Below are positions 1 through 64,000 of a stretch of DNA of 64,000 bases, piece after piece (the first letter of the stretch is position 1; each line of letters starts with the position of its first letter). The stretch lies in NCBI GenBank assembly GCA_035544895.1, contig DASZZM010000039.1:61007-125006 (forward strand), given 5' to 3'. Source of the DNA: Thermoanaerobaculia bacterium (GTDB lineage: Bacteria; Acidobacteriota; Thermoanaerobaculia; Multivoradales; UBA5704). Under the pieces are notes generated by a model. That model saw only the letters and a program-made list of their open reading frames with translations, had not been told where the DNA came from and did no database searches. A program made the position numbers and the translations under genes.

Positions 1-1
1 G

Positions 2-1291
2 CGGCTGTACGACGAGCTCGTGGCGCTGCCCGAGGTTGCATGGGGGACGGCGATCGAGCAGGAGCGCTTCGGCTCGCCCGGTCTCGCCGATCTGCTGCTC
101 GCGGCGAGCGCCGAGACGGTGGGGAGCGATGCGCCGCGGGCGGAAAAGCTCGCAGCGCTGGCGCTCGACATCGCCGGCGGCGTCGATGGCGGCCGTTACG
201 GCGGGAGCCTGGTGCGGCGCCTGCACGCGCGCTGCCTCTGCGCTCTGGGCGAGGCGCGGCGCCGGCAGGGTGACAGCGCCGCGGCCGAGCGGGCTTTCGA
301 GGTGGCAGGGCGGCGGCTCGGCGACGAGCCCATGGACATCGAGGAGCGCGCCGTGGCCTGCCGGCTGCTGGCGCGGCTGCGCGCCGACCAGGAGAGACTG
401 GACGAGGCTTTCGGGCTGCTCGAGCGGGCGGCGATACTCTTTGCCGGCCTGGCCCGCTTCCGCGAGCTGGGCGAAGTCCTGGGCGAGCAGGGCCTTCTCT
501 ACCTCTCCCACGGCGAAGCGCATGCGGCGCTGCCGCTTTTGCGCGAGGCGGTCGGACACGTCGAGGCCTCGCCGCGGCCGCGTGCCGCGGTCGAGCTGCG
601 CCTCGGCCTGGCGCGCTGCTACGCCGAGCTGGGCCAGCCGGCCGAGGCGGACGCCGCCCTGGGGGCAGCGCGCCAGCTCTACCACCTCTTCGGCCGCCGC
701 GAGCGGCTGACCTTCCTGCACGCCGAGGCGGGCATCGACGCGCTGTGCCACCGGCTGCTCAAGGCGGTCTCGAAGCTCACGGCCGTGGTGCACCGGCTTG
801 GCGCCGTGGCGCCCTACGACGCGGCGGCGGCGGCGCTCGACCTGGCCGAGATCTACCTCGAGCGCGGCATGCGCGAGCCGCTGCTGCGGCTCGGCGGCGA
901 GCTCGTCCTGCTGCTGGCCTCGTCCGAGCTTCATCCGCGGGCGCGCCTGGTGTTGGCGGTCACCGTGGCGGTGCTCGCCCGCTCACCCGATGTCCTGTCG
1001 AGCGATCTCGTCGAGCGGGCGGCGCGCTACTTCGCGCTGGCCCGCCATGCCCCGGAGCGCGCCTTCGAGCGTCCCGAAGGCAGACCCTTCGAGCTGCCCT
1101 GGGACGAGCTCGACCCGGAGAGCTTGCGGCGTGATCTCTGCGCCGTGGCCGGGCTGCCGGAGGAGATGGCGCGCCTCGGTGCGGCGCAGATCGACCCGGC
1201 GATCCGGGAGCGGCTGGCGGCGACCTGCGAGGAGATCCTGGGAGTGCGCATCGTTTTCGGCGAGCTCGGAGCCAGGGCGGAGCCGAGCTGA
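2..1291 (+). CDS. TPR-like helical repeat protein, 5'-truncated by the window edge
   Basis: Frame is open from base 2 (RLYDELVALPE...). Ala/Leu-rich TPR-like repeats (ACRLLARLRADQERLDEAFGLLERAAILF; LRLGLARCYAELGQPAEADAAL). Similar in style to ORFs 1291 and 25101. Confidence 0.65.
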   Translation, partial: RLYDELVALPEVAWGTAIEQERFGSPGLADLLLAASAETVGSDAPRAEKLAALALDIAGGVDGGRYGGSLVRRLHARCLCALGEARRRQGDSAAAERAFEVAGRRLGDEPMDIEERAVACRLLARLRADQERLDEAFGLLERAAILFAGLARFRELGEVLGEQGLLYLSHGEAHAALPLLREAVGHVEASPRPRAAVELRLGLARCYAELGQPAEADAALGAARQLYHLFGRRERLTFLHAEAGIDALCHRLLKAVSKLTAVVHRLGAVAPYDAAAAALDLAEIYLERGMREPLLRLGGELVLLLASSELHPRARLVLAVTVAVLARSPDVLSSDLVERAARYFALARHAPERAFERPEGRPFELPWDELDPESLRRDLCAVAGLPEEMARLGAAQIDPAIRERLAATCEEILGVRIVFGELGARAEPS

Positions 1292-2577
1292 TGGAGCGCG
1301 GGCACCCGAGCCTCGAGACGCTCGCCAAGTGGCTGGCCGGACGGCTCGAGCACGACGAGGTACGCGGCGAGATCGTGCCGCACCTGGCGGAGTGCTGCGC
1401 GGGCTGCCGCGCCCGCTTCGCGGAGATCGGCCGCCTGCAGGGTGAGGTCGGGCATTGGGATGAGGTGGTCGCGGTGCTCGAAGGGCAGGCGGCGCCGGGT
1501 GTGGTCGCCGAGCTGCTGGCGCTGCCCGCGCCGGCGCGCTGGCGGCGCGCGGCGGAGCTCGCCGATTGGGGGGCGAGCCGCGAGCTGCTGCGCCGCAGCC
1601 GCGAGACGGCGCCCGACGACCCCGCCGCGGCAGCGGACCAGGCGCTGCTCGCCGTGGTGATGAGCGAGCGGCTGAGCAGCGCCTACGATCCGAATTGGGT
1701 GCTCGACCTCCAGGCGCTGGCGCACGCGCAGCTCGCCGAGACGCGGCGCCGCCTGGGCGAGCGGCACGGCGCGGGCGAGGAGCTGCGGCGCGCCGAGGAG
1801 TGCCTGGCGCGCAGCACGACCGGCAGCCCCCTGGTGCTGGCGGATGTGTTGACCGCCCGGGCGGCGCTCTCCCGCGACGAGGGACAGCCCGAAGAGGCCA
1901 GCCAGCTGCTCGGCGAAGCGATCGCCCTCTACCGGGAGGCCGAGGAGCGCGACACCGCCGCGGCGGCCGAGGTTCTGGTCGAGAGCGCGGACCTCCTGGC
2001 CGATCTCGGAGACTTCGAGGGCGCGCTGGCCAAGGTGGTCGAGGCGGAGAGCCTGGCGGGCGCCCTGGCCCCCGCCGCCGCCCCCGCGATGGTGATACGG
2101 ATCGAGCTCAAGGTGCTCGACGTCCTGACCCGGGCCGGGCGCGCCGAGCAAGCCGCGGCCCGGCTGGAGCAGGCGCGGGCGCTGGTGGCGGCACAGGGCG
2201 GGGAGCTGGAGGGCGCGCTGCTCGGGTGGGTCGAGGCGCGGCTGGCGCTGTCCGCGGGCGAGACGGCGGCGGCAGAGTCGGGCCTGCGCCGCGTCTGGCC
2301 GTCGCTCGCGGGGCAGCGGCGGTGCGGCGATGCCGCCCTGGCCGCGCTCGAGCTCGCGCTGCTCTTGCTGCACGACGACGGCGCGCCGGCAGAGGAGAGG
2401 CTCAAGTCCCTGGCGGCCGAGCTGACACAGGCGCTCGCCGCCGGCGCCGCCGAGACGGCGACCTGGGAGGGCCTGGTCGACTTCCTGCGCGCTGCCGCGC
2501 AAGGCCAGGTCAGGCCGGCCCTGGTACGGGCGACGGCGGCAGGCCTGCGCCTGGGGCCGCGGGGCAGGCGGTGGTGA
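1291..2577 (+). CDS. TPR-like protein with N-terminal anti-sigma-type zinc-finger-like motif (zf-HC2-like)
   Basis: N-terminus HPSLETLAKWLAG...VPHLAECCAGCRARF (HxxxCxxC-like), followed by TPR-like helices. ATG overlaps the upstream TGA. Confidence 0.7.
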   Translation: MERGHPSLETLAKWLAGRLEHDEVRGEIVPHLAECCAGCRARFAEIGRLQGEVGHWDEVVAVLEGQAAPGVVAELLALPAPARWRRAAELADWGASRELLRRSRETAPDDPAAAADQALLAVVMSERLSSAYDPNWVLDLQALAHAQLAETRRRLGERHGAGEELRRAEECLARSTTGSPLVLADVLTARAALSRDEGQPEEASQLLGEAIALYREAEERDTAAAAEVLVESADLLADLGDFEGALAKVVEAESLAGALAPAAAPAMVIRIELKVLDVLTRAGRAEQAAARLEQARALVAAQGGELEGALLGWVEARLALSAGETAAAESGLRRVWPSLAGQRRCGDAALAALELALLLLHDDGAPAEERLKSLAAELTQALAAGAAETATWEGLVDFLRAAAQGQVRPALVRATAAGLRLGPRGRRW

Positions 2578-2636
2578 GCGCTGGCGGGCCGGGAGGGACC
2601 GAGAGCGACGGGTCGCGCACCCGAGGAGGATCCCCG

Positions 2637-3071
2637 ATGAGCAGGAAACTGAGTTTCGGCCTCGCCGTGGCGAGTCTTTCGGTTGTCTGGGCCTGTAGCG
2701 GCGGTGGCAGCTCACCGTCCGAGCCGGTGGGCCAGGACAGTATCTCGTTGGTCACGATCACACCGGCCGACGGGACCAAGCTCGCCGCGGGCAGCGTGGT
2801 CACCTTCGCGGCGACGCTTCACTACCAGCTGAGCAGCGCCGCCTCGGGCGAGATCATCGAGGTGATTGAGAACCAGAACGGCGGCATTCTCACGAGCGGT
2901 CCGCAGTTTTCCGTAACGGTCAGCCGCGGGCAGGGCTCGGCACAGCTTGCCGACCGGATCACGATACCTTCGAGCGGCGTTACCCAGATCCTGGTCTTCT
3001 TCCCGCTGACTCCCCAGGGAGCCAATCACACATCGATTGTGGCGACCGCCGCCTATCCGGTGGGGCCTTAG
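2637..3071 (+). CDS. Secreted lipoprotein (144 aa), paralog 1
   Basis: GAGGA SD upstream; signal peptide with lipobox VVWA-C; beta-rich mature part; aligns colinearly with 4374-4808. True start lies inside track ORF 1566..3071. Confidence 0.8.
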   Translation: MSRKLSFGLAVASLSVVWACSGGGSSPSEPVGQDSISLVTITPADGTKLAAGSVVTFAATLHYQLSSAASGEIIEVIENQNGGILTSGPQFSVTVSRGQGSAQLADRITIPSSGVTQILVFFPLTPQGANHTSIVATAAYPVGP

Positions 3072-3117
3072 CCACGATGCGTCGCGCGCGCTTCGTGGAG
3101 CTCGAGCGGGTGGGGCA

Positions 3118-4308
3118 ATGATGACGGTTCCCGGAGCACCAGCGAGCGATCGGCAAGCGCTCGAGGATGTGCTGCCGGCGCTGTGCGAGCAGCTCCGGCC
3201 GCAGCTCCGGCGCATCCTCGCCGCTTTCCAGATCCCGATGGAGGACGCCGAGGACCTGGTGCAAACCACACTGCTGATCGCACTCGCGAAGTGGCCCGGG
3301 ATCTGGAACCCCACGGCATGGCTGCTCGGGACTCTCCAGAAACGCTGCATCATGTACTGGCGCGAGCGCCGCCGGCGTAGCGCCCGCCTGGTGGCCCTCG
3401 AGCCGCTCGAGCACGAGCTCAGCGCGGAGCCGCCCCAGGAAGGCCGAGTCCTCCTCGCCGAGATCGAGACGCTGTGCCGCCGGCTGCCGCAGCCGCAACG
3501 TGCGGTCGTTGTCCTCTACTGCTGCCAGGGCCTGCCCCAGCGGGACGTGGCGCGCGCCACCGGCCTCCGTCCTTCGTCGGTGAGGAAGACCGCGCATCGA
3601 GCAGTCGCCCAGCTGCGCCAGGCCGTAAAGGGTCGCGCGCCCGGTCCTCGCCACCCTTCCCGCCACTGCCTCGGCACCGGCTCGCCGTGGCCGGTAAACG
3701 CTTTCTTGGCCGCCTATGCCAGGTCGACACGGCGGAACTACGGCTGGCAGCTTGGCCGCGCCGCTGCCGCGCTTGGCGACGGCCCACTCGCCGAGCTCAC
3801 TGCCGAAGCGCTGGCCGCCTACCGCGCCGCCGTGATTGCGGACGGCCGCCCGCCCGGCAGTCAAGAGGCAACCCTGGCCCCGCTGCGAACGTTCCTCCTC
3901 TGGGCGGCCGAGCACGGTTGGCACGCTCTCGAGCCGGCAGTGATCCGAGAGGCCCTGCGCTCGCCGCTCCGGCGTCTCCGGATCCCGCGCACCCGCGCCG
4001 CCACCGGCTCGCCGTGGTCGGCGCCGGTGGACGCGTTTCTCGCCGGTCGGGCTGACACGACAAAGTGCCTCTACGCCCGGCAGCTTGGCCAGGCCGCCGC
4101 CAAGCTCGGCGGCAGGCCGCTCGCCGAGCTCACCGCCGAAACCCTGGCCGGCTGCGTCGCCGCGCTGAGGGCAGACGGGCGCGCGCCCATCACTCACGCC
4201 CAGAGGATTGTCACGCTGCGATCGTTCCTGCTGTGGACGGGCGAACGCGGCTGGCACGCTCTCGAGCCGGTGGTGGTTGACGAGGCCCTGCGGCGGCCAG
4301 ACGGATGA
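3118..4308 (+). CDS. ECF sigma-70 factor fused to two tandem integrase core-binding (SAM-like) domains
   Basis: Region 2 (EDAEDLVQTTLL...NPTAWLLGTLQKRCIMYWRERRRR) and region 4 (RLPQPQRAVVVL..QGLPQRDVARATGLRPSSVRKTAHRA), then two repeats resembling Phage_int_SAM (STRRNY..QL..A..L...PLAELTAE.LA.....L..DG..P......L..LR.FL.W....G). Confidence 0.75.
   Translation: MMTVPGAPASDRQALEDVLPALCEQLRPQLRRILAAFQIPMEDAEDLVQTTLLIALAKWPGIWNPTAWLLGTLQKRCIMYWRERRRRSARLVALEPLEHELSAEPPQEGRVLLAEIETLCRRLPQPQRAVVVLYCCQGLPQRDVARATGLRPSSVRKTAHRAVAQLRQAVKGRAPGPRHPSRHCLGTGSPWPVNAFLAAYARSTRRNYGWQLGRAAAALGDGPLAELTAEALAAYRAAVIADGRPPGSQEATLAPLRTFLLWAAEHGWHALEPAVIREALRSPLRRLRIPRTRAATGSPWSAPVDAFLAGRADTTKCLYARQLGQAAAKLGGRPLAELTAETLAGCVAALRADGRAPITHAQRIVTLRSFLLWTGERGWHALEPVVVDEALRRPDG
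3675..4295 (+). repeat. Intragenic tandem duplication (~100 aa units) in the sigma factor C-terminal extension
   Basis: CACCGGCTCGCCGTGG at 3675 and 4002; both units read TGSPW..V.AFLA...PLAELTAE.LA...LR.FLLW..E.GWHALEP.V..EALR. Confidence 0.9.
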
Positions 4309-4373
4309 AAGCAGCTACCCGGCCGGAGAAGAAGTGGCGCCCGGCGGGTCATGCGGCGCACAGGAGAATCCCA

Positions 4374-4808
4374 ATGAGCAGAAAACTGGTCTTCGGCCTT
4401 GCCGTCGTGCTCCTGTCGGTTGTCTATGCCTGCAGCGGCGGTGGCAGCTCGCCGTCCGAGCCCGTGAGCCAGGACAGCCTCGCGTTGGTCACGATCGCGC
4501 CGGCCGCCGGGACCAGGCTCGCCGCGGGCAGCGCGGTCACCTTCGCCGCCACGCTCCACTATCAGTTGGGCAGTGCTGCCTCCGGCACCATCGCCGAAGT
4601 CATCGAGAACCAGACCGGCGGCCTGCTCGGCAGCGGCCCGCAGGTGAGCGTCACGGTCAACCGCGGGCAGGGCTCGGTGCAGCTCGCCGACCGCATCACC
4701 GTGCCGCTCTCGGGGGTCACCCAGGTTGAGGTCTTTTTCCCGTTGACTCCCGCGGGCGTGACCACGACCTCGATCGTGGCGACCGCCACCTATCCGGTAG
4801 GGCCTTAG
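4374..4808 (+). CDS. Secreted lipoprotein (144 aa), paralog 2
   Basis: AGGAG SD; lipobox VVYA-C; same length as and colinear with 2637-3071 (MSRKL.FGLAV...CSGGGSSPSEPV...YPVGP). Confidence 0.8.
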   Translation: MSRKLVFGLAVVLLSVVYACSGGGSSPSEPVSQDSLALVTIAPAAGTRLAAGSAVTFAATLHYQLGSAASGTIAEVIENQTGGLLGSGPQVSVTVNRGQGSVQLADRITVPLSGVTQVEVFFPLTPAGVTTTSIVATATYPVGP

Positions 4809-5207
4809 CAGCCATGCCGCTTCGGCCGGGTAGCGCAAGGGTGGGCGGTCGCCGAGGGCTGGCGAGCGGCAGCGGGCCTGGACGAACTCGCAGGGCGCCT
4901 GAGCGTCGCGGCCGGGCGCGACGGCCTTTACGTGGCCGCCTTCTCCGGCGAGGGCGGTCTGTGGCGGCTGCCCTGGGAGGCGCTCGAAGCCGCGGAGTGG
5001 CAGCGGGTCGGCGAGGCGAGGCTGGATGGGGAGCCACTGCCGGTCTTGAATTGATGCCGGTCGACCGCGCCGCGGCTGCTGCAGCGCGCATCCTGATGGG
5101 GTTTCGTGCGGGAGAGGAGCCGCAAGCGCCACGAAACCGCACCGTACGCACGCTGAATAGCGTGGGGGGCGGCGTAAGTCGGTCGGCGGCGGTTCGCCGA
5201 CGCGCCG

Positions 5208-6155
5208 TTAGCTCACCGGCCGCCGCCCGCCATCAATGGGAGTTTGAACGTAATGGCTCTGCGACCCCATGGTGAGGGCGCCGGCTTCAAAATCCAAGTA
5301 GAGCAGGTCTTCGAACGGCCCGAGGTCGGCGCCTGGAGACGCGACCGTGATCCAGTCGGTGATCGCCGCGAGCACCTCGGCGCCGAGCGCCGTGTTGGTG
5401 GTGAACAGGAGCTCCTTGCCGAGGACTTCACCCGACCGGCTCATCTTGAGCTGGACCGCCAGGACACCCGAGAGTTTGCCGAGCCGTCCTTCGGGCACCT
5501 TGAGGCCGAAGAGCCGTCCGGCTGCGTCCTTCTTCGACCGCGCCTGGCGGAAATGGAAGCTCCTGGCCGTATCATCCTCGCCACCGAACATCAGCTGGTG
5601 GTCGGCGCACTGTTGGAACTTCGTCGCATAGTCGGGATCGGAGGCGAACCGTAGTTGTCGGATCGGGACTCGATCTTGCTTCGGCTCGACGAGCTCGCTA
5701 TAGGACCACAGATCTTGGTCAGGCTTGAAATCCTGCTGCAACTGGGTGCACGACTCCAGGGAAAGAGCAGCCGCGCCATCGCTGGTCCTTGTCCGGCTGC
5801 CTGTTGCCTTCGCCGGCGCGACGCCGCCACGAGCTGCAATCTCCGGCAGACTAAGCTTCGCGCACTGATAGTCGGGCCAAGGCCCACAATCGTAGAACGC
5901 GCAGTTGTTCCGATTAACGGGCCTGCCCGCCGTTCTGCAGCAGCACGAAGCCTCCAGGGCTGACCCGCAGAAGCTGTCCCGGCAAAAGGGCGAGCCCGTG
6001 GCGCAAAGCGGTGTGCACTTTGTGGTGTCCGCCACGCACGGGCAGGTGCACTTCGCTGAGCAGTCGTCCTGAGCGACCGCCGGGACCGTGAAGGCCAAGA
6101 CTCCCACCAGCACGGCAAGAGCGACAGTAGCTGGCTCTCGGTTCGTGGAGGACAT
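5208..6155 (-). CDS. Secreted protein with 14-cysteine N-terminal domain and possible TonB_C-like C-terminal domain
   Basis: GGAG upstream; signal peptide ending AVA-Q; 14 Cys in about 67 residues. C-terminal GVLAVQLKMSRSGEV...ALGAEVLAAITDW resembles the TonB C-terminal pattern (weak, by eye). Confidence 0.6.
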   Translation of the reverse strand: MSSTNREPATVALAVLVGVLAFTVPAVAQDDCSAKCTCPCVADTTKCTPLCATGSPFCRDSFCGSALEASCCCRTAGRPVNRNNCAFYDCGPWPDYQCAKLSLPEIAARGGVAPAKATGSRTRTSDGAAALSLESCTQLQQDFKPDQDLWSYSELVEPKQDRVPIRQLRFASDPDYATKFQQCADHQLMFGGEDDTARSFHFRQARSKKDAAGRLFGLKVPEGRLGKLSGVLAVQLKMSRSGEVLGKELLFTTNTALGAEVLAAITDWITVASPGADLGPFEDLLYLDFEAGALTMGSQSHYVQTPIDGGRRPVS

Positions 6156-6435
6156 GTGATCCTCTCCCTTTAAGAAGACTCCTATTCGAGCATATAGCGT
6201 CTCCTGGAGAGGCTGTCAAGGCAGGCGAGTCCGGCGGATGTCCTTTCAGCGGCCGAGGACCTTCTCGCAGGCAGGGTCTCCTGCGGTTTGGCACTGAACG
6301 GCATTTGCAACCTCCGACGACCCGAACCACGGCGTGCTCCTCGGCCGCCGGGTCGCTCATCGCACGAGAGACCTTTCGATGCTCGCCAGGTACGCACTCC
6401 CACCGCGGCAACGCCCTTGACACCCGTCATGTCAT

Positions 6436-6459
6436 GTCTGATAAACGACGTTATCGGAC
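6436..6459. promoter_or_regulatory. Palindromic tyrosine-recombinase-type binding/crossover site
   Basis: GTCTGATAA-ACGACG-TTATCGGAC: 9-bp inverted arms (1 mismatch) with a 6-bp spacer, 16 bp upstream of the integrase-remnant ATG. Confidence 0.6.
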
Positions 6460-6475
6460 CCGAAAAGGAGGCGAG

Positions 6476-6790
6476 ATGCCCCGCCACTCCAAGCCCGCTC
6501 GAACCCCCCAAACCGCATTAGCGCCCCTTGGCGGGCCGATCGGCCGTCCAGGCGGCCTCGTGCTCCCCTCCCTCATCGCCCAGGCCGGCGAGCGGGCGGC
6601 GCGCCGCTTCCTCGACTACTTTACGGCCGAGATCCGAAACCCCCATACTCGCGGCGCCTACGCCGGTGCGGCGCGGCGGTTTCTCGCCTGGTGCGACGGC
6701 CGAGGCCTCGCCCTCTCCGAGCTCCAGCCGTTTGTGGTGGCGGCCTGCGTCGAGGAGCGCGGCCGCGCGCTCGCCGCGCCCTCGGTCAAG
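6476..6790 (+). pseudogene. Truncated tyrosine recombinase/integrase (N-terminal core-binding part only)
   Basis: AAGGAGG SD and ATG at 6476. LPSLIAQAGERAARRFLDYFTAEIRNPHTRGAYAGAARRFLAWC...APSVK is a typical plasmid-type integrase N-terminus. Similarity stops near APSVK; no catalytic R-H-R-Y domain. Confidence 0.75.
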
Positions 6791-6875
6791 GGCGCTACCC
6801 TTCACTGGGGGCGCCTTCGTGAGCTTCCCGGGCCTTCGATCCACGGTGCGGACCCACGACAGGCGTCCAGTCCGG

Positions 6876-7934
6876 CTACCGCAGGTCGGCGCCGACCGCT
6901 TCCCAGATCGACTCGAAGCCGTCGCGGGCCATCAGCTCGAGGAGCTCGAGGTTGATGCGGCGCGCCAGCGAGGGGCCTTCGTAGACCAGGGCGGTGTAGA
7001 CCTGGACCAGGGAGGCGCCGGCGCGGATGCGGCGGTAGGCCTCCTGGCCGGAGTCGATGCCGCCGGCGCTGATCAGGACGGAGCGGCCGAAGACGCGCCG
7101 GGCCACCGCGGCGAGGACGCGGCGACTCTGATCGCGCAGCACCTGGCCGGAGAGGCCGCCGAAGGGCTGGCTGCCGGGGAGGAGAGAGTAGTCGGTCGTG
7201 GTGTTGGTCGCCACGATGCCGGCGGCGCCGGCATCGACCGCCGCGGCGGCCAGGCTCGCGGCCTCGCCGGGCTCGAGATCCGGCGCGAGCTTGACCAGCA
7301 CCGGGCGGCCGGTGAGGCGGGCGGCCAGGGCCAGGAGGGCGCGCAGGAAGGGCTCGTTCTGCAGATCGCGGAGGCCGGGGGTGTTGGGCGAGGACAGGTT
7401 GACGACCAGGTAGTCGGCGAGATCGCCCAGGGCGCCGAGCAAGGCCTCGTAGTCGGCCAGCGCCTCTTCGGCGGGCGTCGCCCGGCCCTTTCCCAGGTTC
7501 ACCCCCACGGGCAGCGGAAACGGCCGCGCGGCGGCGAGGCGGCGGCGCATCGCCGCCAGGCCAGAGTTGTTGAAGCCGAGGGCGTTCTGCAGGCTGCGCG
7601 CGGCGGGGAAGCGGAAGACGCGCGGCCGCGGGTTGCCGGGCTGCGGCAGCGGGGTCACCGTGCCGACCTCGACGAAGCCGAAGCCGAGCATGGGCAGGGC
7701 GCGGACGGCCGCGGCGTCCTTGTCGAAGCCGGCGGCGAGCCCGACCGGGTTGGGGAAACGGCGGCCGAACAGGGTCTGGGCGAGCGCCTCGGCGCTGATC
7801 CGGTAGCGGGCCTCCAGGCGCCGGGCCAGCGGCGGCAGGGCCGCGGCCGCGCGCAGGGCGAAGAGGCCCAGGCGGTGGCTCGTCTCGGGATCGAGCCGGA
7901 AGAGCAGGGGGCGGAGGGCGGGATAGGAGAGCAC
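6876..7934 (-). CDS. pyrD: Quinone-dependent dihydroorotate dehydrogenase (class 2)
   Basis: NPVGLAAGFDK, EVGTVTPLPQPGNPRPRVFR, VNLSSPNTPGLR, KLAPDL, NTT, GGLSG, VQVYTALVYEGP motifs. Confidence 0.95.
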   Translation of the reverse strand: MLSYPALRPLLFRLDPETSHRLGLFALRAAAALPPLARRLEARYRISAEALAQTLFGRRFPNPVGLAAGFDKDAAAVRALPMLGFGFVEVGTVTPLPQPGNPRPRVFRFPAARSLQNALGFNNSGLAAMRRRLAAARPFPLPVGVNLGKGRATPAEEALADYEALLGALGDLADYLVVNLSSPNTPGLRDLQNEPFLRALLALAARLTGRPVLVKLAPDLEPGEAASLAAAAVDAGAAGIVATNTTTDYSLLPGSQPFGGLSGQVLRDQSRRVLAAVARRVFGRSVLISAGGIDSGQEAYRRIRAGASLVQVYTALVYEGPSLARRINLELLELMARDGFESIWEAVGADLR

Positions 7935-8040
7935 GGAGCGCGGCTAGTATTCCATCGCTTCACCCTGTGGTATAGTGCTTTTTCGGCAAACCGCTGGCAT
8001 CACGCAACTTGCTGCCCGGTTCTAGCCTGAGGACGCGGAC

Positions 8041-8337
8041 GTGGAAACCATGCCAGGGGCCACCACCGAAGTGGAGATCTACGGTGTGGTCTACCATGTG
8101 CGCGGCAGCGATGACCAGGAGTACCTTCAGGGACTGGCCGATCTCGTGGACCGCCGGATGCGCGAGGTCGCCCAGCACGCGAGCACGGCCGACACGACCC
8201 GCATCGCGATCCTGGCGGCGCTCAATCTGGCGGATGAACTGTCCCGCACTCAGAAGCGGCAGGAAGGGGAACGGGTCGAGATCAAGGAGAAGGTGGCGAA
8301 GCTGACCGAGGAATTGACGGCAGCCCTGAACGGTTGA
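8041..8337 (+). CDS. zapA: Cell division protein ZapA (start may be ATG 8050)
   Basis: VEIYG..Y.VRG....YL..LA..VD..M; RIAILAALNLADEL; canonical position upstream of 6S RNA and rny. Confidence 0.9.
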   Translation: METMPGATTEVEIYGVVYHVRGSDDQEYLQGLADLVDRRMREVAQHASTADTTRIAILAALNLADELSRTQKRQEGERVEIKEKVAKLTEELTAALNG

Positions 8338-8387
8338 CAGGGAACGGCGGCACCGCCAGCCACACGAGATATATGAAAACTGCTCTT

Positions 8388-8583
8388 GCACCCCCTGCGT
8401 GGTTCGTGATGGTTACCACGATTGTAGAACCAACATACATCTCTCGGGAGTCTTTTACCCGCGCGGCCCGTGCCAGCCTCCATCCCACCCGGATGACGAG
8501 GACGCTAACGGCTCGTGGAGCGGACACCCACCTGGTGCGTTTCAGGTTCTAAACGCCGGCCCACACGGCCACGCGGGGGATGC
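8388..8583 (+). ncRNA. ssrS: 6S RNA (SsrS)
   Basis: About 195 nt between zapA and rny (conserved synteny). 5' GCACCCCCTGCGTGGTTCGTG can pair with 3' CACGGCCACGCGGGGGATGC as a closing stem. Boundaries approximate. Confidence 0.75.
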
Positions 8584-8658
8584 ATTTGATCCTCTCTTCC
8601 TGAGAGGCCTCTCCGATCCGACCGGTGCCCTCCTGTCGAAGGAAGCAGGGGGTACGCG

Positions 8659-10227
8659 GTGAATGATCAAGTCACACTGTTTGCAGCCGCCGCTCTGCTG
8701 GTCGGGGCCGGCGTCTTGCTCGTCTGGTTCGTGCTGCTGCGGCGGGCGGGAAAGCGCATGGCCGCGCAGGCCAAGCGGCAGGCCGGCAAGACCATCGAAG
8801 ACGCCGAGCGGCAGGCCGAGACGATCCGCCGCGAGGCCGAGGTCGCGGCGCGCGAGAAGCTTCTGCAGGCGCGCAGCGAGCACGAGGCGGCGCTGCGCAA
8901 GCGGCGGGTCGAGCTCGAGGCCCTGGAACGGCGGCTCACCCAGAAGGAGGACAACCTCGACAAGCGCGCCGACGAGGTGGCGCGCCGCGAGCGCGACCTG
9001 ACGCAGACCGACCGCGAGCTCACCGGCCGCGAAAAGGCCCTGGCCAGGCAAGAGACCGAGGTCGAGACAATCGCCGCGGAGGGGCGCGCCCGGCTCGAGC
9101 AGATCGCCGGATTGACCGCGCAGCAGGCGCGCGAAGAGCTGCTGCACGAGATGGAGGACGGAGCGCGAATCGAAGCCGCGCATATCGTCAAGCGCATCGA
9201 GGACGAAGCGCGCGAGCAGGGCGGCAAGCAAGCCCAGCGCATCATCGGGATGGCGGTGCAGCGCTCCGCCTCGGACTACGTGTCGGAGACCACCGTCTCG
9301 GTGGTGATGCTGCCGAGCGACGAGATGAAGGGGCGCATCATCGGCCGCGAAGGACGCAACATCCGCGCCCTCGAGATGGCGACCGGGGTCGATCTCATCG
9401 TCGACGATACGCCGGAGGCGGTGATCCTCTCCGGGTTCGATCCATACCGCCGCGAAGTCGCCAGGGTAGCGCTCGAGCGCCTGATCGGCGACGGCCGCAT
9501 CCATCCGGCCCGCATCGAAGAGGTGGTCGAGAAGGTCAAGGCCGAGCTCGACCAGAAGATCGTGCAGGAGGGGGAGTCGGCCCTCCTCGAGCTGGCGATC
9601 CCCGGCATGCACCCCGAGCTCATCCGGCTCCTGGGGCGCTTGCGCTACCGCACCTCCTACGGCCAGAACGTGCTGCAGCACAGCAAGGAGGTCGCCTTCC
9701 TGGCCGGCACCATGGCCGCGGAGCTCAGGGCCAACATCCAGGTCGCCCGCCGCGCCGGCCTGGTGCACGACATCGGCAAGGCCATCGACCGCGAGATGGA
9801 CGGCACCCATCTGCAAATCGGCATCGACCTGCTGCGCAAGTACGGAGAGAACGAAGACGTGGTGCACGCGATGGCCTGCCACCATGGCGACTACGACCCG
9901 CAGACGGTCGAGGCGGTTCTGGTGACCGCCGCCGACGCGCTCTCCGCGGCCCGCCCCGGGGCCCGCCGCGAGATCCTCGAGACCTATGTCAAGCGCCTGG
10001 AGAAGCTCGAAGAGATCGCCTCCGGCTTCAAGGGGGTGCAGAAGACCTTCGCCATCCAGGCCGGCCGCGAGATCCGCATCATCGTCGACAGCGGCAAGAT
10101 CAGCGACGAGCAGTCGCTCTGGCTCTCCAAAGACATCGCGCGCAAGATCGAGGCGGAGCTGACTTATCCCGGGCAGATCAAGGTGACGGTCATCCGCGAG
10201 ACCCGCTCCATCGAGTACGCGCGGTGA
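8659..10227 (+). CDS. rny: Ribonuclease Y
   Basis: N-terminal TM helix, coiled coil, KH ([17 protein letters not shown]), HD domain (GLVHDIGKA), C-terminal [12 protein letters not shown]. Confidence 0.97.
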
Positions 10228-11021
10228 AGCTGCTCTTCGTCGGCGACGTCGTCGGCAAACCCGGACGCAAGGCGCTGCTCGGATTGCTGCCGCGCCTGGT
10301 GGACCGCCACCTGGCCGACTACGTGGTGGTCAACGTCGAGAACTCGGCGGGAGGCTTCGGCGTCACGCCCGAGGTGCTCGACGAGCTGGCGGAGCTGCCC
10401 ATCGATTGCTTTACGACCGGCAATCATGTCTGGGACAAGAAGGAAGTCCTCGAGCTGCTCGAGCGCGAGCCGCGGTTGCTGCGCCCCGCCAACTACCCGG
10501 AGGGCAACCCCGGGCGGGGCCTGCACCTCGGCGAGACGGCGGCGGGGGTGCCGGTGGCGACGCTGAACCTGGAGGGGAGGGTGTTCATGCACAACCTCGA
10601 CTCGCCCTTCCTGGTCGCCGACCGGCTGCTGGCCTCTCTGCGCCCCGACGTCAAAGTGGTGCTGATCGATTTTCACGCCGAGACGACGAGCGAGAAGCAG
10701 GCCCTGGCCTTCTATCTCGACGGGCAGGTGAGCGCGGTGATCGGCACCCACACCCACGTGCCGACCGCCGACGAGCGTGTGCTGCCCCGGGGGACCGCGC
10801 TGTTGACCGACGCGGGCATGACCGGCCCTTACGAATCGATCATCGGCATGCGCGCCGACAAGGTTCTCAAGCGCTTCCTGCTGCAGACCCCCGCCAGCTT
10901 CGAGGTCGCCAAGCGCGACGTCCGCCTCGCCGCCGCCGTCGTCGACGTCGACGAGGAAACCGGCAAGGCGCGCGGCATCGAGCGCCTGCTGGTGCCGTTC
11001 GGGCACGACGAGACGGACTGA
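10224..11021 (+). CDS. ymdB: YmdB/TIGR00282 metallophosphoesterase
   Basis: [53 protein letters not shown]; overlaps the rny stop. Confidence 0.93.
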
Positions 11022-11031
11022 CGAAGCGCGC

Positions 11032-11595
11032 CTACTTGCCGCTTGCCTCGGGCCAGGCGACGAAATAGCCGTCGGACCACACGAGGTCGTGGTCGTGATC
11101 GGTGGGGGAGAAGGCGCCGACTTCATAGCTGTCGCCAGAGAAACTGCCGTCGGCGCCGGCGCTGCGCACCGCCATGATCTGTGTGGCTTCGAGGTTCCGG
11201 GTGTTCAGGCGGTACTCGTACGGGTGGCCCCACGGATCGTTCCGCGGCAGCGACCGGAGGTACTTGGGCACGAGCAGGGTCGCGAGATCGTCGTACGAGA
11301 TGACCGGTATCGGGCCAAGATCGACCCTGGCCGCGGCCTCGCCGGCGTGCTCGGCGTGGCCTTCACCTTTGCCCTTCGCGGATTCCTTCTGGTCCGTGTA
11401 CCACGAGAACATGGCGGTGCCGGCGTTGCGGATGTCGCCGATTGCCTTCTTGGTCTCGGGCGATCCGGTTGGCGGCTTGGCAGTCCCAGCCGCGCCAGCC
11501 GGGGTCGCCAGAGCCACCACGAGGACAATCAGCAATCCCAGGGGTGGCGCCCACCAGGCGGCGGCCAGACGGGCGTTCTTCTGTACTCTGCGCAT
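11032..11595 (-). CDS. Secreted protein with GspG/pseudopilin-like C-terminal domain
   Basis: Hydrophobic signal ending PAGA; LVPKYLRSLPRNDPWGHPYEY...VRSAGADG resembles the T2SS protein G domain; no GFTLIE prepilin motif. Confidence 0.6.
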   Translation of the reverse strand: MRRVQKNARLAAAWWAPPLGLLIVLVVALATPAGAAGTAKPPTGSPETKKAIGDIRNAGTAMFSWYTDQKESAKGKGEGHAEHAGEAAARVDLGPIPVISYDDLATLLVPKYLRSLPRNDPWGHPYEYRLNTRNLEATQIMAVRSAGADGSFSGDSYEVGAFSPTDHDHDLVWSDGYFVAWPEASGK

Positions 11596-11702
11596 CGCTT
11601 TCTCCTTATCGAGCCGCGGGACGAAGAGGTCACGCGTGGGCGATACTGTATCACTGATGTGATACAGAAGTACAGTCTGTGCCCCGCGCCTGGGTGAGAG
11701 GG

Positions 11703-12533
11703 TCAGGAAGCAGCCGAAGAGAACGGCCTGCCCCTCTCGGCGGCCCCGTCGGCGGCCCCGTCCGGCACGTCCGCCTGCCGCGCCACGGCGCCTGGCGAGC
11801 TCCAGACCTCGATCTCCGTGGACTGGCGGCGGTCGATCCAGCGGGATTGCATCCAGCGCACCGCGAGCAGGTCGGCGGTGGCGCGCCAGACGCGGTTGCG
11901 GATGTTGTACTTGGGAGCGCCGTGCAGACGCGGCCGGTGATGGACGGAGACTTCGGCGACGCGCGCCCCTTCCATGCGCAGCAGCGTGGGGAGGAAGCGG
12001 TGCATGCCCGTCCACACCGGGATGCGCGCCAGGTACTCGCGGCGGTAGGCCTTCAGCGAGCAGCCCACGTCCGTCACCGCCTCGTGCGTCACGCGGTTGC
12101 GCACTCCGTTGGCGATGCGCGATGAGATCCGCCGCAGCCAGCTGTCCCGGCGCCGCGAGCGCACGCCGCACACCACGTCATGGGTGGCCAGGTGGGCGAG
12201 CAGCCGCGGGATGTCCGCCGGGTCGTTCTGCAAGTCGGCGTCGAGGGTGACCACCGCCGCGCCGCGGGCGTGCCGGAAGCCGGCGTCGAGCGCCGCCGAC
12301 TGCCCGCTGTTGCGGGCCTGCCGCACCACCCGGATCGCCGGGTCGTGCCGCGCCAGGCCGGCCAGGACTTCCAGGCTGCCGTCGCTGCTGCCGTCGTCGA
12401 CGAAGATCACCTCATAGGCGCGCCCGAGCCCTCCCATCGCGGCGCGGATCTCCGCGGCCAGGACCGGCAGGCTCTCCTCTTCGTTGTAGACCGGGATCAC
12501 CAGCGACACTTCCGGCTGCGGCGATCCGCCCAT
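11703..12533 (-). CDS. Glycosyltransferase family 2 (polyprenol-phosphate glycosyltransferase, ArnC/Dpm1-like)
   Basis: SLVIPVYNEEE, FVDDGSSD, NSGQSAAL..GF, TLDADLQNDPADIP, HRFLP motifs. Confidence 0.9.
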   Translation of the reverse strand: MGGSPQPEVSLVIPVYNEEESLPVLAAEIRAAMGGLGRAYEVIFVDDGSSDGSLEVLAGLARHDPAIRVVRQARNSGQSAALDAGFRHARGAAVVTLDADLQNDPADIPRLLAHLATHDVVCGVRSRRRDSWLRRISSRIANGVRNRVTHEAVTDVGCSLKAYRREYLARIPVWTGMHRFLPTLLRMEGARVAEVSVHHRPRLHGAPKYNIRNRVWRATADLLAVRWMQSRWIDRRQSTEIEVWSSPGAVARQADVPDGAADGAAERGRPFSSAAS

Positions 12534-12613
12534 GCGGCTATCTTACCGTTGGAAATCGCACGCCTGCCGGCGGCGGGCCGTATGGTATGCTCCCGGGCTC
12601 GACAGGAGAGCCC

Positions 12614-12865
12614 ATGGCGGTCGATCCGGAACTGCTGGAAATCCTCGTCTGCCCCAAGAGCAAAGGGGAGCTGGAGCTCATCGAGCTGCCGCAGGAAGTG
12701 CGCGGGATGCTGGTGGAAAAGTATCGCGAGCACTTCCGGGACGAGGAGCCCGTGGTCGAGCAGGGGCTCTTCTGCGCCGTCTCCGGCCTCGTTTACCCGA
12801 TCGTCTCCGACATCCCCATCATGCTGATCGACGAGGCGCTCCCCGCCTCAGCCGTCGGACGCTGA
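12614..12865 (+). CDS. Trm112-like (YcaR family) protein
   Basis: AGGAG SD; LLEILVCP..KG.L ... C.....YPI..DIPIMLIDEA. Confidence 0.85.
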   Translation: MAVDPELLEILVCPKSKGELELIELPQEVRGMLVEKYREHFRDEEPVVEQGLFCAVSGLVYPIVSDIPIMLIDEALPASAVGR

Positions 12866-12985
12866 GGTCACGCGCCCGGCCCGGCTCACCGGCCCCTGGC
12901 GGCGCAGTCGCGGGTCTCTGCCGGTATGGCCGTTGCATCAGACCGCCGCCGGCGCTAGCGCCAAACCAGGGAGGACCGCAGAGCC

Positions 12986-13867
12986 GTGGCAGTGCGCCTT
13001 GATCAGTTGCTGGTCGAGCGCGGGTTCTTTCCCAGCCGTGAGCAGGCGCGGCGCGCGGTCATGGCCGGCACGGTCGAGGTCGAGGGACGGCGGGTGGACA
13101 AGCCGGGGACCGCGGTCGCCGCGGACGCGCGGCTGGCGGTGGCCGCCGGCCGGGAACCCTACGCGTCGCGGGCCGGGCGCAAGCTGGCGGCCGCGCTCGA
13201 TCACTTCGCCGTCGACCCGGCAGGCTGGGTGTGCCTCGACGTGGGAGCGTCCACCGGCGGCTTCACCGATTGTCTCCTGCAGAGGAGAGCGGCCCGGGTC
13301 TACGCGCTCGACGTCGGTTACGGCCAGCTCGATCAGCAGCTGCGCAACGACCCGCGCGTGGTCGTCATGGAGCGCGTCAACGCCCGCCACCTCGCCCCCG
13401 ATGCGCTGCCGGAAAGCTGCCGGCTCGCCACCGTCGACGTGTCGTTCATCTCGCTGCGCAAGATCGTTCCAGCCCTGCTGCCGCACCTCGTGCCGGGCGG
13501 ACTGCTGCTGGCACTAATCAAGCCCCAGTTCGAAGCCGGACGCGGCGCCGTGGGCAAAGGAGGCATCCTGCGCGACGAATCCCTGCGCCGGCAAGTGATC
13601 CGCGACTGTGCCGCAGCGCTCGCCCTCGTTCTTGACACGCCTCCGCGAGGAGCCGCAAATGGGCCCGGATCCAAGGCGCACGAAGGCCGGACGACCGAGG
13701 CGTACAACGAGTACGTTGAGGGCGTCCGGCCGAGTGCAACGCCGGAGACGGGTCCATTTCCGGCTCCGCAGCCGAGCCTGGAGCTCTTGGGGACTTACGA
13801 CTCCCCGGTTGCCGGCAGCGGCGGCAACCGCGAGGCCTTCGCGCTGCTGCGGCGGACCGGGCCATGA
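12986..13867 (+). CDS. tlyA: TlyA family rRNA 2'-O-methyltransferase, with an ~50-aa in-frame insertion near the C-terminus
   Basis: S4 domain [10 protein letters not shown]; YASRAGRKL; [12 protein letters not shown]; DVSFISL; LIKPQFEAG; SP..G..GNRE. Adjacent to nadK. Confidence 0.92.
13650..13766. repeat. Palindromic element with terminal inverted repeats inside tlyA
   Basis: Left GAGCCGCAAATGGGCCC (13650-13666); reverse complement of 13750-13766 is GAGCCGGAAATGGACCC (15/17). Internal GGCGTAC-AACGA-GTACGTT hairpin. Confidence 0.75.
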
Positions 13868-14754
13868 GCCGCCGGCGCAAGCTGCAACGCATCGGGGTGG
13901 TGGCCAAGGTAGGCAGCCCGGAAGCGGTCGACGCCGCCGGCGAGCTGGCCGAATGGCTGACCCGGCGCAGCGTCCAAGTCGCGCTCGATTCCGCAACCCT
14001 CGCCGCCAAGAGCTCGTCGGCCGAGACCTTCGAGCCGGGCGCCGCCTATGACCTGGTGATCGTGCTGGGGGGCGACGGCACCCTGCTGGCGGTGGCGCGC
14101 GGCCTGGGCGACGGAGTGCCGATCCTGGGCGTCAACCTGGGGAATCTCGGCTTCCTGACCGAGATCAACCGCGGCGAGCTCTACCCGGCCATGGTCCAGG
14201 TGCTGGCGGGCAAGTTCGACGTCGAGGCCAGAAAGCTCCTCGACGTCGAGCTGCGGCGGCGCGGCGACGGTCCGCTGCGCTACCGCGTGTTCAACGACGC
14301 GGTGATCACCAAGAGCGCGCTCTCCCGCATCATCGAGCTGACGCTCGAGGTCGACGGGCACCTGATCGCTCGCTACCGCTCGGACGGCCTGATCATCTCC
14401 TCGCCGACCGGCTCGACCGCCTACAACCTCTCGGCCGGAGGGCCGATCCTCAATCCGTTGCTGCCGGTGACCGTGCTGACCCCGATCTGCCCGCATGCCT
14501 TGTCGCTGCGTCCCATCGTGGTGCCAGGCGCGAGCCTCGTCGAGGTCACGCTGGAGACTCAGCGCGAGGAGGTCTTCCTCACCCTGGACGGCCAGGAGGG
14601 GACCGCCATCGGCTACCACGATACGGTCGCGGTGACGCGCAGCAGCGCGGCGATTCACCTGGTCAAGGTCAGCGAGCGCAGCTTCTATGACAGCCTGCGG
14701 GAGAAGCTTCGCTGGGGGGGCCTCCATCCTCCGCCGGAAGGAAGGACCCCCTGA
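13864..14754 (+). CDS. nadK: NAD(+) kinase
   Basis: [50 protein letters not shown] motifs. Confidence 0.95.
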
Positions 14755-14876
14755 GCGGCCCGAGCGAGCCGCCCCGGCCCCCTCCCTCTGCCGGCACGCC
14801 GGCGGCCGAGGAGCCCTCTCCGCCGGCGGCCGGCGGGGCCGCTGCCGGCCGTCCATCGCGGCGGCGGCCGGGAAGG

Positions 14877-17800
14877 GTGCGGCGCTGGCTGGTGCGCCCG
14901 GTCGTCTGGACGAGCTTCCTGATCGTCGTGCTGGTGGCGGGCGCGATCGGCTTCGTGCACAGCGAGTACGCGCTGCGCGAGCTTGCGGATCTGGTGCGGT
15001 CACGCCTCTCTGACGCCGTCGAACGCGAGGTGCAGCTCTCCTCGGTCGATTACGACCTGTGGACGCCGCGGCCGTCGCTCGAGCTGCACGACCTGGTCAT
15101 CCCCGGGCCGCGGCGCGGCGACCGCCCGGTGCTGCGCGCCTCGCTGGTGCGCCTCCAGGTCACCTGGACAGCGCTGCGCAGCAAGGTCTTCGACCTCGAG
15201 CAGGTCGAGATCGTCAGGCCGCAGATCTACCTGGAGCTCTACCGCGACGGCAGCAGCAACCTGCCGCGCCCCCGGCGCACCGCCAAGGCGCCGCGCTTCG
15301 AGGTGCGCATCGGGCATCTCGCGCTCGAGGACGGCGTCCTGCAGCTCAACGAGCGCCGCTCGCCGCTCGCGGTCGAGGCCCGCGCGCTGTGGGGGCGGGC
15401 GGTGGGGGTCGAGGAAACGGGCAGCAAGGAGCTGCGCCTCGACGCTCGGCTCACCACCCAGGACCTGCGGGTCACCCTGCCCAACGCGCGTCCCTACCCG
15501 TTCACGTTTTCGGCGCGCGGCAGCGTCACCGGCGGGAAAGTGACCATCGCCAGGGCCCTGCTCTCCGCCCCCGAGCTCAGCCTGGCGGCCAGCGGCGCGA
15601 TCGGCTGGGGCAAACAAAACCAGGTGGAGCTCGCGGTCAACGGCACGGCCGCGGCCCGCTGGGTCAACGACGTCGGCTTCATGGCCGAGCCGATCGACGG
15701 TCCGGCTTCGTTCGCCGGGCGCTTCGAGCTGCGCGGTGGCGACTGGCGCTACTGGGGCACGCTGGAGTCGCCCCGCGTCGCCGTCTTGCGGCGGCAGTTC
15801 CTCGATCTCGCGGGCGACTTCGCGGGCGACTCGCGGCGCCTCACCGTCGGCCTGCGGCGGGCGCGCTATGCCGACGGCGACATCACCGGCCGGGTGGTGA
15901 TCGAGACCGGCGCGGCACCCGGCCCGCGCGGCGGCCGGCCGGTCGAGCTCGATCTCCTGGTGCGCGGCCTGGCGCTGCAGCCTTTCCTCGCCGATCTGTT
16001 TCCGCGCCAGTTCGCCGGTCCGGGAGGGCCGGTGGTCGAGCTCTCGGGGCGGGCAAGCGGCCGCGTCCGCTACCGCTTCCCGAGCGCCGAGTGGCGGCTC
16101 GGCGCCGGTACTGCCGGCCTGCGGCTCGAAGGGGGTGCGGCGGCGTTGCCCGGCCGCCCGGGCCTGGCGGTGGGAGGCGAGCTGCCGCTCGCCCTCGCCC
16201 AGGGCGTGCTGACCGCCGGCGACGTCGTGCTGACCGCGCCCGGCCAGCAGGCCACTGTCAGCGCTTTCCGCTACGACTTGCTGCGCGACGCGGGGCGCCT
16301 CGACTACCGGCTGACGAGCGGTGACACCGGCGGGCTCATCCCGCTGTTCCCGCCGGTGCGGCCCAAGCCGGGCGCGCCGCCGCCGGTCCAGGCCTCGCCC
16401 GTCTGGCTGCCCACCGCCGGCCACGGCACGGCCTCCGGCGCCGTGACCATCACCCCCACCGGCTATTCGGCGCGCATGGACCTCGACCTGCGGCAGGTGG
16501 CGAGCCCCGCCCTGGGCTCGGCCGACCGCCTGCACGGCGGCCTCACCATCGAGCCGCTGGCCATCGAGGGCCTGCGCCTGGAAGCGAGCGCCGGCGGAGG
16601 CGCCTTGCTGGTGACCGGCAGGATCCCGCTGGCGCGCGCAGGGCGCGCCGAGCCCGACGAGCCGATCCAGCTCGGGATCGATGCTTCCGACTGGCCCGCG
16701 GCCGGGCTTGCCCCCTATCTGCCGGCCGGGTTTCCGGTGGCTGGCGTGCCGGGCAGCGACCCGGCGCATGCCGTCGAGCTGCGCGGCGCGGTCTCCGGCC
16801 GGCTGGACCTTGGCGGCAATTTCGAGCGGCTCACCGGCCGCGGCGACGTCGATGCCAGCGGAGTCGTCGTCTCAGGAGTCCAGCTCGGGCGGGTGCGCGG
16901 CGAGCTGGCTTTCGACCCTGGCCGCTTCACGGTCGAAGGCGGCCTGATCGACAGCCCCGCCGGCAAGGCCGTGGTGCGCGGGACCTTCGAGCGGGCGAGC
17001 GGGGTGGTCGACGCGACCATCGACGCGCCTTCCCTCTCGCTTGCCGCCGAGCCGTTGCGCGGCGCCTCGAGCGGCACCGGTCTGACCGGCCGCATCGCCC
17101 TGATGGCGGCGGCGAGCGGCACCCTGGACCGGCCGCGGGCAATGCTCACCCTGCGCGGGCAGGGGCTGGCGGTCAACGGCCGCCCGCTGGCCGGCGCCGT
17201 GCGCGGCGCAGCGCCGTCAGGCGCATCCAATCAATCGCCGGCAGGCGCATCCAGTCAATTGCCTCCAGGCGCGTCATCTAGTCAATCGCCCTCAGGCGCG
17301 CCCTCGCCATCCAGCCCCCAGCCGTCCGGCGAGGCCCAGGTGACGGTCTCCTTGAGCGATGGGACACTGCGCGCCAGCGGGGCGCTGGCCGGCCTGCTGT
17401 CCTTCGAGGGTGGCGGCAGGCTCGACCGCCGGCGCGGCGGCATCACGCTCGACGTGCGCAGCAACGATCTCGGCGGGCTCCTCCGCCTCGCCGCCACGCC
17501 CCAGATGCCGGATCTCACCGGCTCGTTCGCCGGTTCGCTGGTCGTCGACGCCGATCTGGCGGCGGGGACCTACGGCGGAGAGCTGCGCCTGGCCGATCTG
17601 CGGGCCGAGTACGCGGGCAGGAAGATCGCCAACCGCGAGCCCGTCGTGGCCAGCTTCTCTTCTGCGCGCCTGGTGATCCGCTCTTTCTACCTGGGCGAAA
17701 CGGGCGCCGACACCGAGCTCTTCGTTTCCGGCAGCATCGGCCTCGGTTCCGGCCAACCGCTCGACCTGCGGCTGCAGAGCACGATCTCGGCCTCGTGGGC

Positions 17801-19064
17801 GAGGCTCGCCGTCCCCAATCTCGATCTGACCGGCGCGGTCGACGTGCTGGCGACCCTGCGCGGCACTCTCGCCGAGCCCTTGCTCAACGGGCAAGCGGGC
17901 TTGCACGGCGCCCGGCTGATCGTGCCCGGCCTGCCCAATGCCATCGAGGACATCGACGGCACGGTCCTGCTCTACCGCGACCGCCTGGTCATGGACGGCC
18001 TGCGCGCGCGCCTGGGCGGCGGCACGCTGCGGGTCTCGGGCCAGCTGACCTTGCCCGCGCAGGGACGGGCGCTGGCCTATCGCGCCGAGCTGTCGGCCCA
18101 GGACGTCAGCGTGCGCTTCCCCGAGGGATGGGTGAGCCGCGGCGACGCCCAGATCTCGCTCGCCGAGAGCGGCTCCGGACGCCAGGTGCAGGGCCTGATC
18201 ACCTTGAGCCGCGCGCTCTACGTCGAAAAGGTCGAGGTCGACGCGCTGCAGCTCCTCTTGCGCGGGCTGCACCGGGAGCGCCTGCGGGTGGCCGCCACCA
18301 CCGGAGCGCTGGCGACCACGCAGCTCAACCTGGCGATCAACGGACCCGGCGCCCTGCGTGTCCGCAACAACGTGGCTGACGTGCACGGCGACATCGAGCT
18401 GACCGTGGTCGGCACCCTGGCCTCGCCGGTGCTCTTCGGCTTCATCCAGCTCGAGCCAGGCGGCTCGCTGGTCTATGCCGACACCAAGTACTCGATCGAG
18501 CGCGGCACTTTGACCTTCGCCAACCCCAACCGCATCGACCCGGTCATCGATCTCGGCCTGAAGACCCAGGTGCAGAGCTACGACATCGCCCTGAATCTGT
18601 CGGGCACCGTCGATCGGCTCAACGCCAAGTTCGCTTCCAGCGGCGACCTTGCCGATCTCGACATCCTGGCCCTGCTGGCGACCGGCCAGCGCCCCGAGAC
18701 CCGCCCGCCGCCTCCCCCCGGCTCGCCGGAGCGCGAGATCGCCGGCCAGACGGCGGCGGCCGGCTTCCTGGCGGGCCAGGCGTCTTCGGCCCTGTCGGCG
18801 CGCGTCGGCAGGCTCTTCGGCCTGGACCGCCTGCGGATCGACACGACGTCGCTCTCGGCAGCCGGCCAGCCGACCTCCGGCGTCGTGATCATCGCCGGCA
18901 AGCGCCTGTCGAAGAACGTCTTCGTCACCTATGTGAGCACGCCCAACAACCCTCACCAGGACGTACGGCAGATCGAGTGGCAAGCGGCCAGGAGCCTGAA
19001 GGTATTGCTCACCCAGAGCGCCGGGAGCTACGCCGTCGACTTCCAGCTGGAGAGGCGTTTTTGA
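14877..19064 (+). CDS. tamB: TamB/AsmA-like translocation and assembly module protein
   Basis: 1395 aa, N-terminal TM anchor, beta-taco-like repeats, C-terminal DUF490-like region (GTL.F.NP..IDP.IDL; FGLDRLRID; GKRLSKNV.VTY). Precedes an Omp85 gene. Confidence 0.8.
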   Translation: MRRWLVRPVVWTSFLIVVLVAGAIGFVHSEYALRELADLVRSRLSDAVEREVQLSSVDYDLWTPRPSLELHDLVIPGPRRGDRPVLRASLVRLQVTWTALRSKVFDLEQVEIVRPQIYLELYRDGSSNLPRPRRTAKAPRFEVRIGHLALEDGVLQLNERRSPLAVEARALWGRAVGVEETGSKELRLDARLTTQDLRVTLPNARPYPFTFSARGSVTGGKVTIARALLSAPELSLAASGAIGWGKQNQVELAVNGTAAARWVNDVGFMAEPIDGPASFAGRFELRGGDWRYWGTLESPRVAVLRRQFLDLAGDFAGDSRRLTVGLRRARYADGDITGRVVIETGAAPGPRGGRPVELDLLVRGLALQPFLADLFPRQFAGPGGPVVELSGRASGRVRYRFPSAEWRLGAGTAGLRLEGGAAALPGRPGLAVGGELPLALAQGVLTAGDVVLTAPGQQATVSAFRYDLLRDAGRLDYRLTSGDTGGLIPLFPPVRPKPGAPPPVQASPVWLPTAGHGTASGAVTITPTGYSARMDLDLRQVASPALGSADRLHGGLTIEPLAIEGLRLEASAGGGALLVTGRIPLARAGRAEPDEPIQLGIDASDWPAAGLAPYLPAGFPVAGVPGSDPAHAVELRGAVSGRLDLGGNFERLTGRGDVDASGVVVSGVQLGRVRGELAFDPGRFTVEGGLIDSPAGKAVVRGTFERASGVVDATIDAPSLSLAAEPLRGASSGTGLTGRIALMAAASGTLDRPRAMLTLRGQGLAVNGRPLAGAVRGAAPSGASNQSPAGASSQLPPGASSSQSPSGAPSPSSPQPSGEAQVTVSLSDGTLRASGALAGLLSFEGGGRLDRRRGGITLDVRSNDLGGLLRLAATPQMPDLTGSFAGSLVVDADLAAGTYGGELRLADLRAEYAGRKIANREPVVASFSSARLVIRSFYLGETGADTELFVSGSIGLGSGQPLDLRLQSTISASWARLAVPNLDLTGAVDVLATLRGTLAEPLLNGQAGLHGARLIVPGLPNAIEDIDGTVLLYRDRLVMDGLRARLGGGTLRVSGQLTLPAQGRALAYRAELSAQDVSVRFPEGWVSRGDAQISLAESGSGRQVQGLITLSRALYVEKVEVDALQLLLRGLHRERLRVAATTGALATTQLNLAINGPGALRVRNNVADVHGDIELTVVGTLASPVLFGFIQLEPGGSLVYADTKYSIERGTLTFANPNRIDPVIDLGLKTQVQSYDIALNLSGTVDRLNAKFASSGDLADLDILALLATGQRPETRPPPPPGSPEREIAGQTAAAGFLAGQASSALSARVGRLFGLDRLRIDTTSLSAAGQPTSGVVIIAGKRLSKNVFVTYVSTPNNPHQDVRQIEWQAARSLKVLLTQSAGSYAVDFQLERRF
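17218..17310 (+). repeat. Degenerate 24-27 bp tandem repeat encoding a Ser/Pro/Gly linker in tamB
   Basis: CAGGCGC-initiated units at 17218, 17242, 17266 and 17293. Confidence 0.7.
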
Positions 19065-21913
19065 GCCGGCGCGCGCGCGCCCTGTCGCTGGCTTGCGCTC
19101 TCGCCGTCGCCGCCGGCCCGGCCCCGGCCCAGACGCCGCCGCTCCCGAAGCCCCCGGAGCTCTCGGAGCTCCCGGCGCTCCCGCTGCTCCCGGCACTCCC
19201 GCTAGTCACCGCGATCGAGATCCGCACTCCGACGCCTCTCGGCAAGAAATCCGAGGTCGCTTCGGTGCTCGAGATCGAGCCGGGCAAGCCGCTGACCGAC
19301 ATGGCGGTGCGCCATACGCTGCGCAACCTGGTGGCGACCGGCGCCGCCTCTCGGGCCGAGCTCTACACCCGGACCGAACCGGAGGGAGTGGTCGTGGTCC
19401 TCGTCTTGCGCCCGGTCGTGCAGGTCGGCCGCGTCCGCCTCGCCGGCGACCTCGGCCTCGACGAGTCCGAGCTCAAGGCCGTCCTGCCGCAGAAGGAGGC
19501 GGAGCCCCTCGCCGAGGAGGCGGTGGTCCAGGGGGTCTACAACCTGCAGAACCTCTACCAGCAGAACGGCTACTTCAAGGCCAGCGTGCACCTCGACGTC
19601 CATACCGATCCGGTGCAGCACGGGGCCGACGTAACTTACCAGGTGGCCGCCGGACCGCGCGCCACGGTCGGCACGATCGCCTTCGACGGCCAGCTGGCGC
19701 CGTTCGCTCCGGCCATCTTGATCGATCGCCTGCGGACCAAGCCCGGCAAGGCCTATCGCCAGCGCGCGGCGGAGGACGATGCCGAGCGCCTGCAGGCATG
19801 GCTGATCGAGCAGCACTACGGGTCTGCCCGGGTGGACCGTCCGCGCGCGGCCTACGATGCCGCCAGCAATAGCGTGGGCCTGGTCTATCCCGTCCAGCTC
19901 GGGCCGCTGATCACGTTCACGCTCACCGGCGGCGATGAAAAGAAGCTGCGCAAGAAAGGACTGCTCCCATTCCTCGGCCCCGAAGGCTATGACGAAGCGC
20001 TGGTGCAGCAGGCGCTCGCCAAGATCAAGGCCTACTACCAGCTCCAGGGGCATTACCACGTGCGCGTCGACTCCGCCGAAAAACCCGCCGAAGGCAAACT
20101 CGATCTCGCCATCACCATCGAGCCCGGTCCGGTCTATACCCTCGAAGCCGTCGAGTTCAGGGGCAACCGCGGCGTCGGCAGCTCCCAGCTCGCCAAGCTG
20201 ATGTCCACCGCGCCGCGCAAGCTGCTGCGGCCGGGAAGCGGGCGGCTGGTGCAGGACGAGCTCGATGCCGATATCGAAAACATCCGCTCCTACTACGCCC
20301 TGCAAGGCTATGGAGAGGCCAAGGTCGGGCCGGCCCAAGTGACCGAGCAAGGCGCCGTGCTGCGCCTCGCCGTGCCGATCGACGAGGGGCCGCAGCAGCG
20401 GGTGGTCAAGATCGAGCTGCGCGGCGTCGAGAAGCTCGACGCGGCCAGGCTGCGCAAGAGCCTGCCGCTCCAGGAAGGGGGGCCCTTCCATCCGGTGTTG
20501 CTGGAGCAGACGCTGACCGCGATCCGCACCGCCTACGCCGACCAGGGGTACCTGCGCATGCAGGTCTCCGCGGCGAGCGACTGGGACCGCTCACATCGCC
20601 TCGTCGACCTGACCCTCTCGGTCCTCGAGGGGCCGCAGCGCGTGCTCGACCGTGTGATCGTGCGCGGCAACCAGGCGACCAGGGTCGAGGTCATTCGCCG
20701 CGCGCTCGCCGTCAAGCAGGGCGAGCCGCTGGGCCAGACCAAGCTCTTCGAACTGGAAAGCCGGCTCTACCGGCTGGGGATCTTCTCGCGCGCCGACGTG
20801 GACCTGACCGGGTCCGGTCTCGATTCGCCGGAGCGCGACGTGCTGGTGCGGGTCGAAGAGGCCAAGTTCAAGAGCCTCACCTACGGCGCCGGCTACGACA
20901 CCCAAGAGGGGCTGCGCGGCACCGTCGGCTTCTCCCACAGCAATGTAGCGGGCCAGGCGGACAGCCTGCGCGCCGACATGCGGCTGTCGCAACGCGACAA
21001 ACGGTTCCGTCTGCTGTTCAACCAGCCGTACCTGGGCAGCCGCCGGATTCCCCTGACCTCGACGCTGTTCTACTTCGACACCCGCGAGGTGAGCTTCCGC
21101 ACCAAGCGTTGGGGCGGCCGGGTGGAAGCGGTCAAGGCGTCGCCGCACAAGCGCCTGTCGCTCGCCTTCGACTACCGCGTCGTCGAGCTGACGGTCGACC
21201 CCGGCGTGGCCCTCAATGCCATCGAGCGCCAGAACCGGCCCAACCAGCTGTCCAGCGTCATCCCGACGCTGTTGCTCGATCATCGCGACGACCCGCTGGA
21301 GCCGACGCGCGGGTGGAGCGCGCTGGCGCAGATCCAGTATTCCTTCCCCTTGGCCTCGAAGGCGGACTTCCTGAAGCTTTTCTTGCAGCAGACCCGGTAC
21401 TTCCACCTGGGCCGCCCCGGAGTGGTGGCCGCCAGCCTGCGGGCCGGTGGGATCGAGGCCTTCAGCAGCCTTGGGCGAGGCGACCCGGACGTGCCTCCTT
21501 CGCTGCCCAGCAGCAACGTCTTCATCGACGAACGCTTCTTCGGCGGCGGCAGCACCACGCACCGCGCCTACAGCCTCGACCGCCTCGGCATCCGCGGCCA
21601 GACCCTGATCCAGCCCGCCGGCCGCAGCGCCTTCTTGCCGGTCGGCGGCAATGGTTTGCTGCTCGCCAACGTCGACTACCGATTCCCGATCGCCGGACCG
21701 GTGGGTGGCATTCTGTTTTTCGATTCCGGCAACATCTGGCCCGACTGGCGCGACATCCGCCTGCGCGAGGTGAAGTCCGGCGTCGGCCTGGGTGTGCGCT
21801 ACCTCTCGCCGATCGGTCCCCTGCGCGCCGAGATTGGCTGGAAGCTCAACCGCGAGCGCCACCCCGACGAGCCCCCGTTCGTGGTGTTCCTGAGCTTCGG
21901 GAATCCGTTCTAG
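19061..21913 (+). CDS. Omp85/BamA-TamA family outer-membrane protein with multiple POTRA domains
   Basis: Probable TTG start overlapping the tamB stop; signal peptide; repeated POTRA motifs (F.GN, Y..QGY); RFFGGGSTTHRAY, GLGVRYLSPIGPLR, terminal FGNPF. Confidence 0.88.
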   Translation: MSRRARALSLACALAVAAGPAPAQTPPLPKPPELSELPALPLLPALPLVTAIEIRTPTPLGKKSEVASVLEIEPGKPLTDMAVRHTLRNLVATGAASRAELYTRTEPEGVVVVLVLRPVVQVGRVRLAGDLGLDESELKAVLPQKEAEPLAEEAVVQGVYNLQNLYQQNGYFKASVHLDVHTDPVQHGADVTYQVAAGPRATVGTIAFDGQLAPFAPAILIDRLRTKPGKAYRQRAAEDDAERLQAWLIEQHYGSARVDRPRAAYDAASNSVGLVYPVQLGPLITFTLTGGDEKKLRKKGLLPFLGPEGYDEALVQQALAKIKAYYQLQGHYHVRVDSAEKPAEGKLDLAITIEPGPVYTLEAVEFRGNRGVGSSQLAKLMSTAPRKLLRPGSGRLVQDELDADIENIRSYYALQGYGEAKVGPAQVTEQGAVLRLAVPIDEGPQQRVVKIELRGVEKLDAARLRKSLPLQEGGPFHPVLLEQTLTAIRTAYADQGYLRMQVSAASDWDRSHRLVDLTLSVLEGPQRVLDRVIVRGNQATRVEVIRRALAVKQGEPLGQTKLFELESRLYRLGIFSRADVDLTGSGLDSPERDVLVRVEEAKFKSLTYGAGYDTQEGLRGTVGFSHSNVAGQADSLRADMRLSQRDKRFRLLFNQPYLGSRRIPLTSTLFYFDTREVSFRTKRWGGRVEAVKASPHKRLSLAFDYRVVELTVDPGVALNAIERQNRPNQLSSVIPTLLLDHRDDPLEPTRGWSALAQIQYSFPLASKADFLKLFLQQTRYFHLGRPGVVAASLRAGGIEAFSSLGRGDPDVPPSLPSSNVFIDERFFGGGSTTHRAYSLDRLGIRGQTLIQPAGRSAFLPVGGNGLLLANVDYRFPIAGPVGGILFFDSGNIWPDWRDIRLREVKSGVGLGVRYLSPIGPLRAEIGWKLNRERHPDEPPFVVFLSFGNPF

Positions 21914-21952
21914 CGGACGTGTTATTCTAGGGGTGGGAAGACCTCTAAACCA

Positions 21953-23167
21953 ATGTCCAAGCCGGCACCGTTCACTGCGATAGAGGCGGCGATCGAGCAT
22001 TTCCGCCAGGGCGGGATGGTCATCATCGTGGATGACGAGGACCGCGAGAACGAGGGCGACCTGGCGATCGCCGCCGAGAAGGTCAGCGCCAAGGCGATCA
22101 ATTTCATGGCCAAATTCGGCCGCGGGCTGATCTGCCTCGCCTTGACCGAGGAGCGCTGCCGCGAGCTCGACCTGCCGCTCATGGTGGAGACCAACACCTC
22201 CACCTTCGGGACCGCCTTCACCGTCTCCATCGAGGCGCGCGGCAAGGTCACCACCGGGATCTCGGCGGCGGACCGCGCCGCCACCGTCCTGACCGCCATC
22301 GACCCGGCGACCCGTCCCGAGGACCTGCTGCGCCCCGGCCATGTCTTCCCGCTGCGCGCCCGCAAGGGCGGGGTGCTCAAGCGCGCCGGGCAGACCGAGG
22401 CGTCGGTGGACCTGGCAGTTCTCGCCGGGCTCGCGCCGGCGGGCGTCATCTGCGAGATCATGAACGACGACGGCTCGATGGCGCGTGTTCCCGACCTCAC
22501 CGCGTTCGCGGCCGAGCACGGCCTGCCGATGATCACCGTCTCGGACCTGATCAGCTACCGGCTGCGCCACGAGACGCTGGTGCGCAAGGTCGCCTCCCCG
22601 CTCCTACCCACCGTCTACGGGGAGTTCCGCATCCATGCCTACCGCTCGGACGTGACCGGCGACGAGAACGTGGCGCTGGTGATGGGCGAGATCTCCCCGG
22701 AGGAGCCGGTCCTGGTGCGGGTGCACAGCCAGTGCCTGACCGGCGACATCTTTGCCTCGGCGCGCTGCGACTGCGGCGTCCAGCTCCAGCAGGCGCTCGA
22801 CAAGATCGCGCAGGAGGGCAAAGGCGTGCTCCTCTACCTGCTGCAGGAGGGGCGCGGCATCGGGCTGATGAACAAGCTGCGGGCCTATGAGCTGCAGGAG
22901 CAGGGACACGACACGGTCGAGGCCAACGAGCGCCTGGGCTTCCGCCCCGATCAACGCGAGTACGGGGTCGGCGCCCAGATCCTGCGCGACCTCGGGGTGC
23001 GCCAGATGCGCTTGATGACCAACAACCCCAGCAAGTACATCGCCCTGCACGGCTACGGCCTGGAGATCGTCGAGCGTGTGCCTCTGGAAGTGCCGCCGAC
23101 CGACGCCAGCCGCAAGTACCTGCGCACCAAGCGCGACAAGCTCGGCCACCTGCTCAAGCTGGTCTAG
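21953..23167 (+). CDS. ribBA: Bifunctional DHBP synthase / GTP cyclohydrolase II
   Basis: [56 protein letters not shown]. Confidence 0.97.
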
Positions 23168-23182
23168 AACCGCTCTCATGGC

Positions 23183-24418
23183 TTGAACATCCTCCTCGTC
23201 ACCACGCGCTATCCCTGGCCGCCGCGGCGCGGCGATCAGCTGCGCACGGTGCAGATGCTCGACTTGCTGTCTGGCGAGCACGCGGTCACTCTGCTGACGC
23301 CGGCTCCTCGCAAGAGCGCCGCCGCCATGACGAGCTTCCGGGACGGTTCGGCCCCCGTCCTCCCTCCGCGCAATGTTCAGGAGATTCAGGAGGCGGTGCG
23401 GATCGAAACCTATGAGAGCGGAGGAGTGGGCGCCGCGGCGGAAGGGTTCGCCCGCGCCGCGGTTGGCGGCTGGCCCCTGCAGAGCGGGCTTTTCCACCTG
23501 CCGGGCCTGGGCAGGCGGCTGCGCGCGCTCGCGCCGCGGGCCGATCTCGCCGTCATGCAGCTGGCGCGGCTGGCCATCCACCTCGACGATTTCGGCAACA
23601 CTCCGCTGCTGATCGACCTGATCGACAGCCTGTCGCTCAACCTCGCGCGGCGCGCCGCCTGCGACCGGAGGTGGCTTCGTCCCCTGCTCCGGCTCGAAGC
23701 GGGCCGGCTTGCCCGCGCCGAGACGAGGCTTGCCGCGCGCGCCCGCGCCGTCGTGGTGGTCAGCGAACGGGACCGGCTGGCGCTCGCCGGCCGCATGCCA
23801 GCCGCCCTGGCCGGCCGCCTCGGGCTGGTCGGACTGGCGGTCGAGCCCGGCGCGCACGCCGAGCAAAGGGAGCCGCGCCGTGGCGGTCCCGTCCTGGCCA
23901 TCACCGGCAATCTCGGTTACTTCGTCAACGCGGACGCGGTGCTCTGGTGGCTGGGTGCGGTCTGGCCTTTACTGCGCGCGCGGCGGCCCGACGTGCGGCT
24001 GGAGGTCGCCGGCGACCGGCCGCGGCCGGCGGTGCGGCGAGCCGTGACCCGGGCGGGCGCTCTGCTGATCGAGTCGCCGGCCGACCTGCGGCAGGTGCTC
24101 GCCGGAGCGACCATCGCGCTTGCGCCGCTGCGCTGCGGATCGGGAGTGCCTCTCAAGGTGCTCGAAGCCTGGGCCGCGGGAATCCCGGTCGTCGCCACGC
24201 CCTGGGCCGCCGCCGGGACCTCCGGCCGCCCGGGAGAGGACCTGCGCGTTGCCGAACGCCCGCAGGAGTGGGTGGAGACCCTGCTCGATCTGCTCGACGA
24301 CCCTGCCGCGAGGCGCCGCCTCGCGGAAAACGGCCGCCGCCGCCTCGAAGCCGACTACTCCCGCGCCGCAGTCGGGCGACAGCTCGCTCACGCAATTGAG
24401 CTGGCCTGCTCGGGTTAG
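23183..24418 (+). CDS. Glycosyltransferase family 4 (GT-B)
   Basis: YPWPPRRGDQLR; GNLGYFVN.DA; GSGVPLKVLEAWAAGIPVVAT. TTG start. Confidence 0.85.
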   Translation: MNILLVTTRYPWPPRRGDQLRTVQMLDLLSGEHAVTLLTPAPRKSAAAMTSFRDGSAPVLPPRNVQEIQEAVRIETYESGGVGAAAEGFARAAVGGWPLQSGLFHLPGLGRRLRALAPRADLAVMQLARLAIHLDDFGNTPLLIDLIDSLSLNLARRAACDRRWLRPLLRLEAGRLARAETRLAARARAVVVVSERDRLALAGRMPAALAGRLGLVGLAVEPGAHAEQREPRRGGPVLAITGNLGYFVNADAVLWWLGAVWPLLRARRPDVRLEVAGDRPRPAVRRAVTRAGALLIESPADLRQVLAGATIALAPLRCGSGVPLKVLEAWAAGIPVVATPWAAAGTSGRPGEDLRVAERPQEWVETLLDLLDDPAARRRLAENGRRRLEADYSRAAVGRQLAHAIELACSG

Positions 24419-24512
24419 TTGCCGCCACCGGCGTTCCACACGAACCATTTCGTTTTAGTCCCGGTGAGTGAGAAGACCGTATCAGGGGCGGTCATGAGCA
24501 GGTCGGGAGCGA

Positions 24513-24530
24513 TTCATGATATATCATGAA
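24513..24530. promoter_or_regulatory. Perfect 18-bp palindrome (candidate operator) in AT-rich promoter region
   Basis: TTCATGATATATCATGAA is its own reverse complement; TATAAT at 24560-24565 lies downstream. Confidence 0.65.
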
Positions 24531-24559
24531 ATAGAAAAGTGAGAATTATTTGGAATATA

Positions 24560-24657
24560 TATAATCGAAAGAGCCTTTCCTTGGTAAGAGCGGCGGTGAC
24601 GCCACCGCCGCGCACTGCCAGGCCAATAGCCGGCCTGGCGCAAACCGTGGAAAGGAG
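24560..24657 (+). promoter_or_regulatory. Putative -10 box, two leader hairpins and SD for the small secreted protein gene
   Basis: TATAAT at 24560; stem GCGGCGGTG/CACCGCCGC (24590-24611); stem GCCAGGCC/GGCCTGGC (24617-24639); AAAGGAG at 24651. Confidence 0.55.
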
Positions 24658-24663
24658 TTTTTT

Positions 24664-25029
24664 ATGAGCAGGCAAGGACTTCACCGCGTTTTACCAGGGC
24701 TGGCCATCGCGGCCGCCCTGAACCTGACGGCTCCCGGCCGGGCCGAGGCGGCCTGGGCTTTCCGAGCCAATTCCGCGGCAGGCTGGAGCGACGTCTGGAG
24801 CGCCGCCTGGAGCAAGGGGGCGAGCTGGTGGGACGATCTGTGGGCCCGGGTTGGGCCCGGGCCGTCCCGCGGCGGCTCACGGCCGAGCACGGAAGCTCGA
24901 TTCAGCGGCGTCTCGAGGAAAGAGGGCCAGCACGATGGCGACTCTTCGTGGCACCGCGACGATCGGGGTCCCGGTTCAGAAGGAGCCTGCAGCGTCAACC
25001 CGAACGGCGTCTGCAGCCCTGAGCACTGA
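24664..25029 (+). CDS. Small secreted protein/propeptide (121 aa) ending in C-SVNPNGV-C
   Basis: Strong SD; signal peptide ending AEA-A; Trp-rich segment, Gly/Ser/Arg linker, C-terminal GACSVNPNGVCSPEH. Confidence 0.7.
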   Translation: MSRQGLHRVLPGLAIAAALNLTAPGRAEAAWAFRANSAAGWSDVWSAAWSKGASWWDDLWARVGPGPSRGGSRPSTEARFSGVSRKEGQHDGDSSWHRDDRGPGSEGACSVNPNGVCSPEH

Positions 25030-25100
25030 GCCGAAGCGGGGAGAAGCTTGCGTTGAAGGGAGGCTTGTTCTAATCTCCTGAAATTTACTGAAGGAGGGGT

Positions 25101-26516
25101 TTGAGCGAACATCCCACCGCCGAGGAGCTCGCGCGCTTCATCGCCGAGGAGCTTCCTCCGCCGCGGACTCGGGCCGTGGTCGAGCACCTGGTCCGCGGCT
25201 GCCGGCGCTGCCGCACGGCGCTTGCCGGGCGGACGGGACTCGCTTCCTTCGCGGCTCCGGCGGCGGCTGCCGAGCGGCCGGCGGCCGGTGGACGGGATCG
25301 CCGGCGCGGCAAGCGGAGCGGAACGGGCGCCGGCTCCGGCTCCTGCAATGCCGAGTACGACCGCGCGATCGCCAGCGCTTTCGCCACCGCTCGCCGGCAC
25401 AGCCGCCGCCTGCGCCTCGACAAGGCGAGAGCGCAGCAGGTCCGCGACCTCTTGCAGGCCCGGGGCATCGCCGGCTTCCTCGGCCTGCCCAGGCACCTGC
25501 GCGGCGTACCCGCCTGTCAAGGGTGTCTCGATCTCGCCTGGTCCCTGCGCCAGGAGGATCCGCGGCAGATGGTGCAGCTGGCGCAGCTGGCGACCCTGGC
25601 CGCGCGCCGGCTGCCGCCGGCTGGCCACGGCGATGCCCAGAGCCTCGACTTGCGCTGCCGAGCCGAGATGGAGCTGGCCAACGCCTATCGGGTGGTCAGC
25701 CGGTTTCGCGAAGCGGGTGCCGCCTTGAGTGTCGCGGCCGACCTCTTTCGCCGCGGCAGCCGAGATCCTTTCCTTGCCGCGCGGCTCCTCGAGATCAAGG
25801 CCAACATCTGCGGCGACCGCTGCAACTTCCTGGAAGCCTTCAGAGCTCTCAACGGCGCGGCGCGGATCTATCGCCGCTACGGCCAACCTCACCTCGCCGG
25901 CCGCATGCTGATCGAGAAAGGCATGTATAGCGGCCACGCGGGCGAGCCGGAGAAGGCGATCGCCTTGCTGCGCCAAGGCCTCGAGATGATCGATCCGGCG
26001 ATCGATCCGCAACTAGCCCTGGCGGCGGTTCACAACGTGGCGGTGTGTATGGTGGATCGCGGCGACTTCCGGCCGGCACGGCTGCTGCTCTGGCGTCATC
26101 TGCAGCTCTTCGAGGAGCATGCCGGCCTGACGCATCGGCTGAGGCTGGCGTGGCTGAAAGGCCGGATTCACGAGGGACTTGGAGAGTACGTCCGCGCCGA
26201 GCGCGCCTTCGTCCAGACACGCGAGGACATGTCCGCCGCCGGCGACCCGTACGCGGCGGCGACCGCCACTCTCGATCTCGCCGCACTGACGATGCGGCGG
26301 GGAGACGCCGAGCGCGCGCACGCCCTCGCCCGCGAAGCGGCGCAGGTCTACTTCACCCTGGACCTCGGGCGCGAGACCACGGCCGCCGTGATGCTCCTCG
26401 AGGCGACTCTCGAGTTTCAGAAGAGTACGACGGCAGGGCTGTTCAAACAGGTTGCCGATTTCATGCGCCAGGCCGCGAGCGATAAGTCGCTGAGTTTCAG
26501 GAATTATTTCTCGTAA
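25101..26516 (+). CDS. TPR-like protein with N-terminal zf-HC2-like motif
   Basis: AAGGAGG SD and TTG start; HPTAEELARF...VVEHLVRGCRRCR; AEMELANAYRV...A.AAL; multiple TPR-like helix pairs. Confidence 0.75.
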   Translation: MSEHPTAEELARFIAEELPPPRTRAVVEHLVRGCRRCRTALAGRTGLASFAAPAAAAERPAAGGRDRRRGKRSGTGAGSGSCNAEYDRAIASAFATARRHSRRLRLDKARAQQVRDLLQARGIAGFLGLPRHLRGVPACQGCLDLAWSLRQEDPRQMVQLAQLATLAARRLPPAGHGDAQSLDLRCRAEMELANAYRVVSRFREAGAALSVAADLFRRGSRDPFLAARLLEIKANICGDRCNFLEAFRALNGAARIYRRYGQPHLAGRMLIEKGMYSGHAGEPEKAIALLRQGLEMIDPAIDPQLALAAVHNVAVCMVDRGDFRPARLLLWRHLQLFEEHAGLTHRLRLAWLKGRIHEGLGEYVRAERAFVQTREDMSAAGDPYAAATATLDLAALTMRRGDAERAHALAREAAQVYFTLDLGRETTAAVMLLEATLEFQKSTTAGLFKQVADFMRQAASDKSLSFRNYFS

Positions 26517-26528
26517 GGGGACGCCCCC
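26515..26528 (-). repeat. REP-like motif copy (GGGGGCGTCCCCTT, reverse orientation)
   Basis: AAGGGGACGCCCCC at the TPR stop codon; exact reverse complement of copies at 35373 and 55935. Confidence 0.6.
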
Positions 26529-26587
26529 GCCCCTGGCGTACTGATTGACGAGTTTCTTTCTAACTTCTGCTCCCTGCGGCGAACTAT

Positions 26588-27013
26588 TCAGTCGTCGTCG
26601 AGGGGCGGGTCGGGGTCGAGGCCGGCGATGCGGCGCAGCGCGTCCTGCACCATTTCGTCGATGTCGGGCGGGCCCCAGGGCTCGGTCGTAGCGGCGTCCC
26701 GGGCTGCGGGAGATGGGTGGCGGCCGTGCAGGACCTCGAGGAGGCTCAGCATGCGCTCCTCTTCGGTATCGAGCCCGCGCTCGTGCGGAAACATCACCGC
26801 CAGGAAGCGGGCGGGGGAGAGCTCGAGGGCGCCGAGGATGCTCAGCAGCTGACTGACCTTGAGGTCGCTCGTGCCGCGCATCAGGCGCGTCATGGTGCCC
26901 GCGCTCCAGCCCAGCTGGCGCTCGAAGTCCCGGTAGCTGCGCTGCGACAACCGGATCGCGTCCCTGAGCATGGCAAGCAGGAGCTCGGCAGCGTCGCCGG
27001 ACTTAGCCGCCAT
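26588..27013 (-). CDS. XRE/Cro-family helix-turn-helix regulator
   Basis: LRDAIRLSQRSYRDFERQLGWSAGTMTRLMRGTSDLKVSQLLSILGALELSP pattern; convergent on the TPR gene. Confidence 0.8.
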   Translation of the reverse strand: MAAKSGDAAELLLAMLRDAIRLSQRSYRDFERQLGWSAGTMTRLMRGTSDLKVSQLLSILGALELSPARFLAVMFPHERGLDTEEERMLSLLEVLHGRHPSPAARDAATTEPWGPPDIDEMVQDALRRIAGLDPDPPLDDD

Positions 27014-27284
27014 CTCTCAAAAGGCGCTCTTTCTCATGTCTTTAGCTTATACGGCTGATAAAAACTTGTCCAATTACTGGTGGAAGATCTCGGCGAGAGC
27101 GGCAGCGACCTGCCGAGCGGCAACTAATGGCGGGAGCGGCGGGCCGAGCCCGCACGGCACGAGCCGCGGTCCTCCCGTCCCCCGGTTGGCGGCACGAGAG
27201 CGGCTGGGGCGGGCGTCGACCGGCTCGGGCCGGCTCAGGACGACGGCGGAGATGAGTGAGAGTCGTTCTTGATCGGAGAGACGA

Positions 27285-27617
27285 TCACCAGCGCTCGCGT
27301 CCGCCCTCGCGGTTGCCGCCGCGCCCCCCACCGCCGCCCCAGCCACTGCCGGCGCCGCCGCCGCGCCCTCCCTCGGTGCGCGGCCGCGCCTCGTTGACGT
27401 TGAGCTTGCGCCCCATCACCTCTTTGCCGTTGAGGCCGGTGATGGCGGCTTCGGCCTCGGAGCGCTCCGGCATCTCCAGAAAGCCGAAGCCCTTCGACGA
27501 TCCGGTGACCTTGTCCTTGATGATGGTGCAGGACGAAACCTGCCCGTACTCCTCGAAGGTCTCCTTGAGCTGGTCCTCGGTAATGCGGTAGGGCAGGTTG
27601 CCCACGTACAAATTCAT
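27285..27617 (-). CDS. RRM (RNP-1) RNA-binding protein with Gly-rich tail
   Basis: RNP2 LYVGNL and RNP1 KGFGFLEM; NVNEARPR followed by GGRGG tail. Confidence 0.95.
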   Translation of the reverse strand: MNLYVGNLPYRITEDQLKETFEEYGQVSSCTIIKDKVTGSSKGFGFLEMPERSEAEAAITGLNGKEVMGRKLNVNEARPRTEGGRGGGAGSGWGGGGGRGGNREGGRERW

Positions 27618-27855
27618 CTGTTCCTCCTTGGCTCTGATCCCGTGGAAGAGGCTTGCAAAACCTCTGCCCGCGCACGCCTGGCTTCTGCAACCAGCGTTCC
27701 TGCCTGGCTCGAGGCTCTTGCGGCTCTTCCCGACCGCGTATCACATCAGAGAGGCAGGGTCCGCGCAAGCGTCGGCCCGGGGGCGGGGACGTCGGGCTCT
27801 CGGCTATGATCGGCGCCGTTGGTCCAACGGACGACTGACGGGAAAGAGGTAGCAG

Positions 27856-29310
27856 ATGGTTGGTGAGAGGTCTACGGGGGGCGCGCTGCCGCGCATGCTG
27901 GTGATCTTGGTGGTCCTGCTGCTCGTGGTGGCGCTGACCGGCACGTTGTGGGTGGGACGGGCTCCCCGGCTCGAGATCAAGCCTTCGCGGCCCGGCATCG
28001 GCAGGCGGACTCCGATCCTGGTCAAGCTGAACGACGCCGGCCGGGTCGACAAGCTCACGGTCGAGGTGGTGCAAGGCATGGACGTCAAGCCGGTTGCCGA
28101 AAAGAGCTTCGCACCCCACTCCGCCTGGGCGTTCTGGAAAGCGGCGGCGCCGGCCGAGCTGGCCGTCGAGGTCGGCCGCGACACCGTGCCGGGCCTGCGC
28201 ACCGGCGAGGCGATCGTGCGGGCGACCGCCCAGCGCGCGGGATCGCTGCTGCGCAGCCCCGCCCCGGTGGTCGTCGAGGTAAAGCTGCCGGTCCGCCTGT
28301 CTCCCCCCGCCCTCGCCGTGACCTCCGGCTTCCATTACGTAGCCCAAGGCGGTTGCGAGGCGGTGGTCTACAGCGTCGGCGAGGGCGCCGTGCGCGACGG
28401 GGTGCAGTCGGGCGAGTGGTGGTTCCCCGGCTTCCCGTTGGGAGGCGACAAGAGGCAGCGCTTCGCGCTGTTTGCCATCCCCTACGAGACCGGAGACGCC
28501 TCCAAGGTCCGCCTGGTGGCCGAGGACGAGATCGGCAACCGCGCCGAAGTCTCGTTCGTCGACCTGTTTTTCCCCAAGCCCCTGAAGACCGATACCATCC
28601 AGCTCAACGACGCTTTCCTCAACCGGGTGGTGCCGGAGATCATGGGGCAGACGCCCGGACTGCAAGACCGGGGCTCGCCGCTGCAGAACTACTTGGAGAT
28701 CAACGGCGAGCTCAGGCGCAAGAGCTCCGGAGAGCTCGCGCGGCTGGCGGACAAATCGGCTCCTCGGTTCCTCTGGAAGGAGCCCTTCTTGCCCATGCGC
28801 AACGCCAAGATCACCGCCGCCTTCGCGCAACGCCGCACCTACCTCTACGCCGGTAAGAAGGTCGACCAGCAAGACCACCTCGGGTTCGACATGGCCTCGG
28901 TGGAGCACGACTCCGTGCCGGCCTCGAACAGCGGGGTGGTGCTGCTGGCCAGATACTTTGGCATCTTCGGCAACGCGGTCGTCGTCGATCACGGCTATGG
29001 GCTGATGAGCCTCTACGGCCATCTATCCGCGATCAGCGTGCGCGAGGGCCAGGAAGTCAAGCGCGGGCAGGAGCTGGGCCGCTCCGGTCAGACCGGCCTG
29101 GCCGGCGGCGACCACCTGCACTTCACCACCATGCTGCGCGGCCTGCCAGTCAATCCCGTGGAGTGGTGGGACCCGCACTGGATCCGGGACCGCCTGGCAA
29201 GAAAGCTCGGCCCCGCCCTCTCCTATGCCGCCGGCACGGCCGCCGCCACTCCCGCCCCCCAGCGGCCGCCCGCCGCGGCCTCCAGAAAGAAGGGCCGGCC
29301 CGGGCGCTAG
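27856..29310 (+). CDS. M23 family metallopeptidase
   Basis: N-terminal TM/signal; QDHLGFD, YGHLS, TGLAGGDHLHF, VNPVEWW. Confidence 0.9.
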   Translation: MVGERSTGGALPRMLVILVVLLLVVALTGTLWVGRAPRLEIKPSRPGIGRRTPILVKLNDAGRVDKLTVEVVQGMDVKPVAEKSFAPHSAWAFWKAAAPAELAVEVGRDTVPGLRTGEAIVRATAQRAGSLLRSPAPVVVEVKLPVRLSPPALAVTSGFHYVAQGGCEAVVYSVGEGAVRDGVQSGEWWFPGFPLGGDKRQRFALFAIPYETGDASKVRLVAEDEIGNRAEVSFVDLFFPKPLKTDTIQLNDAFLNRVVPEIMGQTPGLQDRGSPLQNYLEINGELRRKSSGELARLADKSAPRFLWKEPFLPMRNAKITAAFAQRRTYLYAGKKVDQQDHLGFDMASVEHDSVPASNSGVVLLARYFGIFGNAVVVDHGYGLMSLYGHLSAISVREGQEVKRGQELGRSGQTGLAGGDHLHFTTMLRGLPVNPVEWWDPHWIRDRLARKLGPALSYAAGTAAATPAPQRPPAAASRKKGRPGR

Positions 29311-30461
29311 CGCCGCGCCGACCGCGCGCCGCGGCGGGCGCGCAGCAACTCCGGGAGGTTGTCGCGCACCCAGCGGTCCGCCTTCTCGAAGAGGCGGAAC
29401 TGGCGTTCCCGCCGGCGGAACTCGGGGGTATGGAAGTAACGCCGGCCCTGGCGCACCACCGGCGGGAGATCGGCGTGCAGGAGCTCGTGGTAGATCACGG
29501 ACTCGATGACGTAGCGTGGCACCTCCGGGCGGTCGAGCACTCGGTGGACCCGTATGAGGCGGTCCTCGTAGGAGTAGCTGCCGAGCTGCAGGCTCGCGGC
29601 GTGCGCGCGCCGGCAGTTGTGGGCAGTCTCGCCGGCCGCCCTGCCCCAGGTGATCCGGACCTTCAGGCGTCCCGCGAAGTAGCGCTTGTTGAGCTCCCCG
29701 GCGACCGCGCGCAGATCGAGCACCGATCCCACCGGCTGCAAGGCAAGGCGGCGCGCGGGGGCCGGCGCCGGCTGCGGACTGCGGCCGTTGAAGTGCTCGC
29801 GGAGCACGCCGAGCGCGTGCCGCGCGCCGGCGCTACCCTTCTTGCTGGCGACGAAGGTGGCGACCGCTTGGAGCACCTCCTCCGGAGCGGTCACGAACGA
29901 GCGGTGGATGCGTAGCACCAAGGGGGCGAAGGCTCCGCTTCTCTCGCCGGGCCGGCACGGCCGCACCGAGAGGATGGTGCGCCTGTTGTCGGTCAGGGCA
30001 AGGGAGCGCAGGCGGCCGCGGGTGAGGCGGTGCAGGCGGGCAAAGAGCGCGCGGCGCTGACTCTCCTCGGCGGCCTGCGCGGGCACGACGATTCTTGGTA
30101 GCGCCGCCGGCGGAGGAGAGAGCGGCCGTGCGGAGGGGCGTCCCCGCTCCGGTGACTGAGCCAGCTCCGCCGACTCCGCCAGGCCCGTGGCGCGGCCGGG
30201 ACCAGGCTTTCGCCAGGCCCGGGAGGAGCCTGGGGGTCCAGGCTCGGACAGGGAACCGAACAGGTTGAGCTGGATTGGCTGGTGGTGCTGGACGCGCCCC
30301 GAGGAGGCACCGCGCTCCGGGCTTCGCTGGCGACGTGGAAGCGCTTGGCCCGGCGATCTCATCGGCTTTCCTGGCACGTCCAACCTCCAACTTGGCGGCC
30401 CGAACTCTAGCACGGCTTCTGGCGCCCGGAGCGCGGAAAATGGCGCCAACAGGCGGGACAC
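29307..30461 (-). CDS. SprT-like/zincin metalloprotease-domain protein (start uncertain, probably downstream of 30461)
   Basis: ELNKRYFAG...ITWGR...LGSY...IRVH..LD...VP.YV...VIYHELLH...H..EF pattern. Confidence 0.7.
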   Translation of the reverse strand: MSRLLAPFSALRAPEAVLEFGPPSWRLDVPGKPMRSPGQALPRRQRSPERGASSGRVQHHQPIQLNLFGSLSEPGPPGSSRAWRKPGPGRATGLAESAELAQSPERGRPSARPLSPPPAALPRIVVPAQAAEESQRRALFARLHRLTRGRLRSLALTDNRRTILSVRPCRPGERSGAFAPLVLRIHRSFVTAPEEVLQAVATFVASKKGSAGARHALGVLREHFNGRSPQPAPAPARRLALQPVGSVLDLRAVAGELNKRYFAGRLKVRITWGRAAGETAHNCRRAHAASLQLGSYSYEDRLIRVHRVLDRPEVPRYVIESVIYHELLHADLPPVVRQGRRYFHTPEFRRRERQFRLFEKADRWVRDNLPELLRARRGARSARR

Positions 30462-30470
30462 CAGACCGCC

Positions 30471-31502
30471 TTACGTTCCGCTTGCGCCCCCTCCCACACC
30501 TCCGGCCGGGCCGGCTGGGGCTGGGAGCAACCAGCGGTCGCCGATGGCTAAAGTCTTGACGCGGCTGGAGTCGCGGCCTTCTGCCCGAACGATGGCGGCA
30601 AGGACTCGAGGTGGGAGGTCGACGGGCTCGTCGGTCAGGTCGAAGACGCCCCAGTGCATGGGGACCATCCAGCGTGCGCGCAGGTCGCAAAAGGCGTGGT
30701 AGGCCTCGCGCGGGTCCATGTGGTGGTATTTCATGAACCACCGCGGCTCGTAGGCGCCGATGGGCAGGATGGCAACGTCGATCGGCGCGAAGCGGCGCCC
30801 GTACTCCGCAAAGCCCATGAAGTAGCCGGAGTCGCCGGCGAAATAGTAGCGGCGCGTGCCCGAGTCGATCAGCCACGAGCACCAGAGGGTGGCGTTCTTG
30901 CCGGCGTCGAGCCGGTTCGACCAGTGCTGGGCCGGCAGGCAGGTGAGGGTCCAGCGGCCATGCCGCGCGCTCTGCCACCAGTCGAGCTCGACGACCTGCT
31001 CAGGGCCGCGGCCGCGGTACCACCTGGCCAGGCCGAGCGGCACGAACCAGGGGATCGTCCGCGGGAGCCGCTTCACGGTCCAGGCATCCAGATGGTCGTA
31101 ATGGTTGTGGGAAAGGACCGCGAGCGCGCGCGGAGGCACGGCTGAGAGGGGAACGCCTGGAGGCCCCAGCCGCCGCGGCAGCAGCGCTCTTGGGCCCCAG
31201 TGCGGATCGGTCAGCACCACGTCGTCCTCCTCCTGGATCGCGAAGGTCGCATGTCCCACCCAGGTGACGGAGGCGGGCTGGCCTGCCGCGCGCAGATACG
31301 AGCCGTCGTTGGCCACCGCGGGCACTCGCGGGCGCGCTCTCTTGTCGTAGCGGTTGCGCCCCAGCTTCCAGCGCAACAGGTCGAGCAGCCTGGCGGGTCG
31401 AGATCCCCAGGGGAGGAGGAAGTGCCCCGCTTCCCCATGCGCCGCGTAAAGGAGATCGGCTCTGCTAGACTCGGTGGCTGACGTGACGGACGGTTCGCTC
31501 AT
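30471..31502 (-). CDS. Metallo-beta-lactamase-fold hydrolase (NAPE-PLD/RomA-like)
   Basis: TWVGHATF, TDP, SHNHYDHLD, PAQHWS, FAGDSGY, PIGAYEPRWFM, PMHWG. Confidence 0.9.
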   Translation of the reverse strand: MSEPSVTSATESSRADLLYAAHGEAGHFLLPWGSRPARLLDLLRWKLGRNRYDKRARPRVPAVANDGSYLRAAGQPASVTWVGHATFAIQEEDDVVLTDPHWGPRALLPRRLGPPGVPLSAVPPRALAVLSHNHYDHLDAWTVKRLPRTIPWFVPLGLARWYRGRGPEQVVELDWWQSARHGRWTLTCLPAQHWSNRLDAGKNATLWCSWLIDSGTRRYYFAGDSGYFMGFAEYGRRFAPIDVAILPIGAYEPRWFMKYHHMDPREAYHAFCDLRARWMVPMHWGVFDLTDEPVDLPPRVLAAIVRAEGRDSSRVKTLAIGDRWLLPAPAGPAGGVGGGASGT

Positions 31503-31630
31503 GTCCCAGATTGTGCTCCAGTCGCACCTAAAAGGTGAGACGGTTTTCGTCCTGGTCACGGACCGGGCAGTTCCGCCGCATGCGGCAAGCGGCCGCTCGG
31601 CGCCGGAACGCTCGACTCAAGGAGATTGAC

Positions 31631-31882
31631 ATGAGCTGGGAAGACAGGGAAGACAACACCATCTACAAGGTCGTGGTCAACCACGAGGAGCAATACTCGA
31701 TCTGGCCCGCCCACCGCGAGAACCCCCTGGGTTGGAACGACGTCGGCAAGAGCGGCACGAAGCAGGAGTGCCTGGACTACATCAAGGAAGTGTGGACCGA
31801 CATGCGGCCCCTCTCCTTGCGCAAGAAGATGGAGGAGATGGAGCGCGAGCGCCAGAAGCAAGCCGGCCAGGAGACGAACTAG
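31631..31882 (+). CDS. mbtH: MbtH-like protein
   Basis: GGAGA SD; [13 protein letters not shown]....P.GW......[22 protein letters not shown]. Confidence 0.97.
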
Positions 31883-31888
31883 CCAGAT

Positions 31889-32671
31889 TTGAAACCGAAC
31901 CCTCCCCCCTCGGAGCGGTGGCTCGCCTACCGCGAAGTCAATCCCCGTGCGCGGCTGCGTCTGTTGTGCTTTCCCTACGCGGGCGGCGGCGCCTCCGCCT
32001 ACCGCGGCTGGGGAGCGGCGCTGCCCGCGGACGTCGAGGTCTGCCCGGTGCAGCTGCCGGGCCGGGAGAGCCGCCTGCGCGAGCCGCCTTTCACGCGCGC
32101 CGAGCCATTGATCAGGACCCTGGCCGACGTGCTCGAGCCGCACCTTGACGTTCCCTTCGCCTTCTTCGGGCACAGCATGGGCGCGATGATCGGCTTCGAG
32201 CTGGCGCGCGAGCTGCGCCGCCGTGGCCGCCCGCTGCCGCAACACCTCTTCGCCGCCGGCCGCCGGGCGCCGCAACTTCCGGCCCGCGAGGAGGACATCC
32301 ACGACCTGCCGGAGCCGGAATTCCTGGCCAAGCTGCGCGAGCTCAACGGCACACCCGAAGAGGTGCTGCAGCACGGCGAGCTGATGCGCCTGCTGCTGCC
32401 CATCCTGCGCGCCGATTTTGCGATCAACGAGACCTACGCGCACACGCCGGAGGTTCCCTTCGACTTCGGCATCTCCGCCTTCGGCGGCCTGGGCGACAAG
32501 GAGGTCACGCGCGAGGACCTGGCGCTCTGGCACGACCACACCCGCGGGCGCTTCCGGCTGCGCATGCTGCCCGGAGACCACTTCTTCCTGCACAGCGCCA
32601 AGGACCTGCTCGTCGAGGCGGTGGCGCGCGACCTGGCCGAGCTCACGCAGGCCGCTCAACCCTTGCGGTGA
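31889..32671 (+). CDS. Type II thioesterase
   Basis: LLCFPYAGGGAS, VQLPGRE, FFGHSMG, ILRADF, LPGDHFF. Confidence 0.93.
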   Translation: MKPNPPPSERWLAYREVNPRARLRLLCFPYAGGGASAYRGWGAALPADVEVCPVQLPGRESRLREPPFTRAEPLIRTLADVLEPHLDVPFAFFGHSMGAMIGFELARELRRRGRPLPQHLFAAGRRAPQLPAREEDIHDLPEPEFLAKLRELNGTPEEVLQHGELMRLLLPILRADFAINETYAHTPEVPFDFGISAFGGLGDKEVTREDLALWHDHTRGRFRLRMLPGDHFFLHSAKDLLVEAVARDLAELTQAAQPLR

Positions 32672-33420
32672 CCACGACTTTCCCGCCGCGGACGGCCGCC
32701 TCCGAACTGGAGCTGCCCGCCGGGGAGATCCATCTCTGGGCTGTCCGGCTCGATCCTCCCCACGAGCAGGCCGAGCGGCTCGGCCGGGCCCTGTCGCCCG
32801 ACGAGCGGCAGCGCGCCGAGCGCTTTCGCTTCGATCGCCATCGGCGCCGTTACGTGGTGGGGCGCGGCGCGCTGCGGGCGCTGCTCGCCGGCTATCTCGG
32901 CACCCGGCCCGAGCTCGTGGCCTTCGGCTACGGGCCGCGCGGCAAGCCTCTCCTCGCCGCGCCGCCGGCCGGCACGCCAGATGGCCTGTTCTTCAACCTC
33001 TCCAACTCCGACGAGCTCGCCCTGGTGGGGTTCGTGCGCGGCGCCGAGATCGGCGTCGACGTCGAGCTCCTCAAGCCCATGCCGGACCTCGAGCAGATCG
33101 CCGAGCGCTTCTTTTCGGAGAGCGAGCGCCTGGTTCTGCGCCGGCTGCCCGAGCACCAGAAACGGGAGGCGTTTTTCAACTGCTGGACGCGCAAAGAGGC
33201 CTACCTGAAGGCCGTCGGCGAGGGGCTGGCGGCTCCGCTCGACTCGTTCGACGTCACCCTTGCGCCCGGAGAGCCGCCGCGGATGCTCACCCTGCGCGGC
33301 GATGCCGAGCGGGCCGCCCGCTGGTTCTACCGCGATTTCCGGCCGGCGGAGGAGTTCATCGGCGCCCTCGCCATCGAAGGCGGCCCCTGGCAGGTCCGCA
33401 CCTGGACCTTCACGGGATAG
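32668..33420 (+). CDS. Sfp/HetI-type 4'-phosphopantetheinyl transferase
   Basis: LSPDE..RA.RF, GKP, FNLSNS, IGVDVE, FFNCWTRKEAYLKA.G.GL. Confidence 0.93.
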   Translation: MTTTFPPRTAASELELPAGEIHLWAVRLDPPHEQAERLGRALSPDERQRAERFRFDRHRRRYVVGRGALRALLAGYLGTRPELVAFGYGPRGKPLLAAPPAGTPDGLFFNLSNSDELALVGFVRGAEIGVDVELLKPMPDLEQIAERFFSESERLVLRRLPEHQKREAFFNCWTRKEAYLKAVGEGLAAPLDSFDVTLAPGEPPRMLTLRGDAERAARWFYRDFRPAEEFIGALAIEGGPWQVRTWTFTG

Positions 33421-35302
33421 CGGGGGCGTCTCCCTCCCGCCGGACGCCGCCCTCGTCGGTCCGGCGGCCGGCGTGGTACCCGGGCGCGGAGGGTCGCAGC
33501 CATGCCGCCCTGTGCGCCCGCTGGGTGGGCGTCGCCGCCGGGTCGGGCTCCAGCCGGAAGCGCAGGCGGGGGCGCTGGCCGAAGACCACGGGCAGGCGCT
33601 CCAGGCGCTCGCGGCGGGCCACCAGCAGGGTCCGCTCTTCACCCGACCGGTAGGCGGCCAGGCGCTCCCGCAGCCCGTCCGGCGGCACCCGGTAGTCGCC
33701 GATGGCCAGGATCTCGTCGCCGACGTTGACGCCGGCAGCATAGGCTGGCGTGCCGCGCTTGACCTGGGTGACGACCAGGCGGCCGGCTTGAGTTTCGGCT
33801 TCGAGACCCAGCCAGGCGGCGTTCGCCTCCCGCCGCTTGCCGCGCTCCTCGCTTTCGCCGAAGCGCAGCCCGAACCAGTCGAGGGCTTCCTCGTAGGCGA
33901 GGTCGCCGGTGCCGCGCACGGCCCGATCGAACCAGCCGCCGAGGTCGGTCTCGGCCACCTCGGAAGCGGTCTCCTCGAACTCACCGGCGCGGAAGCCGCG
34001 CGCGCCGGAGTAGCGCTCGAAGGCGCGGCGCAGGACGGTGTCGAGGCTCCTCCGCCCCATGGTCGCCCGGCGGATGGCGGCGTCGAGCAGGAAAGACACC
34101 ACCGCGCCCTTGGTGTAGTAGCTGATGCCGGCGTTGGCGAAGTTCTCGTCGCGGCGGTAGTACTGGATCCAGGTGTCGAACGACGCGGCCTCGAGCGATT
34201 GCACCAGCCGGCCCGGCGAGGTCTCCAGCAGCTCGATCTGGCGGCTGAGCTGGCGCAGCAGCTCGCCCGGAGTGGAAAGTCCGGCGCGATGCACCAACAG
34301 GTCGTCGTAGTAGGAGGTCACCCCCTCGACCTGCCAGAGGCTCCGCGTGTAGACCTCCTGCTCGAAATCGAGGTCGGCGAGCTCCGCGGGACGCAAGCGC
34401 TTGGCGTTCCAAGCGTGGAAGAGCTCGTGGCTCAGCAGGCCGAGCCAATCCAGCCGGCCTTCACGGCTGCGCGAGCGCCAGCGGCTGGTCATCAGCACGC
34501 TGGAATCGCGATGCTCCAGCCCCCCCGAGCCCTCGGTGATCAAGTTGAAGAAGACGTAGCGCGAGTAAGGTACGCTGCCCCAGAAGGCGGTCTGCTCGCG
34601 CACCACGCGCTCGGCGTCGGCGGCCGAGCGCGGCCCGTCCCAGACCGCCGGATCCTCCCCCTCGTTGACCAGCAGGTGGGGCCGCCCCGCCACCTCGAAG
34701 CGGTGGACGGCGGCGTTGCCGGCATAGATCGGCGAATCCACCAGGTGCTCGAAGCTCTCGGCCTGGTAGAGCATCTCGCCTTCCCGTGGCGCGCCGGGAG
34801 CCTCGGGCAGGGCGGAGACCGCCACCCGCCACCGCGGCGGGGCGACGAGGCAGACCAGGTGCGGGCGGGCGATCCCGCCGCCGTCACCCCCGCCGTCCGG
34901 GCCGTCCTTGCCTTCGGGACCTTCGAGACCTTCTGGAGCCAGGGCGAGGAAGGTGGCGGCGCCGTTGAGCAGGGCGAAGCCCGCGTCGACGAAGTCGGTG
35001 CGCACCGACATCTCGCGGGCGTAGAGGCGATAGCGGACGACGATCCGAGGAAGTCCGCGCGCCGCCACCTGCCAGCGGTTCTTGCTGATTTTCTGGCAGG
35101 CCAGAGGCTCGCCCGCTTCGGTTGCGGCCGCCAGGACTTCGACATGGCGCGCGAACTCGCGCACCAGGTACGAGCCGGGCGTCCACACCGGCATCATGAG
35201 GTCGACCCTGGAGCGGCCGCCGGTGGGGAAGCGGGCCTCGACCTCGATGCGATGAGTTTCGGGGTGCGGCAGCCTCACCGTGTAAAGAATCGGCTCGGAC
35301 AT
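33410..35302 (-). CDS. M61 family glycyl aminopeptidase with C-terminal PDZ domain
   Basis: PVWTPGSYLVREFA, GGLEH, HELFHAWN, W..EGVTSYY, SYYTKG, PDZ (TPA..AGVNVGDEILAI). Confidence 0.93.
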   Translation of the reverse strand: MSEPILYTVRLPHPETHRIEVEARFPTGGRSRVDLMMPVWTPGSYLVREFARHVEVLAAATEAGEPLACQKISKNRWQVAARGLPRIVVRYRLYAREMSVRTDFVDAGFALLNGAATFLALAPEGLEGPEGKDGPDGGGDGGGIARPHLVCLVAPPRWRVAVSALPEAPGAPREGEMLYQAESFEHLVDSPIYAGNAAVHRFEVAGRPHLLVNEGEDPAVWDGPRSAADAERVVREQTAFWGSVPYSRYVFFNLITEGSGGLEHRDSSVLMTSRWRSRSREGRLDWLGLLSHELFHAWNAKRLRPAELADLDFEQEVYTRSLWQVEGVTSYYDDLLVHRAGLSTPGELLRQLSRQIELLETSPGRLVQSLEAASFDTWIQYYRRDENFANAGISYYTKGAVVSFLLDAAIRRATMGRRSLDTVLRRAFERYSGARGFRAGEFEETASEVAETDLGGWFDRAVRGTGDLAYEEALDWFGLRFGESEERGKRREANAAWLGLEAETQAGRLVVTQVKRGTPAYAAGVNVGDEILAIGDYRVPPDGLRERLAAYRSGEERTLLVARRERLERLPVVFGQRPRLRFRLEPDPAATPTQRAHRAAWLRPSAPGYHAGRRTDEGGVRREGDAPAIP

Positions 35303-35372
35303 CGGGCCGACACCTTACCGGAGATCAGTCTCGCCTCCAAGCTCAAAGACGAAACTTCTGCCCCGAGAGGGA

Positions 35373-35390
35373 GGGGGCGTCCCCTTCCCC
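35373..35390 (+). repeat. REP-like motif copy (GGGGGCGTCCCCTTCCCC)
   Basis: Intergenic; extended context CGAAACT...GAGGGGGCGTCCCCTTCCCCC is shared with 55910-55955. Confidence 0.65.
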
Positions 35391-35402
35391 CGGGCCAGGC
35401 TT

Positions 35403-36230
35403 CTACAACAGGCCCTTGGTGTAGCCGCCGTCCACGGCGATGGACTGGCCGGTGATGTAGGAGGCGGCCGGCGAGCAGAGGAAGGCCACCACCTCTCCAA
35501 CCTCCGCGGGCTCGGCCAGGCGTCCGGCGGGGGTCTGCGAGGTCCAGGCGCCGACGATGTCCTCGCGCGACCTGCCGCTGCGCTGGGAGATCGCGGCCAC
35601 CAGCTCCTCCTGCCTGGCGGTGCGGGTATAACCGGGGAGCACGGCATTGACGGTGACGCCCTCTGCCGCCACCTCTTGCGACAGGGTCTTCAGATAGCCC
35701 ACCACCGCCGGGCGCAGGGTGTTGGAGAGGGCAAGTCCGGGAATCGGCTGCCGCGCCGCCGCCGAGTTGATGGCGACGATGCGCCCCCAACGCCGCTGGC
35801 GCATCGCGGGCAGGACGAGACGGCAGAGGCGCGGCACGAACAGCAGGGCCAGCGGGATGCCGATCTGCCAGTCCTCCTCGGTCAGCTCGCTTGCCAGCCG
35901 GGCAGGCGGTCCGCCGGCGTTGGCCACCAGGATGTCGATCGGCCCCAACCGCCGCTCGACCTGGCGCACCAGCGCGGCGAGTGAGTCGGGGTCCCTAACG
36001 TCGGCGGGTACCGCGATCGGCTCGCCGTTGCCTTCCGGCCGGCTGGCGGCCAGCCCCGCGCGCGCGGCCTCGAGCTTGTCGCCGCCGCGGCTCGACAGCG
36101 CGACGCGGGCCCCGCGCCGGGCAAGGGCGGCGGCTGCCGCCTCGCCCAGGCCGCTGCTCGCCCCGGTGACCAGGGCGACCCGGCCGGAGAGGTCGGGGGT
36201 CTGGGCGGGTTCGTCGCCTGCCGCGCTCAC
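35403..36230 (-). CDS. Short-chain dehydrogenase/reductase (FabG-like)
   Basis: [35 protein letters not shown]...[13 protein letters not shown]. Confidence 0.9.
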
Positions 36231-37135
36231 AGCGCGATTCTCTCACCCTGATCGTCGTAGGTGTAGATGCCGCGCCCGACCTTGCGGCCCAGCCGGCCGG
36301 CGCGGACGTGTTGCACCAGCAGCAGGTTGGGCCGGTACGCCTCGCCGAGAGTGCGGTGCAAGAACTCGAGAATCGCCAGCCGCACGTCCAGCCCGACGAG
36401 ATCGACCATCTCGAACGGCCCCATCGGATGGGCAAGGCCGAGCTTGAGCGCCTTGTCGATGTCGGGGGCGCTGGCGACGCCCTCTTGCAGCATGCGAAAG
36501 GCTTCGTTGCCGATCAAGGCGTTGATGCGCGTGGTGACGAAGCCGGGCGCCTCGTTGATCAGCACGACCTCCTTGCCCATGCGCTCGCCGACCGCCTGCA
36601 GGGCCGCCAGAGTCTCTGAGGACGTCTCGAGGCCGCGCACCAGCTCGATCAGCTTCATCAAGTGCACCGGATTGAAGAAATGCATGCCGGCAAAACGGTC
36701 CGGCCTGCCGCAGGCGGCGCCCATCTCGGTGATCGACAAGGCCGAGGTATTGGAGGCGAGGAGCGCATCGGCGGGAGCGCTGCGCACCACTTCGCGGAAG
36801 AGCTCGATCTTGACCGCGATGTTTTCGGGAGCGGCTTCGATCACCAGGTCCGCCGCGGCCACCGCGCCTGCCAGCTCCACTTCCGCGTGCAGGCTGAGGC
36901 GCGCGCTCTCGGCTTCCTCGGCGGCGACCTTGCCGAGCTCGACGCCCCTGGCCAGGTTGCGATGCACGCTCGCCTCGGCGCGGCGCAAGGCCGCGGCGTC
37001 CGGGTCGTAGAGATGGGTGACGAAGCCGGCCAGCGCGGCGACGTGAGCGATCCCGCGCCCCATGGTGCCGGCGCCCAGGACGGCGATCGTCCGCAGGGCG
37101 GAGGAGGAGGGGACCGGCTGGCTCATGACGCTCAC
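36227..37135 (-). CDS. 3-hydroxyacyl-CoA dehydrogenase
   Basis: [43 protein letters not shown]...DLVGLD, GRLGRK.G.G.Y. Confidence 0.93.
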
Positions 37136-37791
37136 GACACCGGGATGCTGTGCACGCCGGTCGTCTTGGCGGCCAGGTTGCGCAGCTCGTCGGCGATCGC
37201 CAGGGTGTTGCGCGCGGCCGCGCCGGCGAGCTCCTGCAGCTCGGGAGTGACGGCGTACTTCTCCAGGATCTCCCGCCCCAGCTTATGGTGATGGGCCTCT
37301 TCGGGCTGGATGACCGCGGCATAGAGCTCTGCCGTCTTCTCGTCGCCCACCGAGCGGCAGAAGCGGACGAACTGGTCGTTGCGGATCTGCGCGATCGCCT
37401 CGCTGGCGAAGGGGCCGCCGGCGATCCGCTCGACCGTCGTGCGCAACCCGCGCAGGTACTGGTAGAGCGGGCTGTGGCCGTCGGCGAGCGGGTCGAAGGC
37501 GCTCGGGTCTTCCCCGAGCTGCGCCAGGCGCTCGCAGATCAGGGCGTAGTGCTTCATCTCGTCTCCGCACTGCAAGGCCAGGCATAGCTTGGCGTCCAGC
37601 TCGGGCGTGGTCGGCATCCAGAAGCCGGCGAGCTCGGACGCTTCGATCTCGCTCTTGAGCGCCAGGCGCAGCAAGGTGACGACGTCCACCCTCCCCTCCG
37701 ACTCCGCTTCCAGCGTCTCGGTCTCTCCGAGCTGGGCGAAGAGACGGTCCATCTCCTCGACCAGCCGACTGACGAATTCGTGGCTGTTCAC
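37132..37791 (-). CDS. Ferritin-like (diiron carboxylate) four-helix-bundle protein
   Basis: Paired SEIEASE...DEMKH and SEAIA...EEAHH motifs; stop overlaps the downstream GTG. Confidence 0.7.
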   Translation of the reverse strand: MNSHEFVSRLVEEMDRLFAQLGETETLEAESEGRVDVVTLLRLALKSEIEASELAGFWMPTTPELDAKLCLALQCGDEMKHYALICERLAQLGEDPSAFDPLADGHSPLYQYLRGLRTTVERIAGGPFASEAIAQIRNDQFVRFCRSVGDEKTAELYAAVIQPEEAHHHKLGREILEKYAVTPELQELAGAAARNTLAIADELRNLAAKTTGVHSIPVS

Positions 37792-37898
37792 GACAAGTCT
37801 CCTTGCAAGGGCTCCCGGAAGCCGCCGCGCGGCGAGCGCCCGTCAGGAATGCGGGCCGCCAGACATTCTATCCGTCCCGGCAGCGGCGCGTCAGCCTG

Positions 37899-38522
37899 TT
37901 AGGTCTCCACGGTACGCAGCACCGCGCGCACGGGGGAGGCGTCGAGGCCCGCCAGCTTGAGGGGCAGGGCGATCAACTCGTAGACTCCTTCCGGGACGCC
38001 GTCGAGCACCAGGCCTTCGAGGATGGCCACTCCGCCGCGCGCCAGAGCGTGGTGGGCGTCGAGGGTGCTGCTGTCGAGCGGGTCGACCGATGGAGTGTCG
38101 AGCCCAACCAGGAGCACACCGCGCGCGGCGAGCAAGAGCGCGACTTCGGGAGAGAGCGCGGTGAAGCGCTCGGGGAAGCTCTTGCGGTCGCGCACGCTCT
38201 CCGTCTTGAAGAGCAGCCGCGGCGGGGCCGCCAGGTCGAGCCCTTCGACGTGGCGCGGCTCGATCAGCGGATGGGCCGGCACCTTGACCACCCGGCAGAG
38301 TCCGAGGAAGCGCTCGAGCGGCAGGTCGGCAATCGTCTCGCCGCGCGCCTCGGTGTGGAACGGAGCATCGGCGTGAGAGCCCACGTGGGAGGTCGTGGTG
38401 ATCGCCGACAGATTGCACGACGCTCCCTCGGCGATCGACGAGGTGAACCGACTCTGGAACGGCACGTCCCCCGGCCAGACCGGGATCTCCGGATGCACCC
38501 CAGGCGACAAGTCATAGAGCAT
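37899..38522 (-). CDS. kynB: Cyclase family protein / kynurenine formamidase-like
   Basis: PVWPGD, HVGSHADAPFH, LVGLDTPSVD, ILEGLVL, YELIALPLKL...DASPVRAVL. Confidence 0.8.
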   Translation of the reverse strand: MLYDLSPGVHPEIPVWPGDVPFQSRFTSSIAEGASCNLSAITTTSHVGSHADAPFHTEARGETIADLPLERFLGLCRVVKVPAHPLIEPRHVEGLDLAAPPRLLFKTESVRDRKSFPERFTALSPEVALLLAARGVLLVGLDTPSVDPLDSSTLDAHHALARGGVAILEGLVLDGVPEGVYELIALPLKLAGLDASPVRAVLRTVET

Positions 38523-38631
38523 GGCGCCCTCCTGCGAACCCTCAATGATAGTCCGAGGGGCGGGCTTGGCGGTGGTGTAGGATATGCACGCGAGTCTTCA
38601 GGGGGGTCAGGGGGCGAGCAGAGGCGATTCG

Positions 38632-39261
38632 ATGAATGAGCGGGACCTGATGGTTGAAGAACAGGTATCGGAGGTGTTCGCGGGCCTCGACGCGGCGCAG
38701 CGCGTCAAGGCCGAACGCATCGCCAAGCACGTGCGGGCGATGATGACGGAGATCGGGCTCGACCTGGCGGACCCCAACCTGGCGGAGACCGACCTGCGGG
38801 TCGCCAAGCTGTACCTGGAGATGTTTCACGGCCTGGACGAAGGCGCCGAGCCCAAGGTGACCACCTTCCCCAACGAGGAAGGGTACAGCCACATGGTGAT
38901 GGAGAAGAACATCCAATTCTACTCCTTGTGCGCTCATCACCTGGTCCCCTTCTACGGCCACGCGCACATCGCCTACATCCCTCGCGGGCGCATCCTTGGC
39001 CTCTCCAAGTTCTCGCGCATCCTCGAGTTCTATGCCAAGCGGCCGCAGCTGCAGGAGCGCATCACCGAGCAGGTGGTGACCTTCATCGACGAGAAGCTGC
39101 AGCCGCAGGGAGCGATGGTCGTCATCGAGGCGCGGCACCTGTGCGTGGAGATGCGCGGCGTCAAGAAATCGGGTGCCCTGACCGTAACCTCCGCCCTGCG
39201 GGGCATCTTTCACCAGCGGCCGGTGCGTGAAGAGTTCCTCGACCTCCTGCGCCGCGAGTAG
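38632..39261 (+). CDS. folE: GTP cyclohydrolase I
   Basis: FYSLCAHHLVPFYG.AHIAY, GLSKF.R, RPQLQERIT.Q, EARHLCVEMRG. Confidence 0.95.
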   Translation: MNERDLMVEEQVSEVFAGLDAAQRVKAERIAKHVRAMMTEIGLDLADPNLAETDLRVAKLYLEMFHGLDEGAEPKVTTFPNEEGYSHMVMEKNIQFYSLCAHHLVPFYGHAHIAYIPRGRILGLSKFSRILEFYAKRPQLQERITEQVVTFIDEKLQPQGAMVVIEARHLCVEMRGVKKSGALTVTSALRGIFHQRPVREEFLDLLRRE

Positions 39262-39820
39262 CGCTGGGCTCGGCGTGCTGCTGCTCGCCGCGCTCGCTTG
39301 CGGCACGTCCACCACGCCGCGCGCGCTCGCCGACCTCACCAACCCTTACCTGGGGCCGGAGCTCTCCGGCTGGCTGATCGGGCCGATCTCCCAGATCGCC
39401 TCCGCCGAGGAGATCCGCTCCTACCTGGCGCTGCGCGACGACCGCCAGGCCGCCTCTTTCGTCGAGCGCTTCTGGGAGAGCCGCAACCCGAAGCCGTCGC
39501 GCCCCAACCCGCTGCTCCAGGCTTTCGAAGAGCGCGAGGCCGAGGCGGACCGCCGCTTCAGCGAGGCTGGCGTGCTCGGCCGGCGCACCGACCGCGGCAC
39601 GGTCTGGGTGGTTTACGGCCCGCCGAGCAGAAGCGGCTTCGAGTCGCCGCCGTCGCCGCGCGACCCGCCGATCGAGCTGTGGGTCTACGACTCCGGCCGC
39701 CCGGCGGGCCTCGACGGCAAGCGGCCGGCGAGCCAGTACCGCTTCGCCAAGCGCGGCGACCTGACCGTGACCTACGTGCCGCGCCATGGCCGCCTGCCCC
39801 AGGCCGGCCCGCCGTTCTGA
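39227..39820 (+). CDS. GWxTD-domain lipoprotein
   Basis: Lipobox-like LAC; F...FWESRNP...NP...F..R...A...F......GRRTDRGTVWVVYGPP; E.W.Y. Confidence 0.8.
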   Translation: MKSSSTSCAASSAGLGVLLLAALACGTSTTPRALADLTNPYLGPELSGWLIGPISQIASAEEIRSYLALRDDRQAASFVERFWESRNPKPSRPNPLLQAFEEREAEADRRFSEAGVLGRRTDRGTVWVVYGPPSRSGFESPPSPRDPPIELWVYDSGRPAGLDGKRPASQYRFAKRGDLTVTYVPRHGRLPQAGPPF

Positions 39821-39843
39821 CGCCGCCGCTCCATGGGCTCCAG

Positions 39844-40911
39844 ATGACCGATCGGGCCGTCCTCCTCGCCACCGGCGTCTCGATTCCGCCGCTCGAAGTC
39901 AGCAACGAGATGCTGGCGCGCATTCTCGACACCGACGACGCCTGGATCCGTGAGCGCAGCGGCATCTCGACCCGCTACTTCGTCGCGGCCGGGACGGCTT
40001 CCTCCGACCTGGGCGCCGAGGCGGCGCGGGCGGCGCTGGCCGCCAGCGGCGTCGAGGGCGGCGAGATCGACTACCTGGTGTGCGCCACGATGACCCCCGA
40101 CCATTACTTTCCGGGGTCCGGCACGATCATCCAGCAGAAGCTCGGCTTGCGGCCGCTGCCGGTGCTCGACATCCGCCAGCAGTGCGCCGGCTTCGCCTAC
40201 GGGATGCAGGTCGTCGACGCCCTGGTGCGCGCCGGCGCCGCCCGCACCGTGCTGCTGGTCGGCACCGACGTCCACACCTCCCTGATGCCCATCTCGGCCC
40301 GCTCCTTCGAGGTCCTGCACGGCCGCGACCCGGGGCCTCTCGCCGCCCAGGAATTCGAGTGGAACTCCAGGTTCCGCCACTTGATGGTGCTGTTCGGCGA
40401 CGGCGCCGGCGCGATGGTCTTCCGCGCCGGGCGCGAGGATGGGCGGGGCATCCTGGGCAGCGTCCTGCAAGGCGACGGCAATCATCGCGACATCCTCTAC
40501 GTGCCCGGAGGCGGGTCGCAGCGCCGCCCCTTCGTCAGCTGCGAGATGATCGAGCGCGCCGAAACGGTGCCGGTGATGGACGGCAGGGCGGTGTTCAAGC
40601 TGGCAGTCACCCGCATGCCCGAGGCCACGCGCGCGGTGCTGAGGCAGAGCGGCTATGGGCTCGAGGACCTCGACCTCTTGATCATGCACCAGGCCAACCT
40701 GCGCATCAACGAGGCGGCGCAGAAGGCGATGGGACTTCCCAACGAGAAGGTCCACAACAACATCCAGAAGTACGGCAACACCACCTCGGCGACCTTGCCC
40801 ATCGCTTTCCACGAGGCCCACGCTCTCGGCAAGGCGCCGCCCGGAGCCCTCGTCGCCTTCACCGCCCTGGGCGCCGGCCTGCACTGGGGCTCGGTGCTGA
40901 TGCGGGTCTAG
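39844..40911 (+). CDS. fabH: 3-oxoacyl-ACP synthase III (FabH-like)
   Basis: WIRERSGI..R, QCAGF (catalytic Cys), LFGDGAGA, HQANLRI, YGNTTSA, GAGLHWG. Confidence 0.85.
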   Translation: MTDRAVLLATGVSIPPLEVSNEMLARILDTDDAWIRERSGISTRYFVAAGTASSDLGAEAARAALAASGVEGGEIDYLVCATMTPDHYFPGSGTIIQQKLGLRPLPVLDIRQQCAGFAYGMQVVDALVRAGAARTVLLVGTDVHTSLMPISARSFEVLHGRDPGPLAAQEFEWNSRFRHLMVLFGDGAGAMVFRAGREDGRGILGSVLQGDGNHRDILYVPGGGSQRRPFVSCEMIERAETVPVMDGRAVFKLAVTRMPEATRAVLRQSGYGLEDLDLLIMHQANLRINEAAQKAMGLPNEKVHNNIQKYGNTTSATLPIAFHEAHALGKAPPGALVAFTALGAGLHWGSVLMRV

Positions 40912-40918
40912 CCCGTCG

Positions 40919-41989
40919 ATGCCTGGGAGCCCTCCCGGACCGATCGCCATCGCCGAGGCCCTGTCCCGCCGGGTGATGGGCCAGGTGGACGCGGTGCGCG
41001 AGATGTCGGTCGCGCTCGCCAAGCACCTCGCCGGCCTGCGGGTGGGCAATATCCTGCTGATCGGCTCTTCGGGCACCGGCAAGACCACGCTGATGCGGGC
41101 CGTGGAGTCCTTTCTTGCCGCCGATCCGGACCTCGCCACTCGCTCGACGGTGGTGCGCATCCATGCCAACGTGCTGGGTGAGGAGGCCGAGCGCGGCAAG
41201 CCGGGCGAGGCCGTTCTCGGGCGCCTGCTCGGGCGGGCGCGCGAGCAGCTCGGGGCTTCGGCTCCGCTCGACGCCCTGATCGCGCGAGCCGGCTGCGGCC
41301 TGGTCTTCGTCGACGAGGTGGACAAGATCCGCGCCCACGTGGGCCACCTGCCCAACGTCGCCGGCATTCGGGCCCAGGAGGCACTGCTCACGCTGATCGA
41401 GAACGAGGCGGTAGCCGTCGCGCTCCCCGCCTGGGCCGGCGGCGGTACGGCGACGGTTGACTCTTCGGGCCTGCTTTTCGTCTGCGCGGGCGCCTTCGAA
41501 GGGCTCTACGACGCCGTCTTCGACCGCGTGACCATCGGCACGGACCGCGGCGCGCTACAGCCGATCACCATCGTCGAGGATGGCAAGGTGCGCGAGCGGC
41601 TCGACTTCCAGCTGCGCAACTGGCTGCGCTATGACGACCTGTTCGCCTACGGCATGAGCCCGCAATTCCTCTCCCGCTTCGACGCCGTGGTGCTGCTCAA
41701 CGACCTCTCGCTCGACGAGCTGGTCCACATCTTCCTCGATACTCCCGACTCCGCCTATCACCACACCCGCGCCTACTTCGCCAGCCTGGGGATCCACCTC
41801 GCGCTGTCTCCGGCCGCCGTCCGCCGCATCGCGTCCGAGGCCGCCCGCCAGCCGCGCCTCGGCGCCCGCGCCCTCAAGGAAGTCTTCCGCCGGGTCATCC
41901 GCGCCTACGAGTACGATCCCGCTCCCGCGGTCAAGGCCGGCAGCTTGTTGATCGATTTGGCAGAAGTCGAGGCGGCGCTGGCCGGTTAA
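40919..41989 (+). CDS. Divergent ClpX-like AAA+ ATPase
   Basis: V.GQ, NILLIGSSGTGKT, VFVDEVDK, Q.ALL.LIE, LFVCAGAF.GL, YGMSPQFLSRF, GARALK. No N-terminal zinc-binding domain. Confidence 0.75.
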   Translation: MPGSPPGPIAIAEALSRRVMGQVDAVREMSVALAKHLAGLRVGNILLIGSSGTGKTTLMRAVESFLAADPDLATRSTVVRIHANVLGEEAERGKPGEAVLGRLLGRAREQLGASAPLDALIARAGCGLVFVDEVDKIRAHVGHLPNVAGIRAQEALLTLIENEAVAVALPAWAGGGTATVDSSGLLFVCAGAFEGLYDAVFDRVTIGTDRGALQPITIVEDGKVRERLDFQLRNWLRYDDLFAYGMSPQFLSRFDAVVLLNDLSLDELVHIFLDTPDSAYHHTRAYFASLGIHLALSPAAVRRIASEAARQPRLGARALKEVFRRVIRAYEYDPAPAVKAGSLLIDLAEVEAALAG

Positions 41990-42765
41990 TCGGCTCGCCC
42001 CCGTTTCCTCCTTACCTGGCGCTGCTCGACGAGGGCGCGGTAGCGGGCACGGCGGCGGCGGCCCTGGAGGAGAGGGGGGAGGAGGGTGAGGAGGATGAGG
42101 AAGACGACGGCGACGCCGAGCTGCAGCCAGATCGCAGAGCGCCGGCCCTCGGCCGCATGCGCGAGGGCGGCGAAGAAATAGGTATAGATGAACACGGCCG
42201 GGATGAGGCCGACCGCGGTGGTGGCGAGGAAGAGGCCCGGTGGTACGCCGGCCAGGGCGGCGCAGTAGTTGGTCACGGCGAAGGGCAGGCCCGGCACGAA
42301 GCGGATCGCGACCAGCCCCCAGAAGCCGCGCTGGGCGAGCCCCCGCTCGACCTTCTTCAGTCGCTTGCCGGCCAGGTGGCGGACGAAGTCGCGGCCGAGG
42401 AAGCGGCCGAGAGCGTAGGTCGAGGCGGCGCCCAGGAAGAGCCCGATCAGGTTGTAGAGCGTGCCCTGCGCGGCGCCGAAAACCACGGCCCCGGCGAGCA
42501 TCGGCGGCACGGCCGGCATGCCGATCGGGCTCGCCAGCAGGTAGACCGCGATCAGCAGCGCGGGCGCCCACCACGCCTGGCGCAGGCTCTCGAAGGCGGC
42601 CTTCAGCTGCGGGCCCGAGGCATAGCCGGCCAGCGGCGTCCAGCGCAGGGCAGCGAAGCCGGCGGCCACCAGCAACGCCAGGAGCACGAAGCGGAACAGG
42701 GCCTGGCGCGGCAGCCCCGAGGACGGCTTGGCGCCGGTCTCCCGGGTCGTCGGTTCGCTGGTCAC
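41986..42765 (-). CDS. TVP38/TMEM64 (DedA/VTT) membrane protein
   Basis: GAVVFG...G, Y.LGRFLGR, RFVPGLPF..TNY.A.L, F..T..G.IP. Confidence 0.88.
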   Translation of the reverse strand: MTSEPTTRETGAKPSSGLPRQALFRFVLLALLVAAGFAALRWTPLAGYASGPQLKAAFESLRQAWWAPALLIAVYLLASPIGMPAVPPMLAGAVVFGAAQGTLYNLIGLFLGAASTYALGRFLGRDFVRHLAGKRLKKVERGLAQRGFWGLVAIRFVPGLPFAVTNYCAALAGVPPGLFLATTAVGLIPAVFIYTYFFAALAHAAEGRRSAIWLQLGVAVVFLILLTLLPPLLQGRRRRARYRALVEQRQVRRKRGRAD

Positions 42766-42788
42766 GAGTGGCCTGTACCTACAGGCCG

Positions 42789-43052
42789 CTAGCCCGAGGC
42801 CGGCTCCCGCGTCGCGGCGCTCGGATTCAGGAAGTCCCGCATCTGCTTGTCGAGGATCTCCTGCGCCGCCGGGTCCATGAAGTTCAGGCGCAGCTCGTTG
42901 ATCACCATTACCTCGGCGCGGGTCCATTCGGCCCAGCAGTCGGCGCAGGTCTGCGCCTGGATCTCGCGGCCGCGCTGGCCCGGCAAGGGGGGGCGCGCCA
43001 GGGCGGGGGCCGCCTCCCGGCCGCAGCGCACGCAGTGTATGGTTTCAGGCAC
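42789..43052 (-). CDS. YggX-like Fe(II)-trafficking / oxidative-damage protection protein
   Basis: C..CG......PP.PG..G..I....C..CW.EW......INE.RLN......Q..L..QM..FL. Confidence 0.85.
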   Translation of the reverse strand: MPETIHCVRCGREAAPALARPPLPGQRGREIQAQTCADCWAEWTRAEVMVINELRLNFMDPAAQEILDKQMRDFLNPSAATREPASG

Positions 43053-43054
43053 TC

Positions 43055-43321
43055 TTAGCGGACCTCGCCGGGGAGCACGATGCGGCTGGTCGAGCGCTCG
43101 AGGACCTGGTGCGGCACGACGACCAGGAGGACCAGGTCGCGCTCGTCCGCCCTGCCCTTCAGCCCCTTGACCACCTCATCCGGGACCGCGATTTTGACGT
43201 AAGCCGGCCTCTTCGGGTTCTGGCGGGCGCTCTCCAGCACCAGCTCCGCGAGCTGCATCACCTCGACGCGCTCCGGGTACTTGTCGAGCGCGAAGGCCAG
43301 GGCCTGCGTGGGGTTCTGCAT
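43055..43321 (-). CDS. Hypothetical protein (88 aa)
   Basis: Coding-like codon use; fits the minus-strand run with 2-bp spacing; TAGAAT 6 nt upstream of ATG. Confidence 0.65.
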   Translation of the reverse strand: MQNPTQALAFALDKYPERVEVMQLAELVLESARQNPKRPAYVKIAVPDEVVKGLKGRADERDLVLLVVVPHQVLERSTSRIVLPGEVR

Positions 43322-43330
43322 GGGCGGATT

Positions 43331-44335
43331 CTATGCGGATCCAGGCTGGTATGCCGCTCTCTCTTGATGCTCGCCGCCTTCCGGCATGCGGCCGTCGCGG
43401 CGCTCGACCACCGAGCGGAAATAGCGGATCGTGCTGGCGAGGCCGTCTTCGAGTCCGACCCTCGGCTCCCAGCGGAGGCGCTGCCGGGCCAGCGTGATGT
43501 CGGGTTGCCGGGTCTGAGGATCGTCAACCGGCAGGGCCCTGTGCACGATCGGGCTGCCGCTGCCGGTCACCCGGCGGATGATCTCGGCGAACTGCAGGAT
43601 CGTCATCTCATGCGGGTTGCCGATGTTGACCGGTTCGTCGACGTCGCTTCCGAGCAGACGGTAGATGCCTTCGATCAGGTCGTCCACGTAGCAGAAGGAG
43701 CGGGTCTGGGTGCCCGCGCCGAAGACGGTCAGCGGCTCGCCGGCCAGCGCCTGCTGGATGAAAGCAGGCACTACTCTGCCGTCGCGCAAGCGCATGCGCG
43801 GCCCGTAGGTGTTGAAGATCCGCACGATGCGGACCTCCAGGCCATGGTAGCGGTGGTACGCCATGGCGATGGCTTCGGCAAAGCGCTTGGCCTCGTCGTA
43901 GACGCCGCGCGGCCCGACCGGGTTGACGTTGCCCCAGTAGCTCTCTTTCTGCGGATGCTCTTTGGGGTCGCCGTAGACCTCCGAAGTGGAGGCGAGCAGG
44001 AAACGCGCCCCCTTGGCGCGCGCCAGGCCCAGGGCGTTGTGGGTGCCGAGCGAGCCCACCTTGAGCGTCTGGATGGGCAGCTCCAGGTAGTCGATCGGCG
44101 AAGCCGGCGAGGCGAAGTGGAGGACGTAGTCAACCGCGCCCGGCACCTCGAACTTGACCGTGACGTCGTGGTGCATGTAGTGGAAGTCGGGACGCTGCCG
44201 CAGGTGCGCCACGTTCTCCATGCGCCCGGTCAGCAGGTTGTCGACGCAGACCACCTCGTGACCTTCGGCGAGCAGCCGCTCGCAGAGATGCGAGCCGAGG
44301 AACCCCGCGCCTCCGGTGATGACCGCGCGGCTCAC
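43331..44335 (-). CDS. UDP-glucuronate decarboxylase (UXS-like)
   Basis: [58 protein letters not shown]. Confidence 0.93.
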
Positions 44336-45732
44336 GGATTCGACCTGCCGGGAGTGCCGCCAATGGCGGGAGCGGCGACCGACCTGCCGGGAGTGTCGCC
44401 AATGGCGGGAGCGGCGACCGCGGGCAGAGCCTGGGGACGGCCGATCGACACGTACTCGAACTGCGCCGCCGCGAGCTTGCCGGGCTCATAGAGATTGCGC
44501 AGATCGACGATCAAGGGCCGGCGCATGAGGCGATGCAGCCGGTCGAGCTCCAGCTTGCGGAACTGGTTCCATTCCGTGGCGATGACCAGGGCGTCGGCGC
44601 CGCGCGCGGCCTCGTAGGGGTTGTCGCAGAACTGGACCTCGGGGAAAAGCGGCCGGCAGGCGGCCATCGCCTCCGGATCGAAAGCGCGCACCGCGGCGCC
44701 GCTCGCGAGCAGCCCCGCGACGATGGGCAGCGCCGGCGACTCGCGGATGTCGTCGGTGTTGGGCTTGAAGGACAGGCCCAGCACCGCCACGGTGCGGCCG
44801 GCGATCCTGCCCAAGGCCTTTTCGATCTTGTCCACCATGCGCGCGTTGGTGGCCGTGTTGACCTCGAGCACCGCTTCGATGATGCGGAATGAGAGGCCCT
44901 GGTCGCGCGCGATCTGCGCCACCGCCCGGGTGTCCTTGGGAAAGCACGAGCCGCCGAAGCCGGGGCCGGGCTGCAGGAACTTCGGCCCGATGCGGTTGTC
45001 CAGTCCCATGCCGCGGGCCACGACCTCGACGTTGGCGCCGAGCGCTTCGCAGAGCAGCGCCACTTCGTTGATGAACGAGATCTTGGTGGCGAGGAAGCCG
45101 TTCGACGCGTACTTGATCAGCTCGGCGCTCTCGACGTCGGTGATCACGAACGGCACGTCGGCGGCGACCAGCGGCGAGTAGACGTCGAGCATCAGATCGA
45201 TCGCCTGCTGGTCGCGCGTGCCGATCACCACGCGGTCCGGGTGCATGAAGTCGTCGATGGCCGAACCTTCGCGCAGGAACTCGGGATTGGAAACCACCGC
45301 GAACGGATGCCGGCCGCCCGCTCCCTCGCGGACGATTGATTCGATCATCTTGCCGGTGCCGATCGGCACGGTGCTCTTGGTGACGATGATCTTGTAGCCG
45401 TTCAGGTGCTCGCCGATCGCGGAGGCCACCTCGCGGATGAACGTCAGATCGGCCGAGCCGTCTTCCTTGGGCGGCGTGCCCACGGCAATAAAGATGGCCT
45501 GCGCCTCGGCAATCGCCGCCGCCAGCTCGGTCGAAAAGCTCAGGCGTCCCTCGCCCATGTTCTTCTGCACCAGGGTCTCGAGGCCCGGCTCGTAGATGGG
45601 CACCTTGCCGCGCGCCAGCTCCTCGATCTTGCCGTGGTCTTTGTCCACGCCGGTTACGTGCATGCCGAAGTCGGCCAGGCAGGCGCCCGTCACCAGGCCG
45701 ACGTACCCGCTCCCCGCGACGCAGATCTTCAT
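44332..45732 (-). CDS. ugd: UDP-glucose/GDP-mannose dehydrogenase
   Basis: [63 protein letters not shown]. Confidence 0.95.
44341..44418 (-). repeat. 39-bp tandem duplication in the ugd C-terminal tail
   Basis: Units 44341-44379 and 44380-44418 differ at one base; encode VAAPAIG(D/G)TPGRS twice. Confidence 0.9.
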
Positions 45733-46766
45733 AGATGGCTCTCGTTTCTCGCCGCTCCGGCTCCCGCCGGATCCGGAAGGTTGGCCGCGGGCACTGAGGC
45801 GGCTTGGCTCCCGCGGTACCAGGCGACGAAGCGCCGCAGGCCTTCGCGGATCGGAACCTTCGGAGAATAGCCCAGCAGCCGCGCCGCTTTGGTGACGTCG
45901 GCATAGGTGATCGGAACGTCTCCGGGCTGTGCGGGAAGGTACTCGATGCGCGGCTCGACGCCGAGCTCCTCGGCGAGCCGCGTGACGAGCTCGTGCAGCG
46001 AAGTCGTTTCGGCGCCGCCCAGGTTCAGGATCTCGAACCGGGGCGCGAGATCGAGAGCGGCCGCCAGCCCGTCCACGATGTCGTCGACGTAGGTGTAATC
46101 GCGGCGGCTCGAGCCGTCGCCGTAAACCGGTACGGGCCGGCCGCCGGCCAGCAGCTCGGTGAACTTATGAATCGCCATTTCCGGGCGCTGCGCCGGCCCG
46201 TAAACGGTGAAGAATCGCAAGCAAACCGCCTTCAGCCCGTAAAGATGATGATAGTTGTAGCACAGCAGCTCGCCCGCCCGCTTGGTCGTGGCGTACGGGC
46301 TGATCGGCTGGTCCACCCCATCGTCCTCCGCGAAAGGAACTTTCCGATTGATGCCGTAGACCGAAGAGGAGGAGCCGAACACGAAGCGCTCGGGGCCGTG
46401 CCGGCGCGCCGCTTCCAGCAGGCGGAGGGTGCCGATGCAGTTGACTTCTTCGTAGAGGATCGGCTGCTGCAAGCTCGGGCGCACCCCGGCCCGCGCCGCC
46501 AGGTGCACCACGGCGTCGAGGCCGCTCTCGGCGAACAAGCGGTCGACGAGCCGGTGATCGCGGATGTCTCCTTCGACCAGCCGGCAGCGGTCCGCGTACT
46601 CGGCGGCGGCGAGCAGCGGAGCCAGGTTGGCGCGCTTGCGCGCCGGGTCATAAAAATCGTTGAAATCGTCGAGCACCGTGACGCGGTCGCCGCGGGCGAG
46701 CAGCCTCCGCGTCAGGTGCGAGCCGATGAAGCCCGCGCCGCCAGTGACCAGGATGTGGATGGGCAT
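45729..46766 (-). CDS. NAD-dependent epimerase (UDP-glucuronate 4-epimerase-like)
   Basis: TGGAGFIGSH, HLAARAGVR.S, SSSSVYG, PISPYATTK, LRFFTVYGP.QRP.MA, QPGDV..T.AD. Confidence 0.92.
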   Translation of the reverse strand: MPIHILVTGGAGFIGSHLTRRLLARGDRVTVLDDFNDFYDPARKRANLAPLLAAAEYADRCRLVEGDIRDHRLVDRLFAESGLDAVVHLAARAGVRPSLQQPILYEEVNCIGTLRLLEAARRHGPERFVFGSSSSVYGINRKVPFAEDDGVDQPISPYATTKRAGELLCYNYHHLYGLKAVCLRFFTVYGPAQRPEMAIHKFTELLAGGRPVPVYGDGSSRRDYTYVDDIVDGLAAALDLAPRFEILNLGGAETTSLHELVTRLAEELGVEPRIEYLPAQPGDVPITYADVTKAARLLGYSPKVPIREGLRRFVAWYRGSQAASVPAANLPDPAGAGAARNESHL

Positions 46767-46784
46767 GGCTCGAGATCGGTTTTT

Positions 46785-47819
46785 CTATCGCGATGGCGGC
46801 GGCTGCGGCGGTTGCTTCCCCTTGGACGGTGTCCGGGGCGCTGGACCTCCTCCGCTCTGTCCCTTGGTGGCGTCCTGGTAGCGCTTGGCGATCCCCGCCT
46901 TCTGGCGGTTCTGGACGAGCCAGCGTAGCATCTTGTTCTGATTGACGCCAACGACCATGTTGTTGAGCGCGTCGTAGATCTGGGGGTCCTGGACCAGCTT
47001 GCCCAGGGTGCCCTGGCCGCTGGCCACTTTGCCGGTGACCATGGCGAGGTTGTCGACGGTCTTGCGCAGTTTTTCGGTGATCTCGCGGCCGTACGCCTGG
47101 TCGCCGAGCAGCCGCGGCAGCAGGCCGCCGCCACCTCGGTTCAGGCTGGCGGTGAAGACAGCGAGGTCCTGGCTCGCCTGGTTGAGGTTCTGGGTGATCT
47201 GCCTCACCTGGGCCATGACGTCTCCGCCGGAGGCGACGAGGGTCTGGACACTGATCGGGGTGAAGGCGGGGATCTCTTCCTTGACCGGGATCGTGGGGTA
47301 CTTCGGCGAGCCCACGGTGAGGGCGACGAACTTGTCGCCGAGCAGACCTTGGGTCTTGAGCTCGGCCCGGGTGGCCGGCGGCGCCGTCCCCGCCGTCGGC
47401 GCGGGCGGCGCTGTCTGCGATGTCGGCGTTGTCAGCGCCGCGGGCCCCTGCGGCGCGCGCAGCCGCTCGGCATAACGCCGGTCGATCTCGATCCACACGC
47501 GGACCTCGGTGCGGTTGGGATCTTCCGGCAGGGTCACCTCCGCGACCTTGCCGACGTTGACGCCGTTGAGCTGTACCACGTTGCCCGCGGCAAGGCCGTC
47601 GACGTCGTTGAATCGGATGTAGTAGCGGTTCTTGCGGACGAAGAGGCTTTCCTGGTTGCCGATCAACGCCACGCCGGCAGCCAGCACGGCGAGGGCGATC
47701 ACGACCAGAAGGCCCACTTTGAGCGCGCTGGCGCGCGCCGGCGGCCGGCCGGAGCGCGCACGGGGCTCGCCGGAGCGCTCCGGGGGTCCGGCTGATTCCG
47801 CCGGGGGCTCATGCGGCAT
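46785..47819 (-). CDS. mlaD: MlaD/MCE family protein
   Basis: ALKVGLLVV TM anchor; GL..G..V.LNGV.VG.V; QGLLGDKFV.L; helical tail with GTLGKL..DP..Y. Confidence 0.85.
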   Translation of the reverse strand: MPHEPPAESAGPPERSGEPRARSGRPPARASALKVGLLVVIALAVLAAGVALIGNQESLFVRKNRYYIRFNDVDGLAAGNVVQLNGVNVGKVAEVTLPEDPNRTEVRVWIEIDRRYAERLRAPQGPAALTTPTSQTAPPAPTAGTAPPATRAELKTQGLLGDKFVALTVGSPKYPTIPVKEEIPAFTPISVQTLVASGGDVMAQVRQITQNLNQASQDLAVFTASLNRGGGGLLPRLLGDQAYGREITEKLRKTVDNLAMVTGKVASGQGTLGKLVQDPQIYDALNNMVVGVNQNKMLRWLVQNRQKAGIAKRYQDATKGQSGGGPAPRTPSKGKQPPQPPPSR

Positions 47820-48579
47820 CTTCGTCCTCCTCCCGCGCCGCAAGGAAATCAGCAAGCTCGCGGTCCCGGCCGCTCTCCGCGGCCGCCCAGTCGCCGACGA
47901 AACGGAAGCGTCCGCCGGCCAGAAAGGCAAGCCGGTCGCCGACCCGGCGGGCCAGCGCGAGGTCATGGGTGATCACCACCGAGGCAACCTCGTACTGCTT
48001 CTCGACGCGCCGGATCAGGCTGCCGATGGCGGCAGAGGTCATGGAGTCGAGGCCGGTGGTGGGCTCGTCGTAGAGCATCAGCTCCGGGTCGAGGGCGAGC
48101 GAGCGCGCCAGCGCCGCCCGTTTCTTCATGCCGCCCGACAGATCGGCGGGCATCTTGTTGCCGGCCCCGGCGAGATGGACCAGGCCCAGCTTCTCTTCGA
48201 CCTTCTCGGCGAGCTCGTCCGGCGCCAGAGCGCCGTGCTCGAGCAGGGGAAACGCGACGTTATCGAAGACGCTCATCGAGTCGAACAGCGCGCCGCCCTG
48301 GAACAGCATTCCCATGCGCCGGCGCAGCGGAAACAGCTCCTCTTCCTCGAGATCGGTCAGCTCGGTGCCGGCGAAGACCACGCTGCCGGAGTCCGGCTTC
48401 TCCAGCCCGTTGAGCTGGCGCAGCAGGACGCTCTTGCCCGAGCCGGACCGGCCGAGGACCACCAGGCACTCGCCCCGCGCGACTTCGAAGTCGATGCCGG
48501 CGAGGACCCGCTTGTCGCCATAGGACTTGGCCAGGCCATAGGCCGCGAGCAGCGGAGGGCGAGCGGAGGTCTCGGTCAT
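47809..48579 (-). CDS. mlaF: MlaF-type ABC transporter ATP-binding protein
   Basis: GRSGSGKS, GMLFQGGALFDSM, LSGGMKKR, LYDEPTTGLD, ITHD. Confidence 0.9.
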   Translation of the reverse strand: MTETSARPPLLAAYGLAKSYGDKRVLAGIDFEVARGECLVVLGRSGSGKSVLLRQLNGLEKPDSGSVVFAGTELTDLEEEELFPLRRRMGMLFQGGALFDSMSVFDNVAFPLLEHGALAPDELAEKVEEKLGLVHLAGAGNKMPADLSGGMKKRAALARSLALDPELMLYDEPTTGLDSMTSAAIGSLIRRVEKQYEVASVVITHDLALARRVGDRLAFLAGGRFRFVGDWAAAESGRDRELADFLAAREEDEDAA

Positions 48580-49346
48580 GAGACGATGATGAACAGCCTG
48601 GTCAGGAAGTAGTCGGAGATCAGCACCATGATGGCGGCGGTGACCACGGTGCGGGTCGTCGAACGGCCGACTCCGTCCGCCCCACCGCTGGTGTGCAGGC
48701 CGTTGAAGCAGGCGACGATGGTGATGAAGTAGGCGAAGAAGAAGGTCTTGCCGAGGCCGCTGGCGACGTCGGTCAGGTTCAGGTTCTGCAGCATGTTGTT
48801 GATGTAGGTGGCGGCCGGCACATTGAGCTGGAAGACGGCGACCAGCAGCCCGCCCAGGATTCCGATGGCGTCGCCCAGGACGGTCAGCGCCGGCAGCATG
48901 ACCAGCGCCGCCACCAGCTTGGGCACCACCAGCTTGCGGACCGGATCGGCGGCCATCGAGCGCATCGCTTCCACCTGCTCGGTCACCTTCATGGTGCCGA
49001 TCTCGGCGGTCATGCCCGCCCCGATCCGCCCGCCGACGATGAGCGCGGTGAGCACCGGCCCCAGCTCGCGCACCAGCGATTTGGAGACCACCGAGCCGAT
49101 GTAGAACTTGACGCCCAGGGTGGGCAAGCTGTAGGCCGTCTGCAACGCCAGCACCATGCCGGTGAAGAGCATGGTGACGCCGGCGACCGACAGCGACCGG
49201 ACGCCTATCTGCTCCATCTGCGCCATCCACAGATCGATCTCGAAGGGCCGCCGGAAGATGGCGGCGAAGGCGCGGCCGGTGAGCTGTGCCAGCTCGCCCG
49301 CGCGCTCGACGAATCCCCGGAAGGTCAGGCGCGGGCCGGCCACCAC
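48576..49346 (-). CDS. mlaE: MlaE-type ABC transporter permease
   Basis: GMVLALQ, RELGPVLTA..VGGR.G...TAEIGTMKVTEQ..A...M..DP; G..GVGRSTT..VV. Real start inside track ORF 48576..50162. Confidence 0.9.
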   Translation of the reverse strand: MVAGPRLTFRGFVERAGELAQLTGRAFAAIFRRPFEIDLWMAQMEQIGVRSLSVAGVTMLFTGMVLALQTAYSLPTLGVKFYIGSVVSKSLVRELGPVLTALIVGGRIGAGMTAEIGTMKVTEQVEAMRSMAADPVRKLVVPKLVAALVMLPALTVLGDAIGILGGLLVAVFQLNVPAATYINNMLQNLNLTDVASGLGKTFFFAYFITIVACFNGLHTSGGADGVGRSTTRTVVTAAIMVLISDYFLTRLFIIVS

Positions 49347-49744
49347 AGGGCGGCGTGGACCAGCCCCAGTCCCAGATCCACTGCCGCCAGGGGATAGAGG
49401 CCGGCGAGCCCCGGAGCCAGGCGGACCGCCAGCAGCAGCGCCACCCCGCCCGCGATGCGGCCGCCGATCGCCACCGCCACGATGCCGCTGTAGCGCCGCG
49501 TGTCGCGCGCCGCGAGCCCGTAGAGCAGGGCGAGCATCAGCAGCAGGATGGCCAGAATCCACAGGTAGAAGGTCCCCGCCGGCAGGGGCGGCAGCGGCAG
49601 CGCGAGGGTGCGGGCCGGCACCCGCGGGGCCGCCACCATGAGGACCGCGAAGGCCGCGTCGTAGAGCGCTCCGGCGACGAGACTGGCGCGCAGCAGGGTC
49701 AGGCAGCGGAAGCGCAAGGCGAAGTGGGCCATGGAAGGCATCAT
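49325..49744 (-). CDS. Small membrane protein (4 predicted TM helices)
   Basis: Hydrophobic 139-aa ORF; TAGAAT 9 nt upstream of ATG; overlaps the mlaE start. Confidence 0.6.
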   Translation of the reverse strand: MMPSMAHFALRFRCLTLLRASLVAGALYDAAFAVLMVAAPRVPARTLALPLPPLPAGTFYLWILAILLLMLALLYGLAARDTRRYSGIVAVAIGGRIAGGVALLLAVRLAPGLAGLYPLAAVDLGLGLVHAALWWPARA

Positions 49745-49847
49745 GGTCCCGGAATTCTAGCCCGGGGACGCCTGGACGGCAGCGCGGCGGCAATGGAGAA
49801 TAGACTTCGGTCCAGAGCAGTCTGTCACTCCTCGGCGCTCGCATGCG

Positions 49848-50693
49848 TTGGCACTCAACCAGCCAGAGATCCCGCCCTTGAACGCCGCGGCGCAGGCGGC
49901 GGCCGGTCGCGGGCAGCCGGACGGAGCCAACATACGCAAAATCCTGGCCACCCTGACGGGCAACCTCTATCTCGTCGTGGGGAGCCTGATGTTGAGCCTG
50001 GTGGCCATCGCGGTCGGCTGGCTGCCGCCGCGCGGCAACTGGTCGCTGCTGGTCATGCGCCTGTGGGCCTGCGCGCTGCTGCGCGCCAGCCTCGTGCGGG
50101 TCGACGCCCGCTTCGCGGCCGAGCTCGATCCGCGGGCGAGCTACGTGTTCCTGCCCAACCACCAGAGCATGTTCGACATCCCGGTGTTGCTCGCGACCGT
50201 CCCCGGGCAGGTGCGGCTGATGGCCAAGCGCAGCCTCTTCCGCATCCCGTTTTTCGGGTGGGCCTTGGCCGCCGGCGCCTTCATATCCGTCGATCGGAAG
50301 GACCGCAGCGGCGCCCGGGAGGCATTTGCCGCCGCGGGCGCCCGGCTGCGGCAGGGGACCTCGATCCTGATGTTTCCCGAGGGCACCCGCTCGTTGATCG
50401 ACACGCTGCTGCCCTTCGAGCGCGGCGGTTTCCTGCTCGCCATACGCAGCGGCCTGCCGATCGTGCCGGTGGGCATTCGCGGCACCCGCGCGGTGCAGCG
50501 CAAGGGGAGTTGGGCGATCCGCCCCGGCAAGGTTACCGTGCGTTACGGCGCTCCACTGCGCGTCGAGGACTTCGGCGTGCGGCGCAAGCGCGAGCTGATA
50601 GAGGAAGTCCGCGCGCGCATCGCGGAACTGGCGGAGATCTCCCTCGCCCCTGGGCAGTCAGAGTCGGCGGCCGCGGGCGGCGACGAAGGCTGA
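49848..50693 (+). CDS. plsC: 1-acyl-sn-glycerol-3-phosphate acyltransferase (LPLAT); start uncertain
   Basis: NHQSMFD, AKRSLFRIP.FGW, FPEGTRS, F.RGGF. Confidence 0.88.
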   Translation: MALNQPEIPPLNAAAQAAAGRGQPDGANIRKILATLTGNLYLVVGSLMLSLVAIAVGWLPPRGNWSLLVMRLWACALLRASLVRVDARFAAELDPRASYVFLPNHQSMFDIPVLLATVPGQVRLMAKRSLFRIPFFGWALAAGAFISVDRKDRSGAREAFAAAGARLRQGTSILMFPEGTRSLIDTLLPFERGGFLLAIRSGLPIVPVGIRGTRAVQRKGSWAIRPGKVTVRYGAPLRVEDFGVRRKRELIEEVRARIAELAEISLAPGQSESAAAGGDEG

Positions 50694-50758
50694 TGAAGAT
50701 GAATGGAAGGCGGGCTCTTTTCCCGAGACTTTGGGGCCGTCATCGAGGAGAATAAGGC

Positions 50759-52108
50759 ATGCCTCCACCGCTCTGCTTCGTCCTCATGCCGTTCGGCCAG
50801 AAGCCCGACGCCGGCGGCGGCCTGGTGGACTTCGACGCGGTCTACCGCGACCTGATCGCCCCCGCGGTCCGCGAGGCAGGGCTCGAGCCCCTGCGCGCCG
50901 ACGAGGAGATGGGGGGCGGGATCATCCACAAGCCGATGTATGAGCGCCTGATCCTCTGCGAGTACGCGGTCGCCGACCTGACCACGGCCAATGCCAACGT
51001 CTACTACGAGCTCGGCCTGCGCCACGCGGTGCGCCCGTGGAGCACCGTCCTGCTGTTTGCCGAGGGCGGGCGCCTCCCCTTCGACGCCGCTCCTCTCCGC
51101 GCCATGCCCTACCGGCTGGCGCCCTCGGGCGCGCCGGTCGACCTCGACACCGCGCGGTCGGGGCTCGTCGCGCGCCTGCAGGAGGCCCGGCGGGCGGCTC
51201 GCGACCGGCCGGCCGCCGACAGCCCGCTCTACCAGCTCGTCGACGGCTATCCCAGCGGCATCGACCATCAACGGACCGACGTCTTCCGCGACCAGGTGCG
51301 CTACTCGGCGGACCAGAAGGCGCGGCTCGCCGCCGCACGCCGAGAGGGCGCCGGCGCGCTGGCCGCGATCGAGACGGAGCTCGGACCGCTCGCCGACGTG
51401 GAGTCGGGGGTGGTAATCGACCTCTTCCTGTCGTATCGCGCCGTCAAAGCCTGGGAACGGATGATCGAGCTCGAAACGAAGATGCCGCGGCCCCTCGCCG
51501 AAACCATCCTCGTGCAGGAGCAGCTCGCGCTGGCGCTCAATCGCGCCGGGCGGGGAGAGGAGGCGGAGCGGGTCCTGCTCGCCCTGCTCGCCAAGCGCGG
51601 CCCGAGCAGCGAGACCTGCGGGATCCTCGGCCGGGTCTACAAGGACCGCTGGGAGAAGGCGGCGAAAGCGGGGGAACCCTACCTCGCCGCCGGCCTTCTC
51701 GGCAAGGCGATCGACGCCTACCGCCGCGGCTTCGAGGCCGACTGGCGCGACGCCTACCCGGGAGTCAACGCGGTGACGCTCATGGAGATCAAGGACCCGC
51801 CCGACCCTGCCCGCCACGAGATCCTGCCCGTCGTCTCCTACGCCGTCGAGCGGCGCATCGCTTCAGCCGCGCCCGACTACTGGGACTTCGCCACCCGCCT
51901 CGAGCTCGCCGTCCTCGGCAAGGACGAGGCGCGGGCGGCCGCCGCTCTCGCCGACACCCTGGCCTCGGTGCGCGAGGTCTGGGAGCCCGAGACCACCGCC
52001 CGCAACCTCCGCCTCATCCGCGAAGCGCGGGAGCGCCGCGGCGAGCGCCTCCCCTGGGCGCGCGAGCTGGAGGAGGCGCTCGACCGGCGCGCCCGCGCTG
52101 GGGGCTAG
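50759..52108 (+). CDS. DUF4071 / MAP3K TRAF-binding-like protein with N-terminal nucleoside-deoxyribosyltransferase-like domain and TPR region
   Basis: CFVLMPFG, RADEE, ADLTTANANVYYELGLRHA, LALNR, SETCGILGRVYKD, YPGVNAVTL, DYWDFAT..E, WE.ETT..NL. Confidence 0.8.
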   Translation: MPPPLCFVLMPFGQKPDAGGGLVDFDAVYRDLIAPAVREAGLEPLRADEEMGGGIIHKPMYERLILCEYAVADLTTANANVYYELGLRHAVRPWSTVLLFAEGGRLPFDAAPLRAMPYRLAPSGAPVDLDTARSGLVARLQEARRAARDRPAADSPLYQLVDGYPSGIDHQRTDVFRDQVRYSADQKARLAAARREGAGALAAIETELGPLADVESGVVIDLFLSYRAVKAWERMIELETKMPRPLAETILVQEQLALALNRAGRGEEAERVLLALLAKRGPSSETCGILGRVYKDRWEKAAKAGEPYLAAGLLGKAIDAYRRGFEADWRDAYPGVNAVTLMEIKDPPDPARHEILPVVSYAVERRIASAAPDYWDFATRLELAVLGKDEARAAAALADTLASVREVWEPETTARNLRLIREARERRGERLPWARELEEALDRRARAGG

Positions 52109-52229
52109 AGCCGCGCGGTCGAGACCCGCCGGCGCGACGCCGTTGCAAGGTCATGGCGGAGGCGAAGAGATCGTCGAGCGTCTGCCACCGGGCTGCCGGC
52201 AGCCGCGAGAAGTGAGAGAGGGGCGACGT

Positions 52230-53042
52230 TTGCCGAAACTTCCTTTGTTTCTCGGCCTCGTCGCTGTGGCGCTCCTCGCGGTCTATTGGAGTCTTCTGTT
52301 CCTGACACAACGTTCGTTGCTCTTCCCCGCCCCGATGGCCGCGGGCGCGCCGGTGCGCCCGGTCGATGCCGAGCAGCTATGGCTCGCAACCGGCTTCGGG
52401 CGCATAGAGGCCTGGTTTCTTCCCCCAACCGGTCCGACCGCCGCCGCGATTCCGCTCATCATCTTCACCCACGGGAACGGTGAATTGATCGACTTCTGGC
52501 CGGCGGCGTTCGACGAGCCACGACGCTGGGGGATCGGTGTCTTGCTGGTCGAGTACCCGGGTTACGGCCGGTCGCCAGGCCGCGCCTCGGAAACGACGAT
52601 CACTCGCGGAGTGCTGGCGGCCTTCGACTGGGCCCGCGGACATCAGGGCATCGATCCAGGTCGGATCGTGGCTTACGGCCGATCGGTCGGCGGCGGAGCG
52701 GCTTGCCAGCTCGCGGCACGGCGTGCAGTGTCAGCTCTCGTCCTGGAATCGACCTTTACGAGTATCCGTTCCTTCGCCCGGGGCTTCGGCGCGCCAGCTT
52801 TTCTGGTTCGTGATCCGTTCGACAACCTTGCCGTCGTCCGGGAATATCGCGGGCCGCTCCTGCTCCTTCATGGCAGCCACGACGACGTCATCGTCCCCAG
52901 CCACAGCCAGGCGCTCGCCGCGGCCGCCCGGCAGGCCGAGCTGCACCTGCTGCCATGTGGACACAACGACTGTCCTCCGCAGTGGCCGCTGCTCCACGCC
53001 TTCCTGGCGCGCCACGGCCTCCTCCCCTCGCCACGACGATAA
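52230..53042 (+). CDS. Alpha/beta hydrolase (ABHD12/13-like); start uncertain
   Basis: HGNGE, EYPGYG.S.G, YGRSVGG, ESTFTS, HG..D.VI, HND. Confidence 0.85.
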   Translation: MPKLPLFLGLVAVALLAVYWSLLFLTQRSLLFPAPMAAGAPVRPVDAEQLWLATGFGRIEAWFLPPTGPTAAAIPLIIFTHGNGELIDFWPAAFDEPRRWGIGVLLVEYPGYGRSPGRASETTITRGVLAAFDWARGHQGIDPGRIVAYGRSVGGGAACQLAARRAVSALVLESTFTSIRSFARGFGAPAFLVRDPFDNLAVVREYRGPLLLLHGSHDDVIVPSHSQALAAAARQAELHLLPCGHNDCPPQWPLLHAFLARHGLLPSPRR

Positions 53043-53051
53043 GCTAAGCGC

Positions 53052-53111
53052 GTGGTGATCCGTTGGACGGCGTCCGGCCCCGCCGAGGTCGAGATCTGCG
53101 ACTACCACTGA
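53052..53111 (+). pseudogene. higB: C-terminal remnant of HigB-type toxin
   Basis: Reads VVIRWTASGPAEVEICDYH*, matching the typical HigB ending (F.W....A.DVEI.DYH); only about 19 codons survive. Confidence 0.6.
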
Positions 53112-53120
53112 GGTGCCATC

Positions 53121-53324
53121 ATGAGCGTGACCACGAGGCGAAGGGAACCCACGACGCCGGGCGAGATCCTGCGGGAGGAATTCCTGGTCCCTCTGCGCGT
53201 CGAGCTGCTGAGGGACACGGACGATCAGCCGTTGCCCGACCGGGTACTCACCGCTGCCTCCCCCGGCGCCTTTAGCGGCCGGAGGCCACTCCCGGTCAGG
53301 TGTAGGTCTGGCGCCGGCGGATGA
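53121..53324 (+). pseudogene. higA: HigA antitoxin remnant with HTH core missing
   Basis: PTTPGEILREEFLVPL is a typical HigA N-terminus, after which similarity is lost; directly downstream of the higB remnant. Confidence 0.65.
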
Positions 53325-54960
53325 GGCTGGCGACGGCCAGCAGGGCCGCGGCGAGGGCGAGGTAGAGGAGGGGGTGGACGGCGGGTCGGGGGGCGGAGAG
53401 GCAGGTGAAGTCGAGCAGCGCGACGCGGTTCATCGGGCCGCAGTACCAGAGGAGAAGGTAGACGATCTCGAAAAGGCGGGGCGAGCCGCTGGCGGCGCCG
53501 AGGGCGAGGGCGAGGCTGGGGACGAAAAGGCAGCCCGCGAGCCAGCCCGTGAGGCCGGCGGCGTCGCTGGCGAAGGCAAGCCGGAGCGCCACGCCGGCGC
53601 CGGCGGCCGCGGCGACCAGGACTCCGGCGGCCCAGATCGCGGCGGCGTGCCGCCATGGAGAGCTGGCGCCGGCAACGATGAGCTCCCGGGTTCCGTGCCG
53701 AGTCTCGCGGGTGCCCATGGCCGAGAAGAGCGGCAGAGGCCAGATCCAGGCCAGCGCGAGCAGGGTGCCGCGGGCCTCGCCCGCGGGCACCGCCAGGCCA
53801 GCCACCACGAGCGCGGCCGCGCCGGCGAACCACCAGCGGCTGCGCCCCTTGACCATCAGCCTGACCTCGGCCGCCACGAGGACGGCGGCGCCGCCGCCTA
53901 AGCGCCGGGCAGCGACCCGGCGCGCCAGAATCGACCGCTGGGCAGGGACCCAGAGCGCCAGAATTGATTGCCGGGCAGCGACCCGGCGCGCCAGAATCGA
54001 CCGCTGGGCAGGGACCCAGCGCGTCAGGATCGACCGCCGGACATGGACCCGGCGCCGGCGCGGCGCGGCGGGCGCCAGCCCAGGCGTGGACGGGGGCGAC
54101 CTCTCGCCGCGCGGCCGCTCGCGTGCCGGATCGAAACGGGAGAAGGGGAGGGCGGCCAAGAGGGCCAGGGCGGCAGCGGCCGCGAGCCAGGTCAACCGGC
54201 GCGCCGCCAGCCCGGTGGTCCACGCGACCCCCTGCCAGGTAAAGGCGGCGCGGATATCGGCGCCCGGGCCGAGATTGAGCGACAGTCCTCTCTCTTTGCC
54301 ATCGGCTGTAGGGCCGAGGTAACGCTCCAGGCTGGCGTGCACGGCGCCGATCCCGACGAGGTCGCCGGCGGGCACCAGGATGGAGGCGCTGATAGCGGCG
54401 GTCCACAGGAAGAAATACAGGACGTTGCCCAGCGTGCCGCGCAGCCAGCTCACGGCCTCGAAGAAGACCGCGGCGGCGGCCGTCAGAGCGATCGGCGGCA
54501 GCGCCAGCCAGGCGATGGGGGCGAGCAGCGCGGCCAGGTCGAGCCGGCGGTCTTCGCCGGCAAGGAGTTGCAGCACGGCCGCCGCCAGCGCCAGAAGCGC
54601 GACGATCACCGCTAAGAGCAGGAAGTTCGACAGTGCCTTGCCCATGGTGTAGGCGCGGCGCGACAAGGGAGTCGCGGCAAGAATCTCACCCACTCCCGTC
54701 CGCCGGTCCCACTCGAGGGTGTTCTTGACCAGGTAGAAACCGGCCAGTGGAAGGAGCGTGCCGATGAAGAGACCCATCAGAGTCCCCATCCATGCCGAGT
54801 TGAGCACGCCGCGCTGCCCGGCAATGCTCAGGTGGACGTAGCCGGCGTTGATCAGGTAGCAGAAATAGAGGGTCGCCGCCAGGGTGAGGAGGAAGCTGGA
54901 CCGCCGCGCCCGCTCCCGGAAATCGGCGCGCGCCAGCTCGGCCACCGCCCGTGAGCTCAC
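53296..54960 (-). CDS. ABC-2-type exporter permease (double-domain) with internal repeat insertion
   Basis: LARADFRER.RR; EILAATPLSR..Y..GK; multiple TM helices; start overlaps the ABC ATPase stop. Confidence 0.8.
   Translation of the reverse strand: MSSRAVAELARADFRERARRSSFLLTLAATLYFCYLINAGYVHLSIAGQRGVLNSAWMGTLMGLFIGTLLPLAGFYLVKNTLEWDRRTGVGEILAATPLSRRAYTMGKALSNFLLLAVIVALLALAAAVLQLLAGEDRRLDLAALLAPIAWLALPPIALTAAAAVFFEAVSWLRGTLGNVLYFFLWTAAISASILVPAGDLVGIGAVHASLERYLGPTADGKERGLSLNLGPGADIRAAFTWQGVAWTTGLAARRLTWLAAAAALALLAALPFSRFDPARERPRGERSPPSTPGLAPAAPRRRRVHVRRSILTRWVPAQRSILARRVAARQSILALWVPAQRSILARRVAARRLGGGAAVLVAAEVRLMVKGRSRWWFAGAAALVVAGLAVPAGEARGTLLALAWIWPLPLFSAMGTRETRHGTRELIVAGASSPWRHAAAIWAAGVLVAAAAGAGVALRLAFASDAAGLTGWLAGCLFVPSLALALGAASGSPRLFEIVYLLLWYCGPMNRVALLDFTCLSAPRPAVHPLLYLALAAALLAVASLIRRRQTYT
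53905..54036 (-). repeat. 2 x 66-bp (4 x 33-bp degenerate) tandem repeat within the permease
   Basis: Units 53905-53970 and 53971-54036; protein (R/Q)SIL(T/A)(R/L)WVPAQRSILARRVAAR twice. Confidence 0.9.
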
Positions 54961-55847
54961 GCCGCGGCTCTCTGCCGCGCCGCCGCGACACGGTGGAGAT
55001 AGGCATCCTCGAGGGTGGGTGGCAGGGCGGTCGCCGCGAGGCCAGGGGGCTGCTCGGCGACGACGCGCAGCTGGATGCCGTCGCCGCGCCGCATGGTGCC
55101 GCTGACCAGCCAGCGCTCGCGCGCCGCCGCCAGCTCGGCGCTCGGCACGGTCCATCCCCAGACGCGCCCGGCTACCGCGCGCAGCAGCTCTTCAGGCGCG
55201 GCGCGGACGACCAGGCGCCCGCGGTCGATGACCGCGATGTCAGTGGCCACCGACTCGACGTCCGACACGATGTGGGTGGAAAGGATGACGATCCGCTCGC
55301 CGGAGAGCTCGGCGAGGAGGTTGCGGAAACGCACCCGCTCTTCGGGATCGAGCCCCACCGTCGGCTCGTCGACGATCAGCAGGCGGGGGTCGTTGAGCAG
55401 CGCCTGCGCGATGCCGACTCGCTGCTTCATGCCTCCCGAGAAGTCGCCGAGCGGCCGGTCTGCCGCCGCGCCGAGGCCGACCAGGTCGAGGAGCTCGCGG
55501 ATGCGCGCGCGGGCGTGGCGGGCCGCGAGTCCTTTGACCGCGGCCAGGTACTCGAGGAACTCGCTGGCCGACAGATTAGGGTAGACGCCGAAGTCCTGCG
55601 GCAGGTAGCCGAGCGCCTGGCGCAACGCCCGCGGATGGCGCCCGACGTCCTCACCGTTCCAGCGCACCACGCCGGTCGAAGGACGCGTGACCGTGGCGAG
55701 GATGCGCATCAGCGTCGACTTGCCGGCGCCGTTCGGTCCCAGCAGGCCGAGGATCCCGGCCTCGAGCCGCAAGCTGAAGTCGACCAGTGCCTGCGTGCCG
55801 CCGCGGTAAGTCTTGCCGACCCGATCGATCTCCAGCCGTATCGTCAT
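54957..55847 (-). CDS. ABC transporter ATP-binding protein
   Basis: GPNGAGKST, GYLPQDFG.YP, FSGGMKQRVGIAQALL, VDEPTVGLDPEER, LSTHIV. Confidence 0.95.
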   Translation of the reverse strand: MTIRLEIDRVGKTYRGGTQALVDFSLRLEAGILGLLGPNGAGKSTLMRILATVTRPSTGVVRWNGEDVGRHPRALRQALGYLPQDFGVYPNLSASEFLEYLAAVKGLAARHARARIRELLDLVGLGAAADRPLGDFSGGMKQRVGIAQALLNDPRLLIVDEPTVGLDPEERVRFRNLLAELSGERIVILSTHIVSDVESVATDIAVIDRGRLVVRAAPEELLRAVAGRVWGWTVPSAELAAARERWLVSGTMRRGDGIQLRVVAEQPPGLAATALPPTLEDAYLHRVAAARQRAAA

Positions 55848-55909
55848 CGATTGATTTACGCTGCGGGCGCCGACAAGTTGCCGGTCCGGCGGCGGGCTGG
55901 TGGCTAGAG

Positions 55910-55990
55910 CGAAACTCGTTGGTGCGCGAGGGGAGGGGGCGTCCCCTTCCCCCCCGGAGGGGAGGGAAGGGGATCGAGGGGTTGCGGGGG
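55910..55990 (+). repeat. REP-like/palindromic intergenic element
   Basis: GGGGAGGGGGCGTCCCCTTCCCCCCCGGAGGGGAGGGAAGGGG can form a hairpin; core shared with 35373, 26515 (reverse) and degenerate 33422. Confidence 0.6.
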
Positions 55991-56059
55991 GCGATCCGAT
56001 AGATTGGAGGCCGCCACCGCCAATCAGCGAGCGCGGTTTCCCCGGGGCCGTCCACCCGG

Positions 56060-57202
56060 TCATGCGGCCCAAACATTATCGCGCGAGCGGCCTTCCAGCT
56101 TGCTGCGGTAGAGGGCTTCGTCGGCGCGGCGGGTGACCTCGGACAGCGTCCTGCCATGCTTGGGGCAGGCCGCCACTCCCATCGAGACCGAGATCGGCAG
56201 CACCGCGTTGCCGTCGATCTTGAGGGGATGGTCGCCGAGATAGGAGCGCACCCGGCGGCAATAGGCCAGGGCGCCTGCTTCGGAGGCGTTGGCCAGCCGG
56301 ACGATGAACTCGTCGCCGCCGATGCGTGAGCACAGGTCGTCGCTGCGCGCGGCGCTGCGAATGGCGTCGGCGACGGTGCGGATCAGCTCCGAGCCGATGG
56401 CATGGCCGTGCGTGTCGTTGACCGACTTCAGGCGGTCCGCGTCCACCATGACGATGGTGTAGGGCCCTCCCAGCTTGTCGCGGAGGTCGGCGGCCGAGGT
56501 GAAGTAGCGCACGTTGGGCAGTCCGGTCAGGCCGTCGGTGTGCGCCTGAAGGAAAAGCGAGCGATGAAGGTTGGCCCCCAGCGCGCCGGTCTCGGCCGAG
56601 AAGTAGGCGACCAGCCATACCCCGGTGAGCGGCCATACCAGGTTGACCGCGAAATCCGCCCACTCGCGGCGTGGCGCCAGGCCGAGAGTCGTGCCGACGC
56701 CGGCGCCGAGCGGCAGGATGATGCCGAGCACCAGCAGAGTGGCGGCCCCCGCCTTGCCATAGGTCTGGGCGCGGCTGGTCGATGGCGTGCTGGCGAAGAT
56801 GACCATGTAGTAGAGGAAGAAGAACGGGCTTCGCCCTGCGCCCGTGAACAGGACTACGGCGGTGATCCAGGAGAGATCGATGCCGGTCTCGGCCCACATC
56901 CGCTCCTCCAGGGAGAAGCGGGCGAAGAGCCGCGAGTGCAGCGCCAGGGTGTAGAGCACCATGCTGCCGGCCAGCACGAGGAGAGTGGCGAGCTCCGGGG
57001 AGAGCGAGAGCCGGAAGCCGCCACTCCACGGCGACCGCGGGTTGGCGTCTTCCGATACCAAGGCATAGAGGATGACGAGCGCCGCCGCCAGCCAGTGGAG
57101 ATTGCGCACCAGCGCGGAGTAGGAGGCAAAGCGCTCCCGCTCGATGGCCGCGAGGGCGCCGGAGCCCTCCAGCGTGCGGAACGCGGTCTCTTCGTGAGGC
57201 AT
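56060..57202 (-). CDS. Membrane-bound diguanylate cyclase
   Basis: Multi-TM N-terminus; TDGLTGLPN, D.DRLK.VNDTHGH..G, RSDD I-site, RIGGDEF, ADEALY.SK..GR. Confidence 0.93.
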   Translation of the reverse strand: MPHEETAFRTLEGSGALAAIERERFASYSALVRNLHWLAAALVILYALVSEDANPRSPWSGGFRLSLSPELATLLVLAGSMVLYTLALHSRLFARFSLEERMWAETGIDLSWITAVVLFTGAGRSPFFFLYYMVIFASTPSTSRAQTYGKAGAATLLVLGIILPLGAGVGTTLGLAPRREWADFAVNLVWPLTGVWLVAYFSAETGALGANLHRSLFLQAHTDGLTGLPNVRYFTSAADLRDKLGGPYTIVMVDADRLKSVNDTHGHAIGSELIRTVADAIRSAARSDDLCSRIGGDEFIVRLANASEAGALAYCRRVRSYLGDHPLKIDGNAVLPISVSMGVAACPKHGRTLSEVTRRADEALYRSKLEGRSRDNVWAA

Positions 57203-57274
57203 GTGACGCTCCGTCGGCTCCCGCGATGATACCAAGGATGCCGGAGCACGGTCTGGCAAGTGTTTCCAGCCGCG

Positions 57275-57562
57275 TCAGACGGCGCGCAAAGGCTTCCTCG
57301 GGAGCAGGGCGGCGCGATGCAGCAGGCGAAGGCGGGCGGCGGAGAGCGCACGCCGGCCCGGTCCGGGGGGTGGCAGCCGGCGCAGGTTGGTGAGCGGGAC
57401 GAGGACTCCCGCGATGGGGTTGAGCGCGGTCAGCTCGCGCGGAGTGAGGGGGCGGACACTGAAGACCGGGCGCCGCATCCGGGCGGCCGCGGTCGGATCG
57501 CAGCCGCGCTCGAGAAAGGCCGAGAGCAGCCAGCATCCGAGGGTACGCCGGGCCGCGTTCAC
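57275..57562 (-). CDS. Possible leaderless small protein (95 aa)
   Basis: TAGAAT lies 6 nt upstream of the GTG, as for other real genes here; no recognisable family. Confidence 0.3.
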   Translation of the reverse strand: MNAARRTLGCWLLSAFLERGCDPTAAARMRRPVFSVRPLTPRELTALNPIAGVLVPLTNLRRLPPPGPGRRALSAARLRLLHRAALLPRKPLRAV

Positions 57563-57627
57563 ACGTCCATTCTAGCCCCTACCGGCTGTGCCGACCCCCG
57601 CCCTCTCGCGCACCTACGAGTTTCCTT

Positions 57628-59952
57628 CTAGCTGCCCGCCGCCCAGTCATCGAGCCGCTTGATGACCAGCACGGTGGTGTCGTCGGGCGGCGTCTCGACG
57701 CCGATGTGGCGGCGCCAATCCTCGAGAAGAGAGTCGACGATCCTCGCCGCCGACCGGTAGCGCGCGGTGAACAGCACCTCGCGCGGGCGATCGAAGCCGT
57801 AGGCGACCTCGGCTGCGTTGGCGGCTTCGAACAGGCCGTCGGAGCAGAAGACCAGGAGGCTCCCGGGCTGCAAGTCCACGCGCACCTCTCCGTACTCGCG
57901 CGGCGGCCCCTGGCCGAGCGGCAGGCCAGGCAGGGAGATCTCCGTAACCGGGCCGCCGCCGGTTCGCAGCAAGAAGGGGAAGGGATGGCCGGCGTTGGCG
58001 AGCATCGCCTCGCCGCTGCTGGTGTCGAGCCGCAACAGGGCGAGGGAAGTGAAGTTGCGCCGCGACCCGCCGCGGCGGATCACGCGGTTGACTTGCCCGA
58101 GCACCTCGCCAGGCCGCTTGCCGGGCTCGATCAGGCTGGCGAGCGCGGCCGAGGTCATCGCTTGCACGATCGAGCAAGAGTAGCCGTGCCCGGCGACGTC
58201 GCCGGCAGCGATCCACAGCTTGCCTTCCTCGTCCCACAGGAAATCGTAGAGATCGCCCCCGGCCTCGGTGGCGAGCAGGGACCGCACCGCGATCTCCCAG
58301 CCGGGCGGCTGAGGGACCGACCGTGGCAGCAGCTCGAGCTGCATCCGCGCCAGCAGATCCACCTCGTAGCGCAGCCTCCTCTCATCCTCGAGCCGGCGCA
58401 TGAAGGCCGGCGGCCTCGGCCGCTCGTTCTCGACCTGCTCCGGACGCCGCAGGCCGGCGACGCCCAGCCCGAGCAATCCGGCGGACATTGCCGCCGTCGC
58501 CACGAAGCTCGCCGGCAGCCAGGCCAGGTGCAGCGCCGAGAAGGCGGCAGCGGGCAGCAGGAAACAGGTCACGCACGCCGTGAGCAGGCTGGTCAGGCCG
58601 TGACGCATGGCCAGCCAGACCAGGAGGCCCGCGAGGACGCCGTTGGCGGCGATCTCGACCGGAACGGGGTGGAACCGGAAGGGGCCGAGAAAGAGCGCTC
58701 CGGCCAGCGTGGCCGCCGCCAGCCGCCAGCGCGGGGCGACGAACCGCCGGGCGAGCGCCAGGATCAACATGATTCCGGCCGCCAGCAAGAAGCCAGACTC
58801 GAGCGGGCTGTGGGTGGCACTGAAGATCGGGATCTCCAGGCTCTGAGCTCGCTGCCAGGTTCCAGGCAAGAGCCGGGCGGCCGCATTGACCGCCAGGCAG
58901 AGACCCGCGAGTCCCGATCCGGCGGCGATCCCGAGCACGATCGCGCGGCCGCCGCGCGGCCCGATCCTGCCGCGGCGCAGGAGGTCGAAACCGGCCAAGA
59001 ACCCGGGGTCCGTCGAGCGCATCAGCGATTCCCCGGCCGACCAGAGGACGAGCAGCCACAGCGCCAGGGCGGCGGCGGGCAGCACCTGACCGGCCAGGAC
59101 TAACCAGGGAGGGCCGGGACGGAAGCCCGGCAAGGACACCGCCAGGGCGAGCGCCGCCAGGACCGCACCGTTAACCAGATCGATCCTGCGGCGGAAGACC
59201 AGGAAAAGAAAGAACGCCACCACTCCCAGCGCGAACAGAACGGCCGGCACCGCTCCCAGAAAGAATGACAGCGCGCTCGTGCGGTATCGCGCCAGTGCGC
59301 TCGCCAAGGTTCCGGGATAGCGCCTGCCGTGCACCAGGTTCTCGGCGGGGGGCACCTGGATCACCATGTACTGCGGCGGCCGGCTGCCGGCAATGGCATA
59401 GAGCACCGAAGGGTTGCCGGCGACCCTCTCGAAGCCCGATGCCCCGAGCGACTCTCCCGGGATGAGAAGCGCCCGGGCATAGCGGACCGCGGCCTGTTGC
59501 GGCTCGGACGGTCTGGCGGCAAGACCTGCGAAGCTCAGCGCATCGGTGGTCATCACCTCCAGAGAAGAGGGGCGGCCTGCCGGAGTGAATTCGACGGTCC
59601 AGATCTGCGGCAGGCTCCCCGCCACGCTGCCTTCCCGCTCGACCTCGACCAGGACTCCCGCCCCTAGGGCCGAGAGGACGCCGGGCGAGCCGCCGTGCGG
59701 CCCGTGCTCGAGCCAATCGTGCTTGTCGCTCGCCTGCGAGAGGGCGATTCTGGGCTCGCCGGGAAGCAGGCGGACTCCTACCCTGCCAGCCAACTCACGG
59801 AAACGGTCGACGAAGAAGCTTCGGTCGGGAAGCCGCCCGTCCTGCCACTCGGGCGCCCCGGCACGCGCCGCGGCCAGCCCAGCGGCCAAGGCCAGCGCTC
59901 CCAGCCCGAGGGCCAATGCCACGGGCAGGCGGCGCTCTGGCGCGGGCGGCAT
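57628..59952 (-). CDS. Membrane-anchored PP2C/SpoIIE-type Ser/Thr phosphatase
   Basis: Multi-TM N-terminus; GGDLYDF, AGDVAGHG, ANAGHP, LPLG, CSDGLFEA, DDTTVLVI. Confidence 0.9.
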   Translation of the reverse strand: MPPAPERRLPVALALGLGALALAAGLAAARAGAPEWQDGRLPDRSFFVDRFRELAGRVGVRLLPGEPRIALSQASDKHDWLEHGPHGGSPGVLSALGAGVLVEVEREGSVAGSLPQIWTVEFTPAGRPSSLEVMTTDALSFAGLAARPSEPQQAAVRYARALLIPGESLGASGFERVAGNPSVLYAIAGSRPPQYMVIQVPPAENLVHGRRYPGTLASALARYRTSALSFFLGAVPAVLFALGVVAFFLFLVFRRRIDLVNGAVLAALALAVSLPGFRPGPPWLVLAGQVLPAAALALWLLVLWSAGESLMRSTDPGFLAGFDLLRRGRIGPRGGRAIVLGIAAGSGLAGLCLAVNAAARLLPGTWQRAQSLEIPIFSATHSPLESGFLLAAGIMLILALARRFVAPRWRLAAATLAGALFLGPFRFHPVPVEIAANGVLAGLLVWLAMRHGLTSLLTACVTCFLLPAAAFSALHLAWLPASFVATAAMSAGLLGLGVAGLRRPEQVENERPRPPAFMRRLEDERRLRYEVDLLARMQLELLPRSVPQPPGWEIAVRSLLATEAGGDLYDFLWDEEGKLWIAAGDVAGHGYSCSIVQAMTSAALASLIEPGKRPGEVLGQVNRVIRRGGSRRNFTSLALLRLDTSSGEAMLANAGHPFPFLLRTGGGPVTEISLPGLPLGQGPPREYGEVRVDLQPGSLLVFCSDGLFEAANAAEVAYGFDRPREVLFTARYRSAARIVDSLLEDWRRHIGVETPPDDTTVLVIKRLDDWAAGS

Positions 59953-59989
59953 GACTCCATGCTACCGTCTTTTTCGTCTCCCCCTCAGC

Positions 59990-60648
59990 TCCAGGCGAGC
60001 CGTGAGATCTCTGAGACGCTCGGCGCCGGTGGCGTGCCGCTCGAAGAGCGTCACGCACGGCTGGAGGAGGGAAGCGAGATCCTGCGCCGCGCCCTCGCGC
60101 AGGAGACAGTCAGCCACGCGGGACGCTTCTGGAACATCCCGGAGGTCGCCCTCAGGCCGCGTCCCTACCGCGGTCGCGCGCCCCTTTTCCTGCGCGCCAG
60201 CTCGAGCCTGGAATCGCTGCACCAGGCGGCGGCCGAAGGCGTGCCGCTGATGTTCGGGCTCGTCCCCATCGAGCAGATCGCCGAGCGTATCGCCGCCTAC
60301 CGAGCGCGGCGCTCGGCGCTCGGCCGGTCGGCGTCCCAGATCGATCGCGAGGTGGCCGAGTTCCGGGTCCTGCGCCGGATCGTCCTGGCCGCCACCGACG
60401 GAGAGGCGCTGGCCTACTCCCGCCGGGCGCTGCGCTGGGAGACTACGACGGCGAGGCGGGTCCATGGGGCGGGCACCGACGCCGGTGCCAGGCTCGCCAA
60501 CATCGACAAGTTCGTCAACGGGGAGCCGGTCGAGAACCAGGACGTAGTGATCTGGTACGGCGCCCACTTCACCCACGACGTCAAGTCCGAACCTCCCGGA
60601 GAGTTCGGGCACATCGTGGGGCCGGAGCTGAAACCGGTGAACTGGTAG
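59990..60648 (+). pseudogene. Chimeric remnant: luciferase-like monooxygenase fragment joined to a copper-amine-oxidase-like C-terminus
   Basis: EERHARLEEG.EILRRAL..ETVSHAGRFW...VALRPRP is LLM-like; NGEPVENQDVVIWYGAH is amine-oxidase-like. No plausible N-terminus or start. Confidence 0.5.
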
Positions 60649-60815
60649 TCCTCACTCGACGACGGTGGCGGGCCGAGAAGAGGCAACCCGTCAGCCTACT
60701 CGAGGGCTCGGGTCCGTTGGCGGCGAGCTCACCTCTTGCGTCCCTGGTGTTCGCCCTGTATGATGCGGATACCTAGCAGCTCTATGCACGAGAGCGCGAC
60801 CCCAGGACGACTTCC

Positions 60816-61157
60816 ATGCCCCTCTCGAAAGATCTCGTCGCTGCCTCGGCGAGCCCGTTGATCCTGTCGATTCTGGAGCGTGGCGACAGCTACGGCTACG
60901 CCATCATCCAACAGGTGCGGGAGCTGTCCGGCGGCGAGATGGAGTGGGCCGACGGCATGCTCTACCCGATTCTCCATCGTCTCGAGAAGCGCAAGCTGGT
61001 GGAAGCCTATTGGGGTGAGGCCGACAACGGCCGCAAACGCAAGTACTACCGGCTTCACCGTTCAGGCGTCGAGGAGCTCGCGGCCTTGCGCGCGCACTGG
61101 GACAAGCTGCACGGCATGCTGCAACGTCTAGAAGGAGAAGCGCGATGTTCGATCTAG
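60816..61157 (+). CDS. PadR family transcriptional regulator
   Basis: ILSIL...DSYGYAII, GMLYPILHRLEK, RKRKYY.L...G. Confidence 0.93.
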   Translation: MPLSKDLVAASASPLILSILERGDSYGYAIIQQVRELSGGEMEWADGMLYPILHRLEKRKLVEAYWGEADNGRKRKYYRLHRSGVEELAALRAHWDKLHGMLQRLEGEARCSI

Positions 61158-61621
61158 AGAAAGAGGTTGCGGCCTGGAGCGAGGCTGTTCACGCCGGCCG
61201 CTGTAGCCAAGCCGCCAGCGTCGCGGAGCTCGGCGATCACCTGTACTGCGAGATCGACCGCGCCCGAGCCGGCGGGCTGTCGGACGAGCAGGCTTTCGCG
61301 GCGGCGGTGGCGAAGCTCGGCCCCGCGCCGGAGCTGGCGGCCGAGCACGCCAAGAACCGGTCTCTGGTCCGGACCGGCTGTGCGGCGTTGGCGAACCACG
61401 AGCTCTCGGAGCCGAGCGGCAAGCGCCGCGGGCTCCTGGTGGCCCACGCGATCATCTGGGCGGTGCTGACGATCGCCTCTGCCCTGGTGTGGAAGTCCGC
61501 CGCCCCCGCCGCATCGGGGGCATTCGAGTGGCTGCTGATCGGTATTTTTGTGCCGAGCTGGTTGGCCTCCGAGCAGATCCTGCGACGGGCCCTGCGCGCG
61601 AAGCCCAGGGCTGGAGCATAA
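61145..61621 (+). CDS. Permease-prefix-domain-1 membrane protein (PadR partner)
   Basis: EL.DHL...I......GLSDEQAF..A...LG....LA, then two TM helices; overlaps padR. Confidence 0.8.
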   Translation: MFDLEKEVAAWSEAVHAGRCSQAASVAELGDHLYCEIDRARAGGLSDEQAFAAAVAKLGPAPELAAEHAKNRSLVRTGCAALANHELSEPSGKRRGLLVAHAIIWAVLTIASALVWKSAAPAASGAFEWLLIGIFVPSWLASEQILRRALRAKPRAGA

Positions 61622-61744
61622 CGTCCTGCACCTGATGTTCGGCCAGGCGAGTGAAGTGGTGGACCAACTCACTCTGAGTTCGAACACCCCAGGGAATTCG
61701 AACACCCTCTATTCCTGGCAGCGACCGGCGAAGCGCGGAACTCC

Positions 61745-62497
61745 TCAGATGGGATAGACGTTCGCGACCTCGAGGAGACGCCAAGTCCTGCGCACCCTGG
61801 CGACCGCGCAGCTGATCGACCAGCCGGGGAGCAGGAGCGCCGTCGCGGCCTTCGGGACCTGGATCGGGCTCAGCTCGCTCGCTTCGCCCGAGTCCCAGAC
61901 TTCGAACCAGAGTCGACCGGGCTCGACCCGGGCGATCGTGAAGTGGTCGAATTCGAAGTAGCTCTGCTCGTCGAGCGAGGTGACGTCGATGTCGAGCCGC
62001 TCGGCATCTTCGTAGAGGATTCGGGCCGCGCGGTCGGCGCGGGGCAGGTCGCGGGCTGCGGCCGTGCCGCGCTCCGCCGCATCGCCAGCCGCTTCCTGGG
62101 TGATGTATCCCTTTGCCGTGAGCCAGCTCGCGAGCTTCCTCGTCACGGTGCCCGCGGCGCGCAGGAGATCCGGCCCGGCGCTCACCTTGCGGATCATGAA
62201 GTAGCCGAGGAACCCCCCGACGTTTTCGGGAATCTTCTCGGGGCCAAAGAGCTCGCAGAACTCGCGGTGCTCAGCGCCCTCGGCGTTGAAGCGGCGCTCG
62301 AAGAGCGCGGCCTCCCGTTTCGACAGGCTCTCGTAGGCGTAGCCGTCGAGGTGGCCGCGAAGTAGGTGGATCACGTCCGCGTATCGTCGCAGGGCTTGCG
62401 GCCGCAACCGGGCCCGCTGCTCGGCGAGGAACTCGTCGAGCACGCGGGCGATCGTCGGCTCTGCGGGCTCGGCGAGCTTCACGACCTTCGCGGTCAT
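61745..62497 (-). CDS. Hypothetical protein, N-terminus resembling an integrase core-binding helix set
   Basis: Coding-like ORF; IARVLDEFL....RLRPQALRRY..VI..L; later LASWL..KG; beta-rich C-terminus. Confidence 0.6.
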   Translation of the reverse strand: MTAKVVKLAEPAEPTIARVLDEFLAEQRARLRPQALRRYADVIHLLRGHLDGYAYESLSKREAALFERRFNAEGAEHREFCELFGPEKIPENVGGFLGYFMIRKVSAGPDLLRAAGTVTRKLASWLTAKGYITQEAAGDAAERGTAAARDLPRADRAARILYEDAERLDIDVTSLDEQSYFEFDHFTIARVEPGRLWFEVWDSGEASELSPIQVPKAATALLLPGWSISCAVARVRRTWRLLEVANVYPI

Positions 62498-62519
62498 CGC
62501 CGATCTCCGGTCGAACGGT

Positions 62520-63086
62520 TCATGGGTCCTCCTCGTGTTCCTCCTCGTCCCAATCGACGTACTGTGGCGGGCTCTCGCCGATGCGCTCTGTCACCCTCGG
62601 AAAACGGCCGGCGGGCGCGCTCTCGGCGATCGACAGCACCTTGACCGTGTGCCACCAGTCGTCGCCGAAGTCGAACCAGTAGCCGAAGGTGTCGCCGACC
62701 TCGAGACCGAGTACCTCGAGCTTCGCCCGGGCGGCGCTCTTCACCGGGTCGGGCGCTCCGAGGGCGAAGCCGAAGCCGCGCGGCTCGGGCAGTCCGTATC
62801 GTGCGGCCCGAGGGTCCATCGGTCGCCTCCCACCGATCTGGAACTCGTAGAGGTGCTCGTCGTCGCGATCGAAAGCCGCGAAGATGGCCGCATGAAGCCG
62901 CGCCAGCGTCTGGTCTCCTCGGATCTCGATCGTCCGCGTCACGACCGGGTTCGCGCGCGCGAAGCCCTCGGCCATCGGACCGCTCAGGATGGCGACCTCG
63001 AGCGTGTAGAGGTGCGCCGGGTCCTTGGCTGGAACGCCCGGCCGCATTGGCCGGTTCTTGCGCTGCGAACGCGCTCGTGGGCTCAT
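62520..63086 (-). CDS. pRiA4b ORF-3-like protein
   Basis: RTIEI.G..TL..LH.AI..AF...D.HL.EF; Y.FDFGD.W.H.V; FP.V....GE.PPQY. Confidence 0.8.
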   Translation of the reverse strand: MSPRARSQRKNRPMRPGVPAKDPAHLYTLEVAILSGPMAEGFARANPVVTRTIEIRGDQTLARLHAAIFAAFDRDDEHLYEFQIGGRRPMDPRAARYGLPEPRGFGFALGAPDPVKSAARAKLEVLGLEVGDTFGYWFDFGDDWWHTVKVLSIAESAPAGRFPRVTERIGESPPQYVDWDEEEHEEDP

Positions 63087-63199
63087 GGGCGACGACTCTC
63101 CTCGCTTGCTACGCCGGGCTTTCCGTGGACAGCTCCGCCTGCCCTGGGCGCCGACCAGCGACTCCAGAGGTACGCGGATGCAGTCCTGCGCCGCCTTTA

Positions 63200-63338
63200 C
63201 GCTGCGGTCTGCGTTGACGACGTACTCGACCTCTTCCTCGGCGACGCGCGCGCCTTCCTCGTCCACCTTCAGCTTGATCATGCGCGACTCGTAGAAGAGC
63301 GGCCGGGTGGCGCCGTCCTCGACGGCCTGACGGATGTC
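63200..63338 (-). pseudogene. hsdR: Fragment of type I restriction enzyme subunit R
   Basis: DIRQAVEDGATRPLFYESRMIKL matches the HsdR helicase-region motif (AVEDGAT.P..YE.R); only about 45 codons. Confidence 0.6.
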
Positions 63339-63353
63339 TCTCGTCGGGAACGC

Positions 63354-64000
63354 TCACATCTCCTCCAGCAGCCAGCGGGCGGCGGGGGCCCAGGTGAGCC
63401 TGTCGGGCAGGGGCCGGCTCGGCGGCACGGCGTCGAGCGTGACGAGGAAGGGGCGGGCGTCGGGGTGCGCCGCGGCCGCTCTGTCGAGCGCGCGCAACTC
63501 GCGGGCCCAGGTCTCGTCGCCTTCGCTCTCGAGGCATGCCTGGACGAGGAGCGGGGGGTCGCCGGCGCGCTGGGCGAGGAAGTCCACCTCGTAGCCCTCG
63601 GGCGTGCGCACGTAGGCGACCTCGAAGCCGCGGCGCTCCAGCTCGAGCAGGATCGCGGTCTCGAGCGCCCGGCCGTGGTGCGCCCGGCCGCTGCGCTCGA
63701 AGAGCGCGATGAGCCCCGGGTCCACCGGATAGGCCTTGCGCGGGTTCACCATCCGCTGACGTTCGGATGCGCTGTGCATCGCCACCGTGCGCACCAGGAA
63801 CGCATCCTCCAAGTAGGCCAGATAGTCGTGCAGGGTGTCCTTGCCCACCCGCACTCCCTGCGAGCGCAGCGTGTCGTAGTGCTTCTTGACCGAGAACGGC
63901 CCGCCGGGATTGGCCAGGAGCTGACGCTCGATCCAGCGCAGCGCCAGCGGATTGCTGACCGCGTGGCGCTCGATCACGTCGCGCAGCACGACCACGTCCA
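63354..64000 (-). CDS. AAA_14/DUF4143 ATP-binding protein, C-terminal part (5' end beyond window)
   Basis: DYL.YLEDAFL, NPRK.Y.VD.GL, GRALE..I..EL, Y.RT..G.EVDF, VQAC. Confidence 0.85.
   Translation of the reverse strand, partial: DVVVLRDVIERHAVSNPLALRWIERQLLANPGGPFSVKKHYDTLRSQGVRVGKDTLHDYLAYLEDAFLVRTVAMHSASERQRMVNPRKAYPVDPGLIALFERSGRAHHGRALETAILLELERRGFEVAYVRTPEGYEVDFLAQRAGDPPLLVQACLESEGDETWARELRALDRAAAAHPDARPFLVTLDAVPPSRPLPDRLTWAPAARWLLEEM

Follow-up and report, generated by a model that had tools for sequence, protein, structure and literature searches.

Organisation of the locus

The window, a 64,000-nucleotide stretch of DNA from a Thermoanaerobaculia bacterium, carries at 24664-27013 a cassette consisting of a signal-peptide ORF, a gene for a soluble TPR protein and a convergent XRE-type HTH gene. 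All three ORFs had been proposed in a first-pass annotation and were confirmed at the positions below.

24513..24530, no strand: perfect 18-bp palindrome TTCATGATATATCATGAA (arms 9+9, 100% complementary) in the AT-rich region 5' of the small gene
24590..24611, plus strand: GC-rich hairpin GCGGCGGTG-ACGC-CACCGCCGC in the putative 5' leader of the small gene
24650..24657, plus strand: Shine-Dalgarno sequence GAAAGGAG, 6 nt 5' of the ATG of the small ORF (direct reading)
24664..25029, plus strand: small exported protein, putative propeptide, 121 aa, ATG start
24664-24750, plus strand: signal peptide of the small protein (aa 1-29), Sec-type form
24754-24849, plus strand: Trp-rich amphipathic segment of the small protein (aa 31-62), followed by a low-complexity linker and the C-terminal motif
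24979..25014, plus strand: motif E-G-A-C-S-V-N-P-N-G-V-C (aa 106-117), the window version of the family motif, flanked by C109/C117
25101..26516, plus strand: soluble TPR protein, putative cytoplasmic receptor, 471 aa, TTG start preceded by GAAGGAGGGG
25101..25235, plus strand: three-helix N-terminal domain of the TPR protein (aa 1-45), zinc-binding anti-sigma-like
25506..26480, plus strand: predicted TPR superhelix (about aa 136-460), roughly 7-8 helix pairs in the AF2 model
26588..27013, minus strand: XRE/Cro-type HTH protein, 141 aa, convergent, with a conserved C-terminal half
26810-26980, minus strand: HTH domain of the XRE-like protein (about aa 12-68), HTH_31-like

A gap of 71 nt separates the small ORF from the TPR gene. 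The palindrome TTCATGATATATCATGAA occurs once in the window, with 0 occurrences expected in shuffles; L001 and L002, two close relatives, were the only loci with it at the same position. We infer a candidate operator, one that the XRE-like protein, for instance, might bind. The hairpin presumably lies within the 5' leader of the small gene; neither the hairpin nor any other part of 24300-27400 matched an Rfam family. All organisms compared here are represented by MAGs or metagenome contigs.

The small exported protein and its C-terminal motif

The N-terminus of the small protein showed the form of a Sec signal peptide, with R3 and R8, the h-region LPGLAIAAALNL and an AEA/A junction. Signal peptides were assigned by inspection and a crude rule, and the same form (basic residues, h-region, P-x-x-A-x-A/A) was conserved across the small-protein family, for which 72 members were gathered by profile search. 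Lengths in the family ranged from 77 to 133 aa with a median of 104; many members have 100 aa or fewer, and the window protein has 121. A further weak profile match (P0130, E=7e-4) was excluded for having no adjoining TPR gene. A single-sequence search returned just two close relatives and suggested a lineage-specific protein, a view overturned once the genes next to distant TPR homologues were read. The small protein matched nothing in Pfam or NCBIfam.

The signal peptide is followed by a Trp helix with the consensus WxW[IL]xS[LF]W[DE]xL, conserved in most members (81/118 carry a simple Trp pattern), and the linker from this helix to the C-terminal motif is of low complexity and variable length. 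This helix belongs to the mature part; few segments of the protein are better conserved, and a simple propeptide model leaves it unexplained. A double-glycine leader was considered, because GG follows the Trp helix and the segment resembles LSxxELxxIxGG, but was rejected: the register was inconsistent among members, the helix comes after a Sec signal, and linked genes include no C39-peptidase ABC exporter. Sorting signals at the C-terminus (PEP-CTERM, LPXTG and similar) were also rejected, no transmembrane segment being present after the motif.

Composition on its own leaves the coding status of the small ORF ambiguous. GC3 was 0.77, compared with 0.83-0.94 in neighbouring genes, GC2 was 0.67, and dN/dS was 0.58-0.68 against comparison values of 0.17-0.28. 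The weak codon-position signal, the relaxed dN/dS near 0.6 and the missing Pfam/NCBIfam match would all suit a chance frame in 70% GC DNA, which would make the cassette an artefact. This explanation is effectively refuted. The signal peptide, Trp helix and motif were kept at the protein level where the DNA is unalignable, the motif stood about 500-fold above the six-frame background, and the ORF is preceded by the strong Shine-Dalgarno sequence GAAAGGAG. The three protein elements persist across TPR homologues of only 30-45% identity, and on this conservation 24664-25029 is taken to be a real gene. Its strong translation, also claimed at first pass, is suggested by the Shine-Dalgarno sequence alone.

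The family motif is [DK][EQ]G-x-x-[IVL][ND]P[DN]G, a unit of about 10 residues present in one to three copies per small protein. It usually ended 0-3 residues from the C-terminus, and some proteins end exactly in PDG or PNG. Motif density was 1.19 per 100 aa in the upstream ORFs and 0.0024 in six-frame background ORFs, an enrichment of about 500-fold. Two tandem copies were seen in L007, P0107 and 14/38 metagenome loci, and three in L024 and L153. Examples of peptides covering the motif are EGACSVNPNGVC (window), GSMINPDGQPPV and EKEGSAINPNG.

In the window protein the only cysteines are C109 and C117, which flank SVNPNGV, in line with the earlier description of a 121-aa exported protein whose two sole cysteines surround an NPNG loop. 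A disulfide-closed cyclic peptide had been proposed on this basis. The turn may be closed in this way in the window's lineage, but this is not a general property: the motif was Cys-flanked in only 5 of 113 non-redundant instances, and the predicted disulfide loop is restricted to a few lineages.

Conservation of the gene pair

A signal-peptide ORF was located directly upstream of the TPR homologue in about 25 of 27 related loci (GTDB and other). An independent metagenome sample was then considered, with loci picked solely by a TPR DNA motif (a hand-made degenerate pattern). Here an upstream signal-peptide ORF was present in 38/41 TPR loci, 33 with the strict motif and 5 with a loose variant, so that the linkage anticipated at first pass between TPR genes and signal-peptide ORFs ending in [DN]P[ND]G was borne out. 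In these 38 loci the small gene lies on the same strand as the TPR gene and 17-285 nt upstream of it. The typical pair combines a small protein of about 80-120 aa with a soluble TPR protein of about 450-550 aa. Every distant TPR homologue inspected had a small ORF upstream and, in the reverse direction, strong small-protein matches adjoined a TPR gene in 3/3. The same layout was seen in the more distant clades L032 and L153. Flanking genes change between clades; the small-protein/TPR pair persists. In one clade the precursor gene has a gene for an extracytoplasmic Peptidase_MA_2 protein beside it.

Six genomes contained two or three diverged paralogous cassettes of differing peptide class. The classes include an INPDG type and a GAGxSSDG type, with a bridging form, GAGIDNNGH, in L014, and the TPR tree agreed with the peptide classes. 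The genome MFD05521, for example, has an INPDG-type and an SSDG-type pair (L017 and L010). These patterns indicate a tight, conserved pairing of the small exported protein with the soluble TPR protein, in which both genes diversify in step and have been duplicated together. Co-diversification is equally expected of any co-inherited adjacent gene pair. A mutual-information scan of motif position 2 (N or D) against TPR columns was dominated by phylogeny; one column, Y260 in the window, had H or Y with N-type and R with D-type peptides and was no more than suggestive.

The pair could also be a regulator with its regulated product. The small Trp-rich protein would then be the output (an envelope, membrane-active or bacteriocin-like protein), the TPR protein, alone or together with the XRE-like protein, would respond to another ligand, and the two proteins would never touch. 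Conservation of the Trp-rich amphipathic helix in most members (81/118 with the simple Trp pattern) favours this explanation, as do a mature part that, at 50-90 aa, is long for a pheromone precursor, the separate compartments of the two proteins and the tendency of co-transcribed neighbours to co-diversify without binding. It does not, however, account for a near-invariant short unit repeated one to three times at the extreme C-terminus, nor for duplication of the gene pair as a whole with diverged motif classes in one genome, and the low-complexity, length-variable linker is unlike a folded effector. We consider this explanation unlikely, yet a serious contender.

The TPR protein and its N-terminal domain

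The TPR protein has 471 aa and no transmembrane segment, the highest Kyte-Doolittle 19-residue mean being 1.42, which agrees with its earlier description as soluble. The AF2 model (pLDDT 85.5, pTM 0.74) is an all-helical repeat, and TPR_12 was matched by 31/31 family members. The TPR superhelix is preceded by a long helix (aa 80-121) and, before that, by a disordered linker (aa 47-80) whose length varies. Most representatives have 440-460 aa, and longer linkers bring some clades to 500-550 aa. The best Foldseek matches of the model were LGN/Pins, KLC and Rap, including the Rap-peptide complexes 4gyo, 4i9c and 8rte; the likeness to Rap, at 12-13% identity, is at fold level only and that of a generic TPR. 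The conserved polar residues N194, R197, R228, R268 and N312 are placed on predicted A-helices of the repeats, as read from the DSSP string only. The receptor family comprised 3,762 clusters at 50% identity (E<=1e-30), and organism names, where available, were all Thermoanaerobaculia, Acidobacteriota or Holophagales.

The N-terminal end had been called a zinc finger. Four residues, H4, H29, C34 and C37 (H-x24-H-x4-C-x2-C), were invariant in 31 and in 23 sequences, and AF2 predicted helices at 7-14, 20-31 and 35-45. Searched against the PDB, the N-terminal profile matched the anti-sigma factors DdvA (E=0.0016), RslA (0.044) and ChrR (0.7) over the same region. The top family match, zf-HC2, was weak: the window N-terminus scored 11.9 bits, below the gathering cut-off of 22.2, and zf-HC2 was found at E<=1 in 5/31 family members, with a best value of 5e-4. 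The domain thus resembles a zinc-binding anti-sigma domain but falls short of the Pfam threshold for zf-HC2.

The XRE-like gene and sigma factors

The window copy of the XRE-like protein matched HTH_31 with E=1.5e-4 and 22.4 bits, below the Pfam cut-off of 27. Among its orthologues, HTH_31 was matched in 11/12 and HTH_3 in 10/12, with a best E of 7.4e-6, and through these orthologue matches the third gene can be assigned a Cro/C1-type HTH domain. A convergent downstream XRE-like gene was present in 23 of the first 32 loci, which belong to the window's wider clade, compared with 10/22 broader-family loci. The gene, part of the cassette as first proposed, is conserved in the wider clade but missing from 12 of 22 broader-family loci.

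The zinc-finger end had also been expected to relay to an ECF sigma factor or the XRE protein. No ECF sigma gene was located beside the cassette in the window or in about 150 loci, with the exception of L029, whose TPR gene is followed, three genes downstream, by a Sigma70_r4_2 gene; gene neighbourhood gave the ECF sigma part of the proposal no support. An ECF-type sigma gene is present elsewhere in the window, at 3037-4308, 21 kb from the cassette.

These results bear on an explanation in which the linkage of the small ORF is incidental, the TPR protein being either an orphan zinc-binding anti-sigma factor whose TPR region senses something unrelated, or a dedicated binding protein for a RiPP-like precursor. 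The match of the N-terminal profile to solved anti-sigma domains would fit the orphan version, as would the sigma gene at 3037-4308 and the one near L029. It is opposed by the roughly 150 loci that have no adjacent sigma gene, the one in L029 being three genes away. For the RiPP version, no modifying enzyme such as a radical SAM protein, cyclodehydratase or PCAT was conserved beside the pair, and a Sec signal peptide is atypical of RiPP precursors. The linkage itself is not incidental, because it was found in 38/41 loci. We regard explanations of this kind as very unlikely.

Proposed mechanism

Taken together, the conserved features make peptide signalling the best-supported explanation of the pair. 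We propose a peptide-signalling cassette, widespread in Thermoanaerobaculia, that follows the RRNPP plan with different parts, and assign this reading a probability of roughly 0.45.

The small precursor would be exported via Sec, and extracytoplasmic proteases would free one or more short peptides containing the x-[IVL][ND]P[DN]G turn, possibly closed in the window's lineage by a C109-C117 disulfide. The peptide would build up outside and re-enter through an oligopeptide permease. It may then dock on the concave face of the TPR superhelix, the predicted site of the conserved polar residues N194, R197, R228, R268 and N312, and so alter the grip of the N-terminal anti-sigma-like domain on a partner. 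For the window's clade we take as the likeliest partner the XRE-like HTH protein encoded next door, on which the TPR protein would act as anti-repressor or anti-activator, as Rap of pLS20 does on Rco; an unlinked ECF sigma factor is an alternative partner. The 18-bp palindrome, as candidate operator, could close an autoregulatory loop.

With a putative receptor in the cytoplasm and a small protein that leaves it, this model requires processing, re-import and possibly outer-membrane passage. A secretion-coupled partner switch would solve the compartment problem without import. The TPR protein would hold the C-terminal motif or motifs of the precursor before export, export would free the anti-sigma-like domain, and the system would report Sec or envelope status instead of cell density. 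ExsE/ExsC and FlgM/sigma-28 are precedents for such logic. TPR proteins often bind extended C-terminal peptides, as in the LGN and KLC matches, several motif copies could titrate several receptor molecules, and an anti-sigma-like module suits partner switching. Sec substrates are, however, normally exported fast, and since the C-terminal site emerges last, the chance for binding before export would be brief. Tandem units, each behind an acidic or Gly-rich spacer, are more reminiscent of processing cassettes, and a secretion-chaperone signature was not found. A switch of this type seems quite improbable.

Should the peptide-signalling reading be correct, it would, as far as literature searches show, be the first RRNPP-type (cytoplasmic-receptor) peptide communication outside Bacillota. 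More tentatively still, Thermoanaerobaculia may hold a large, undescribed and independently evolved peptide-pheromone family, in which x-[IVL][ND]P[DN]G peptides are sensed by cytoplasmic TPR/anti-sigma-like receptors. Thousands of diverged receptor-peptide pairs would then exist, with several orthogonal channels per genome. A conserved signalling pair of this kind would offer a first point of entry to signalling, between cells or at the envelope, in a soil lineage that is abundant but mostly uncultured. With a TPR sensor joined to an anti-sigma-like domain, peptide sensing would be coupled to transcription in a new way. With 3,762 receptor clusters (E<=1e-30), three or more motif classes and precursors that carry tandem copies, the family is a natural test set. 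Should the peptide model fail, a very widespread conserved gene pair would still need explaining.

Comparison with known systems

The cassette is undescribed in the literature searched, in which no published account was found in Acidobacteriota or at all, and its small protein matches no Pfam or NCBIfam family. Communication in Gram-negative bacteria has been described as based on small molecules.

Peptide quorum sensing through cytoplasmic TPR receptors has been described as a trait of Bacillota and their mobile elements, and its RRNPP signature consists of five criteria on propeptide, receptor and neighbourhood (PMC10075063). The window pair fits four of the five. The small protein carries a Sec/SPI signal peptide (by inspection and the crude rule), the receptor at 471 aa is within 250-500 aa and contains TPRs (TPR_12, AF2 and Foldseek), and the 71 nt between the genes is within -60 to 400 bp. 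At 121 aa the window propeptide exceeds the size range of 10-100 aa (PMC10075063), into which many family members fall. The first-pass annotation had suggested an RRNPP-analogous system; the conserved exported-protein/TPR pair and the four fitting criteria support this in part, but the cyclic peptide is not a general feature, and the neighbourhood of the cassette lends no support to an ECF sigma factor.

As in the RRNPP(A) systems (Rap/Phr, NprR/NprX, PlcR/PapR, PrgX, AimR/AimP), a small Sec-exported precursor gene adjoins a TPR gene of about 250-500 aa, several diverged pairs occur per genome, and the TPR region resembles Rap-peptide complexes at the level of the fold. Both have a short conserved unit at the precursor C-terminus, sometimes in tandem, tandemly duplicated propeptides being known in RRNPPA systems (PMC11343458). 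In sequence, no homology was detected between the receptor and Rap, NprR, PlcR, PrgX, Rgg or AimR; the best HMM match was RapF (E=0.035). The effector N-terminus of RRNPP receptors is an HTH or the Rap three-helix bundle, whereas that of the window receptor is anti-sigma-like. The acidobacterial host is a diderm, in contrast to Bacillota, their phages and plasmids. The acidobacterial precursors are longer (77-133 aa) with a conserved Trp-rich helix, their gene lies upstream of the receptor gene, and the cassette is known from sequence alone. If Acidobacteriota indeed share this genomic signature through a conserved propeptide-receptor pair, signalling of this logic would have arisen at least twice.

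Rap-Phr-Rco of the B. subtilis plasmid pLS20 offers a precedent in three parts: an exported peptide, a TPR anti-repressor without DNA binding of its own and, as a distinct HTH target, the repressor that binds DNA (PMC7641744). The window TPR protein likewise has no HTH and lies beside an XRE-type HTH gene. The proteins are unrelated, however, about half of the wider family has no XRE-like gene, and the interaction of the XRE-like protein with the TPR protein is a proposal.

NsdA-family TPR-like regulators of Streptomyces (NF053720) gave a weak profile match across the TPR region (E=9.2e-7). With 28.7 bits, far below the cut-off of 75, the window TPR protein is not a member of that family.

Zinc-binding anti-sigma (ZAS) factors such as ChrR, RslA, RsrA and DdvA share with the window protein the helix pattern and four zinc-ligand-type residues in the N-terminal ~45 residues. 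They carry H-x3-C-x2-C, compared with H-x4-C-x2-C in the window TPR protein, which has one extra residue between His and Cys. Their sensor is a cupin or a transmembrane/periplasmic domain, whereas that of the window protein is a cytoplasmic TPR array, and the window cassette differs from them further in having no adjacent cognate ECF sigma gene.

Gene content of the cassette

The first-pass annotation had described a small exported protein, a soluble TPR protein and a convergent HTH gene in this window (70% GC), and it was accurate in the coordinates of all three ORFs, the signal-peptide form, the two cysteines, the solubility of the TPR protein and the orientation of the HTH gene.

24513-24530: perfect 18-bp palindrome TTCATGATATATCATGAA, in an AT-rich stretch 5' of the small gene
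24664-25029, + strand: small ORF, 121 aa, with GAAAGGAG 6 nt 5' of the ATG
25101-26516, + strand: TPR ORF, 471 aa, 71 nt after the small ORF, with a TTG start preceded by GAAGGAGGGG
26588-27013, - strand: HTH ORF, 141 aa, convergent

The N-terminus of the small protein resembles a Sec signal peptide (MSRQGLHRVLPGLAIAAALNLTAPGRAEA, followed by AW). It is succeeded by a Trp-rich segment, a Gly/Ser/Arg-rich linker and the terminal sequence EGA-C-SVNPNGV-C-SPEH, in which the protein's only two cysteines flank SVNPNGV. The small protein had no match in Pfam or NCBIfam. The 471-aa protein gave weak Pfam matches to TPR_12 and SNAP and a sub-threshold NCBIfam match to the NsdA family, and a sequence scan found no hydrophobic segment in it. 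The 141-aa protein matched Pfam HTH_31 below threshold.

The small ORF is a gene

Codon composition of the small ORF was ambiguous on its own (GC3 0.77, GC2 0.67), and searching directly with the protein returned only two relatives (88% and 80% identical). In a comparison of three close relatives, dN/dS came to 0.58-0.68 for the small ORF, as against 0.28 (TPR gene) and 0.17-0.24 (upstream glycosyltransferase). The TPR protein had 59 word-search homologues, the named ones all from Thermoanaerobaculia MAGs, and every contig inspected for the homologues of 39-43% identity carried a same-strand ORF of about 94-105 aa directly 5' of the TPR gene. Translated, these ORFs had in common a signal peptide, a Trp-rich helix (e.g. 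WAWIASLWDQL, WSWLSAFWGD) and a C-terminal x-[IV]-[ND]-P-[DN]-G. At the DNA level the distant-homologue loci could not be aligned, and the conservation is therefore one of protein sequence. On this comparative sequence evidence the small ORF is a real gene; chance origin of the 121-aa frame, which codon composition alone would have accommodated, is refuted and can be excluded.

Conservation of the small ORF-TPR pair

With each GTDB species represented by one genome, a scan yielded 20 loci, all in Thermoanaerobaculia, Acidobacteriota or Holophagales MAGs. When these were pooled with the loci above and only those with sufficient upstream sequence were counted, about 25 of 27 had the small ORF; it was absent upstream in L025 and in L027, the most divergent locus. 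A profile built from 18 of the small proteins picked up 72 small proteins, and any name given to them was the uninformative 'hypothetical protein'. In the reverse test, all three strong small-protein matches adjoined a TPR gene, and one weak match (P0130) did not. Searched by HMM, 1.84 billion cluster representatives gave 3,762 clusters in the receptor family at E<=1e-30; most of the best 150 were full length (~440-460 aa), and most of 60 inspected N-termini carried M-x-x-H-P-[TS]...H-L-x-x-G-C-x-x-C. Two members of distant clades, L032 and L153, had small ORF, TPR gene and convergent HTH gene in the same layout; the L032 small protein reads ...EEGCVINPNGAK, and that of L153 has three copies of EGD[QN]S[AM]SIDP[DN]G and terminates at G.

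As an independent sample, metagenome contigs were scanned for DNA encoding the TPR motif EL[AG]NAYRVAD, and 41 loci were kept in which the start of an anti-sigma-like TPR gene could be recognised and 450 nt or more of sequence lay 5' of it. The linkage supposed by the first-pass annotation, of signal-peptide ORFs bearing [DN]P[ND]G with TPR genes, was conserved: 38 of the 41 loci had an upstream signal-peptide ORF, which in 33 carries the strict motif [IVLM][DN]P[DN]G and in five a looser variant such as SDPDG, TDPNG or ISPEG. Among strict-motif loci, 19 had one copy and 14 had two, and the last copy lay 0-3 residues from the C-terminus in 25/33. Motif density was 1.19 per 100 aa in the upstream ORFs versus 0.0024 in all remaining ORFs from six-frame translation of these loci, an enrichment of ~500-fold.

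Three loci carried a second, diverged TPR paralogue (35-45% identity) in tandem, directly 3' of the first and before the XRE-like gene, with no precursor gene of its own (L009 4644-6002, L013 2129-3487, L014 4999-6240).

The pair was retained across differing neighbourhoods. Its flanking genes encode a glycosyltransferase and an RRM protein in the window and LepA and DUF885 in L007; the INPDG clade has Ku/LigD, BON and ABC-2 genes there, and the SSDG clade ZnuA and ABC-3 (both clades named after the small protein's C-terminal motif class). Six MAGs held two or three cassettes per genome, typically one INPDG-type and one SSDG-type; in MFD05521 the two types lay 0.86 Mb apart on one contig. The TPR tree agreed with the peptide classes, as would be expected if cognate pairs duplicate and diverge together, and also under plain co-inheritance. 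A covariation scan did not separate the two, its signal being confounded by phylogeny. The column at window residue 260 of the TPR protein (25878-25880) is H/Y with N-type peptides (xNPxG) and R with D-type (xDPxG), a possible specificity contact subject to the same confounding.

Anatomy of the small protein

The conserved unit spans about ten residues, [DK]-[EQN]-G-[SAPG]-[GMA]-[IVL]-[ND]-P-[DN]-G, over 113 non-redundant motif instances; its final Gly is invariant and a Gly at -3 occurs in 102/113. A second motif class, KFGAG[HQ]SSDG[HR], occurred in a monophyletic TPR clade, and L014 (GAGIDNNGH) is intermediate. The cysteine loop stressed by the first-pass annotation is present in the window protein but did not hold as a general feature: Cys flanks were seen in just 5/113 instances (the window's clade, L005 and L007), and the disulfide loop is thus lineage-specific rather than defining. 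The other conserved element is an amphipathic Trp-rich helix directly after the signal peptide; between helix and motif the proteins are low-complexity and variable in length. Were the small protein simply the regulated product, the Trp helix would have a role, but the repeated terminal motif would be left without one, and we regard that reading as somewhat unlikely.

Upstream DNA

The palindrome TTCATGATATATCATGAA occurs once in the window and is kept in two close relatives only. INPDG-clade loci L004, L005, L015, L017, L018, L019 and L026 have a conserved dyad, CGGCACCT-N~20-AGGTGTGCCG (first arm also CGGCAC(C)T), around an AT-rich core ~70-110 nt 5' of the precursor start codon. SSDG-type loci (L008-L012, L016) have a TATACT box and then a conserved ~150-nt leader (tctctcccgttgctggttctgg...). 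Both are candidate clade-specific operators or leader RNAs. No terminator-like site was found between the small gene and the TPR gene, making their co-transcription plausible.

Anatomy of the putative receptor

An AF2 model from an alignment of 31 sequences (pLDDT 85.5, pTM 0.74) began with three short helices (7-14, 20-31, 35-45) at the N-terminus, followed by a disordered linker (47-80) differing greatly in length among clades, a long helix (80-121) and a regular helix-pair stack up to residue 459. Its best Foldseek matches in the PDB were LGN/Pins complexes (E ~6e-7), with kinesin light chain next and Rap proteins third; among the Rap matches (E 3.5e-5 to 2.6e-4, 12-13% identity) were the peptide-bound structures 4gyo, 4i9c and 8rte. 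The model shows the receptor body as a TPR superhelix of the peptide-binding kind, with no homology to Rap implied. Polar residues conserved family-wide (N194, R197, R228, H264, R268, N312), placed by the DSSP string on A-helices of successive repeats, would be consistent with a conserved ligand groove.

H4, H29, C34 and C37 are invariant at the N-terminus. A profile of the first 50 residues matched the N-terminal domains of the anti-sigma factors DdvA (E=0.0016), RslA (0.044) and ChrR (0.7), all in the same region with a one-residue gap, and Pfam zf-HC2 recurred as a weak match below cut-off. The domain is accordingly termed ZAS-like here, with reference to zinc-binding anti-sigma (ZAS) factors but without assigning membership. 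At seven loci (L062, L081, L099, L103, L033, L077, L091) the EL[AG]NAYRVAD motif stands beside other N-termini lacking the anti-sigma-like motif (e.g. SWYANCIDTGAEDWCVN..., ...LALERDR...); judging by these, the TPR module apparently also occurs joined to N-terminal domains of other kinds.

Candidate output partners

In the window's wider clade, most loci have a convergent gene 3' of the TPR gene that encodes an orthologue of the 141-aa protein, at 40-48% identity. By HMM, an XRE-like gene was present in 23 of the first 32 loci and in 10 of the 22 broader metagenome loci with enough downstream sequence; where it was missing from the latter, unrelated genes came next after the TPR gene. The XRE partner of the first-pass annotation is thus conserved in the wider clade but not general: the small ORF-TPR pair is the invariant core and the XRE-like gene a frequent accessory. 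Among 12 orthologues, Pfam gave HTH_31 in 11 and HTH_3 in 10, and no known relative was found for the C-terminal half. L007 (3871-4239, - strand) and L153 (1864-2322, - strand) have, in addition to the convergent gene, a second XRE gene divergent from the precursor gene (Pfam HTH_31/HTH_19/HTH_3); in L112 (4816-5805, - strand) such a divergent gene, recognised by HMM, is the sole XRE-like match. For the window, the adjacent XRE-like protein suggests itself as the candidate output partner.

No ECF sigma gene adjoined the cassette in the window or related loci except L029. There, a 216-aa ECF sigma gene (6999-7649, - strand; Sigma70_r4_2) lies three genes 3' of the TPR gene and two beyond the XRE-like gene, the sole cassette seen with a sigma nearby. 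The window has an ECF-type sigma gene 21 kb 5' of the cassette (3037-4308, + strand), with Sigma70_r2 and Sigma70_r4_2 within aa 50-193 and a C-terminal extension of ~230 aa; it is unlinked to the cassette in other loci. Genes for a 423-aa TPR_12 protein (20-1291, + strand) and a 428-aa protein without family (1291-2577, + strand) precede it. This sigma could be a partner of the anti-sigma-like domain. That the receptor is an orphan anti-sigma factor, or the cassette a RiPP-type system, seemed very unlikely.

Neighbouring genes

In the INPDG clade, a gene for a secreted or membrane-anchored zinc metalloprotease (HEVAH motif) lies directly 5' of the precursor gene, and its product is a candidate for precursor processing.

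L005 874-1959: zinc metalloprotease
L006 883-1950: zinc metalloprotease
L017 1289-2374: zinc metalloprotease
L019 1522-2526: zinc metalloprotease
L026 1511-2557: zinc metalloprotease
L031 2995-3912: zinc metalloprotease, matching Pfam Peptidase_MA_2

The gene is missing from the window and several other loci. The window encodes an M23 peptidase two genes 3' of the cassette (27856-29310, + strand; also in L001) and, 6 kb further, an M61 glycyl aminopeptidase with a PDZ domain (33410-35302, - strand). Both could act on Gly-rich peptides; neither is conserved beside other cassettes. Near the cassette (31535-33420, + strand; L001 7874-9349) are MbtH-like, thioesterase and phosphopantetheinyl-transferase genes, which are accessory to non-ribosomal peptide or polyketide synthesis; the names of the last two come from the annotation of L001. 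A TamB-like gene (1395 aa) followed by a 978-aa ORF that we take, by eye, to be BamA/TamA-like (14877-21913, + strand), and a 774-aa SpoIIE/PP2C-type phosphatase gene (57628-59952, - strand), are ordinary diderm envelope and signalling context.

Proposed mechanism and comparison with known systems

RRNPP-like peptide signalling is the most likely overall reading, at roughly 45%. Sequence comparison and modelling show the gene pair, the signal-peptide-like N-terminus, the repeated terminal motif, the TPR fold and the lack of transmembrane segments; we infer the remaining steps. Sec would export the precursor, and one or more short motif-containing peptides would be freed outside the cytoplasm, re-imported and bound by the TPR groove. 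Binding would alter the hold of the anti-sigma-like N-terminus on its partner, which would be the XRE-like protein encoded alongside or else a sigma factor encoded elsewhere. It appeared quite unlikely that the receptor instead takes hold of the precursor prior to export, as a secretion-coupled partner switch.

For RRNPP-like signalling, tandemly duplicated propeptides have precedent (PMC11343458), and in Rap/Rco of pLS20 a TPR anti-repressor acts on a separate repressor (PMC7641744). Database names of both cassette proteins are all 'hypothetical protein' or 'TPR repeat protein', and our literature search turned up no RRNPP-type or TPR/zf-HC2 peptide system described for Acidobacteria; the RRNPP_detector paper treats such peptide systems as Bacillota features and defines their genomic signature by five criteria (PMC10075063). 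The cassette agrees with four of these and slightly exceeds the propeptide size. It is alike in genomic signature but not a member of the RRNPP protein family: its receptor has no sequence homology to RRNPP receptors, the effector domain is of another kind, and the host belongs to another phylum. Compared with ZAS factors, the receptor N-terminus has motif spacing off by one residue and a sub-threshold Pfam score, and no cognate sigma is linked, so that ZAS membership is not established. As judged from sequence, the cassette would represent the RRNPP genomic signature built from other parts, and its putative function would be new to the Acidobacteria literature searched.
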